From assembly GCF_000143415.4 (NCBI RefSeq), contig NW_003314261.1, positions 6,480,817-6,544,816 of the forward strand: a DNA stretch of 64,000 nt. The letters run 5' to 3'. Within the stretch, counting starts at the first letter, position 1, and each line of letters opens with the position of its first letter. The notes under the pieces were generated by a model. It saw only the letters and a program-made list of their open reading frames with translations. It did not search any database and had not been told where the DNA came from. This stretch comes from Selaginella moellendorffii (taxonomy: Eukaryota; Plantae; Lycopodiophyta). The position numbers were made by a program, and so were the translations under genes. Positions 1 to 64,000 of the stretch are shown here, piece after piece.

Positions 1-3000
1 TGGATTCTCAATGGTGGTCCATTATGCTAAGCTTATGTTGGTACCTTGTTTCCTTAAGAGTTTGCCCATAAGGTGTTGGGAATGGGTTGTAGCATTCATT
101 TGCTATAGCTCATCTGTTGATCCGTTAACACTTGGAGTAGATTATTGGATGGAGAAGGTGTGAGATGGATGCATTGACATCGCTAGCACTTGTGTTAGTG
201 GAAGTGGCATTGTTGATTCGAGTGATGAGGAATTTTCCTTAGAGCTTGATTTTCCATGTCATTTTTCTTGTTAGTGTTTTGGCTTCACATTGGATCTTGA
301 AGGTGATTGAAGAAGAGTGTTAGTGCAATGTGGATATCCGAAGATGTGGTCTTCGTGATCAAGCCTTGGATGTTCATTTTGCACTTTGCGGATGTTGGAT
401 ATCGATTAAATGGGCAAAGATGTTCGATGCTTAGACGTATTGTTGGATCATGAGAATTTGTGTTGAGGTGAATCTATGTGAAGTAGTAGGTAGGCAGAAG
501 TTGGTTGAGTCTTGAAAGTTTGCATTCCTGGACTGAAAGTTATTCTTTCTCTAGGATAGAAAATTTTCACAAATTTTCTTAGACTTTTCCAATGGCTGAC
601 CTATTGATCATTTTGTCCGAAAACCATTCCATTTTCCAAAGCCAATACAAACTAGTGAAGGGGTTGGAGTTGACTTCGGTTGGCTTAGATCTTAGTAGGT
701 AGTTTGTATGATGCGACCCGAAAGGGATGCTAACTTTTGGGGCTAAAGCAATTGAGTTGGATAGAGTCTGAAGTTGGTGTAGAAAAGTGGCTGTTGCGCT
801 TTTCTAAGAAAGGTGACCCTTGTGCCTTTCTTTTGTAGCGTTGTGCTTGGTGGCAAGTTGCACCTTGCATTACGTTAGACTCTACGAGAGTAGTGAGCTC
901 TCACTGATCTTGACTTCGTCTTGGTGGCCTTGCGCCTTGGCTGAGGATGGTGATGTCCAACTTAGTTGTTTGAGGTTGAGATGTTAGTACCCGTACTATA
1001 GCTTTGTCTATGAGGAGGTTGTGTACCAATATGAGTCCATCTCATGGTCTTCACTTTAGTTTCGACTGAGTGTTGATCACATAGCTAGCCTCTTCAAGGC
1101 ATGCTCAGAGCTATTGACTAAATGCATTAGTGAGTTTATTGCGGTTGAGTTGGATTCGAGTGGTCATTTAGTTTGTGCTTGTCTATGAACTTTTATCTCG
1201 TACCTGGGGTATTATGTTCATATTGGACAAGTATGTGACTCGATGATATGAGTTGGTGTTTGGGTCTTGTGAACGCAAGTTGAAGAGTGATTGTTAGTTG
1301 CTTTGCGACTAGTGATTACTTGTAGACTTCATCAAGGACAGTTGACACTTGCTTTGCTCGATGATGATTTAGCAGTGATGGGCTTGCTTTACCGGATGGT
1401 GTTGCGGAGGATCGTGTCGTTAGACTTGCATAGGTTTTCTATGTTAGTATATCGATTCTATCTCTGTCGATATCATTTGGTTACGTTTAGTCCGTGGTGT
1501 TGGATTTCATTGAGTCTTGGATGTGGTGATTCACTCTTTGATGAAATGTTATCTGTAACTGAGTATTGCTGAAGGATTGGTCTCGGATACTAAGTATAGT
1601 ATCTTCGACTTTGGTTAGCTTAGTTGCTGGAAAGCTCCGAGTGGTGATTCAGTCTTGCTTTCTTCTAGCTTTGTCCTAATGTTGATGGCATTGAAGTGAT
1701 GCCTTGTCATTGATATTGTTGATATTGAGATCTGAGTGAAATGAGTTAGCAACTCTGTTGACGTTCAAATGAACTGAGTGGCAAGTTGAGTTAGTTGTGT
1801 TTTAGACGAGATTATTTAGTAGGGGTTGAGATTTGAGCTTTTCCTTGAAAAGTGATTTAGTCATGGACTATGCTAACTCTACAAGTGGGAGAGTTAGTGA
1901 TTGATGTTGGAATATTTTGAATCCTTATGGGATTTTAGTTGAAATATATCAATCATTGATGATTCTTCTTGTGCTTGCTATGAAGTGAGTTACGTCTTGC
2001 TATAGATGGATTCATGGAGGATCATTTAGTGATCACTTGTTGAGCATAGCTCCATTGTGCTTAGCTTTTGGATTGATGCAAAAATGCTTTTCATTAGCTT
2101 TGGCATTATGGAGTTTAGCTTATGGATGTGTTGAGGAAGATGTTGTGGGTTGTATCATGATTTCTTCTTTAGCATTGAAGTTAGCTTCTATGAGACTCGT
2201 GATCATTAATAGGCAAGACTTGGCTATAGGCTTCTTCGAACTTTTGGTTCCTTGAGTTTTCATGCTCATTGTTCCATTTGTTAGAAGTTGTTGGGGAAGG
2301 CATTTTGGTTCATTAGCTTCGATGTTGAAGTTGGCTTTGCATCTAGCAATCATTGGTGATGATTGATTATCATCTAGGGTAGTTGATTGTCCTTATCACA
2401 AGTTTTGCTTGATTATTGTTGGTTTGGAATTATTTTGCTATTCTTCGGGATGGTAGATTCTTTCTTCAACGATGATTATACATCACTACATTGATGGGCT
2501 AATTGACGATCTTTCATGATAGTTGGTTGTTCTCTTTGATGGCTTTTGGCTTTTCGCAATACCACATGTTCTTTGTGGTTTGCTCTGGATTGGTCTCTTG
2601 GGTTTGAGATGTCAGTAGGATGTTGCTGACACTTGCTTAGGCAACTTGAGTTCCTTGGTATTGTTGGCTGGGATATATTCAGATTGGCTTTTGTGATAGT
2701 TGGCAGGCATGAATGTTTGTTGGTTTTACCACATTCATTGTCTTTTGTTGATTGTTGCTCGAGTTAGTTTTGATAGATTTGGATGTTATTTCCTTTGGGT
2801 GATACATTCGTGAGCATTGTGCTTGTTAGTCAATGATACTTTGTGTTCTTTGAGTTCTCTCTAGTAAGTTGTTGGCTTACTGTCTACTCTCTTCGATAGT
2901 TAAGTTTCATCATTGAGTTTCCTTGATGATATACTAGCTATTGACTTTTGTTGGATGGTCATTCCTATGTTTGCCAAATTATGATGATCTTGGTGGTTCC

Positions 3001-4864
3001 TATCTACTATAATACTAGTTTATCAGATGATAACTTACTTGGAATACTTTTGTGTTCTAATCTAAGATATATTCACTGATATTTAAGACTCTCGGATATC
3101 ATTGTCTCTGACTTTGATATTGTCCATCTATTAATCTTTGAGTTTGGGCCAGTATAGGCAGACTGGCTTCGGCACTTCGTGTGCATGTTGAAATCTCTAG
3201 TCATGGGGTAGCTACTGTCGACTGGTCACATAACCCGCCTCTCTGTCGATGTTCCTTATTCCGTGAAAGGGCGTGACCGTGTAAACAACTCTACACTGCC
3301 TATTGACAGTAGTCTATCTAAACCTTACCGACGGGTTTGGTTTCTTTGCTCAGGAGGGTTGGGGCCTCTGGCTTTTCTCTCTATGTCCTTGCGGGTAGGG
3401 GCATATCACACTTTTGTAGCTGGGTGACACCCAGAGCAGCAAGGGTGGCTGACTCCGTTGGTCATTTCCTTGTCGGTGACGGCCGGAAGGTGTCTGAGCT
3501 GGTAGCGCATCCGCGTTAGACAAAGAGGTTGCCTCCTAACTCATTTAAGTTGGTGCATTTCTCACATAGTGTGAGTACCGTGAACTTTTTCTGGAGTTGT
3601 TTCTTTGGCGGTATTCTAGACTCGAGTGTGCATCGACGAGGACGTCGATCTTCTCTAGGGGGGGAGAGTGTCGCGAATGTAACTTCGGGTATCGAAAGTT
3701 ACCTGTCGACTAGTCCTTACGGACACTCTTACCTTACTGCCACGATGGCAGGAGGTCGGTATTGCTGGACCCTTTATTAGTCCCTCTTGTTCAAGTGTTA
3801 GTAAACTGGGCTTAGCACCTGTACTTAGCCAGATGGACATAAGGTAGGAACTCCTATGTGTTTCTAGCTGAGCATACTCGGCCTGGCTTTTAGTTCTCTT
3901 TTGCTCTGTCTTGCATTAGCTTGACAAGAACCCTCGCGTATTGAGATTAGTCCCTCAATATTGCTACATGATAGCTTACCGTGTCTGCCAAACACCCTCG
4001 CTATCATGCCCTTTGTGTTAATCTCATTTCGGTCCCAAATGCTATTTATGGAAAGTGTCCAGATTTGCTCATTTGGCATATCTACGGAATGTAGAGATCG
4101 GCTTGAACACGATGGTGTTCGTCCCGTGTCCAAATTCGCAATCTAAGGACATTCCATATTTAGTAAGTTTCGAGTTTGTCCCAGAGACTAACTCCTGATA
4201 CTAAGGGAGGCTTGGNNNNNNNNNNNNNNNNNNNNNNNNNNNNNNNNNNNNNNNNNNNNNNNNNNNNNNNNNNNNNNNNNNNNNNNNNNNNNNNNNNNNN
4301 NNNNNNNNNNNNNNNGGATTCCAAATGTATAGTAGGGATAGTGGGTAGGTCGGGCATGGCCGACCAACCTGAGGCATAGTCTAGCTCCCGCTTGCGTGCC
4401 TGTCCTTGTTCTGCGTCCGGCTTGGGTCTAAGCCCAAGTTCCATTCCATGCTAGCTGGTGGAGTACCCATATCCTCACGTTAGGCCACCGGTATGCCGAA
4501 ATAGCGCCAGACTCCGTTTGGCTCCGTTTTGCGTGTTGGTCCTGGCATTGGGATGCTGGTTGCTCCAGGACTGTTCCAAGTCGCTCCGGGCTCCTGTCCC
4601 TTCACTCCTTGGGCTATATGCTCGGGAGTTGCTCCGTGGTCCGGTTCCATCACTCCTTGGCTCCACGCTTGGGAGTTTGGCACCGTTCCTTCGTTCAGTG
4701 GCCCAAGGCCCTGAACCTCGGGTTCCTATGGACACGTGGCATGGACACATGGCATGTGACACATGGCATCTATCACGTGGCACAAAGAGGGTTTAGGTTC
4801 CGCTTCGTGGTGTTATCCTATGGTAAATCACCATAGGATAAAGGGTCAAAACCACGTGTGCTAC
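1..4864. mobile_element. Highly degenerate repeat, probably an LTR-retrotransposon remnant; 4316-4864 may be an LTR end
   Basis: No credible long ORFs and a strong G/T skew. The GC-richer block after the gap ends in ...GTGTGCTACA (CA) exactly where Gypsy gag sequence begins at 4865. Confidence 0.35.
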
Positions 4865-7254
4865 ACTTTCGCTTGGCACAACATTATAAAATGTTGCCTC
4901 TTCCACTTCTTGCACACATCCGTCATGTCCACTTCCTGTGAAAGATAGTCCTATTCCAATAGAGGTTAATGCTACTATTGCTCAAGTTCAAGGACAAGGG
5001 TGAGGATGTGGTTGTGGCCATGATATTTGTTGTTGGGTGTGTGATAAAGTTGGTGATACTTATCGGTATTGTCGGCATTTTCTGGATTGGTAGCCTCTAT
5101 TTCCTAGGTGGAGACTATTGCTGAAGTCATCAATGTCATCTATCATCTGATTTGTAGACTATGACCGGGTGTCCATAGATCTCAAAGAAATATTGACGAC
5201 TCCTCCAGTTTTGGCATATCTTAATTACGCTTGGCCTTTTATTTTGCACATAAATGTTTCTGATATTAGTCTTGGAGGTGTGTTGATACAAGAGCCTGAC
5301 TGTGCTTGGTCAGCACTATCCCATTGCATATATAAGTCATACATTACAACTAACAGAGGTGAACTATTCCATAATAGAGAAAGAGTGTTTAGTAGCAGTC
5401 TGGGGTTTCAATAAACTTCATGCATATCTACATGGTTCTCGAATGTTACTAAAAGATGATCATACTACTGTTACTTCATTATTGAAGCAGAAAAACTTAA
5501 TTCGTCATATTGCTCGGTGGGCTTTGAAACTTCAAATATATAATTTTGATGTTGTTCATCGCCCAAAGAGTTCTATGGCTGATATTAATACCTGTTATTC
5601 CAACATCTATAGATTTTCTAGACAATGATTCTGTGCCACCAGCAATTGTTGTACTTAATGTTTAGTGTCCACAAAGTGCAAAGTAAGATCTATCTTCTCT
5701 TAATGAGGTTCACAAGACTCAAAAGATTGAGCCGTGGATTCAAAGGCTTTGAGATGGGTTTGAGAATCTTATATCACTTATTGATGACTTGCCATTCTGG
5801 CATTTACATTCTCAATATCATATTAAAGACGGCTTTATTTATTTTGTGGGAATGGATTTTGATGATCATTTATGACAAGTGGTGCCTTCAATCTTTATTT
5901 CATGGTTTCTCCATAACTACCATGATTCTCCTATTCTAGGCATGCATATGGGACATTGTCGTATGACTAAGAAACTGCAGAGGTTTTTCTATTGGCCAGA
6001 AATATTACATGATATTATCTAGTATGTGCATAGTTACGTTTAGTGCAAAGCTCATGGCACTCCCCTTGTGCTATAGAAGGATGGTTGGAGTCAATTGCAA
6101 TTTCCCATTCATTTGAGTTAGTGGCATTTAATCTTATGGGACCTTTTCCACAATCAATTGCTGGCAATGAGTATGTTAGTATTGCTTTTGACTATTTGAC
6201 TTGTTAAGTGGAAGTTAGTGCTCTTGTTAATGCCTCTGTAACTGCTGTTGGATACTTCCTCCTCAATTGAGTGGTGTTTCAACATTCTTGTTCAGATTGG
6301 ATTCTTTCAGATAATAGTCTTACATTTATGGTTGAAGCATTTTATGTTTTGACATTTTGGTTAGGGATACACCACACTTTCATAAGTGCTTATCATCCAC
6401 AATTATACGGTTTAGTGGAACGGCTCATTTAGACATTCAAAAGGATGATCATAAAGTATATGAACTTTCAGTATTTGGATTGAGATGATTATTTGCTATC
6501 TCTTCGGTATACATATATTATAGGGGTGCAAAGTTCTATTAGTGCTTCACCATATAAACTTCTATATAATCATTATTTAATATTACTATTAGAGTTGGGT
6601 TTATTGTCATAATTGCCACGAACTACCAATGCTAAGTCGTGAGATTAGTATTTAACAAACATTCTTCCACTTGTCTGACTAAAGTCTACTGAACACCTAA
6701 ACCACATACAAGTGGGACAACAATAGCACTATAACTCTTATCATCATTCACTTGTAGAGTACAAAGTGGATGATTTAGTGTTAGTCTATTTTCCCCATCT
6801 TACAATATATGGTTTATTTAAAGAGCTCCTTACTTAGTGGAAAGGATTGTATTAGATGTTATGACAAGTTGAATCTCAAGTTTATGAGGTCTAATATGAT
6901 GTTCAATAGGCCAATCCTTCATAAATTGTATATATGCAATGGTTAAAACACTTTGTACAAAAGGATTAAAAACAATTAATACCACCTATAGATCCACTAA
7001 TGCCTCATCCTAATGTTCTTCCAAATTCTAGCCTATCTATAAAAGAACATTAATGATCTTTCATTATTTTGAGATGAAGGGATGATGTGAAGTCCAAATG
7101 TATAACTATGATATTGTATATTAATATTAGTGTAATTAAATTTTAGTAGCCATTAAATTGATTTTAATCTCAACCACCCACTTTTATATATAATCTAGAA
7201 TTTTGGGTTAATTGATATTTTTTATATTCCTTTTCCATATTCCATGCACTCACG
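4865..7254 (+). mobile_element. Truncated Ty3/Gypsy LTR retrotransposon: gag fragment, RNase H, integrase, PPT and 3' LTR
   Basis: RNase H motifs LTTPPVLAY...PFILH, PIAYISH...NYSIIEKECL and IARWALKLQIYNFDVVHRP. Decayed integrase at 5900-6960. Purine tract GAGATGAAGGGATGA precedes a TGTGA...CTCACG LTR (7086-7254). Same family as the element at 16757-54140. Confidence 0.85.
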
Positions 7255-7314
7255 GACATGCCAACAGTTTCTTGATTGTCCAAGAAATATAAATCTAAGG
7301 CTTAAGAATTAAAT

Positions 7315-8280
7315 TCAAATTAAATGGTAATGAGGAATTGGAGAAGATGAGCTTTGCGTTCTTCTTGGCGAGGTTCTTTGAGCGACTTTGGGCGGCGAGT
7401 TTGACTCAATCCTTGGGGAAATTAATGGAGAATTCTTGGCAGTGGTTGGAGAAGTGCTTCTGGATGCTGCAATGCAATTGAGCGCCCAAAACATGTAAGA
7501 TCCCAGTGCAGAAGTAATCTGTGAAAGAACTTACATTGGTGGAGGAGTGCGCTCTCAATGTTCTTCATCCGGACCCGGATGATCTGCAAGGTGGACGAGA
7601 GTGACAAAACCCTCTTCCGAAGGCCGTGAACTCGTGCCGAGTCTTGAGCGAGAAATGGCATCGGTGTATCTTCTAGCAACTTGTCGAGCACTAGAAAAAG
7701 GAAAACAACAGTTAAAAGGACTTTGTGACTCGGGAGACTACAAAAGCAATGCAAACGAAAAGAGACAGGCAACAAGAAAAAAGCTAGAGCAATGAGAAAG
7801 AAGAGACGAAAAGGAATTGCAATGCATCACCTCTTTTCAAAGGTAAAGTTGATCGAAGGGCACACCTCGAGTGAGGCGATCGATGCTGAGCGCCAGCGAG
7901 TCCTGGCTCGCCAATGCCGCCTCGAATTTGGAATCAGCGTCGTGGATCACGCCCTTGAGCACCGCCGCTCGCCCCGTGCCGATAACATCCACCGGACTAG
8001 TCCCACTGCTCTCCCCTCGCGCAAAAATACCAGCGGAAGATCCATCGTCCCCAGCTCCTCCTGATTCCGACGCAGTAGCGCCTCCGTGATCAAAATCTCC
8101 CTCCTTTCTCTGTATTGAGCTGATCTCCACATTGGGATCGCTGTAAACCCTAGAATTCAAAGCCATGGGATCCAAATCCCCCTTTTCTTCCAATCTGTTA
8201 CTCCCAGATCCTTCATCGCCACCGCCGGAACGATCACCTTCCGGATCCATCCGCTCACTGCCATAAACCCTAGAATCCAT
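7315..8280 (-). CDS. Snapin-like / BLOC-1 subunit coiled-coil protein (probable exons 8280-7866, 7690-7535, 7466-7315)
   Basis: The spliced sequence VLKGVIHDADSKFEAALASQDSLALSIDRLTR|VLDKLLEDTPMPFLAQDSARVHGLRKRV resembles plant SNARE-associated Snapin. GT-AG sites are in phase. The last exon is less certain. Confidence 0.7.
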
Positions 8281-8458
8281 TAAAGTTTCCTTTCATTGTT
8301 TTTCCTTTTATCTTTATAACAGACACTTCACAGAAGAGTTTCTCCTCTCAAGTCAAGCTCTTCGTAGCTATAGTATCGATCTTTCCTGTCAAGAAGGAAA
8401 AAGAAGAGCGAAAAATTTTCTCTATGGTTTGTAGCTCTATCAATCAATCAATCACTCG

Positions 8459-10485
8459 CTACATACCTTGTCCCTGAGGCTTGATGGTGAGCTCGGCTCT
8501 CAAGTGGAGGACGTTTTGATGGAAGTAATCGCTGTCGTCCTTCATGAGCTCTTGCCACGGGCACGAGAAGAGGTTCCTGTATCCTACAGCCTTTCCTCCG
8601 GTGAAGACGTAGTTCCCCTTCACTCTGGGAGCAAACTTCCACTCCTCCTGCTTGGACCGTGCCGCGAACTCGTACTCCACCGCAAAGCTCACCGAGCCTT
8701 TCTCTTGCATCCCCAGGAACAATCCAAAGCAGTGAGCCGCGGTTTGCTGATCCACGCTGCAGTGGGCCGAGAGGAAGAAGCACTGGCCCCCGAGATGAAA
8801 TGCCTGAGAGTAGACTCGTCCCTGTGGCCACAGCGTCAGGCACTCTTCCTTGCGGAGGTCCAGAAAAACCAGGCACTGCTGATACGGTGCGTCGAACTCC
8901 ACCACCTTGACTGGCCTGTACTTGTAAGCCCGCTCGCTGAAACGCTTGTGCACGATCTCCTCCACCATGATGTGCTTCTGGCGGTGTGGCGGCTCGGCCT
9001 TGAAAGACAGCGCTTCCATCACCAGCTTCGACGCCAGGTCGTGCTCGATGTCGTTGCAAACCAAAACCTTTCGGAGCTTCCGGCTGGACATCATTGGGAA
9101 GCGAATGAGCCACACGAGTTTGCTCCGGAAGATCTCCCGTCTTTCCTCTATCTTGGCGTAGTGCGCTCTGGCCCACTTTAGCACAAAGTCGTAGACTGCA
9201 TCCTCGGACGCAACCTGGAGGTCGTCACTGGATAGCACGGCCTCCAAACCGGCCAGCGGTAAATGCATAACGTCCTCATGGAACCTGCGAACAGTAGTAA
9301 CTTATAGTCACACCATAGCGAAGATGAACTCCAAACCTTCCAATGTCTTTGTACCGATCTGCCAGGAATGCTTTCGCAGCGTCTGTGAGTGACTGAACCG
9401 CATCAGGCAGAAGCACGGATGACGGCAAGTCGAGGTACACGAGTGCCGATTCGGGAGTCATTTGCAACTCTCGTAGTAATCTGCTACAGTGCCGCATGCA
9501 CGTTGCGACTTCAAACTTATCGGCCGCAACCAAAACGTCGAGCAATGCCGGAGCTGTGTTTGCCTGCAAGCCGCCAGTGTACATAAATTGCAACATGTCC
9601 ATTACTGGCACCTCTTCTGCAATATAATGGCCAGCTTATATAACGCCGTGGTGCGCAGGTCATCGAGCAATGTACCTGAATCGGTAATGCGCAAAGTAAC
9701 TGCCTTTTGCTCCGACTCACGCATACCATTGGAAAAGAGCTGCCATAAGGTACTTAGAACAAGAGAGGAGAAAAGGATTCAAAACAGCAATCCCAACAAC
9801 GTACTTTGTAGAAAAAACGACTCTTAGCAGCGAGAATTGCCGAGCTGATATGAATCGTTTTGACCCGCAACACAGTTGAACTCTCTGAATTCCAGGAAGA
9901 GGTGCTTTGCATCTGATCCTGGTCTTCCGCTGTAAAAAACCATAGCTTCTTCGTTCATGTCAAGATCAAAGGACCAAGACTTACCTGGTGGACTTCCAGC
10001 CATTGACGTAGGAGACTCCTCGATCATGACGTCCCCTTCCTCTTCCGCGTCGTCTGGCTCTGGTTGGGTTCCAGTCATAATTTGCTCCTCTTGACCACCA
10101 CCAAGACCCACCATCACGCAAACATTCTCAAATGCTGTAGAAGAGAAGAAGAGAAAACAATGTAAGACAAAGAACAAAACAACCATCAACGAGAAATCCA
10201 CAACTAACAAACACCAAACGAAAGATAGAAAGAAAGGCAAGAAAAAAGAGTACCTTTATCCTTGGCATCGGCTCCACGCCTACGCTTCTTCTGCCGTGCC
10301 CAAGCACCGACTGTGGAGCAAGGCTCTCCGGAGGACTTCGCCTCTCCAGACGCCCCCGCGACAATCTCAATGTGGAGGACGCGATCCGAGAAATTACTGT
10401 CATTGAAGGCAAATGCGAAGCTAGGACTCGTCCCTCCACTGCACGTATCCGTGTCCATCAATCCAGCCTTAGAATCCGATGCCAC
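8459..10485 (-). CDS. POB1: BTB/POZ-BACK domain protein, POB1/LRB family CUL3 adaptor (multi-exon)
   Basis: N-terminal [19 protein letters not shown]; BTB segment [24 protein letters not shown]; BACK segment [32 protein letters not shown]; C-terminal [20 protein letters not shown] and [15 protein letters not shown]...[10 protein letters not shown]. Confidence 0.93.
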
Positions 10486-10843
10486 AATCCAGCAAGATCA
10501 GCGCCCGGACGAAGCTCGATTCCTCGGCAATTGCCCGAAGAGAAGGAGCGCAACTTACACAGCCGGAATCACCGATGCAGCTCTCATGTCACCACGCGCG
10601 GCATCGCCATCGCCGCTACGCCCCAACGCTCCACGAAGAACTAAAACCCTAGCGCGCTTAGCACCAATGTGGGAGAGCCCGGGGGCCACATACGGTACAC
10701 GTGGCGCCACCGTCCCCGTCCAAGTTGGGCTACTGTTAAAGAAGGCTGGATATTCCGTGCGCTATAAAATATACCCAGCCCGCCACTTTTGAAAAAATGG
10801 AAGGAGGGCCCGTCAAGCCCGTCAAGCCCGTCAATCAGGAGCT
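10486..10843. promoter_or_regulatory. Short bidirectional promoter between the head-to-head POB1-like and HIRIP3-like genes
   Basis: About 360 bp separate the two ATGs. Contains a telo-box AAACCCTAG (~10645), CACGTG (~10698), TATAAAA (~10763) and three GCCCGTCAA repeats (~10808-10834). Confidence 0.5.
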
Positions 10844-12596
10844 ATGGCTATGGCGGCCATGGCGGAAGCAGCGGCCGCGGCGATGGAGGCCGAGAAAAGC
10901 GAGAAAGAAAGGAATGGCGAGCTGGAGCTTGATCTAACGCAGCGGGTCGAGAGCGCGGTCACTGCCCGCGCGACTTACATCAAGGAGCACGCTGAGTAAG
11001 CTTCTCTTGTCTGTGGAAACCCTCTTTTTCATTTGTTTAGCGATGATCTAGGTCGCTCACGATGGTTAGCTTCCGGCGCCTGCTGGAGGAGGATCTAGGC
11101 CTCGAAACCACTGCGCTAGATCCTCACAAGAAGAAGATCAAGGAGCTAGTGGATCACGTAAGTTTTATTTTCGTTTTTTGTTTCGACGGATCGTCATTCT
11201 TTTTTTTTTTGCTCATCCCAGATCATGAATGCTGATGATCCAGAAGTCACCGAAGCTGTAATCAGAGATGCTCTCGCTAAAAGGAGTTCTTATCTCAAAA
11301 CCGACTCACGGTACGTTTATTTCGCGTGGTTTTCTTCCTTTGCTCTTATCCTTCTTGTGACTCCTTTGCAGGAACATGAAGCTCGAACGAGTCAGACGTC
11401 TTTTGGAGGAAGATTTGGGTCTACAAAATTTTGCTCTTGACACAAAAAAGGAACTCGTAAAGTCTCTCCTTGACGAGGTTTGTAAGATCCTTTTCTCAAT
11501 GTGGCTTGATAATTTGTGTTTTTCCAAAAGGTTCTCAATACTTCGGATGTTACTAAAGAAGAAGAGCATAGTGCTTCCGAAGTGGAAGCGCTGGAGACGG
11601 AGACAGGGACAGCCGCAGAAGTTAACGAAGAGAAGAAAAGAAAGCTACAAAGCGCGGAAAAGTCGAGAAAGAAGAAAAGACTCGTTAAAAAGCTGGAGGA
11701 AACCGATGAATCTGAAAGGGAGGATTCAGAGGAGAATAAACCCCGCAAAAGGAAGTCAGGAAAGAAGAAAGCAATCGTAAAGGATTCCGAGGACGAGGAC
11801 GAGGATGAGCGAAAATCAAGCAACCCAAAATCGAGCAAGGATGAAGTACACGCAAAGAAACCAGAGGAAACCGAGGCCGAGGATACAAAGGAATACAATA
11901 CCGATAGTGATGAGAGTCCTGCGAAGAAGACGCCAAAGGTATAGTTAACATTTTTACTCGTCTCTCGCTTCAGCTGTGATCATTCATCTATTGCAGAAGA
12001 AGGCTGCGAAAGCGCCGGAATCAAAACCGGTTGTAAGTAAGGTCGTGGAGCAACTAAAGCAGATGATCAAGGCCTCTGGAATAAAGTAAGTCATTTGTTT
12101 GTGCTGCTCAAACAACACGGGTAATAATTTGTTTTTGTTTTCTTCGCAGTATCCCTCCTTCCGTTTACAAACGGGTGAAGCAAGTGCCAGAGTCAAAGCG
12201 GGAGAGTTCGCTGATTAAAGAGCTCGAGAGCATTTTGCAGAAGGAGGGATTGAACAGGAACTCATCGGAGAAAGGTAAATCAAATCCAAGACTACGCATG
12301 TCTCTTATCTGAGTTGTGTCCCTTGTTTGTAGAGCTCAAGGCCGTGAGAAAAAAGAAAGACAAGCAAAAAGACCTCGAAGGAATTGATGTAGGTAATATC
12401 ATCACAGAGGGGAGGGGGAGGAGGCAAGCAAACTTGTTTTACGAGCCACTCCCTTTTGCGAAGAAGAAGAGGAACAAGACCGTTCTCTCTGACGACGAGG
12501 AGAGCAGCAAGAGCGAAGGTAAGTCGTCCTGTTTTCCTTTTGCTACTTTGGCGAGCTTTGTTTCATGCAGAAGAGAAGAAGCAAGGCGGCGAGTAA
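10844..12596 (+). CDS. DEK-C repeat / CHZ histone-chaperone domain protein (HIRIP3-like), multi-exon
   Basis: Two [10 protein letters not shown]...LD..K DEK-C-like repeats, a Lys/Glu-rich linker and a C-terminal [28 protein letters not shown]-like motif. Many short GT-AG introns. Confidence 0.8.
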
Positions 12597-12949
12597 GCAT
12601 CTGCGGCGTTCCCATCGATGAATTCCATAGCTCGTGCCAAAGAGTTTGAAGAGATTTACTCAATCATGGTAAAGACTATAGCTCAATCGTAACTTCTCAA
12701 AGCCTAAGCTTTTTGTTTTTCAGGAAGTTTGATCCAATCGAGACCTTGTATTATAGCCACAGAAAATCCGACCCGAAGTAAAACTTTGAACTTAAAGCTC
12801 GGAAGAATATCCTAGGGTTTAGGGAGTAAGATCGACGCGCTCTTAAAACTCCTCAACAAGGATGCCTGGGCACAGATTCTAGCAGCTCGCACCGGAGGCG
12901 AGAAAAATCCCCTCGCTCCTAACGTTTGCGGTGATGAGAATGTACGCAA

Positions 12950-13730
12950 AAGTTGGCAGCATCCAATGCTTTCGAGAATGAAGGCTTGGACGACGATGCT
13001 CCTGGCGCTGGCCAAGGAAGGAGCGCCGCCGGACGAGGACACTTACGTTCTCGTCGCTCAGAAATCCAGGAACATCACGGTGGACGAAGCCAAGGAACTG
13101 CAGAGGCTAGTCCAGGAGAAGATTGGGGTGAGCGCCAAAGTCGGGCGGAGAAGTTCGGAAGTATGATCCTTGCTCGGGTGTGCTACGATGCGATCGAGGA
13201 CAAGGTGGTATCGGCGATGACCAAGGGATACCTGGCTCTCAATCAACACAGGGGCGCGAACGACATTGCTCACGACATGCTGGACAAGGGGGGTGGATGG
13301 TGCCGCTCCAGGTAAACGTGGTTATCGCTGCTGCAAGTCTCAGAACGATGCTCCGCGGACGCAGCGCGTGGAAGAGATCATCATGAAGATCTTGATCCGC
13401 TGGGAACCGGAGCTCACAGGGAGTGGGAGGAGGCCAAGCGGGTGAGGAAGCTCATGACGGACAGGGGGATCAAGAAAGAGCCCGGCAAGAGTGATCAGCA
13501 TCAAGAGCACGGTCGCTCGCACCCGCACACGATGGAGATTTACGCCGAGGTGGACAGGATCCAGGAGATACGTTCTTCATGACGTTCCAGAGGACAAGAG
13601 GGCGATGGCTGCAGCCACTGACTTGCGGGTGTGTGGAGACTGCCGATCGCGAGTGGGAGCGCTGGGGGATTAATTAGGTGCCATCTCATCGCCCTCCACC
13701 ACAATCTCACGAGCTGGAGCAATCCACCGT
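12950..13730 (+). pseudogene. Fragmented PPR (E/DYW-type) pseudogene
   Basis: Frameshifted pieces KAWTTMLLALAKEG, KVVSAMTKGY, LMTDRGIKKEPGKS and YVLHDVPED...LRVCGDC match PPR E/DYW motifs. Confidence 0.7.
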
Positions 13731-13739
13731 ACGCTTTGA

Positions 13740-15388
13740 TTTAAATTTTAGGGTTCTTGAACATGCTGACGTGTCAGGGCTTTGAAGCTGGAACCGTTGC
13801 GAGCGTCTCAAGGAGCTGCTCTGCAAGTGCTTTTCTTCCACTCCGCCTCCTCGACTGCGTTCCGATTCCTCAAAGAGGGCCCTTCGTTTGACGGAGAGAG
13901 GGCTCGAGAATTCCTGGATTACTAGTTGTTCAAAGATAAAATCGAATACTCGGCACTCAAAAAACGAATATGCCGCGGACTACGATCACTCGTTTTGCTC
14001 GTCGTACTCGCAACGTCAATGTGGAGTCGATGTCCCGCTCTGTAACTTGCTAAGGCTCGTCGATGGTTCTTCCCCATTGATCACCTTGTTGGAGTTGGTA
14101 GCTCGAGATTCCTCCTTGTGAAGCACCAGAACTGAGCTTTCACTAGCGTCATCCATTTCACACAATCTGTCTGCCACTTCCCAATATCCTTTCTGCAATG
14201 ACAAACTGTCATTAGCACTGCCAAGAAGTATTCAGTCATGACAAACCTGAACCCATTCGTTCCAGGCCACAGGGTCAAGTTTTGACACATGCAAAGTCTC
14301 AGGAAGCATGACTAGAAACTCGTTGGGTGCAAGCCGGTGCTGCATGCAAAGAAAGTTGGTCTAAGAAACAAGACAAGGACAAAATGTACCTCATACTCAA
14401 AAATCTGGATATCCAAGGCTTCCGGGTCCGCCTCAGACAGCACCTACAAAAAGATTTGGGTGATCCCCTGAGATTCAAGAAAGAATGTAAGGCTTTACCC
14501 GAGCACCAGCAGGTCCAGCAATAACAACTGAGAAGCGTCCTGGACCAGCAACAAATATCCGCTGCTCAGCGATGGCCACGAGAGTTGTGTTGTTGCAAAC
14601 ATGCCACTCTTCTGGCTGTAATCACAGCAAGGAATCCCAAATGTGATATAACCAACTCAACCAAACCTTGATGTTCTCATTCCAATATCGATCCTCCTCC
14701 TCCTCCTCCTCCTCATCAGAGGATGAGTAAAATGGGTCCTCTTTTGCCGCTTTTGCCTTTTCCTCTTTTGCCTTCTCCTTTCGTGACAGTGCATTGATGC
14801 GTGCCTCCTCGATTCTTGGAGGTACTAGCTCGTCGACGCTGCAACGAGTAATCTCATCAAATCGGTCTAAATGGAGCACGCATACTGTTCCATGAGGTAC
14901 CGAATCCTCGCTTCAGTTAGCCGGTCTTCGTTTGAAAGAATACGCACGCAGTGCTTATCGAACGAAGAAACATTCCAGAGATAAAGGTTCATAGACGCTG
15001 GGAGACAAACAGAGATGAAACAAAGATACAAGAATCACGACACAAACTTACCCAAGTTTTTTGTGCGTGTCGTGTTAACCACTGCAACCAGAACCTCTCC
15101 TTCGTCTTCAAGCTGGAGGAGTTCAAAACCATACTGGAAATAAAAAATTACTAGAATCAAAGAGATGAAAAGAATTGAAAAAAATGCTTACGGTATACTT
15201 GAACTCGCCCTCCGGATTCTTGCGAGCCACAGCGGTTTCGAAAGGGCCCATCAGAACCCTATTCGGCCCATTCCCCGCAATATGGTTGTTATAGTAAGTG
15301 CTCACCTACAAGAGAGGCATCAGCTCGCTCTCTAAATAACAACACTGACCATATTAAGCGGAAGCTTCCTTTGCCCTCCCGATCCATG
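13740..15388 (-). CDS. Multi-exon gene or pseudogene of unknown function
   Basis: A series of short minus-strand coding-like segments bounded by GT/AG: STYYNNHIAGNGPNRVLMGPFETAVARKNPEGEFKYT, KERFWLQWL, DELVPPRIEEAR...acidic tract, WPGTNGFRFVMTEYFLAVLMTVCHCRKDIGKW. Family not recognised; boundaries approximate. Confidence 0.45.
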
Positions 15389-18300
15389 GTCAGGGATCCC
15401 TGGTGCAGATCCTCCACCACTCGTTATTTTCGATTGCCCGAATCCCATCGCCATCCTTAAATGAAGAACCCTAAATAGAGTCTTTGCCCGGTGTTAAAAA
15501 CACTTTAAAACGTTCGCTATTTTAAAAAGTTCCAAATTCGCCTTCTTCTCGAACAGAAGTTGCATGGACAATATCATTATTAAATACTAGAAATTGCCAG
15601 GAGCTGGCCAGTCAAGGTGACCATTTCTAAAAAGAAAATCCTTGATTCCGTTGCTCCCTTTTATGCACCATTGCTCCCACTCAATCAGATCCCCCCCTTT
15701 TGTTTGTGAGTCTGCTGGAAAAAGCCAGTGGATTTGTGATATTGACCTGGCAATAAAACAAAACCTCTAAGAGAGTCGTTGCAAGCTGTTTAGCACATAC
15801 CTAGTCTCTTTATTATGACAGTCAAGATGCAAGTGAAGAACACAAAGGTAGCACTGAGCAACACCGAGCAACACCTGGAGTGGGAGATGGATGTGATAGA
15901 AAAGAAAAATGCTTACATGTAATCAATAAAGTATTTCTGTACACAGTGTTTATTGTGTAAATAGACAAATCTAAAGGTAGAAGCTGGCCTTGTTCTGCAC
16001 TTTGATCCCGAGGCCAGACAGATATGTACATCTATAGAGCCACATATAACTGACCACTTCTCAACATTTTGAATGGTATCTCAGTATTGGAGGGTGACAA
16101 TGTTATTCAAGGGATAAAAATGCTTGATCCTTTGAATTGTCCTCACATGCGTTTTTAAGAAAGAAGGATGAGTAGAGCACCTTCTTTAAGAATTAATTTA
16201 TGTGGAAGGAGTCCAGAGGGTGTAATAAAGTTTAAGGAAAATCTTTTGGGTGTTTTGTTTCTGTGTCAACAGAGTCAATACTTGTAATATATATCACCTT
16301 GTAATAAAGAGATGAAAAAGGTTATAGAATTGTTAATTGGAACTGTATCATCATTGAGTGGGGTAAGAATAACTGGGGGTTTGAAATATCATTAGAATTT
16401 TGAAAGATAATAAGATAACTTTAACAATGTTTTCAAAGGTAATTTAATTGAAACAATAGAAAGTAATGGGTATGGAAAATAATTATTTCCATCTCCAATC
16501 ATGTAAGTTTCATATTCTTTTTAATTGATAGTTTTGTAAATGGCCACAATCTATATATCTTGACAGAATAAAAAATTATTAGTGCTTAAGAGACCATGAG
16601 GGACAATAAATAACATTTTTCAAAAGTCAACATTGAATAAATTTATATAAGCTTGAGTTTTGTGATGCAATTTCTTTTGATCTATTGCTATCTTAGTGGC
16701 TAAAATTTGAAATGTCATAGGTATATGAAATTTTAATTTCTTTTATAATATATATTTGTGAGTGCATGGAACATGGAAACAGAATATAAGAAATATGTAT
16801 ATCAATTAGCCCAAAACCCTAACTTATATACAAAAGCAAGTGGTCCAAATTGAAATCAATTTGATAGCTACTAAAATCTTATTATGCTAATATTAGTATA
16901 TAGCATTGTAGTTGTACACTTGAACCTCACATCATCCCCTCCTCTTAGAATAATGGAAGACTGTTAGGGTTCTCTTATAGATGGGCTAGGATCTGGAGGA
17001 ACATTAAGAAGAGTCATTAGTGGATCTGTAAGTGGTGTGAATTATTCCTGATCCCTTTATACAAAGTGTTTTAATTGTTGTATATACATAATTTCTAGAG
17101 GATCGGCCTGCTAGATATCATGCCAAACCTCATAAATTTATAGTCCATTTTGCCGCAATACTTGATATAGACCTTTCCATTGAGTGAGGAGCCCTTTATA
17201 TAAACCATATATCATAAAATGGGAAAAACAGACTAACACCAAATCATCCACTTTATACTCTGTAGGTGGACAATGATAAGAGTTATAATGCCATTATTGT
17301 TCCATTTGTATGTAGCTTAAGTGTTCGGTAGACTCTACTTGGATAAATAGAAGAATGCTTATCAAATATTGATCCCATGACTTAGCATTGGTAACCTGGG
17401 GCAATCACGAAGGTAAATCTAACTTTGTTAACAGTATTGGATTATGACCATATAGAAATTTATATGATAAAGCATCAATAAAACTCTGCACCCCTATGAC
17501 ATACATATACTAAAGAAACGGCAAATAACCATCCCAACCCTAATATTGAAAGTTCATGTACTTTATGATCATCCTTTTGAAAGTCTGAATAAGCCATTCC
17601 ACCAAACTATCTCACTATGGATAATAAACATTTGTGAAAGTGTAGTGTATCCCTATTTGAGATATCAAATGAAATGCCTTAGCCATAAATGTGGGACTAT
17701 TATCTGAAAGAATTCACTTTGGATAGGAATGTTGAAACATCCCTCGATTCAGAAGGAAGATTCAATAGCAATTGTAGACACGCTAACAAGAGCACTAACT
17801 TCCACCCAGCGAGTCAAGTAGTCAGAAGCAATAATAACATTACTCATTACCAATAGTCAATTGTGGAAAAAGTCCCATCAAATCAAATACTACCAACTAA
17901 AATGGATAGGAAATTATAATTAACTCCAACTATCCTTTCATAGCACGAGGGGGAGTATTACAAGCTTTGCACTAAACACAGTTATGCATATGCCAGATAA
18001 CATCATGTCACATCTTTGGCCAATAAAAACACCTCCGCAACTTCTCGATCACATAACAATGTCCTATAAGCCCATCTAGAATAGGAAAATCATGGTAAAC
18101 ATAGAGAAAATGTGGAATATAGATTGAAGGCACCATTAGCTATAAATGATCATTAAGATCCATCTCCAGAAAATTAAAAAAATAGTCCTTAAGGCAATAT
18201 TAAGAATGCAAATGCCAAATAGCAAGTCATTAGTAAGTGATACAAAATTTTCAAACCCATCACGAAGCCTTTAAATCCACAACTCAATATAAACCTCATC

Positions 18301-18422
18301 AAGAGAAGGTAATTCTTGCTTTGCAACTTGTGAACATTAAACATTAAATATAGTAACCGCCAATAGCATGGAATCCTCATCCAAAAAATCCATAGATGCT
18401 GGAACAATAGGTTCATCAGAAA

Positions 18423-21400
18423 GGGGATGGTCCAAAGTTGAGTTGAGCTCACGAGTTGAGCTCAATTCAACACAAGTCAATGTAAGTCAATATAGTCAAC
18501 TATAACTCTTACAAAGAAAATCTGTGTTAAAAAAATTAAGGTTCTGACAAACTTTAAAATATTAAAATATATGAATACCTAGGTCAAAAGTTTCTACTAG
18601 ATTGAGTTATTTAGAAAATATTAAGTTCATGAGAACCTATCTATTTTCTTACTAAAGACTATCTTCATAACTATCATATTTTGATTTTCTTACAATTCAT
18701 TAATATGAATCAAGATAAAGTTTTTGAAGGGTAGCCATTAATAGTGTATAATGGTAAGACAATATATATTTACATAAAATTCATTAATTCTAGAGTTCCT
18801 AAGTAAAATAAAATATCTGTAAGTACGAGTTGTAGGGCAAATCAATGTGAGAATATTAATTTCCTTTCATTATCACAATCTTCATATTACACTTCTAGTC
18901 CTTATTAGAATATAAAGACCATTATATAGTAATTCATATAAAAAACTCTACTTACTTGCCTATAGCACAATCCTCCTATATGAGAAAACTAAGGTATATT
19001 TTTGGGATGAATCCCCACTAGCATTTTTTGAGAGTCATTTGTGAACAATAATAATAGAAATCAAAATATTTTAAAAGACTCAAAAGTGATATCACATCAA
19101 AGAATCAAGTTTATCTACATTTCCAAGATTGAGAGGTAATCTCACATAAGAGAATGCATGTGGGCCCGTGTGCTTACATACTCTGCTACTATAATATAAT
19201 TTATATTTCCTTATGTATTTTTCTAGAAAGTTCAAGCGTAGAAAAAAATATATATAGATGGTCATTAAAATGATAAATATTCTAGCATGTGTATCTAGAA
19301 TTCTAGAAGCTCTTCTATTCATAAATAGACTATGATTTTGAAATCTCATTTCTGAGATTGATATTTCAAGAATCTGAGTATTATTAGTGTCATAATAAAT
19401 AAACCTTATTCCCAAGACTAAAAATTAATATATAAATGCCAAAAAAGTTAGTTATTATAGTATTTTTATTATCCTTATGCTCCTAAGAATTTAATATAGA
19501 AATGGCTCAAAGGAAAGTCATTACTACTCGTCTATAAGTTCCTAACATCTCATATTAGTTTCTACCTTCATCCCTAAGGTTTACCAACATTCCACATTCA
19601 TCTCCACCATAACTATATTACAATCTTCTTTCTATTAAAGGTTTTTATAAAGTCAAACTAAAGCTCCCTATATACAAAATTTTGAATATTGTTATTAAAG
19701 AGTGATTACCTTCAATGTTTCAAGAGCAGTGCCACATGTTTTTGCAAGATTTTGCTCTTGGTATGGCAAAACTACTTAAAAGCACAAAATGTTATTATAT
19801 TTAATGTCTAATATGTTACTTTTTTCTGGACAAGACAAATGTCTTCATTACAAAATTTTCTTAAATTGCTTAACAATGGGCGTAGAAAGTGTGGATGTAC
19901 AATAAATTCAAGAATAAATTATAGACATATACCCACTATTTCTTCATGGTGAGGAACAACATCCCCATGGGAAACAATGCATTAGCTAGTGTAGAATATG
20001 GGTTTTTTAGGCTATTGACAAAGTCAATGATGGGGAGTTTCCTCAAGTTGAAGTCTATTACACCTAATCCATAGAAGATCTCACTCTTGATTTAATGGGA
20101 ATTAATGAACAAATTGAGAGTTTAATTCTAAAATGCCTAATATGCCTTTTTTTTCTTGGGTCAGGACATTTTTAAGGGCTTTTATAGTTTTCTTGAGCAT
20201 TGCCACAACTGCTACATAATTAGTGTTATCACTTCATATAATTGTTGATAAGATATTGAAGGATGAGATGACAACACACAAACATTACAAATTGATGGTT
20301 GCATGTGAGAATACCAATTTGCAATTATGGAATATGATATTAACATTGATAACTAACATTGACACTATTACTGACAATTTGATATATGATAGGATTTTCT
20401 TCTCAAGTAAGGATTCATTTAAATTTCTTCTATGTCATCATCAACATGTCATTTCCTTCTATGCCTCCGTCTATATTGAGATTGTGCTCACTTTGCATTG
20501 TTAAGCCATAGCCTTTGCATACTTTAATAGATTTTTAAAACCTCCAACTCTAAAAACTCAAGGTGAGTGTGATATATAAAACAAAACTAAATATGTAATG
20601 AAATCTTAATAAATATAAATTACCTCCTTGAGGTTAGAGGTAACTCTAAGCCAGTGTTTAAATAAATGATGTTTTTTAATAGCAAACACCAATCTACTAG
20701 AATTATATGCTAACTCCACCATATAACCATTACTTATTGTGCAATCAGTCACAATACTATCTAGTGAGTAATAGAGCTCAAGCAAAACTTGCTTTGTTGA
20801 TGGAGTTTCAAATCAATACTTAGGAATGTATTGCAAATCTACTCAACCACAAGATTCAATATGATGTTAGTGGCACTATTGGGNNNNNNNNNNNNNNNNN
20901 NNNNNNNNNNNNNNNNNNNNNNNNNNNNNNNNNNNNNNNNNNNNNNNNNNNNNNNNNNNNNNNNNNNNNNNNNNNNNNNNNNNTCCGAGGCCAGAAACTG
21001 CCCGAGGTGGCGAGCTGGACCTCGACCTCGGGCAGTTTGGGGATCCGGGGGCCCGAGGTTATTTGAATAACCTCGGGCCCTGGAGGCCAGAAACTGCCTG
21101 AGGTGGCAAGCCGGACCTCAACCTCGGGCAGTTTCCGGGTCCGGGGGCCCGAGGTTATTTGAATAACCTCGGGCCCTGGAGGCCAGAAACTGCCTGAGGT
21201 GGCGAGCCGGACCTCGACCTCGGGCAGTTTCCGGGTCCGGGCGCCCGAGGTTATTTGAATAACCTCGGGCCCTCGAGGCCAGAAACTGCCCGAGGTGGCG
21301 AGCCGGACCTCGACCTCGGGCAGTTTCCGGGTCCGGGGGCCCGAGGTTATTTGAATAACCTCGGGCCCTCGAGGCCAGAAACTACTTGGCTTATACCCTA

Positions 21401-24400
21401 TTGTATGTAATTTTTTAAAAAAATTTTAAATGATGGTATATATAGCACCTTTCAATATGTAAGTTATTTGACAATTAATATTTGTTTTCCCATTTATATA
21501 GAAAGGATGCATTCTAAACAAGATTTCATACATATTTTGGATTCATGACAGAACTTTAAAGAGTATAAATCTGGTATGTTGCATTATTATATTAAATATA
21601 TTGTACTATTTTAATCTATGAATGGATGAATCCATATCCATAAATTTGTTTTGTATTGTGTATGAACCTAAATTATAGGCATATGCTCTAAATGTCATTG
21701 AGGAGTATTTGTATATATGGCTAAAACTCAACTCATATTGAGAATCAAAACTATGTCATTGAAGAATTATCATTACTAACATCACCTAACACTAAAGATT
21801 TGACAAACTATTGATATTTTACATGTGATCGGATATCTTGCATCTCCATGCTAAAGCAGAATGTTATTACTATCATCACTAACAATCAAACTTCACGTGC
21901 TGAAAACCTTTTCTTGGATTTGTGTGCATGAAATAGACAACAGAACATATGATAATACTATCACACTTACACATATTAGATATGCTATAGTATTTAAATT
22001 CATTTGTACATTGTTATTATTCTTCTTATTGATCTCCTTAAATCTCAATTTATGTTTCACTATAGATTTTTACAAGTAGCATAAGGGAGATAGAGAACTC
22101 CAAAACCTATAAAGAAGGATGAAAAGGTTCTTCTACATTTTTGAGATCACTTACCACTTTTGTTCTCTTAAAATCATGTTTCTAAAAGTTTTTTATGTTG
22201 CCATTTTTATCTTCATTTTGGCTCTATTTTGTTAGAGGTTGTGATCTACAACAATACTAGTATGGTTGTTGCTTGGTATTTTATCTTTCTAGTGTTGGCA
22301 AGGGTAGAAAGATAAAACATAAACCAAACGTTATAGAGATTCAAGTTTATGGATTTCCAATCAAAGTGTTTAAGCTAAAGTGAATGTGAAGAAAGAGTTA
22401 GTCATCATCCTCTCCTCCTCTTCCAATTTAAGTGGAAAAACTATGCTAGTGTTAGCCCCAAATTCATGAGCTCCATCTTCAGTAATATTCAAAGGTATTA
22501 GTAATGTTTTCCACTTTTCCCACTTCTCAGTCAAGATACACTTATTTCTATATATACCCATGAGTGAGCTTCCATCCTACTACAACAACAATATCTTCTT
22601 TGATCTAAAACCTTTTATCAACAACACTAGTTCCAAATGAAAAGGGATGGAGACCAAATAAACTGTCTAAAATTGGTGTAAGATCAAGACCACACACCTT
22701 TAGCATTTTGAAGGAATAGTGTCTATAGTTTACTATTGTAGGCATTTGGATTGCATAGATGAAACATGTAATCAAAATAGCTATAGAAATTTTATATTTT
22801 TTGAAAGGTCTATAATCAATCCTCTTGCCTATGACACCATTATTATTGATTCAAGTGTTGGTTTTGCAAGAATTTTCCTTTATATTGTGCCATTTACAAG
22901 GGCAAAATGTATTACTTCCTTCTGTGGGATAGAGTGGTTAGAAGAGATGAAGTCTCTTATTTCTTCTTTATTTTTGTTACCTTTTAATATTATCTTTTTA
23001 ATTAGAACCAACCACTTAAGGACCTCACATACACCCCAATAATGAATCTCTTAAAAAGTAAGCACTTAAGCTAGTATTCTTTTGAGGTAAAGAAAGAGAA
23101 GATAAGTTTGTATAAAACATGTTTATTGGATTTGATATATAATATAGAGCAACTTTCAAAAGCATTAGCATTTAAGAAAGAAAAATATTAGAAACAAGGC
23201 CTTCTGTTGAGATGTTACATAATGGGATAAAAAAAAAGAGGATTCCACCAGCTCAAGAAGTGTCAATTGTAGTTGAGAAAGTGATTCGTGACACATCTAT
23301 AAAGTACAATTCCTAAGCTTCTATTAGTAACATGAAAATTGTTCACTTAAAGTGTTATTTTTTCTTTATTGATGAAGATATTGGTATAAGTCTTGGAGTG
23401 AAAAGCCTAGTATTCAATAATAGACTTGATATTAAGTACCATTTTGCTCCAAGATATTGCACATTGTCAAAATAAAAAATGGAGAGTACACAATTGTTAT
23501 TCAATACTTTTCTTGCATATAACCAAACTTTACTAAGCACAAAAAATATAGGAAGGCATATATATATTACATTTTCATCAACACTTTACACTAAGATCCT
23601 AAAGTGGATATTTATATACATCAGGCAAGCTTTATTACTACTAAGTCATAAAACTTTTGGAGCTAATAATATTCTCCAAGACTATCAATATTTATTCTCT
23701 ATCAGTAATATATACTTTTTATACTTTATATAATTAATAGTAAAACATTAATTTCAATTTGTATACTTCCAAGTTTTCTTTTTACAATACTATTTGTACT
23801 ACTAGTGTGTCTTTTTTTTCTATCTTTACCATCTCAAAATATATTTCATAGTAGTTTAGGGCCATGATATTGCAATATATTGCAAGAGTGTATATACTGT
23901 TGTATTGATTGTTACCACTGTTTCCACCAAAAGCTAGAAATAAATATGGCATTTTTTGAAAGTCACGGAATTGTAATTTTTTAAAACAAATAGGGGGGCA
24001 TTCTTTTTCACCTAAATTGTTGCATCTTTTATCATTTCATTTATCTCCAATATATGATCATTATTCTCATTATCCTCTTTTTCCATCTTTTATATGTTTT
24101 GAATGTGTTGTGCAATGGGATGAATATTGCAGCTCCTAGTCCATGAATTACTACCATGAGGAGAAAAATGTCAAGAGTTGAAACTACCAACATTAGAACC
24201 ATTTATTTTATGTTTTGACGAACTTAAATAAAATAATATATAGTAAATATTTAAATTCTTGGACAAGAAGCCTCCTCTAAAATAGTTTTATCCATATAAA
24301 ATGTAGAGAGTTATGAAAATATAGTATAAAGTTAGGTTTTTTATAACCTTAATTTTTTTAAAATTTATAATGTTTGTATTAAATTGCAATTGAAAATTGA

Positions 24401-24453
24401 GCTCAACTCGCGACCTCAACTTTTCAGCTCATGAGCTCAAAAGTGGTCCGCGC
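18423..24453. mobile_element. Degenerate TIR DNA transposon (hAT- or Mutator-like) inserted in the Gypsy RH-integrase linker
   Basis: TCATCAGAAA is duplicated at 18413-18422 and 24454-24463, and the Gypsy frame (...LLSHVSDEPIVPASMDFLD) rejoins across the insertion. Subterminal inverted repeats AGTTGAGCTCACGAGTTGAGCTCAA and TTGAGCTCAACTCGCGACCTCAACT. AT-rich decayed interior; includes an assembly gap. Confidence 0.7.
20984..21383. repeat. GC-rich tandem repeat with a 96-bp unit, at least 4 copies (runs into a gap)
   Basis: GAGGCCAGAAACT recurs at 20987, 21083, 21179, 21275 and 21371. Each unit contains two inverted repeats. Confidence 0.95.
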
Positions 24454-27400
24454 TCATCAGAAACATGAGATAAGAGCGAAGAAGGAAGAGGAATTTGAAA
24501 AAGGGCATCAGCATCAACCATAGAACTCCTCAGGTGATAAACAATATCAAAATTATATATTTGAAGCTTCAGAGCCCACCAAGCAATATGACAAACCAAG
24601 TCTTCCGTTTCAATAATGAAGTAACTATAGCATGATCACCTTCTAATAATGTCTGAGAACTATGTAGATATACATGAAATTCCTCGAAACCTCAAACTAT
24701 TGTTAAACACTCATAATAGTTCACTTCCATTGGTTGTAATGTACGGTTAATATATGCAATAGGATGGAACTAACCAGGCATACTTGGGCTCTCTTGCATC
24801 AACACACCTCCAAAACTGACATGAAAAGCATTAATGCTCAAAATGAAAGGTCGAGTGTAGTCAGGATATGCTAAAACTAGAGGAGTCGTCAACAGCTCTT
24901 TGAGATCCATAAACGCCCCTCACAATCTACAAACCAGATGAAAAATGATGTTGATGACTTTAGTAACACTTACAACAATGCAGTGTGATCAGAAAGATGA
25001 TTAACAAAACAATCAAAATACTACACCTTGCCCAGGAAGTGTTGTACATCATTCATACACTTTGAAGTAGAGAACTTTAGAACAACCACAAGTTTGTCAG
25101 GATCAATTTGCAAACGCTCACAAGAAATATAATACCTAAGATAAGTTAGACCCAAACACGCACTTCAACCGCTTTAGTTTTAAACCAACTTCTCATAGCT
25201 GATCCAACACCTTACGAACATCACGGATGTATTCCTCCTATGTCCCCTTCAAGTGGATTAAGACATCATTAATGAAGTCAACAATCAACTTCGGTATATC
25301 GTAAAGAACTTTATCCATCATCCGCTAGAAAGTTGTTAGAGCATTGTTCAAACCAAATGCCAACACCAAGAACTTGTACAAATCAAATGATGTACAAAAA
25401 GCAGTTTTAGGAATATCTTCTTCAACTATTGATACTTGCTAGTACCCGAAAACAAGATGTAACTTAGTGAACTAACAACTTCTCTTTAGATGATCCAAGA
25501 AATCAGTAATGTAAGGAAGAGGGTACACATCCAGGATTATCACTTCGTTTAACGGACGATAGTCAATGCAAAAATGAATATTCCCATCAGGCTTCGTCAA
25601 GATGAGGTTCACACACCCAAGGACTCTATGACTTTTGAATAACTCCCTTTTCCAATATCTTTTTGACATTTACATATAAAATCTTGATCTATTTGGGTGA
25701 CTGGAGAAAAACAAAAACCTTAATTGGATGAGCATTCCTAATTGGAATAGGATGATGTATTGCAATTTTGGCCCCAGATGATAAGTCAAATTCAAAGAGA
25801 TTAGCATACTCCTTCATGAGTCAATCAACTGCTACAACACAAAGACTATCGAAGGGATTGGAAAAAGAAAGAGAGGAACAAGATAGAAAATATTTAAAAG
25901 TACAAGACATGGGGGAGAAACCTCAAAGTCACACTTGGCTTGATTGCGTTGCAACCAATCTATACTAAGGATGAGGTCAAAAACTTAACTTGGAACCACC
26001 CGTAATGATTGCAACTCAAGTTCAAAATCGTTTACACACACAATTAGGTCTGCCTCATCTCGCACACATGTGTGTATACAGTTGTTGCCATAAGGAATGA
26101 AAATTGGCTTTGCCACATGACGCAAATGCAAACAGCAACGTGTGGCAACAGGTCGAGCAATAGAAAATAAACTCAAACCTGTATTAATCAACACGAAGAG
26201 AATAATAGGAGACCTTTTGTTATAAAAACGAGTTTGGAAAATAAACACTGGATGAATTGGTGCCAAGTGAACCCCTTGATAATACTCTCGAAAGAAAAAT
26301 AGAGGAGTCACTAACTTATTCACAGAAGATCCCTTTACTATTCATATAACTCCTCATTTTCTGAATATATCTCGATGTTTAGACCTTCCACTACAGTAGC
26401 ATTAACAAACTATTGTTGACACCAAGGTCTCCACCAAGGAAATGAAGGTTGCTAATCTGAAAAACACTGACAACACCGATAAATATGACTAACTTCATCA
26501 TACTCCTAAGAATGGACTTCATAGCCACGACCATGTCCTCATACTTGTCCTTGAACTCGGGAAATCAACCTCCATTAGAATAGGACTATCTTCCACAGGA
26601 AGTAGAACTGAAGGACGTGTAGCAAGAAGTGGAAAAGGCGACGTTTTATAACGTTGTGCCAGGCAAAGGGCATTATCAAGGTGGCTGGGTGGCTGGAGCA
26701 AGTGCATCTAGAAGTCTTACAAGATCTTGACAAAGTGCTAGCCACAACATTTCCAGCTTGATCCGCTTTGACATATTTGGCTTCGCACGAAGCAAGAGGC
26801 TTCAGAAACAAATGATGCTCTATTTCGTTAAAATGGGATTTATTCAGTAAAATGGGACTAGGTACAAATTTTCAAGTATTTGAAAATGACGTGAAATTAT
26901 ATGTTTTTTGTCTAGGGGCTAGACATATCTGGGGCATGGTGACTAGCGCGGTGACTTTGTGTCCAGACTGAGTCCATCTGGTTGTATAATAAATCTCATT
27001 GTCAAGGTGAACAAGCCAAATCTGAAGCTAAAGAAGAGCGATGGCATGCGCGCACACACTATTTGTTTGTTTATTGAGCGTGTGGTGAGCTTTCCAAGAT
27101 GAACGTCATTCCTATTAGCCAAACATATAACTTAATGGTGAGAACATTTAGATATTATTCAATGTTATCTTTTTCTAACGAATCTAATTGTGAAGGTGTA
27201 GCAAGAGGCATTGCTAGTCTGGAGAAGTCATTTAACTCATTTGACCTTTAGTGTATTTTCATGAAACTAAATAACATTCATATTATTAAGGAATTTCTCT
27301 AGTACCTTTTTTTTACGACATAGAGGCTTGCATTTCTTTCAAAGGTGATTTAGTAAAAGGCCTGAGGGCACATGCCATTCTATTTCTCAGACCGGTATTA

Positions 27401-27474
27401 AGATATACTAGTGTAAAGGGAAAAAGGTATTTGGTGATCAAGTAAATGGCATGAGGGCACACGCCATTATAAGC

Positions 27475-27732
27475 CTAAGTGCTAGTGGACACCTCCTTTT
27501 TGGTACTCTTAGCGGTACTATCATCCTTCTCCGGGTCAGTTGTTTTGCTTTGGATTGTTGTCTCTGACGTTACTGGGGCATTCTCGATAGTTGTTAATGT
27601 TGCCGTTTGTTCAGAAAAATGATCACCTGGAGTATAGTACGGGGAGTTTGGAAGACTTATATATTCTACATCTTCACCTATCTCCTTCTCCGTCTCCTTT
27701 TTTGCCTCACTTACAGATTTTGTGCTTGCCAT
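27475..27732 (-). CDS. Small Ser/Thr/Glu/Lys-rich ORF, present only in copy 1
   Basis: MASTKSVSEAKKETEKEIGEDVEYISLPNSPYYTPGDHF... with coding-like composition. The segment is deleted in copy 2. Confidence 0.35.
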   Translation of the reverse strand: MASTKSVSEAKKETEKEIGEDVEYISLPNSPYYTPGDHFSEQTATLTTIENAPVTSETTIQSKTTDPEKDDSTAKSTKKEVSTST

Positions 27733-28445
27733 GAGAACGCTCTTCACCCTAAAATATGGAGTTCGTTGTGTTATAAAAGGAAACCAACACACACGCTACA
27801 AGGGAATGATGGTACATAAAGCACATAAGCCCACAATATGGGTTTATGTGCCATTAATATGGGCCACACGCCATATTATTAGATTTATGCACGTGTGATT
27901 AGTAAATGCATATGTCACATCATCTTTGTTTTACCTCACACACTATATCAGGCCTAATGAACCATATCACATGTGCGCACATGCTATATATATGGAGAAG
28001 TATTATGCAAGGATAGAAAAATTCAATGCATGATTGTGGAGAGCAATGGCATGAAGCCACATACTAAATAACATTTTAGAGAAAGAATTAAAATAAAAAC
28101 ATGCTAATAGTACTGAGTGGACCAAGACTTAGAAGTGCACAATTGAATGAGGTATTTCTAATAAATATTTCACTCACCTCATATAGGAATGGCTACCACT
28201 CTCAAATGGCGTATCGCCTCATGCCATCACCTCACAATTTGTTATAACAATCCGATGAATTCATATTCGGCTTGTTCACCTTGAACTTTAAGTAAGATTT
28301 GCTAGAACAACTAAGAATTTATACTTGTTATTTGTATCATCTCACCTAGGAATGGCATAAGGCCACATGCCATCACGCCTCCTCTGATTCAGATTCGGAT
28401 TGTTCACCTTGAAATAAAATACATTAGAAACTCAGTAAAGGAATA

Positions 28446-31261
28446 TTAATGAATCTCACCTTGAACCCGGGTTATGAATGCTCTTGCTACATCTCTTGCA
28501 TGGTCTGGCAAGGTGATGGTGGCACTCTGCTTCCGCATCCAACCATGCACAACATTACTCACCGATATGCTCATGCTGGGATCCCTTGGATTCAGCACCC
28601 ATCTCTTTTCTAGGCAATCCTTCGTATATCCGGAACTTGGCTTGAACCACTCCACAGTTACATTGAAGGAGTTAGTTTCCGCGTCCTCCTCTGCATCAGT
28701 GATGCAGTGCCCCACACATATCATTTGTTTATTACTGGGTCTGACAAGCACGACCATTCCTTTGCAGACCTGTACTGGATTGAATGCTGAATCCGGATTT
28801 TTGTTCCTCGGCCCACAATAGTGATCCTCAACATCGTTATCTGTCACTGCATTTCTAGAGGACATTGTTCCGCTACTATCTGGTGCTCTGGGTTCTGGCC
28901 AAAAGGACTCTTCCAATTCTTCATATACAACCGGCCCATTTTGGATAGCAGATATAATCTTCTCCCAGTATTCGAGTAAAGGCTTGCACCTCTTAAAATA
29001 GGATTCTCCACCAAACACCAACCCCCTCTTCCAGAAGGCAATATGCTATCTAATCCCGGCCACTATACTTTCCTGGTCTTTGAGTCCATCCGGGTGCATC
29101 AGCCGTGGGGAACCCTGAGGAATCATAGGTTCCCCAGTTATGGGATCTCTCTTGAAGAGTTTAATGCCGTCCACTGGCAGCCACACTGTGTCCCATTCTC
29201 TCATCTTGTACCTCATCACTAGAGCACCGTCACGCATGCTGAAATGAAATTGAAGAGGCTTGGAGTGGCCAATCAGCATTTCGGATCCGTCCCTGATGTA
29301 GCCTCTTACAAACCCCTTAAAGTCTGGAACCTCTGTCACAAGTGCAGCTTCAACAGTGCCTTTGATGCAATTTTGGAATTCATCGTAGAGTTGTGGGAGG
29401 GTGAGGACATTGGATCGCCGGAGGGACTCTGCCAGGTGACTGAACATGGCATCGACGTCTTCATGAGTGTGCCCAACCATGAGAAAGCCAAGTGTAACCG
29501 TTTCAAATATGCCTTTGGCAACAAGCATCGCCAAGTACGCGAAGACGTACATGTTTTTGTTCTCACTGCCAGCATTGTCTGTTTGGAGCAGAAGATGGGG
29601 TGGAAGGCCACATCGGCCGCAAGAACTTCCTTGAGATTCTGCTTCGTTTGGATGAGGCTGTGCATTCACCGGGCGACCAGCCTCGTCGGAATGGCATGAG
29701 GCCTCACGTGATAACCCTACAATCTGACGGCCAACATATTCACTGGGATGGCATGGGGCCCCACGTGATACTGCAAGCCTTTGCTCCTCCTCCAGCTGAA
29801 CCCTGTATGGGGTTCGATCGACAAGGGCCTTATGCAAGGGTTGGCCGTTCAGCTCAGTCTGCGCACTTTGCAGAGACCTTAAGTGTTTTGCTAGGGACGC
29901 AATCATCATGTTTGCACCCCCGCCACCCCATAGAGGTACAAAGAAGTTCCCATAGTTCTGGGCACCATGCCCATGAGCGATTATGCCAAACAGAGACACA
30001 GGCAGCTGCATGGATGAAGAGATTGCCTTGGGGGCAGGATTGAGTCGAGGTAAGCACGTCTTTTTCTGGTCCATTTTGTCGTGGATGATGCAGAGGTAAG
30101 AGTCAGGTCTCTCCATGGAGAGAATCCTGTTATGATAATATGCAGTCCTGCAGCTTCTCTGCTCGATGTTGTGGTCGAGCCGCCTTCTAACCAACGTCTC
30201 TCGCTCTTGAGCGCTGCAAGAATTCTTCGACAAAGCCATTTTGATAGCAGTGCACTCGTCACACTTTGAAAAGCTGGAGTACTTTCCTATACTCACATCC
30301 CTGAACCTGTTGCTCCACAATCTACTAAATCTAGATTGGCTCAGCTTCCTGTAGCCATTACTCTGGAGTTCCCGATTCACATCTTCCAATATGGCCCCCT
30401 TGGTATACATGGAAGGGAGAACTCATTGGGTGTCTCGAGTTCCATCTTCCAAGAGGCGGGTTTTATGTGGTTGCTGCTCGCTACATGTCTCGACAAACCT
30501 CTTGAAGATTGCCTCTCCATATACAACATGACCCCTGGTTTTGTGAGTACCGTCGTTCCCATGGATTGCCTGTTGAACCCTTTGTTCCTCGAACTCAGTT
30601 TTGATTCTGTAGAATGTGGTTCAAGGGACTCCATAAATGATTCTCCATGCCTTCATGCAGACCAAACCCCTCTGGAAGACCATGCCCCCCACCTGATGTT
30701 CTGAAGCATCAACAGATGACCGTAATACACAAAATTGCGAGCTACCTTCCAGGACAATGTCTTGTATCTTGCTCTCTCCTCTTCAATAGCATCCCAATCA
30801 GCATATTCACAGCACCTCCTCTTGCAACAAGCAACTGTTGAGACCATTCGAACCTCCATCGCCATTTTCTGCCTTTTCAGTTCGTTGCTCAGATCCCTTT
30901 GGCTGCGCTTTAGGAAGGTGTACTTTCTTTTCCCATGAAGAGATGTTCTGTCATCAGTTGTAGTGGTGTTTGATTGTGAATCCTTCACATTCTCAAACAC
31001 TAAGTGCCTCAATTTCCACCGCACAATGCTTCCAATAGTCAGATTGTTTTCTTTTGTGTCAACAACCTCTAAAATCGCAACTCCAATATCATCCCAGCCC
31101 AATTCTTGATTAGCAACCGCATCTCTTGGATCGACAACTGTGGCTAAACCCTCAGCTACCACCTCCCCCTCGGGGTTGTTTAGAAACACCTTTGCCTGAA
31201 TCCATGTAGCACGGTTCTTAAGATCCACGGAGGGAACATGCGTCGCACTTGCGGAGGCCAT
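28446..31261 (-). pseudogene. Transposase of copy 1, disrupted by a frameshift at ~30726 and a stop at 29046
   Basis: ORFs 30653-31261, 29046-30410 and 28446-29021 join into a protein near-identical to the 907-aa ORF of copy 2. Retains the natural N-terminus MASASATH. Confidence 0.9.
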
Positions 31262-31799
31262 TCTGAAAGTGCAGAAAAGAAGTTAAGACCATACAAAAAA
31301 TGATTGGAGAATGGCCTAAATCATAACATACCAAACAACCTCAATAGCATGAGGCCTCATGCCATCTTGATATACACACAGCTGCAGGCAAGTAAAAACA
31401 TACATGACAATACGCTAGCCATGAAATTGCAAGGGCCCAAGATGGCATGTGGCCTCATGCCATTTCTAAATGTGGTCCTAAGCCATTCCATGGTGAACAT
31501 ACCAGGAAGCACAAGTGCCGAATATCAAGAGGAAGCGGTAGCCACACCAAAGACAGTGCCGCTTGCAACACCGCAACTACTCATAGCGCCGCTCGCAACA
31601 CTGCAACTGCTCGTAGCGCCGCTCGCACAAACTGCCACTCGCATAAACTGTCGCTCGCAATGGCGCTCGCAATGCCGCAACCGCTCGTAGATGCATAAAC
31701 CACAGCTCACAACGCCGCTTACACAAGTAGCGCTCACTGCGCTCAGCGGAACCAAGAACACAGCGCACAAAAATGATAGACCTAGGAATGAGTTCGAGA

Positions 31800-33720
31800 A
31801 TTCAAAAATAACACACGCTTGAACGTCACATCAAATCCTCTGACAAACCAGATCTTATGATTCCTTTGACAAATTTCAAACTGAGTAGCTTCTAGACTTT
31901 GCTGTCGGAGGTTGAACTTTGTCACATCATGTCCTTGCCTCGATCCAGCTGTGCCATGTCAATGATTCGAACTTTGCCATGCCATGTCAGCGATCCGCAC
32001 CAAGATTATTCGCCGTGTAAAGGAATAATTATGCTGTGTGTGTATGTCCATTTATGGCAATATAAGGCCACACGCCATTCAAAGAATAATGCTAGTCAAG
32101 CATTTTTTGGTGCATTTTTGGGTTCAAAATTGCATGAGCCCACACGCTATAAAGTTTACCTGTACCAAAAATAGAAACAGCTTTATTTACTTGGGAATTT
32201 AAGTGGTTGAGGCATTTTTAAATTTACAAACACATGCCCTACTTACATTCCTTTGGTTGCTTAAAATTCAAAAATATTATAAACCTTTCTTTTTGCATTT
32301 TCAATGTTTTCAATTATGGTTTTTGATTTTCGCAGGATTAGCCTAGTAATCTATTTGCATCTCGTCATGTTTATAGCTAGCTTTCGTTTGTCCCCTTCGT
32401 TAGCCTGAGATACATCTGCTCAGCATCTGCCTCTTACAGCATTTGCCCAGAAAGGGCATCTTTCTTCACGCAGCATTTGCCACATATTTAGGGTTTAGGG
32501 TTTAGGGTTTAGCAATTCAGTAGCTTGATGCAAAATCCTTTGATATGTCACAATGCCCCTAGGACCATAAACACATTTCAATAGAGAGGGTCCTTTCATT
32601 TTATAACTCCTTACGTAGATCTTAGTGAAACCAGAGTTTGTGAAGTTAGTTTCTTGTGATCCCGCATCTGATTGTGATGTCCCTTTGAAGTGTCGATGGA
32701 AAGGTCAATGCACACCAAACTGTAAAATCTTGGAGCAAAATAACGGTCGGATCTATGGCAAATGCCCCTGAAACATTGTAAGGCTCGTGTGGTCTCATGT
32801 GGTGTCCGATCGAGATGCTTCTTTGCAGGGTCATCAAGAAAGGCATTGTATACCATTCTGTAAAATCTAGTTGCGATCTAACAGTTGGATCTCCAGAAAA
32901 CACAACAAAATCTCGCGTGTGTTAGAATATTCTAGGAATATACTCCTATGTGCCCCTGAAAATGGCATGCGGCCCCACGCTATTCAAGAGATAACGCCAG
33001 ATGACGCTGAGCATTTTTTGGTGCATTTTTTGGGATCAAAATTGCATGAGCCCACACGCTTGAACGTCACATCAAATCCTCTGACAAACCAGATCTTATA
33101 ATTCCTCTGACAAATTTCAAACTGAGTAGCTTCTAGACTTTGCTGTCGAACGTTGAACTTTGTCACATCATGTCCTTGCCTCGATCCAGCTATGCCATGT
33201 CAGTGATTCGAACTTTGCCATGCCATGTTAGCGATCCGCGCCAAGATTATTCGCCGTGTAACTGCTCGGCATCTGCCTCTTACAGCATTTGCCCAGAAAG
33301 GGCATCTTTCTTCACGCAGCATTTGCCACTTATTTAGGGTTTAGGGTTTAGGGTTTAGCAATTCAGTAGCTTGATAAACATGCAAATACAGAACTTGATG
33401 CAAAATCCTTTGATACGTCAGGACCATAAACACATTTCAATAGAGAGGGTCCTTTCATTTCATAACTCCTTACGTAGATCTTGGTGAAACCAGAGTTAGT
33501 GAAGTTGGTTTCTTGTGATCCCGCTTCTGATTGTGATGTCCCTTTGCAGTGTCGATGGAAAGGTCAATGCACACCAAACTGTAGAATCTTGGAGCAAAAT
33601 AACGGTCGGATCTATGGCAAATGCCCCTGAAACATTGTAAGGCTCGTGTGGTCTCATGTGGTGTCCGATCGAGATGCTTCTTTGCAGGGTCATCAAGAAG
33701 GACATTGTATACCATTCTTT
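31800..33720. repeat. Internally duplicated non-coding block of the transposon, with (TTTAGGG)3 tracts
   Basis: 31813-32018 repeats at ~33053-33260 and 32415-32860 repeats at ~33262-33718. Telomere-type repeats at 32487-32512 and 33333-33358. Confidence 0.85.
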
Positions 33721-34379
33721 ATTTAGCTGAAAATCTGGCATTTTTGGAAATACAAGATGCTTTGGAATATCCAATCATGCATGGTATAAATATAGCGAGG
33801 GTATTAAATGATATCCCAATCATGATCTTTCTTTTGGATTTCGCGTGTATGCAGTCCGAGGAATGATGACGTTGCGGATTTCTTTTGGATTTCACGTGCA
33901 TGCATGCGCGCGGCGATCCAGAAATTAATGGTGGCGCCCAAGTCCGAGGAATGATGACGTTGCGGGATTACCAACCGTCGTGACATTTCGCGCGTGTGAG
34001 GTTAGGTTTTGCATTTTGCTTCGTACTCGCGCTCGCATCGCGCTCCCACTCGCGATCACGCTCATATTTGCGCTCATCTACCTTCTCTACAGCTTTCTCG
34101 TGTGCATCGGCGTCCACTCGTGCTTGCATCACACTCGCGCTCGCATCGCGCTCGTTTGCATCGGTGTCCACTTCAAGACACACCCAGTTTGTAACTTCGC
34201 CGCCAACTTCGCCGCCCACTCCGCCACCCACACGCAGCCCACTTGGCGTCTCGGGAGATTTCAGCGCCACTCTCCAACTGTAAGTGGCAGAGTAGCCTTG
34301 CTGCTACGATCCGCTGCACACACAGTGCACATTCGCCAGCGAGTCCGGCCTCGATTGTCACGCCTCCATTCGGCTTCAA

Positions 34380-37300
34380 ATGGTAAGTCTTTTAGGCCAA
34401 GTAGAAAATGGCATGAGGCCACATGCCATTCAGTAGCAACATTGGCATGCACCAATTGGGCTCTCAAGTGCAGTCCGGTTACAGATGGCATGTAGCCTCA
34501 CGCCATCTTAGGATGCAGCCTCAAGACATCTGATGTAGTGGTGAATAGCGTATGGCCTCACGTTATTTCCAGCTGCTAGCTTTTCATCTGTCAGCTCTAA
34601 TTGTTGTGCATTTCTGAACAGGCGAGGAATTGCGTTCTTCTTCCAGCCACTGTCAATGTGGATGTAGAGAAGGGGGAGGAGCTCACCAGTTGGACTTTCG
34701 GGATGGAAGGCGAGGATCTGAGGCTGTACAACACAGATGGTGGGAGAAAAGAATGCATGGGGATCCTCATCCAAGTGACAGACACTCCATGCAGTTCCAT
34801 GCAAGAATATGGACTAGCACTTGTGGTAGAGACAGCGTCTGCCTTCAAGATCCACCTTGCACATCCTAGTGGCTTCCCGGAGGGGGGCAGCGGCTATGAG
34901 GAATTCCTAGAGGGAGATAGGGAGAGGTTGTCTAGGAGGCCCACAATTTCAAAGATGCTGCGGGTCTATGAAGATCACATGGAATCCACGGACCTCACCT
35001 ACGGCGATGTTCAAAAACTATATTCCAACATTGAGCCATTGAGAGTGCCTCCAGTTCGCGAAGCGAAGGGGAAGGGGGTCGATCTGGAAACTACCCCGAA
35101 GCAGAAAAGGGTGGTCAAGCTCAAGCCGACGTCCGACTCTCCTACTCCAAAAAAGAAGCTACTCGGTGATGCCATTGCCTCGAGTTCGAACACTACACCC
35201 ACCAAAAAGAAGAGCCGCAAAGAGCAGAAAGAGCAAGAAGAGGCAGCAAAAATCGTCGCAGATAATAGTACTTGTTACTATTCCAACAAAGTATATACAA
35301 TCGATGTGAGCCGTATCGACATCCAAAGCAAATACAACCACAAGCTAGTATCTGATGAGTGGGTGGAGAAACTGAAGCAGAAGATGCTGGCAAGTCCAGT
35401 AACACCCGACATCGCAGACGTGATCCCCTACTACCGAACAATGAAGGGCAAGACGAGGTTTCCAGACTTGATCAATAGGAAGGTGTTGGACGATCAGAAC
35501 ATCCGGTTCTATGCCGTCTCCGGGCAGCATTCTAGCTTGGTGATGCAAGAGATAGTTGTGGATATTATGGTGGGCGAGGAGGTGAAGAAAGTCTTCAAGA
35601 CAAGAGTTGTCCGCCTGATAAAAGGCAACTCGCCCCTCCGATCTATCATATACATCTCCCACGCACAGAATGTCAAGCAAGAAACGTGCTACAAATCGGG
35701 TCTGCACGAGACATTGGCACGAACACGGAAGCTCTGGGTTCAACTAAAGAAGCCACAAAAACCAGGACAAGGACGTGCACTAGCAACTAGCGCCTAGCAG
35801 GTAAGCCTCGTTGCATGTGGCATAGCATGTGGCCTCACGCCATTTCCATTGCAGAAATTCTCGAGTCTTCTCTCGAAAACACTGGGGGTCAATGACACAC
35901 TCAGCATCCATAACATTCTACTCGCGACAAAAGTTGTTTTTGACAAATGGGTAGATGTGCTGAGGAGGTACCATGACGGGGAGTTGCTAAACTCAATGGG
36001 TGTGGAGGATGGCCGGAAGCCCAATGATTTGAAGCTCAACGCCTTGCGTTTCTCGCGGTCTCTAGACGACGACGACCTTTTGACAGTGGCTAATGCTCTT
36101 CTACGTGGTGAGGTAGTCTTCAACAAGACCAAAATGACTCCCGGCCATATTGTGACATACGAGGACTTGTGCACGACTCAGAGAGCTCGTGCGCTATTGA
36201 AGGATTGGATCTTCGAGCAAGTGGCCGTGGAGAGGGTGAGCATCGACACCACGCAAGAGATGATGGAAGAGCTGGAGTTGTCAAATGAAGACATCGACGA
36301 GTACGTGAAGGGGGCCCCCAAGTTCATCGATCTGCTGCGGGATGCCACGAAAAGTAAAGCTGAGAAGTTGGATCAGTATCCAAATTTCATTAAGATTGAT
36401 GTCGACCGCCGGCTTCAGAAACAGCTCGACCCCGCAGCAGAGGCATATCGAGAACCTTACCGGGTATACGTGAATTCGGATGAGGATCAAAGGTGGAGGA
36501 GCATCGTTTCCCGCGGAGATGAGCAGGTCAAGAACATCTTTTGTGTGATGGACTTCACAAACGAGGAGATCACTCATGCAGACGAAGTCAGCTCCATCAT
36601 TGACTTAATGGTGGGACTTGCGGAGGTGGAATCTTCAGTCCACTATATGATCTACGACTCCGAATCCTATCACAAGTTCTAGAAGGCCTTGAATGAGGTG
36701 AAGGCTCGGTTGAAAGGCAAGGAGATGCGGGAGATCCATGGGATAATGGCTAAGAAGAAGATACCGACGAATGTCCGCATCTTCACACTCGCCCTTATTA
36801 TTGGTCCTGCAGCAGAGTGGGACTGGAGTGACTTCCTAGCTTCGTTCGACAAGGCCGATCGAATTGATCTGAGGGAGGTCAATTTACCCATGCCTGAGGA
36901 ACTAAAGACGGCTATGGAGCTTTCGAATCCAGAGAAAGCTCCAAGTGCAGCATGGGAAATGCTCAGCTGGGTCTTCAATGCAATAGCGGGTGGGTCACCT
37001 GCTTCCGACTCCAAGGGCAAATGCATTGTCGAGTACAACTGCGGCGGACTATTCTTTCGAGCCGCACTACTCAAGGGTGTCCCGTGTGTTGCGGTGACAA
37101 ACTCCATTGAAGAGGTGACTTCAATGGAGCATATAATTATAGTTGCCAAAGAAAACCAATATCTTCTCTGCGAACCTAATGAGTACGCACTTTAAGTTTA
37201 AATGTTATCTCACAAGCTTTGTATGCAGGAGCATGGCCACCCCCAGATGCTGAAACGGCGTTAACAACTACTGTTGAAGATACCCATGTTGGGCCGAGCT

Positions 37301-38432
37301 CACAACCTGCACAAGGTAAGGTCACGTGAGGCCTCACGCCATTTTGATTATAGATCGTTGTGAATATTCAGACACGAGGACTGAAAAGCGCACTGGTGGC
37401 GCGTCGAAGAAGGACAAACAGACAAGCGATAGGAAAAAAGGAGGTATAAATTATATTTGCAATGCCGTGTGGTCTCATGCCATTCCTTGCAGGAGACACT
37501 TCTTCAAAGGCAAAACAGGCAAGCACCAGCCAAGCTCAAACTGACAGTGGTCATAGAAAGCGAAAGCACGTTGGACAGTCGTCGGGATCAGAGGCGTTTG
37601 ATTCGAAAAGGAAGAAGGGCAACGAAAAGATGATAGGTAATGCCTCGCGGTTATGGCGTGTGTGCTCATGCCATTCATTGCAGATCAAGGGCTGAGTGAA
37701 AGCAGCCAGTCACCACCTCCTGACTCAGATTCCTATGGCGGACTCCCCTTCCCCAATCTCAATGGAGAGGTACAATGGATGAGGGATGCTTTTCAAGTCA
37801 GGGCCACGTTTTTCTCATCTTGTCGTCTTCGAAGGGTGCAAGAACGTGCAGAAACCATGTTAAGACAGTCGGGTGAGGATACGGTCCTAGGTCACGCACT
37901 AAAACAGGCTATGGATGTCTTGTATTTTGAGATGGAGACTCGGCCAGATGATTTTCCCAAGATGGTCCTGGAAGAACAAGCCATCCAGCCTGAGCAGCCT
38001 ATGGAAGAAATGCAGGAAGGGGATGAGGAGCCAGAGAAAGATAATGAGCAGGAAGAGCAGAAGGACGAAGAGGAGGACAAAGAAGAGGAGGATGAAGAAG
38101 AGGAGGACGAAGAGGACTTGGATGGTCCTCACAATGTTGACGATCACAATATCAACGACGACGATGATGACGACGATGGCCAGCCTGAGGTGGCCAAAGA
38201 GCAGCGGAGGAAGGTCATACAAGACAAACCATCAAGTAAATAATAGTACATCCATTCCTAACCTTTTACCATTTCTACAATTGTCCATGTAGGTCGCAGA
38301 GCAAATGGTAAGTAGAGATTATTCAGTTGAATTAAGATACAAACTCTAGCCTTTAGTGTCGAGGAAGGATAGTGCCAAGCAAGGGTCGAAACGTATGTCC
38401 AATCCTTAAGAATCAGCAGTGCGCCCAAGTGA
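34380..38432 (+). pseudogene. Transposon accessory gene A, copy 1: ParB/Srx-like domain + degenerate N6/N4 DNA-methyltransferase-like fold + acidic tail (multi-exon)
   Basis: ATG|GTAAGT at 34380, then exons 34622-35800 and 35855-37178 followed by short exons. Motifs VYTIDVSRI...FYAVSGQHS, VKNIFCVMDFTN and NPEKAP...KCIVEYNCGGLFFRAALLKGVPCVAV. Stops at 35795 and 36680 correspond to TGG in copy 2. Confidence 0.7.
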
Positions 38433-38560
38433 TATCGGTCCTAGTTCCTCAATAGCAGTTGGTGGTAAATACAATATAGTCGATTCAATGTGCTAATGAG
38501 TTTGTTTTTAGTAGCCAGTAGGGAGGATACCATCTCAATCGAAGGGAGATATTTGGGCAT

Positions 38561-39983
38561 ATGGATCCGCCAGTGGACTCTACTTGCCTACAAGAGTCAT
38601 TAGAGCTGGTGGAGGCTACTATCCATATCAACACCAAGCAAGCTGACCACGCTCCACTTGATGCTGCCCATACCACTGAGTCAATCTTGTCCACGTATCC
38701 AACTGACGGTGACCAGGCGCTATTGAACCCGCATGAGGCCACCCCAGCCGCCGAGCCGGTCATATCCTCATTTCCAACAGACTCAACGTGTGCCCAATCG
38801 TCTGACTACGCGCCGTTGGAACCTCCCTACACCGCCCCTGCTGCCTGTTCGGTCATGTCCACTTTGCCAACGGAGGCACCAGCTGAAATGGCGTGTGATC
38901 ACACGCCATCGGAACCACCCCATGCCACTGTTGAGCCAGTTGTACCAGAGTCTACAGCTGAAATGGCATGTGCCCACACGCCATCGGATGCGATTGACCC
39001 CACATTGCAGAGGAGAGTATTTCCGCCCTTCACGTTTTCTCGACCAAAACCCTCTCAACGACCATCGGGAGCACCATTCGCTAATATTGTAGATGGTAAA
39101 ATTGACTTGTACCATTTTTTATGCTGACGCATTTCATTTCAGAGTCACAGTGAAGGTACTATATCGTTTTTGATCTGAACGGTGTCCTTTTCTCCCATGA
39201 GCGTGGCTCATCCTCGAATGTCACTGCACCCTCTAAAGCCTGCGGTCGCAAGTTGGTCAAAAGAGACAGATTCACATTAATCACACGGGAGAAACTGCGG
39301 GATTTAATAATGACCATGCGACACTTAAAACAGAGGGCCGGGTTCAATTTGCAATTGGGAGTTTGGACATCCATGATGCGCCACAATGCATTAACATTGC
39401 TACAAATGATGCACGATCAGACGCGAGTAATATTACCATTTGACTTTCTCCTAACGCAGGAGGATTGCTTGACTATGGTCCATGTGAGGGGTAGCAAGCC
39501 CATCTTCGTCAAGCCAGAGGCTGTAGTGATGAACCGGACTGTTAGGTCAAGTGAAATCCTCATCATCGATGACTCGCCGATTAAAACTGCGGCGAACACG
39601 CACACATATGCAGTGCACCCCATCTCTTGCAGTATGGAAACTAGGGAGAAGAAACCGTATGTTCTGGGGGACCTTGCAAAACGGCTTGGAGCGATGGTGA
39701 TAGAGAACCGGCTAGTCCAGGAGGTAACTGCAGAAATCAACCAAATGGCAGATGGAACGGTATATCAGAAGCTATTTGATCGGACAGACACCAGCCATCA
39801 TTTATGGCATATATATTGTCTAGCCAAGCACTATCCGCATCTCCATAATCTGCTCAACTAGATGGGTTCTTTGACCACTGAACATGAGCGTGGACGTATT
39901 AGAGAAGAGATGGCATTACTATTGGGTTTAAATCCTGATAGTGTGGAGAGTGATGAAATTCCAAGATTATTGTATAGGCGTTG
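38561..39983 (+). pseudogene. Transposon accessory gene B, copy 1: FCP1/NIF-type HAD phosphatase, interrupted by copy 2
   Basis: Pro/Thr-rich exon 1, intron ~39095-39142, then IVFDLNGVLF, LGVWTS and ILIIDDSPIKTAAN. Contains premature stops; the last codons resume at 52836. Confidence 0.8.
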
Positions 39984-40425
39984 AAGCTCTATTTCGTTAA
40001 AGTGGGAATTGTCATTATCCCACTTGTAAAATAAGGTTTCCAAACCTTTATATAGTATATAAATATAACAAAATTCAACTGCATTGAGGCACATGCCATT
40101 TTATTTTAAACAAGGAAATGTCTACTCAATCACTTCTCCTCCCCCTGCCACTGCTTCACCTCTCTCTTCTCCTTGTCATCGTCGTCCAATTTCTTTCCAT
40201 CCTTTTAATATTGGCTCAGTTGCTCCGAGTCTAGGTGGAGCCCAAGTCCCCATTCAATCTTTACTTTCCCATTATTAATAAAACAACTTCGTAGACTTCC
40301 AATAACATGCTGTAACACTTCTAATATAATGCAAATCCTCTCAAAGAATTGTCTTTTAATATTAATACAATGGCATGGAACCCCATGCCATAATAAGTTA
40401 CATTTTTAAATAAATACATGCCATC

Positions 40426-41795
40426 TCAGACTGTTATTTTTTGCCTCCAACGCCTATACAATAATCTTGGAATTTCATCACTCTCCACACTATCATGATT
40501 TAAACCCAATAGTAATGCCATCTCTTCTCTAATACGTCCACGCTCATGTTCAGTGGTCGAAGAACCCATCCGGTTGAGCAGATTATGGAGATGCGGATAG
40601 TGCTTGGCTAGACAATATACATGCCATAAATGATGACTGGTGTCTGTCCGATCAAATGGCTTCTGATATACCGTTCCATCTGCCATTTGGTTGATTTCTG
40701 CAGCCACCTCCTGGACTGGCCGGTTCTCTATCACCATCGCTCCAAGCCGTTTTGCAAGGTCCCCCAGAACATACGGTTTCTTCTCCCTAGTTTCCATACT
40801 GCAAGAGATGGGGTGCATTGCATATGTGTGCGTGTTCGCTGCAGTTTTAATCGGCGAGTCATCGATGATGAGGATTTCACTTGAGCTAGCAGTCCGGTTC
40901 ATCACTACAGCCTCTGGCTTGACGAAGATGGGCTTGCTACCCCTCACATGGACCATAGTCAAGCAATCCTCCTGCGTTAGGAGAAAGTCAAATGGTAATA
41001 TTACTCGCGTCTGATCGTGCATCATCTGTAGCAACGTTAATGCATTGTGGCGCATCATGGATGTCCAAACTCCCAATTGCAAATTGAACCCGGCCCTCTG
41101 TTTTAAGTGTCGCATGGTCATTATTAGATCCCGCAGTTTCTCCCGTGTGATTAATGTGAATCTGTCTCTTTTGACCAACTTGCGACCGCAGGCTTTGGAG
41201 GGTGCAATGACATTCGAGGACGAGCCACACTCATGGGAGAAAAGGACACCGTTCAGATCAAAAACGATACAGTACCTTCGCCGTGACTCTGAAATGAAAT
41301 GCGTCAGCATAAAAAATGGTACAAGTCAATTTTACCATCTACAATATTAGCGAATGTTGCTCCCGATGGTCGTTGAGAGGGTTTTGGTCGAGAAAACGTG
41401 AAGGGCGGAAATACTCTCCTCTGCAATGTGGGGTCAATCGCATCCGATGGCGTGTGGGCACATGCCATTTCAGCTGGTGCCTCCGTTGGCAAAGTGGACA
41501 TGACCGAACAGGCAGCAGGGGCGGTGTAGGGAGGTTCCAACGGCGCGTAGTTAGACGATTGGGCACACGTTGAGTCCGTTGGAAATGAGGATACGACCGG
41601 CTCGGCGGCTGGGGCGGCCTCATGTGGGTCCAATGGCGCCTGGTCACCGTCAGTTGGATACGTGGACAAGATTGACTCAGTGGTATGGGCAGCATCAAGT
41701 GGAGCGTGGTCAGCTTGCTTGGCGTTGATATGGATAGTAGCCTCCACCAGCTCTGATGACTCTTGCAGCCAAGTAGAGTCCACTGGCGGATCCAT
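40426..41795 (-). CDS. Accessory gene B, copy 2, apparently intact: Pro/Thr-rich N-terminus + FCP1/NIF HAD phosphatase
   Basis: Exon 41795-41336, a 47-nt GT-AG intron, then exon 41288-40426. HAD motifs CIVFDLNGVLF, LGVWTS, IFVKP and ILIIDDSPIK..N. Confidence 0.8.
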
Positions 41796-41924
41796 ATGCA
41801 TGTCCAAATATCTCCCTTCGATTGAGATGGTATCCTCCCGTGCTACTAAAAACAAACTCATTAGCACATTGAATCGACTATACTGTATTTACCATCAACT
41901 GCTATTGAGGAACTAGGACCGATA

Positions 41925-44900
41925 TCACTTGAGCGCACTGCTGATTCTGAAGGATTGGACATACGTTTCGACCCTTGCTTGGCACTATCCTTCCTCGACA
42001 CTAAAGGCTAGAGTTTGTAAATTCAACTGAATAATCTCTACTTACCATTTGCTCTGCGACCTACATGGACAATGTTAGAAATGGTAAAAGGTTAGGAATG
42101 GATGTATTATTATTTACCTGATGGTTTGTCTTGTATGACCTTCCTCCGCCGCTCTTTGGCCACCTCAGGCTGGCCATCGTCGTCATCATCGTCGTCGTCG
42201 TTATTGTGATCGTCACCATTGTGAGGACCATCCAAGTCCTCTTCGTCCTCCTCTTCTTTGTCCTCCTCTTCGTCCTTCTGCTCTTCCTGCTCATTATCTT
42301 TCTCTGGCTCCTCATCCCCCTCCTGCATTTCTTCCATAGGCTGCTCAGGCTGGATGGCTTGTTCTTCCAGGACCATCTTGGGAAAATCATCTGGCCGAGT
42401 CTCCATCTCAAAATACAAGACATCCATAGCCTGTTTTAGTGCGTGACCTAGGACCGTATCCTCACCCGACTGTCTTAACATGGTTTCTGCACGTTCTTGC
42501 ACCCTTCAAAGACGACGAGATGAGAAAAACGTGGCCCTGCCTTGAAAAGCTTCCCTCATCCATTGTACCTCTCCATTGAGATTGGGGAAGGGGAGTCCGC
42601 CATAGGAATCTGAGTCATGAGGTGGTGACTGCCTGCTTTCACTCAGCCCTTGATCTGCAATGAATGGCATGAGCACACACGCCATAACCGCGAGGCATTA
42701 CCTATCATCTTTTCGTTGCCCTTCTTCCTTTTCGAATCAAACGCCTCTGATCTCGACGACTGTCCAACGTGCTTTCACTTTTTATGACCACTGTCAGTTT
42801 GAGCTTGGCTGGTGCTTGCCTGTTTTGCCTTTGAAGAAGTTTCTCCTGCAAGGAATGGCATGAGACCACACGCCATTGCAAATATAATTTGTACCTCCTT
42901 TTTTCCTATTGCTTTTCTGTTTGTCCTTCTTCGATGCGCCACCAGTGCGCTTTTCAGTCCTCGTGTCTGAATATTCACAACGATCTATAATCAAAATGGC
43001 GTGAGGCCTCACGTGACCTTACCTTGTGCAGGTTGTGAGCTCGGCCCAACATGGGTATCTTCAACAGTAGCTGTTAACGCCGTTTCAGCATCTGGGGGTG
43101 GCCACGCTCCTGCATACAAAGCTTGTGAGATAACATTTAAACTTAAAGTGCATACTCACTAGGTTCGCAGAGAAGATATTGTTTTTCTTTGGCAACTGTA
43201 ATTATATGCTCCATTGAAGTCACCTCTTCAATGGAGTTTGTCACCACAACACACGGGACACCCTTGAGTAGTGCGGCTCGAAAGTATAGTCCGCCGCAGT
43301 TGTACTCGACAACGCATTTGCCCTTGGAGTCGGAAGCAGGTGACCCACCCGCTATTGCGTTGAAGACCCAGCTGAGCATTTCCCATGCTGCACCTGGAGC
43401 TTTCTTTGGATTCGAAAGCTCCATAGCCGTCTTCAGTTCCTCAGGCACGGGTAAATTGACCTCCCTCAGATCAATTCGATTGGCCTTGTCGAACGAAGCT
43501 GAGAAGTCACTCCAGTCCCACTCTGCTGCAGGACCAATAACAAGGGCGAGTGTGAAGATGCGGACATTCGTCGGTATCTTCTTCTTAGCCATTATCCCAT
43601 GGATCTCCTGCATCTCCTTGCCTTTCAACCGAGCCTTCACCTCGTTCAAGGCCTTCCAGAACTTGTGATAGGATTCGGAGTCGTAGATCATATAGTGGAC
43701 TGAAGATTCCACCTCCGCAAGTCCCACCATTAAGTCAATGATGGAGCTGACTTCTTCTGCATGAGTGATCTCCTCGTTTGTGAAGTCCATCACACAAAAG
43801 ATGTTCTTGACCTGCTCATCTCCGCGGGAAACGATGCTCCTCCACCTTTGATCCTCATCCGAATTCAAGTATACCCGGTAAGGTTCTCGATAGGCCTCTG
43901 CTGCGGGGTCGAGCTGTTTCTGAAGCCGGCGGTCGACATCAATCTTAATGAAATTTGGATACTGATCCAACTTCTCAGCTTTACTTTTCGTGGCATCCCG
44001 CAGCAGATCGATGAACTTGGGGCCCCCTTCACGTACTCGTCGATGTCTTCATTTGACAACTCCAGCGCTTCCATCATCTCTTGCGTGGTGTCAATGCTCA
44101 CCCTCTCCACGGCCACTTGCTCGAAGATCCAATCCTTCAATAGCGCACGAGCTCTCAGAGTCGTGCACAAGTCCTCGTATGTCACAATATGGCCGGGAGT
44201 CATTTTGGTCTTGTTGAAGACAACCTCACCACGTAGAAGAGCATTAGCCACTGTCAGAAGGTCGTCGTCGTCTAGAGACCGCGAGAAACGCAAGGCGTTG
44301 AGCTTCAAATCATTGGGCTTCCGGCCGTCCTCGACACCCATTGAGTTTGGCAACTCCCCGTCATGGTACCTCCTCAGCACATCTACCCATTTGTCAAAAA
44401 CAACTTTTGTCGCGAGTAGAATGTTATGGATGCTGAGTGTGTCATTGACCCCCAGTGTTTTCGAGAGAAGACTCGAGAATTCCTGCAATGGAAATGGCGT
44501 GAGGCCACATGCTATGCCACATACAACGAGGCTTACCTGCCAGGCGCTAGTTGCTAGTGCACGTCCTTCTCCTAGTTTTTGTGGCTTCTTCAGTTGAACC
44601 CAGAGCTTCCGTGTTCGTGCCAATGTCTCGTGCAGACCCGATTTGTAGCACGTTTCTTGCTTGACATTCTGCGCGTGGGAGATGTATATGATAGATCGGA
44701 GGGGCGAGTTGCCTTTTATCAGGCGGACAACTCTTGTCTTGAAGACTTTCTTCACCTCCTCGCCCACCATAATATCCACAACTATCTCTTGCATCACCAA
44801 GCTAGAATGCTGCCCGGAGACGGCATAGAACCGGATGTTCTGATCATGCAACACCTTCCTATTGATCAAGTCTGGAAACCTCATCTCGCCCTTCATTTTT

Positions 44901-45958
44901 TGGTAGTAGGGGATCACGTCTGCGATGTCGGGTGTTACTGGACTTGCCAGCATCTTCTGCTTCAATTTCTCCACCCACTCATCAGATACTAGCCTGTGGT
45001 TGTATTTGCTTTGGATGTCGATACGGCTCACGTCGATTGTATATACTTTGTTGGAATAGTAACAAGTACTATTATCTGCGACGAATTTTGCTGCCTCTTC
45101 TTGCTCTTTCTGCTCTTTGCGGCTCTTCTTTTTGGTGGGTGTAGTGTTCGAACCCGAGGCAATGGCATCACTGAGTAGCTTCTTTTTTGGAGCAGGAGAG
45201 TCGGACGTCGGCTTGAGCTTGACCACCCTTTTCTGCTTCGAGGTAGTTTCCAGATCGACCCCCTTCCCCTTTGCTTCGCGAACTGGAGTCACTCTCAACG
45301 GCTCAATGTTGGAATATAGTTTTTGAACATCGCCGTAGGTGAGGTCCGTGGATTCCATGTGATCTTCATAGACCCGCAGCGTCTTTGAAATTGTGGGCCT
45401 CCTGGACAACCTCTCCCTAGCTCCCTCTAGGAATTCCTCATAGCCGCTGCCCCCCCTCCGGGAAGCCGCTAGGATGTGCAAGGTGGATCTTGAAGGCAGA
45501 CGCTGTCTCTACCACAAGTGCCAGTCCATATTCTTGCATGGAACTGCATGGAGTGTCTGTCACTTGGATGAGGATCCCCATGCATTCTTTTCTCCCACCA
45601 TCTGTGTTGTACAGCCTCAGATCCTCACCTTCCATCCCGAAAGTCCAACTGGTGAGCTCCTCCCCCTTCTCTGCATCCACATTGACAGTGGCTGGAAGAA
45701 GAACGCAATTCCTCGCCTGTTCAGAAATGCACAACAATTAGAGCTGACAGATGAAAAGCTAGTAGCTGGAAATAACGTGAGGCCACACGCCATTCACCAC
45801 TGCATCAGATGTCTTGAGGCTGCATCCTAAGATGGCGTGAGGCTACACGCCATCTGTAACCGGACTGCACTCGAGAGCCCAATCGGTGCATGCCAATGTT
45901 GCTACTGAATGGCATGTGGCCTCATGCCATTTTCTACTTGGCCTAAAAGACTTACCAT
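41925..45958 (-). pseudogene. Accessory gene A, copy 2 (ParB-like + methyltransferase-like), with two homopolymer frameshifts
   Basis: ORFs 45438-45737, 43865-45481, 43143-43970 and 42110-42502 are colinear with copy 1. Relative to copy 1 there is a +1 at ~45450 and a -1 at ~44020. Confidence 0.7.
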
Positions 45959-46629
45959 TTGAAGCCGAATGGAGGCGTGACAACCGGACTCGCTGGCGAA
46001 TGTGCACTGTGTGTGCAGCGGATCGTAGCAGCAAGGCTACTCTGCCACTTACAGTTGGAGAGTGGCGCTGAAATCTCCCGGGACGCCAAGTGGGCTGCGT
46101 GTGGGTGGCAGAGTGGGCGGCGGAGTTGGCGGTGAAGTTACAAACTGGGTGTGTCTTGAAGTGGACGCCGATGCACACGAGTGCGATGCGAGCGCGAGTG
46201 TGATGCAAGCGCGAGTGGACGCCGATGCACACAAGAAACTTGTAGAGAAGTGGGAGCGCGAGTGGGAGCGCGATGCGAGCGCGAGTGGGAGCGCGATGCG
46301 AGTGCGAGTGTGCGAGCGCGAGTACGAAGCAAAATGCAAAACCTAACCTCACACGCGCAAAATGTCACGACGGTTGGTAATCCCGCCACGTCATCATTTC
46401 TCGGACTTGGGCGCCACCATTAATTTCTGGATCGGCGCGCGCATGCGTGAAATCCAAAAGAAATCCGCAACGTCATCATTCCTCGGACTGCATGCACGCG
46501 AAATCCAAAAGAAAGATCATGATTGGGATATCATTTAATACCCTCGCTATATTTATACCATGCATGATTGGATATTCCAAAGCATCTTGTATTTCCAAAA
46601 ATGCCAGATGTTCAGCTAAATAAATTGTC

Positions 46630-48790
46630 AGAGGATGACGTTCAAGCATGTGGGCTCATGCAATTTTGATCCCAAAAAATGCACCAAAAAATGCTCAACG
46701 TCATCTGGCGTTATCTCTTGAATGGCGTGGGGCCGCATGCCATTTTCAGGAGCACATAGGAGTATATTCCTAGAATATTCTGACACGCGCGAGATTGTTT
46801 TGAGTTTCCTGGAGATCCAACCGTTAGATCGCAACTAGATTTTACAGAATGGTATACAATGTCCTTCTTGATGACCCTGCAAAGAAGCATCTCGATCAGA
46901 CACCACATGAGACCACACGAGCCTTACAATGTTTCAGGGGCATTTGCCATAGATCCGACCGTTATTTTGCTCCAAGATTCTACAGTTTGGTGTGCATTGA
47001 CCTTTCCATCGACACTGCAAAGGGACATCACAATCAGATGCGGGATCACAAGAAACCAACTTCACTAACTCTAGTTTCACCAAGATCTACGTAAGGAGTT
47101 ATGAAATGAAAGGACCCTCTCTATTGAAATGTGTTTATGGTCCTAGGGGCATTGTGACATATCCAAGGATTTTGCATCAAGTTCTGTATTTGCATGTTTA
47201 TCAAGTTACTGAATTGCTAAACCCTAAACCCTAAACATGTGGCAAATGCTGCGTGAAGAAAGATGCCCTTTCTGGGCAAATGCTGTAAGAGGCAGATGCC
47301 GAGCAGATGTATCTCAGGCTAGTGAAGGGGACAAACGAAAGTTAGCAACCAAAGGAATGTAAGCAACCAAAGGAATATAAGTAGGGCATGTGTTTGTAAG
47401 TTTAAAAATGCCTCAACCACTTAAATTCCCAAGTAAATAAAGCTGTTTCTATTTTTGGTACAGGTAAACTTTATAGCGTGTGGGCTCATGCAATTTTGAA
47501 CCCAAAAATGCACCAAAAAATGCTCGACTAGCATTATTCTTTGAATGGCGTGTGGCCTTATATTGCCATAAATGACACAGCATAATTATTCCTTTACACG
47601 GCGAATAATCTTGGAGCACATAGGAGTATATTCCTAGAATATTCTGATACGCGCGAGATTGTTTTGAATTTCCTGGAGATCCAACCGTTAGATTGCAACC
47701 AGATTTTACAGAATGGTATACAATGTCCTTCTTGATGACCCTGCAAAGAAGCATCTCGATCGGACACCACATGAGACCACACGAGCCTTACAATGTTTCA
47801 GGGGCATTTGCCATAGATCCGACCGTTATTTTGCTCCAAGATTCTACAGTTTGGTGTGCATTGACCTTTCCATCGACACTGCAAAGGGACATCACAATCA
47901 GATGCGGGATCACAAGAAACCAACTTCACTAACTCTGGTTTTACCAAGATCTACGTAAGGAGTTATGAAATGAAAGGACCCTCTCTATTGAAATGTGTTT
48001 ATGGTCCTAGGGGCATTGTGACATATCAAAGGATTTTGCATCAAGTTCTGTATTTGCATGTTTATCAAGCTACTGAATTGCTAAACCCTAAACCCTAAAC
48101 CCTAACCCTAAACATGTGGCAAATGCTGCGTGAAGAAAGATGCCCTTTCTGGGCAAATGCTGTAAGAGGCAGATGCCGAGCAGATGTATCTCAGGCTAGC
48201 AAAGGGGACAAACGAAAGCTAGCTATAAACATGACGGGATGCAAATAGATTACTAGGCTGGTCCTGCGAAAATCAAAAACCATAATTGAAAACATTGAAA
48301 ATGCAAAAAGAAAGGTTTATAATATTTTTGAATTTTAAGCAACCAAAGGAATGTAAGTAGGGCATGTGTTTGTAAGTTTAAAAATGCCTCAGCCATATAA
48401 ATTCCCAAGTAAATAAAGCTGTTTCTATTTTTGGTACAGGTAAACTTTATAGCGTGTGGGCTCATGCAATTTTGAACCCAAAAATGCACCAAAAGATGCT
48501 TGACTAGCATTATTCTTTGAATGGCATGTGGCCTTATATTGCCATAAATGGACGTACACACACAGCATAATTATTCCTTTACACGGCGAATAATCTTGGC
48601 GCGGATCGCTGACATGGCATGGCAAAGTTCGAATCACTGACATGGCACAGCTGGATCGAGGCAAGGACATGATGTGACAAAGTTCAACCTCCGACAGCAA
48701 AGTCTAGAAGCTACTCAGTTTGAAATTTGTCAAAGGAATCATAAGATCTGGTTTGTCAGAGGATTTGATGTGACGTTCAAGCGTGTGTTA
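46630..48790. repeat. Internally duplicated non-coding block of copy 2, with CCCTAAA tracts
   Basis: ~46750-47340 repeats at ~47615-48220. CCCTAAA tracts at ~47217-47235 and ~48081-48112. Duplication breakpoints differ from copy 1. Confidence 0.85.
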
Positions 48791-49260
48791 TTTTTGAATT
48801 CTCGAACTCATTCCTAGGTCTATCATTTTTGTGCGCCGTGTTCTTGGTTCCGCTGAGCGCAGTGAGCGCTGCTTGTGTAAGCGGCGTTGTGAGCTGTGGT
48901 TTATGCGTCTACAAGCGGTTGCGGCATTGCGAGCGCCATTGCGAGCGGCAGTTTATGCGAGTGGCAGTTTGTGCGAGCGGCGCTACGAGCAGTTGCGGTG
49001 TTGCGAGCGGCGCTACAAGTAGTTGCGGTGTTGCGAGTGGCACTGTCTTTGGTGTGGCTCCTGCTTCCTCTTATCATTCGGCACTTGTGCTTCCTGGTAT
49101 GTTCACCTTGGAATGGTTTAGGACCACATTTAGAAATGGCATGAGGCCACATGCCATCTTGGGCCCTTGCAATTTCATGGCTAGCGTATTGTCATGTATG
49201 TTTTTACTTGCCTGCAGCTGTGTGACTATCAAGATGGCATGAGGCCTCATGCCATCTTTG

Positions 49261-49398
49261 GCCCCTACTCACCTATTGCCATATTCCTTTTGCCTTGCTG
49301 CAACTGTATATATTTTTGTATGGGTGACTAGTCACGCACACAAAAATATATCCAGTTGCAACAAGGCAAAAGGAATATAGCAACAGGCTAGCAGGGGC
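49261..49398. mobile_element. 138-bp foldback (MITE-like) element replacing the 5' end of the copy 2 transposase
   Basis: GCCCCTACTCACCTATTGCCATATTCCTTTTGCC...GTGACTAGTCAC...GGCAAAAGGAATATAGCAACAGGCTAGCAGGGGC is a near-perfect palindrome. It is absent from copy 1. Confidence 0.75.
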
Positions 49399-49418
49399 TA
49401 AACAACCCCGAGGGGGAG

Positions 49419-52142
49419 GTGGTAGCTGAGGGCTTAGCCACAGTTGTCGATCCAAGAGATGCGGTTGCTAATCAAGAATTGGGCTGGGATGATATTGGAG
49501 TTGCAATTTTAGAGGTTGTTGACACAGAAGAAAACAGTCTGACTATTGGAAGCATTGTGCGGTGGAAATTGAGGCATTTAGTGTTTGAGAATGTGAAGGA
49601 TTCACAATCAAACACCACTACAACTGATGACAGAACATCTCTTCATGGGAAAAGAAAGTACACCTTCCTACAGTGCAGCCAAAGGGATCTGAGCAACGAA
49701 CCGAAAAGGCAGAAAATGGCAATGGAGGTTCGAATGGTCTCGACAGTTGCTTGTTGCAAGAGGAGGTGCTGTCAACATGCTGATTGGGATGCTATTGAAG
49801 AGGAGAGAGCAAGATACAAGACATTGTCCTGGAAGGCAGCTCGCAATTTTGTGTATGAGGCATTACGGTCATCTGTTGATGCTTCAGAACATCAGGTGGG
49901 GGGCATGGTCTTCCAGAGGGGTTTGGTCTGCATGAAGGCATGGAGAATCATTTATGCAGTCCCTCGAACCACATTCTACAGAATCAAAACTGAGTTCGAG
50001 GAACAAAGGGTTCAACAGGCAGTCCATGGGAACGACGGTACGCACAAAACCAGGGGTCATGTTGTATATGGAGAGGCAATCTTCAAGAGGTTTGTCGAGA
50101 CATGTAGCGAGCAGCAACCACATAAAACCCGCCTCTTGGAAGATGGAACACGAGACACCCAACGAGTTCTCCCTTCCATGTATACCAAGGGGGCCATATT
50201 GGAAGATGTGAATCGGGAACTCCAGAGTAATGGCTACAGGAAGCTGAGCCAATCTAGATTTAGTAGATTGTGGAGCAACAGGTTCAGGGATGTGAGTATA
50301 GGAAAGTACTCCAGCTTTTCAAAGTGTGACGAGTGCACTGCTATCAAAATGGCTTTGTCGAAGAATTCTTGCAGCGCTCAAGAGCGAGAGACGTTGGTTA
50401 GAAGGCGGCTCGACCACAACATCGAGCAGAGAAGCTGCAGGACTGCATATTATCATAACAGGATTCTCTCCATGGAGAGACCTGACTCTTACCTCTGCAT
50501 CATCCACGACAAAATGGACCAGAAAAAGACGTGCTTACCTCGACTCAATCCTGCCCCCAAGGCAATCTCTTCATCCATGCAACTGCCTGTGTCTCTGTTT
50601 GGCATAATCGCTCATGGGCATGGTGCCCAGAACTATGGGAACTTCTTTGTACCTCTATGGGGTGGCGGGGGTGCAAACATGATGATTGCGTCCCTAGCAA
50701 AACACTTAAGGTCTCTGCAAAGTGCGCAGACTGAGCTGAACGGCCAACCCTTGCATAAGGCCCTTGTCGATCGAACCCCATACAGGGTTCAGCTGGAGGA
50801 GGAGCAAAGGCTTGCAGTATCGCGTGGGGCCCCATGCCATCCCAGTGAATATGTTGGCCGTCAGATTGTAGGGTTATCACGTGAGGCCTCATGCCATTCC
50901 GACGAGGCTGGTCGCCCGGTGAATGCACAGCCTCATCCAAATGAAGCAGAATCTCAAGGAAGTTCTTGCGGCCGATGTGGCCTTCCACCCCATCTTCTGC
51001 TCCAAACAGACAATGCTGGCAGTGAGAACAAAAACATGTACGTCTTCGCGTACTTGGCGATGCTTGTTGCCAAAGGCATATTTGAAACGGTTACACTTGG
51101 CTTTCTCATGGTTGGGCACACTCATGAAGACGTCGATGCCATGTTCAGTCACCTGGCAGAGTCCCTCCGGCGATCCAATGTCCTCACCCTCCCACAACTC
51201 TACGATGAATTCCAAAATTGCATCAAAGGCACTGTTGAAGCTGCACTTGTGACAGAGGTTCTAGACTTTAAGGGGTTTGTAAGAGGCTACATCAGGGACG
51301 GATCCGAAACGCTGATTGGCCACTCCAAGCCTCTTCAGTTTCATTTCAGCATGCGTGACGGTGCTCCAGTGATGAGGTACAAGATGAGAGAATGGGACAC
51401 AGTGTGGCTGCCAGTGGACGGCATTGAACTCTTCAAGAGAGATCCCATAACTGGGGAACCTATGATTCCTCAGGGTTCCCCACGGCCGATGCACCTGGAT
51501 GGACTCAAAGACCAGGAAAGTATAGTGGCCGGGATTAGACAGCATATTGCCTTCTGGAAGAGGGGGTTGGTGTTTGGTGGAGAATCCTATTTTAAGAGGT
51601 GCAAGCCTTTTCTCGAATACTGGGAGAAGATTATATCTGCTATCCAAAATGGGCCGGTTGTATATGAAGAATTGGAAGAGTCCTTTTGGCCAGAACCCAG
51701 AGCACCAGATAGTAGCGGAACAATGTCCTCTGGAAATGCAGTGACAGATAACGATGTTGAGGATCACTATTGTGGGCCGAGGAACAAGAAGCCGGATTCA
51801 GCATTCAATCCAGTACAAGTCTGCAAAGGAATGGTCGTGCTTGTCAGACCCAGTAATAAAAAACAAATGATATGGGTGGGGCGCTGCATCACTGATGCAG
51901 AGGAGGACGCGGAAACTAACTCCTTCAATGTAACTGTGGAGTGGTTCAAGCCAAGTTCCGGATATACAAAGGATTGCCTAGAAAAGAGATGGGTGCTGAA
52001 TCCAAGGGATCCCAGCATGAGCATATCGGTGGATAATGTTGTGCATGGTTGGATGCGGAAGCAGAGTGCCACCATCACCTTGCCAGACCATGCAAGAGAT
52101 GCAGCAAGAGCATTCATAACCCGGGTTCAAGGTGAGATTTAA
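49419..52142 (+). CDS. Sola-like DDD (RNase H fold) transposase of copy 2; open 907-codon frame, natural ATG lost
   Basis: CCKRRCC and FSKCDEC..H Cys motifs. Catalytic-like IIHDKMDQ, LLLQTDNAGSENKN and FLMVGHTHEDVDAMFS. Lies inside a TIR/4-bp-TSD element. Confidence 0.85.
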   Translation: MVAEGLATVVDPRDAVANQELGWDDIGVAILEVVDTEENSLTIGSIVRWKLRHLVFENVKDSQSNTTTTDDRTSLHGKRKYTFLQCSQRDLSNEPKRQKMAMEVRMVSTVACCKRRCCQHADWDAIEEERARYKTLSWKAARNFVYEALRSSVDASEHQVGGMVFQRGLVCMKAWRIIYAVPRTTFYRIKTEFEEQRVQQAVHGNDGTHKTRGHVVYGEAIFKRFVETCSEQQPHKTRLLEDGTRDTQRVLPSMYTKGAILEDVNRELQSNGYRKLSQSRFSRLWSNRFRDVSIGKYSSFSKCDECTAIKMALSKNSCSAQERETLVRRRLDHNIEQRSCRTAYYHNRILSMERPDSYLCIIHDKMDQKKTCLPRLNPAPKAISSSMQLPVSLFGIIAHGHGAQNYGNFFVPLWGGGGANMMIASLAKHLRSLQSAQTELNGQPLHKALVDRTPYRVQLEEEQRLAVSRGAPCHPSEYVGRQIVGLSREASCHSDEAGRPVNAQPHPNEAESQGSSCGRCGLPPHLLLQTDNAGSENKNMYVFAYLAMLVAKGIFETVTLGFLMVGHTHEDVDAMFSHLAESLRRSNVLTLPQLYDEFQNCIKGTVEAALVTEVLDFKGFVRGYIRDGSETLIGHSKPLQFHFSMRDGAPVMRYKMREWDTVWLPVDGIELFKRDPITGEPMIPQGSPRPMHLDGLKDQESIVAGIRQHIAFWKRGLVFGGESYFKRCKPFLEYWEKIISAIQNGPVVYEELEESFWPEPRAPDSSGTMSSGNAVTDNDVEDHYCGPRNKKPDSAFNPVQVCKGMVVLVRPSNKKQMIWVGRCITDAEEDAETNSFNVTVEWFKPSSGYTKDCLEKRWVLNPRDPSMSISVDNVVHGWMRKQSATITLPDHARDAARAFITRVQGEI

Positions 52143-55100
52143 TATTCCTTTACTAAGTTTCTAATGTATTTTATTTCAAGGTGAACAATCCGAATCTGAA
52201 TCAGAGGAGGCGTGATGGCATGTGGCCCTTTGCACTAGTATATCTTAATACTGGTCTGAGAAATAGAATGGCATGTGCCCTTAGGCCTTTTACTAAATCA
52301 CCTTTGAAAGAAATGCAAGCCTCTATGTCGTAAAAAAAAGGTACTAGAGAAATTCCTTAATAATATGAATGTTATTTAGTTTCATGAAAATACACTAAGG
52401 GTCAAATGAGTTAAATGACTTCTCCAGACTAGCAATGCCTCTTGCTACACCTTCACAATTAGATTCGTTAGAAAAAGATAACATTGAATAATATCTAAAT
52501 GTTCTCACCATTAAGTTATATGTCTGGCTAATAGGAATGACGTTCATCTTGGAAAGCTCACCACACGCTCAATGAACAAACAAATAGTGTGTGCGCGCAT
52601 GCCATCGCTCTTCTTTAGCTTCAGATTCGGCTTGTTCACCTTGACAATGAGATTTATTATACAACCAGATGGACTCAGTCTGGACACAAAGTCACCGCGC
52701 TAGTCACCATGCCCCAGATATGTCTAGCCCCTGGACAAAAAACATATAATTTCACGTCATTTTCAAATACTTGAAAATTTGTACCTAGTCCCATTTTACT
52801 GAATAAATCCCACTTTAACGAAATAGAGCTTGTTGGAGGCAAAAAATAACAGTCTGAGATGGCATGTATTTATTTAAAAATGTAACTTATTATGGCATGG
52901 GGTTCCATGCCATTGTATTAATATTAAAAGACAATTCTTTGAGAGGATTTGCATTATACTAGAAGTGTTACAGCATGTTATTGGAAGTCTACGAAGTTGT
53001 TTTATTAATAAGGGGAAAGTAAAGATTGAATGGGGACTTGGGCTCTACCTAGACTTGGAGCAACTGAGCCAATATTAAAAGGATGGAAAGAAATTGGACG
53101 ACAATGACAAGGAGAAGAGAGAGGTGAAGCAGTGGCAGGGGGAGGAGAAGTGATTGAGTAGACATTTTCTTGTTTAAAATAAAATGGCATGTGCCTCAAT
53201 GCAGTTGAATTTTGTTATATTTATATATTATATAAAGGTTTGGAAACCTTTTTTTTACAAGTGGGATAATGACAATTCCCACTTTAACGAAATAGAGCTT
53301 AATGCCAAACTGCATCACCGACTTATATGGCCCTTGACAAATACGATGCAATTGTTGGAAGGCATCATCACAATTGTTAGCATGTCTAAATGTGCATTAA
53401 AGATGTCTGGGAGAATACTCCAATCCTTACGAATGGCTACACTTAAATTATTGTACCACTACAGCACCATCCTTTGGAAACACGTAAGAAACTCAAATGT
53501 CAAGCATCATCCTAAGAATAATATGTGGTAATCACCATGAAGTGATCGAACTAATGGTACACAATCATCCCATATTCCTATGGAAAAACTCCAGCTGAAC
53601 ATGAGGATTTGTAGCAAGAGTAGAAAGAGTTGTATTATGTGTCATGAATGCCACCATCAATTGAGTTTGATTGTTCAATTGTAGTCACATAACATCGAAT
53701 AATTGCACCAACTGCTGCTCTAGAGTCAAAAGAGGAGGAGATGCTACAATGAATAAAAAGGAAAGAGTAAAAGAAAAAAAATGGAAAAAGTTAGAAGCAA
53801 AGGGAGATCTAGGTAATGCAAAAGCTAGATTTAAACAAAAAGTGAAAGAAAAAAAATGGAAAAAAAAAGAAAAAAAAGGAGATTTAAACAATGTGAAAGC
53901 TAGATTTAAACAAAAATTCCAAATCCAAGCACTCCTCAGGAACAATCAAAATTGTCCCTCACCTCTACCAATGTGAGTGCATAGAAAGAGAATATAGAAA
54001 AAGTGCATATCAATTAACCCAAAAACCATAATTTATATATAAGAATGAATGGTTTAGATTGAAGTTAATCTGATGGCTACCAAAATCCCACTATGATAAT
54101 ATTAGTATATGGCATTATAACTGTACACTTGGACCTCATATATTAATTTTATTAGTTATATCTTGTAAATATAAATTAAAATAATCAATAGGATGAGTTA
54201 TTGTAAAGTCTTATAATTTATAATCTCAAAATTCTTCTCATAAACTATAAGGGTCTCTAAGATTGCAATAAATACATAGAAACTACTAAAAATTGTCTTA
54301 ATTTTTGTAGCATTTGAAATGAACATGCTTTGTATATGCATTTTTCATTCACTCTATCATTATCAAGAAGTCTCATTTTAACTGTAATTTTCTGAAATGT
54401 GTGATATAAAATATTATCAATAGTTCTTAAAAATTCAAATGACATTACACTTTTTTTCATGTAATAAAATAAGTCCTAAATTAGTATTCAGTATTAAAAA
54501 AGGGATACTAAATACATCCAAGAGAAGTTTCTCTTCCAAGGTTGCCGTTTGTGTGTTTATTAAACACATAATATAAACAAATTTGTAGATGTATTGCTTA
54601 GAATTTAAATCAGGTTCAAACCATTTTATTAATATTGTTCCATTATATGTTGCATGATTTAGAGCATTTATCTAAGTTCCTTCTGTAAAATATACATTTT
54701 AAAATTTTGATAGATAACTAGATAAGCATATTATAGCTTGTACATGACCATGCATTTTGAATTTAAACAACCACTAAATAGCTTTAGAGGCTCAAATGTA
54801 TATTGAGTATTCAAAAAAGTTGGGATTCATCCCAATCAAGTGTGGCATCATGCTGCTAAGTAGCAGTTTGTATTTGTAAAGTTGCACAATCATATCCTTT
54901 GGTTATTTTGGTGAAAAATACAGATAAATAAAAATAATAATTGTATTCATTGAAATGACATTTTTAAAATCACAAAGGGAGAATTCCACAAAAATATCCA
55001 TAAAAGGAGAATTCTGATTCTAATGGCCTAAAAATGCTATGCTTTGTAGTTGGGCATCATAATTATCACATCTCTCCCTAGTAATGCATGGCTAGATACA

Positions 55101-55831
55101 TGCCTAAATAGAGGGAGGGGTGATCAATCACTGAATTGAGGAGGGAGTAGCTGCTTCACGATGGAGTTGTCTTACAAGAGCCCAAGTACCATGAAAGGGA
55201 GTTGCCTTAAATTGGGCATAGATGTCATGTGAGGGAGGGGTAACCAATCACCCTGAATTGATCATGCCAGAGGATGATATCCTAATGTAATAAGCCCTTC
55301 TTTGCTAGTCCTTCTATGCTGTAAGTTATCAATTGTGGAATCTAGAGAAATATTACCAGTTCTTTGGAGTAGTAGGAGCATAAAGTTTCATGTGAAGGAA
55401 GAACTGATCTATCATCATACTTGGTCTCTATGGGTTCCTAGTAGTGATGGAGTCACTAGAGTAGATTTATTGGTCTATTCCATAGAGTAGCAGCAAAAAG
55501 TGTCACTGGGAAATTTGTAAGGCTCTTTGGCAATAGAACACACAAGCAATGCCTCCAAGAACTTCAAAAAAGTTATGTAAGAAGGTTGAAACATTCTTAG
55601 TAAGTTGGCCATTGAATGTTAAGAGGATTTAGAATGTACCAAATATTTAAAATCACTATTGCCAAGATCTGAACACACAAAGAGGTTGGGCTTGAGAATT
55701 ACTCTATCCAAGAGAGAAAGAAATTTTTTTTCCAAGTTTTGGGTATTGACAAACCAGATACATCTGATTAATTGCCTAGATGTGCCTCTTCATTTGTGAT
55801 TGCCTGGCTCCTACTTTAAAACTCTCTACCC

Positions 55832-58800
55832 TGTNNNNNNNNNNNNNNNNNNNNNNNNNNNNNNNNNNNNNNNNNNNNNNNNNNNNNNNNNNNNNNNNNN
55901 NNNNNNNNNNNNNNNNNNNNNNNNNNNNNNNNNNNNNNNNNNNNNNNNNNNNNNNNNNNNNNNNNNNNNNNNNNNNNNNNNNNNNNNNNNNNNNNNNNNN
56001 NNNNNNNNNNNNNNNNNNNNNNNNNNNNNNNNNNNNNNNNNNNNNNNNNNNNNNNNNNNNNNNNNNNNNNNNNNNNNNNNNNNNNNNNNNNNNNNNNNNN
56101 NNNNNNNNNNNNNNNNNNNNNNNNNNNNNNNNNNNNNNNNNNNNNNNNNNNNNNNNNNNNNNNNNNNNNNNNNNNNNNNNNNNNNNNNNNNNNNNNNNNN
56201 NNNNNNNNNNNNNNNNNNNNNNNNNNNNNNNNNNNNNNNNNNNNNNNNNNNNNNNNNNNNNNNNNNNNNNNNNNNNNNNNNNNNNNNNNNNNNNNNNNNN
56301 NNNNNNNNNNNNNNNNNNNNNNNNNNNNNNNNNNNNNNNNNNNNNNNNNNNNNNNNNNNNNNNNNNNNNNNNNNNNNNNNNNNNNNNNNNNNNNNNNNNN
56401 NNNNNNNNNNNNNNNNNNNNNNNNNNNNNNNNNNAAGCTCCACTATGCCACCACTCCACTGTGAGCCCTAGGGTAGGGTTTTTGTCCTTTACCCTAACAT
56501 GCCTTAATATACACTTGAGCCTCCCTTTGACTGATGTTGACCACATGGTCAAAGCTGGCACTTAACAATTCTTGCCCCCCAACAAAGTGCTTGTCTCAAG
56601 GATGAGTTGTACCAATAATCACCCTTTCTGGGGAACCTTGGTCAAGCTTCTGGTCCATCTTCCACAACCATATATATCAAGAAGGCATTAGGCCTGTCAC
56701 TCTAAGATAGTACACTTTTTAATTGGCTGACATAAAATACCGGATGAATTTTCACCCCAGCTGGCAGTCGCACCCAATAAGTCGCTTTACCAATGCACTC
56801 TAGCACTTCATATGGACCAATATATTGATGGAAAAATTTATCACTCTTCCTTGTCTGCAAAGGCACCAAGGTGTTCCGCCGCTCACTTAACAAAAAGATC
56901 ACTTGCACAAAGACAAGATCATCTATCTTATATTCCCGAAATTGGCGATGCTTATTGGCAAACTTCTCCACTCTATCCTGAGCTGCTTGCAAATTCCGTT
57001 TGCACACCACTAGAATCTCATCAAGTTCTGTGGCCAAATCAGTCACCTCATAATTAAGCTTATCTTGAACGTCCTTACTCAAATGCAAGCCCAACTCCAC
57101 CACTATTCGAGGATGCCTTCCAAACATGGCAAAATAAGGACTTAGCTTGTATTGGCTATTGTTGTAAGAAAATTGCACTAATAGAAGATATAGATCCCAT
57201 TGTCCTTGCCTTTGACCAATGCTACAACATAGCATATCCTCCACCACATGATTCACACACTTGGTTTGCCCATCCCTTTGAGGATGATTTCCACTCGAGA
57301 GTTTCAAAGTCACTTGCATAGCCTTTCCAAAGCTTTTCCAAAATCCATTAGTGAACTTTGAATCTTAATCACTAATGATGTCCTCTGGCAAACCAAAATT
57401 AGGAAAAACCTTCTCCAAGTAAACCGCAGCTAAGTCTGAGGCAGTGACAGTCTTCCGAAGAGCCAACAACCACACATACTTTATCAACTGATCCACTATG
57501 ACCCATACTTGCTCCTTTTGCCTCTATGTTCGTGGCAAACAAGTGATGAAGTCCATAGAGATACTACACCAATGGCTCTGAGGAATAGGTAAAGGTTGCA
57601 AAAGTCCTTGTAGCTTCTCCTATGGCACCTTAACCCACTGACAAAGCTTGCATGATTTACAATACTTGAGGATATCAGCCTTCATATTCCTCCAATAAAA
57701 GTTGCGCTTAATCAACTCATACGTCTTCTTCCCTGCAAAATGACCGGCCTCTGGACGATCATGATAGTGGAATAAAACTTGAGTAATTAATGCATCCACC
57801 TATGGCAAATATACACGGCCATTGTAGTAGAGAATCCCATCCACCAATGAGAAAGGGGCTTCCATCTGGTCTCGCAAAGAGGCCACCTCAGCATCTTGAG
57901 CCTAAGCATGCTCAACCAACTGCCCAAACTCGCTGACCACCTTACTCAAATGATGACAAAATCGTGTTGTAACATCGTCACATAACAAACACAAGATAAA
58001 ACATCTGCCACCACATTTGATTTTCTTGGACGATACTTAATAGGAAATTCTCCAAACTCCATGAGTTTAACCATCCAACGAGCTTGCCTAATGTTCAACT
58101 CCTTCTGTGTGAAAAGATACATAAGTGGTTTATGATCTATCAACACCACAAACACTACATCATAAAGATAGTGCCACTACGTCTGCAAAGCATGAACAAT
58201 AGAGAGTAACTCTTGCTCATATATGGAATAACGTTGCTCTGTAGAATTCAAAGTTCGACTCTCATATACAATAAGCTATCCCTCGTACATGAGAACCTCC
58301 CAATGCATAACCATTCGCATCGCATATCACCTTGTAAGGTTTTGATGGATCAGCAATGTGAAGCACTGGAGTCTCGCTCAACAATCATTTCAATGCCACA
58401 AAACTCTCTTCTTGTGGCTTTTTCCACTTGAATAACACATTTTTGCGTAACAACCGTGTTAAAGGAATAGCCACCTTTGCAAACTTATGCTAGAAATGTC
58501 AGTAGTAACTAGCCATACCAAGAAAACTGTGCAACTCGGCCACTGTAGTCAGTGTAAGCCAGTTTTCCACCACAGCCACCTTCCTTGGATCCATCTTGAC
58601 ACCCTTAGATGTCACAATATAGCCTAGATATTCTACCTTCGACTTTGCAGATTCACATTTGCTCTTTTTCGCATAAAGTTTGTTATTTCGGAGTAACAAA
58701 AGAACCTTGTGCAAATGCACCTTATGCTCCTCCATATTCTTGCTAAAAACAAGAATAAAATCTCCACAAACTCATAAAAATAATGCTCAAATACCTCTAT

Positions 58801-61793
58801 CATCAACCGAGTAAATGTGGCTAGTGCATTTGTCAAACCAAATGATATAACTATAAACTCAAAATGTCTGAAGTTTGTGTTGAATGCCGTCTTGGAGATA
58901 AATGTATCATCCATTGCAATCTGATGATATCCACTCCTTAGATCAATCTTGGTAAACACTCATGCTTCACCAAGCTTGTCTAGGATATCATCCACACATG
59001 GCATCGACATCTTATCCTTCACTGTCTTTTTGTTCAAAGTGCGGTAGTCAATACACATCTACATTGAACTGTCTTTTTTTTTCATAAGCAAGACTGAAAC
59101 ACCAAACGGAGACTTACTTGGCTGAATAAATCCAAACTCAAGTAACTCCTTGACTTGTCATTGAACTTCTTGCTCCTCCACATAACTTAACCGAAATGGA
59201 TGCCAGTAAATTGGCCACGTCCCAGGCTTCAATGTAATCCCATGCTCCACACCTTGTAATGGAGGCAACCCATGAGGAAGTTCAAATGGAAAAACATCAG
59301 AAAACTCGTTAAGTACATCCCGTATTGCTGCTTCTCCCCCACACATGCCTTGGTCCCCAAAGTCACGAACAAATAGCAAGTAACTCAAAAGTGTTTTTCC
59401 ATTATGACAAACTCGCTTCAAAGATGTAGTAGAGAGCATAATAACTGGTGGTTAAACGCCCTTACCAAATCACACATCTTTAACGCCACCATACTCCATT
59501 GAGATATGTGTAAGCTCCTGAGTTTGGACTTCCCGGGAGGTCACCCAGCCCAGTACTATTCAAACCCAAGGACGCTTAACCCCAAATATCCCAAGACCCT
59601 TAACCGATTGGAAAAGGGGGTGCACTCTTGTTCATGGGCCCTTTCCCTCTATATTTGAACCCCTATGGATCGTCTCTCAAGTCGTTCCCTTTGGTTGCTT
59701 ACAATCCACCACGCTTCCCTGCAAGTTCACGCCCTCGTGAATGGAAGCTGAGAGCCGCAGCTCTCCCGAGAGCCCCGCTCTCTTGACACCCTACCCCTCG
59801 GGTCGAGCCCAGCGGGAGCAAACTGGACCAGCTAGATGTCAATCAACATGTGGTGCGATTCCCTTAGCCAACCAACAGAGTCGGACCCGAGACCGCTCAG
59901 ATACCAAATGTAAGCTCCTGAGTTTGGACTTCCCGGGAGGTCACCCAGCCCAGTACTATTCAAACCCAAGGACGCTTAACCCCAAATATCCCAAGACCCT
60001 TAACCGATTGGAAAAGGGGGTGCACTCTTGTTCATGGGCCCTTTCCCTCTATATTTGAACCCCTATGGATCGTCTCTCAAGTCGTTCCCTTTGGTTGCTT
60101 ACAATATGCTTAATACTCCACTTTATCTCTGTATTCACCTTCACCAACCATGGCATCCCAAGAATGAAATCCACACGATGAATACCCACGAGATAAAAAG
60201 TCTCCATAAGTATGGTTTTGCCAACCAACACTTCCAGCCTCTCGACACAAGCATCAAAATGCTGAGCAGAGGTAACTGCACCTTCCACTGTGTATGGAAG
60301 AACTCCGCATGTGACCAGGCCATGCTCCGCAACAAAGTTGTCATTGCTCCCACTATCCAGTAAAATCCACATTGGATCCCCATGGAACACATCCTCTAGC
60401 ATTAAAGCTGATTCAAGTGTATCCTCTTGCTCTATCTTGTTCCACACATAGTTGAGCTAACAAGCAACAATCGAAAGTATCTTCCTCCGACCGGAATGGT
60501 CGTTCTCGTCATCCTCACACTGCATAGTTTGCAACTTTTTAGTATCTGACTTACTGTGAGAAGAAGATTGGCCATTCTTCTTGTCCTGTTGCTTGTTCTT
60601 CAACTGCGGACAATCAATCTTGTAGTGTCCAAGTTCGCCGCAATGATGACAACCCTGTCTATAATTCTTCACAAAGAACTTTTGCTTCTTGGACCCCTTT
60701 ACATCCGAGGTAGTCACCACCGACTTCAACTTGTGATGTTTGTTCCCATCCTTATGTCCATGGCAATTATCACGACGATTCTCAACAAGAGGACTCCGCG
60801 AATGCTTACGAGATTTGTGCTTGTCATTGTCAAGTCAATGAGTTGCATCAAATAGCTCCTCCAAACTCTTTGTAAGCTGAGAATGACGCAAGTGTTGCTG
60901 CATGCTCTCACTATATAGGCCATCAATGAAGTAAGACTTGTTTTGATCTGGATCCTTTGTTGGAACACAACTAATCAAATGAGTAAGCTTCTCAATATAG
61001 TCCCCGAGCATTATTTTCCCTTGCTAGAAGTTCTGTACAAGCATTCTCCATGTCGTAATGAGGGGCAAAACGTAAACGGAAAGCATCCTCAATGGTAGAC
61101 ACTAGTAGTTTCTTATCTGCAACACGGGACTCCTCAAGCCAATTCCACCATCGAAGACTCGCATCACGCAAAACCATCAGAATAGCCACTAAAGCCTCTG
61201 CATCTAGAGTTCCCCTAACAACCAAGAACTTCTTCACATTGGCTAGCCAAGTGAGACACTCGTTCACACCACCATCACTGGAAAAAGTTGGAATCTTGAG
61301 TTGATCTACCAAAGAAGGCTTACTTGGAGCGCTATCCCGTCCAGCCTCAAGTGCCTCAACACGCCCATGCATGGTATCCATCATGCCATGCATCTCGTCT
61401 TGCATCTCTTACTGATTTCGATTAAGGGCTTGCAGCTCATGAACCACATCTTGAATAATCCAAATCTCCACAACTTTGTCGGCACCATCGTCAGCACCAC
61501 TATCGACAATAGGATTCCAATGTTCAGCTTGGTTAACCATTGCAACCAACCTCCTCTAATACCAATGTTATGATCCGGTGCAAAAAAATAGAGATCTAGT
61601 CACCCTAGACTATGTTATACCACCTTTTGAGGTTTCTCACCACCCAACCACCCCCAAGTTACCTCAAAAGCTCCATTGCACCGTCACTCCACTGTGAGCC
61701 CTAGGGTAGGGTTTTTGTCCCTTACCCTAACATGCCTTAATATACCCTTGAGCCTCCCTTTGACCAACATTGACCACGTGGTTAAAGCTGGCA
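55832..61793 (-). mobile_element. Degenerate Ty3/Gypsy LTR retrotransposon of a second family
   Basis: LTR copies at 56436-56567 (rest in gap) and 61566-61793. Met-tRNA-like PBS TGGTATTAGAG. gag at 61405-60460 with zinc knuckle CHHCGELGHYKIDC; protease LLDSGS; RT FTKIDLRSGYHQI; integrase HPQRDGQTK and GPY...IHPVFYVSQLK; PPT GGGGGCAAGAAT. Confidence 0.92.
59509..60103 (-). mobile_element. Cassandra-type TRIM (non-autonomous LTR element with 5S rRNA-derived LTRs)
   Basis: Two 195-bp TG...CA LTRs (59509-59703, 59909-60103), TSD ATATG, and PBS TGGTATCTGAGC. The LTR minus strand contains GGTTAAGCGTCCTTGGGTTTGAATAGTACTGGGCTGGGTGACCTCCCGGGAAGTCC, which resembles the 5S rRNA A-box/IE/C-box region. 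Confidence 0.92.
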
Positions 61794-62049
61794 ATGAGCA
61801 TGACTACTAGGCCTGCCTGATCCAGCAACTATGAGCCTTTGCCCCTTATCATTTTATTGTTGTAGATATTTTTAAATCATTTAGAAATTCCTTTTGATTG
61901 CAATTTCATTTTGATCATAGAGAGTTTATTATGGAAATAAAAGGAAAAAGAAAAATTGAGACAAAAGAAAAACTTTATGAACCTTCCAATTCTTCTGAGG
62001 AAAACAAACTTCACAAATCTTCCAAGGAAAATGTCATGCTAATCCTTAA

Positions 62050-63000
62050 ATTTGTGGTCAAACTTGCCATAACACCCAATACAGCTTTTAGTTCTTCCCG
62101 ATGCACCAGCCAAAGAGTCCTATAAATGAGTAACTGCCTCATACATACCATAAGGTATAGGCTCAAAATGTTCCCACCCTTAGACCACTGTGCCTGCTAT
62201 ATAGATGGCCAAGCTCTTTCTCTTTTCCTTGGTCACAAGTAGTTTGAAGTTGGGTTGCTTGAGCGTTAAGCACAGATGGCACGGAAACTTGGATGCTTCA
62301 AATGGGTTGATCTCAAACCCCTCCACCAGAAGCAGTCTGAATGAAAAACTCTTGTTCTATAGCAGATCCTTCATCTTGAAACCATTCCATGACAGTAAAA
62401 CCTATAAACTTGAGCATGAGAAAAAACAAACTTATATGTTTGGATTGTTTCTTGCCACAATTGATGGAGTACGTTGATCAGATTTTCCATTAAGTCAGAT
62501 GTATGGGGACCGTCGGGCCATGGAACATGAAACCCCTGAAATGGCGAGCAGTATACAAGCACATTGCATGGAACTGAAATTGGCAAACAGTATACGAGGC
62601 GCATTTTGAAACCAAGAGAGGACTAATAGCTCATGCGCTACCGTTGCCATGAGAGACATGGATGGCAGTTCCTTCACATTCTTGCTTGCCTGTAGAATTA
62701 AGTTCGAACTTCTATAATGCAAAAGAAATAGCTCCTAGACCTTCTCATCTGCATTGAGCTATAAGGTTTTGTGTGCTTTGGCAATGTAGAGCTCGGGATC
62801 AAGTCCGGTAATAAAACCAAGCTCCCTCGCCAGATTTTCATCCCACTGGTAAAAGCGTCTGACGAGCTTTTTAATCACGGGCTTGTTCCTGCGCATCCAA
62901 ATAATTCAAAACCAAAATCTTACCTCGAGTAGATGAATTTTCCTAGCACTTCTAGAGTAGTATCAGATGTATAAGTCACACAACATTGCTATGCTTTTGT
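62050..63000 (-). pseudogene. Unidentified coding-like fragments
   Basis: Short interrupted frames (KKLVRRFYQWDENLARELGFITGL; CSPFQGFHVPWPDGPHTSDLMENLINVLHQLW). No family recognised. Confidence 0.25.
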
Positions 63001-64000
63001 GTGACCACACATTGTTTCTTGCCAGGATAATCTGCTTGCTCTAGTAGAGCATTGACGCTGCAACACAATTATTTTCACTAAGCACACACACAAATCCAAG
63101 TAACATGAGAGATGGATAACTTAATCTATTATGTCGGAGGCTTTTAACACGATAAACTAAACTATCCATATTTAAAAAAATTGATACACTAAAACAACCA
63201 TTTTTTTTTTTTTTTTTGTCAGCAGGTATGCAACAAAAGACAATAGTCCATAAAGTCGCTCGAAAGTAACATCAGAAGGATCAAAATGGAGGAGACTCTG
63301 GCTTGACAGAGACTCTTGTTTAGAACCTAGCCTAGAACTCGAATCTTACCCTACTTAGGTCACGAACCATAGAAATTATATTTATAAAGGAGGCTCAAGT
63401 TAAGGAAGCGTTATTAAAGTTTGAGACACACCTGTGATAAAATGTACGTATCATAAAAAGTATGGCATGAAGGCGTGTAGAACCAGAGAAAAGCTGAATC
63501 CAGGCAGTGAAGGCAGGCGCGCGGCGCGATCAGGGCGAGGTATGTGAGCATTCTCCAGGTTTTCTTGCAATGGAAATACGCTGCCAGGGTCGATTGGCAT
63601 GGATTTCGAGGTCTAGAGCATGCATTCTAGGGGAATGAAGCAGCATTTGCTTGTAGATCTTCCATTTCTAGCGTTTCTTGCCCTGGGCACACGGATTTCC
63701 CTAGCTTGTTCTACGTTTTGCTCTACCATTTCGATTTCCTGGTACTATGGAAGTTCTAAACGTTTCGTTTAGATTTTCAGGATGGCGCCAGTGTATGCAA
63801 GTCCAATCTCCATTCCAGCAGACGATCAGGCAGGCGCCGTAGCTGTTCCAGCCTACACTCCTCCGCCTTTGCCGACCGCCAGGCAAGTCAGTGGAGTGCA
63901 AGTAAGATGAGTTTCTATGGCAAGATTGCTCGACTGGGAGTCGGCGTGGGAAGGAAGGACGCTTGTATCGTCCTTGTTGAGGGCGGAGTGGGAAGGCTGG

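Follow-up and report, generated by a model that had tools for sequence, protein, structure and literature searches.

A degenerate ParB-MTase-like accessory gene and a candidate palindromic binding site in a Sola-like DNA transposon of Selaginella moellendorffii

Two copies of one DNA transposon were found in the window (the whole 64-kb stretch of Selaginella moellendorffii DNA that was analysed), each carrying a transposase gene and an accessory gene, gene A, whose predicted protein combines a ParB/Srx-fold domain, a helical middle domain, a degenerate MTase-like domain and probably an FCP1/NIF-like domain. Gene A is read here as the accessory gene of a Sola-like element, with a protein that could well be a non-enzymatic scaffold binding 22-bp palindromes, a reading to which we give slightly less than an even chance. 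The ParB-MTase accessory design is already published for algal transposons, and gene A is a variant of it with altered motifs.

Self-comparison of the window showed a large inverted duplication, which the element ends resolve as one transposon present twice. Copy 1 (26815..53300, + strand) has approximately 13.6 kb of its own sequence (26815-39983 plus 52836-53300) and is flanked by the TSD AATG (26811-26814 and 53301-53304). Copy 2 (39984..52831, - strand, 12,848 bp) is the same element, and from its ends it sits in the last exon of the gene A of copy 1, in opposite orientation, between GTTG TSDs (39980-39983 and 52832-52835). At its left end copy 1 has a TIR of about 24 bp (26815..26838, +), whose partners lie at 53277-53300, 39984-40007 and 52808-52831. 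One copy of the element thus jumped in reverse into another (39984-52831), and the resulting inverted structure of 26 kb retains both complete TSDs. The transposase gene is head-to-head with gene A, on the opposite strand, so that gene A points away from it. It is broken in copy 1 (28446..31282, -), and in copy 2 (49392..52142, +) it is an open frame of 916 codons with DUF7869 (PF25273, E 4.9e-43), a domain that we assume to be Sola-linked. Acidic motifs of the copy 2 transposase at 50499, 51000 and 51114 are presumably the DDD triad. TIRs and a 4-bp TSD are present in both copies, as in Sola DNA transposons. The element fits the name Sola-like, given here from the TIRs, the TSDs and the presumed DUF7869 link, with Sola1 and Sola2 left undivided. 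The TIRs and 4-bp TSDs fit the rule for Sola given in the accessible part of PMC3627910 and in a supplement row of PMC12477816.

Both copies carry decay of the methylation type (CG 4-5% and CHG 2-5% per copy, versus CHH <1%). In one public sequencing run, 28,084 contigs map to the element region, which suggests a multi-copy family without giving a copy number. Copy-specific duplications of 200-700 bp are found between the divergent genes (31812-33721 and 46625-48787), and include palindromes and a short telomere-like TTTAGGG run. The C-terminal end of the transposase (51800-52100, +) forms a small beta-rich domain that resembles a Tudor/chromo-type reader by eye and has no Pfam match.

In copy 1, gene A (34380..39983, +) is a pseudogene for which the splice model predicts 11 exons and approximately 1,620-1,640 aa. 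Exons 1-6 are at 34380-82, 34622-35800, 35855-37178, 37229-37315, 37372-37443 and 37493-37636, exons 7-11 are at 37684-38235, 38293-38307, 38357-38464, 38512-39095 and 39143-39983 (all +), and the last codons lie beyond the copy 2 insertion (52836-52857). Nine of the ten predicted introns are 47-57 nt long, among them a 54-nt in-frame intron (35801-35854), and all are phase-compatible, giving a frame from the ATG at 34380 to the NIF/FCP1-like domain. The gene therefore runs well past both ends of the 35280..37140 interval to which it was originally confined. In copy 2 (40426..45958, -), all ten predicted introns are GT-AG. None of the listed runs that carry the sequence is on record as RNA, and no gene A splice joints were seen in two presumed RNA runs. 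Copy 1 has TAG stops at 35795 and 36680, and copy 2 has frameshifts near 45456 and 44022 and stops in exons 6 and 7. Thus the lesions differ and are complementary, as had been stated. In public reads, the majority carries no stop at the two stop positions of copy 1, and there are few variants of gene A. The peptides quoted in the original prediction do fall in one frame (35291-37105, +), with VYTIDV at 35291, SGQHS at 35519-35533, CVMDFTN at 36542-36562, NPEKAP at 36926-36943 and EYNCGG at 37031-37048. Two of them, however, are copy 2 readings (NHRL and YRVYLN), for which copy 1 has NHKL and YRVYVN.

A phmmer search of 1.84 billion proteins returned 10 matches to the gene A region at E<=0.001, of which eight are true homologues; P0003 and P0004 were dropped, as their matches are driven by repeats or low complexity. 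The homologues cover the ParB, helical middle and C-terminal parts at 19-28% identity. Since there are eight of them, and since the N-terminal domain folds onto ParB/Srx structures, the gene A region is more than a chance reading frame. The named ones are S. moellendorffii LOC9650508 and one Calypogeia fissa protein. The best sequence relative is P0002 (LOC9650508 / SELMODRAFT_409495, E 1.3e-9, 27% identity), an uncharacterised protein that, like gene A, has the helical domain and a degenerate MTase-like domain with no PPY, but lacks most of the ParB domain in its annotation. The P0002 cluster (LOC9650508 and LOC9646204) comprises four near-identical records on two scaffolds, with an intact frame and a degenerate MTase-like domain. 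It could be a host-retained relative, or an element gene with incomplete annotation. Three word-index protein searches gave no relatives, or P0007 alone matching itself, and no meaningful match to gene A was found in PDB sequence searches, PHROGs, NCBIfam, PADLOC or phage tblastn. When metagenomes were scanned with P0015, the one locus retrieved was that of a glycosyltransferase, and it was rejected. For P0006, the Calypogeia homologue of the ParB and middle part, the nearest Atlas clusters by features are DUF3723 and a sponge-rich cluster. P0006 and DUF3723 score 0.92-0.93 and have 143-151 of 256 features in common, fewer than the 170 that members of one family typically share. DUF3723 may be a distant ParB-fold accessory gene. 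It is a conserved Starship gene, and the accessible text of the Starship preprint likens it to SMC with no mention of ParB.

The N-terminal domain of gene A (35264..35683, +) is predicted to have the ParB/Srx fold, and the match of its model to ParB/Srx structures supports membership of this superfamily, in agreement with the original prediction. The Box I Arg position is at 35339-35347, the P-motif reads SGQHS (35519-35533) and the invariant Asn is at 35669-35671. The P-motif register was set from the known motif and from where strand and helix lie in the model, rather than by residue-level superposition. In this register the GxxR arginine of the CTPase clamp of ParB, Noc and KorB is absent, with GQHS in 9/9 aligned rows, and the protein would be without canonical CTP switching. 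SGQHS and 11 other positions are invariant among homologues of 24-28% identity. The ParB part is followed by a well modelled, conserved helical middle domain (35855..36440, +; pLDDT mostly 68-91), a candidate for the DNA-recognition part. In the clamp proteins ParB, Noc and KorB this place is taken by an HTH domain. No fold match was found for it in searches with a middle-plus-MTase model, the lists of which were mostly filled by the C-terminal part, so that the middle domain was barely probed.

The next domain (36452..37160, +) is beta-class amino-MTase-like and degenerate, with DFTN at the motif IV position (36551-36562), EYNCGG at that of motif I (37031-37048) and a Thr near 37097 at that of motif II. 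It very probably descends from a beta-class amino-MTase. This part of the original prediction is supported indirectly, by the model of a homologue, by motif remnants in beta order and by a Sola precedent (see below), but not by direct tests of the gene A protein. With the P0002 Atlas model (pTM 0.44), 8 of 10 structure rows align on PF01555; one of these reaches the naming bar, and TM by query is only 0.36-0.41. A motif I stretch is common to P0002, P0015 and the gene A protein (E 8e-6 and 1e-4), and a KP-like helix start is retained ahead of this stretch in P0015 and P0007 (a KP-helix-strand remnant). Beta-class enzymes have a set order of helices, strands and motifs, and the confident helices and strands of the gene A model follow it. 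Block tests range from P 0.017 to 0.027: the motif I-II block scores best at the place originally proposed (P 0.023, weak and with a similar control), and a gapped test places P0015 in register (P 0.017, with 0.027 for a transposase control).

The direct searches were negative. PF01555 gave no match at E<=5 to pieces of the window or to 19 homologue sequences, and no family in Pfam, PHROGs, NCBIfam or PADLOC matched the ParB-MTase part. The MTase-like model of gene A is of low confidence (pLDDT <50 at residues 265-398), and class I amino-MTases are absent from four fold searches with this middle-plus-MTase model. A profile from 48 of 70 phage beta-MTase domains found no match with hmmsearch. 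Aligning the gene A family to the 48 phage domains with hhalign gave a probability of 0.09, with shuffles higher, versus 99.7-99.9 for 4/4 held-out true MTases. With 14 phage ParB_N domains the probability was 0.25, which is not significant. As the structurally supported ParB link was missed too, this set-up is insensitive at such distance.

Motif IV, (D/N/S)PP(Y/F/W), is absent: gene A has DFTN and homologues have DSAN, DLRR and DATT, with the Asp kept and PPY lost in gene A and all three distant homologue groups. The FxGxG of motif I is replaced by EYNCGG, with a one-residue deletion and a shortened glycine loop, the acidic residue being kept, and the acidic Glu of motif II is Thr in the best-scoring segment (P 0.023). 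Within the domain, seven places distinguish the read majority from copy 2, none of them in motifs IV, I or II. Because it shows the same altered motifs, their loss is a family trait rather than decay of two copies. The domain is thus likely, judging by sequence, to be catalytically dead, as had been suggested together with a possible role as a modified-base reader; the motifs are altered in both copies and in the read majority, and motif IV also in distant homologues.

Exons 4-10 (37229..39095, +) encode a linker predicted to be disordered, with basic, acidic and Pro-rich stretches. The predicted last exon (39143..39983, +) encodes an FCP1/NIF-like HAD domain, and in this model gene A likely continues into it. 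PF03031 is above its cut-off on copy 2 (26.4 bits versus 21.8). The catalytic motif of FCP1/NIF HAD phosphatases is DxDx(T/V), and motif I in both copies reads DLNGV instead. The original prediction is partly supported, on the ParB fold and, indirectly, on MTase ancestry, but overlooked the loss of the P-motif Arg, the helical domain, the FCP1-like continuation and the published algal architecture.

The raw pN/pS between the gene A copies is 0.49. This was rejected as a sign of selection, as 20.8 of 60 changes would be synonymous when the mutation spectrum is simulated, and 21 were observed. Nor was any excess of synonymous change found between the transposase copies. Among seven selection tests, the middle domain alone gave P 0.044. 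As both compared copies are recent and dead, selection is unreadable either way.

The palindrome ATGGCRTG-W-GGCC-W-CAYGCCAT (22 bp, equal on both strands) has sites spanning 27041..52913. With <=4 mismatches copy 1 has 22 sites and copy 2 has 19, and there are none in the other 37 kb of the window; with <=3 mismatches there are 35, all within the element, and none in 100 shuffles. Sites are non-coding in 18 of the 22 cases in copy 1, and 7 of the 9 in gene A are in introns, which make up 695 of 5,604 nt. Clusters of sites lie in the two subterminal regions and close to the 3' end of the transposase gene, and the palindrome has no visible sequence in common with the TIR. A private binding site would be expected to be distributed in this way, and the palindrome is a candidate for one. 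Four palindromes lie within coding sequence: two (29691-29769) in an insertion within the DUF7869 region of the transposase, and two (38888-38984) in exon 10 of gene A, within a 75-nt repeat that is single in copy 2. CG/CHG decay is not reduced near palindromes in these two dead copies (11/175 versus 112/1396).

The closest published design is that of Sola1-1_Ec32 of Ectocarpus, which according to the accessible text of PMC12477816 has, opposite its transposase, an accessory gene with a ParB-like domain followed by an N4C/N6A MTase domain. Both elements are Sola-type with a 4-bp TSD and an opposite-strand accessory gene in which ParB precedes the MTase(-like) domain, and in both the protein is proposed to bind its own element. 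However, Sola1-1_Ec32 is 21.5 kb with a TIR of 282 bp, versus 13 kb and about 24 bp in the land-plant element, and its protein is predicted in that paper to be a producing enzyme, whereas the ParB and MTase catalytic motifs of gene A are altered. The predicted FCP1-like fusion and the 22-bp palindrome array further distinguish the gene A element, no such array being mentioned for Ec32 in that text, which cites Iyer 2011 and Bostrychia PAG3. Plavaka PAG3 of Bostrychia is described as a ParB fusion beside inverted repeats proposed as sites (10.1101/2025.02.11.637652, accessible text). PAG3/PAG2 resemble gene A in having a ParB-like accessory protein in a DNA transposon (giant in Bostrychia) with inverted-repeat arrays, but belong to the EnSpm superfamily, have ParB fused to a 2OG oxygenase and the adenine methylase in a separate gene, and have repeats in tandem beside the gene rather than dispersed palindromes. 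Phage ParB_N + N6_N4_Mtase fusions are also reported in the available parts of 10.1101/2025.10.10.680097 and PMC4738411. They have the same order of ParB and beta-class MTase, and such clusters are among the Atlas matches of P0002, but they keep GxxR (14 examples) and DPPY (70 examples) and lack the long helical middle. No significant sequence link between gene A and phage ParB or MTase domains was found with tblastn or hhalign. Iyer 2016 (PMC4738411), in the same parts, reports that a chlorophyte Dam carries an HTH of the ParB type and that DIRS1 elements contain inactive MTase domains. No degenerate ParB-MTase gene in land-plant transposons was found in print, in a search covering literature other than subscription journals, Repbase reports and bioRxiv supplements.

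In the preferred reading, the gene A protein would bind the palindrome as a dimer, via the ParB and helical parts, with the dead MTase fold contributing DNA contact and SAM-dependent methylation absent. It would coat its own element and keep it expressed or mobile, and the FCP1-like domain would contact the RNA polymerase II tail. This would be an anti-silencing role like that of VANC, encoded by VANDAL elements of Arabidopsis, for which motif binding and demethylation are demonstrated (PMC5735166, accessible text). In both systems a short motif specific to the element occurs mainly outside coding sequence, including in introns. VANC, however, belongs to the Mutator superfamily and binds 8-9-bp non-palindromic motifs in tandem repeats, and the likeness is functional, with no homology claimed. 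The palindromes may instead be docking sites of the transposase, with gene A a helper through protein contact or non-specific DNA binding. The clustering of sites noted above and the altered P-motif fit this explanation, and a Mutator transposase alone activates cognate copies sequence-specifically, according to the accessible text of a 2026 preprint (10.64898/2026.08.24.746577). It is nevertheless unlikely, as the palindrome is unlike the TIR and is dispersed over the introns of gene A, a long way from the element ends, and as ParB-bearing genes accompany inverted-repeat arrays in red algal elements, albeit of another superfamily.

A vestigial role for gene A, as a passenger left over from a once active ParB-methylase and carried by one recently amplified master copy, would account for a canonical catalytic residue missing from all three recognisable domains, and for few read variants and no selection signal between copies. 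This is improbable given the invariance of SGQHS and 11 further positions in distant homologues, a read majority free of both copy 1 stops and the ten canonical introns of copy 2. It is also distinctly improbable that the C-terminal alpha/beta domain is not amino-MTase-derived and the ParB part alone holds. The hhalign set-up above was equally blind to the ParB link, and the P0002 model on PF01555, the KP-helix-strand remnants of P0015 and P0007 and the published ParB-MTase architecture all argue for MTase origin. An active 6mA/4mC methylase with non-canonical motifs, marking its own element, would be in line with the motif IV Asp and motif I acidic residue that are kept, and with the self-marking proposed for algal elements (PMC12477816, accessible text). 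With PPY lost, the glycine loop shortened, the motif II acidic residue replaced by Thr and the residues after the motif IV Asp different in every homologue group, it is very improbable.

In the algal papers, accessory proteins fused to ParB are proposed to help transposons recognise their own copies and mark them chemically, as yet a proposal only. Here a lineage has kept the ParB fold and a palindrome array but lost the methylase motifs, which suggests that the core job is binding rather than methylation. Gene A and the 22-bp palindrome give a well-defined protein and site with which self-recognition and anti-silencing could be studied in a non-seed plant. The pseudo-enzyme features are a ParB without the P-motif Arg, an MTase without DPPY and an FCP1-like HAD with DxN. 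A wider scenario, rather unlikely as a whole, would take a phage-type ParB-methylase writer to a triple pseudo-enzyme that reads a private parS-like intron palindrome and tethers RNA polymerase II to its own element. Such an anti-silencing system would be of bacterial origin and independent of VANC, and might have a host-retained Selaginella relative and a distant link to the Starship gene DUF3723.

The window also contains spliced genes, a BTB/BACK gene and retroelement remains. An exon of a host BTB/POZ gene, for which there are BACK and MATH-like matches, is at 8459-9301 (-), and a GC-rich, partly self-complementary 96-bp tandem repeat of 4.1 copies (20986-21383) adjoins an assembly gap. 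A Ty3/gypsy integrase C-terminal remnant (SH3_Tf2-1) lies at 56702-57364 (-).
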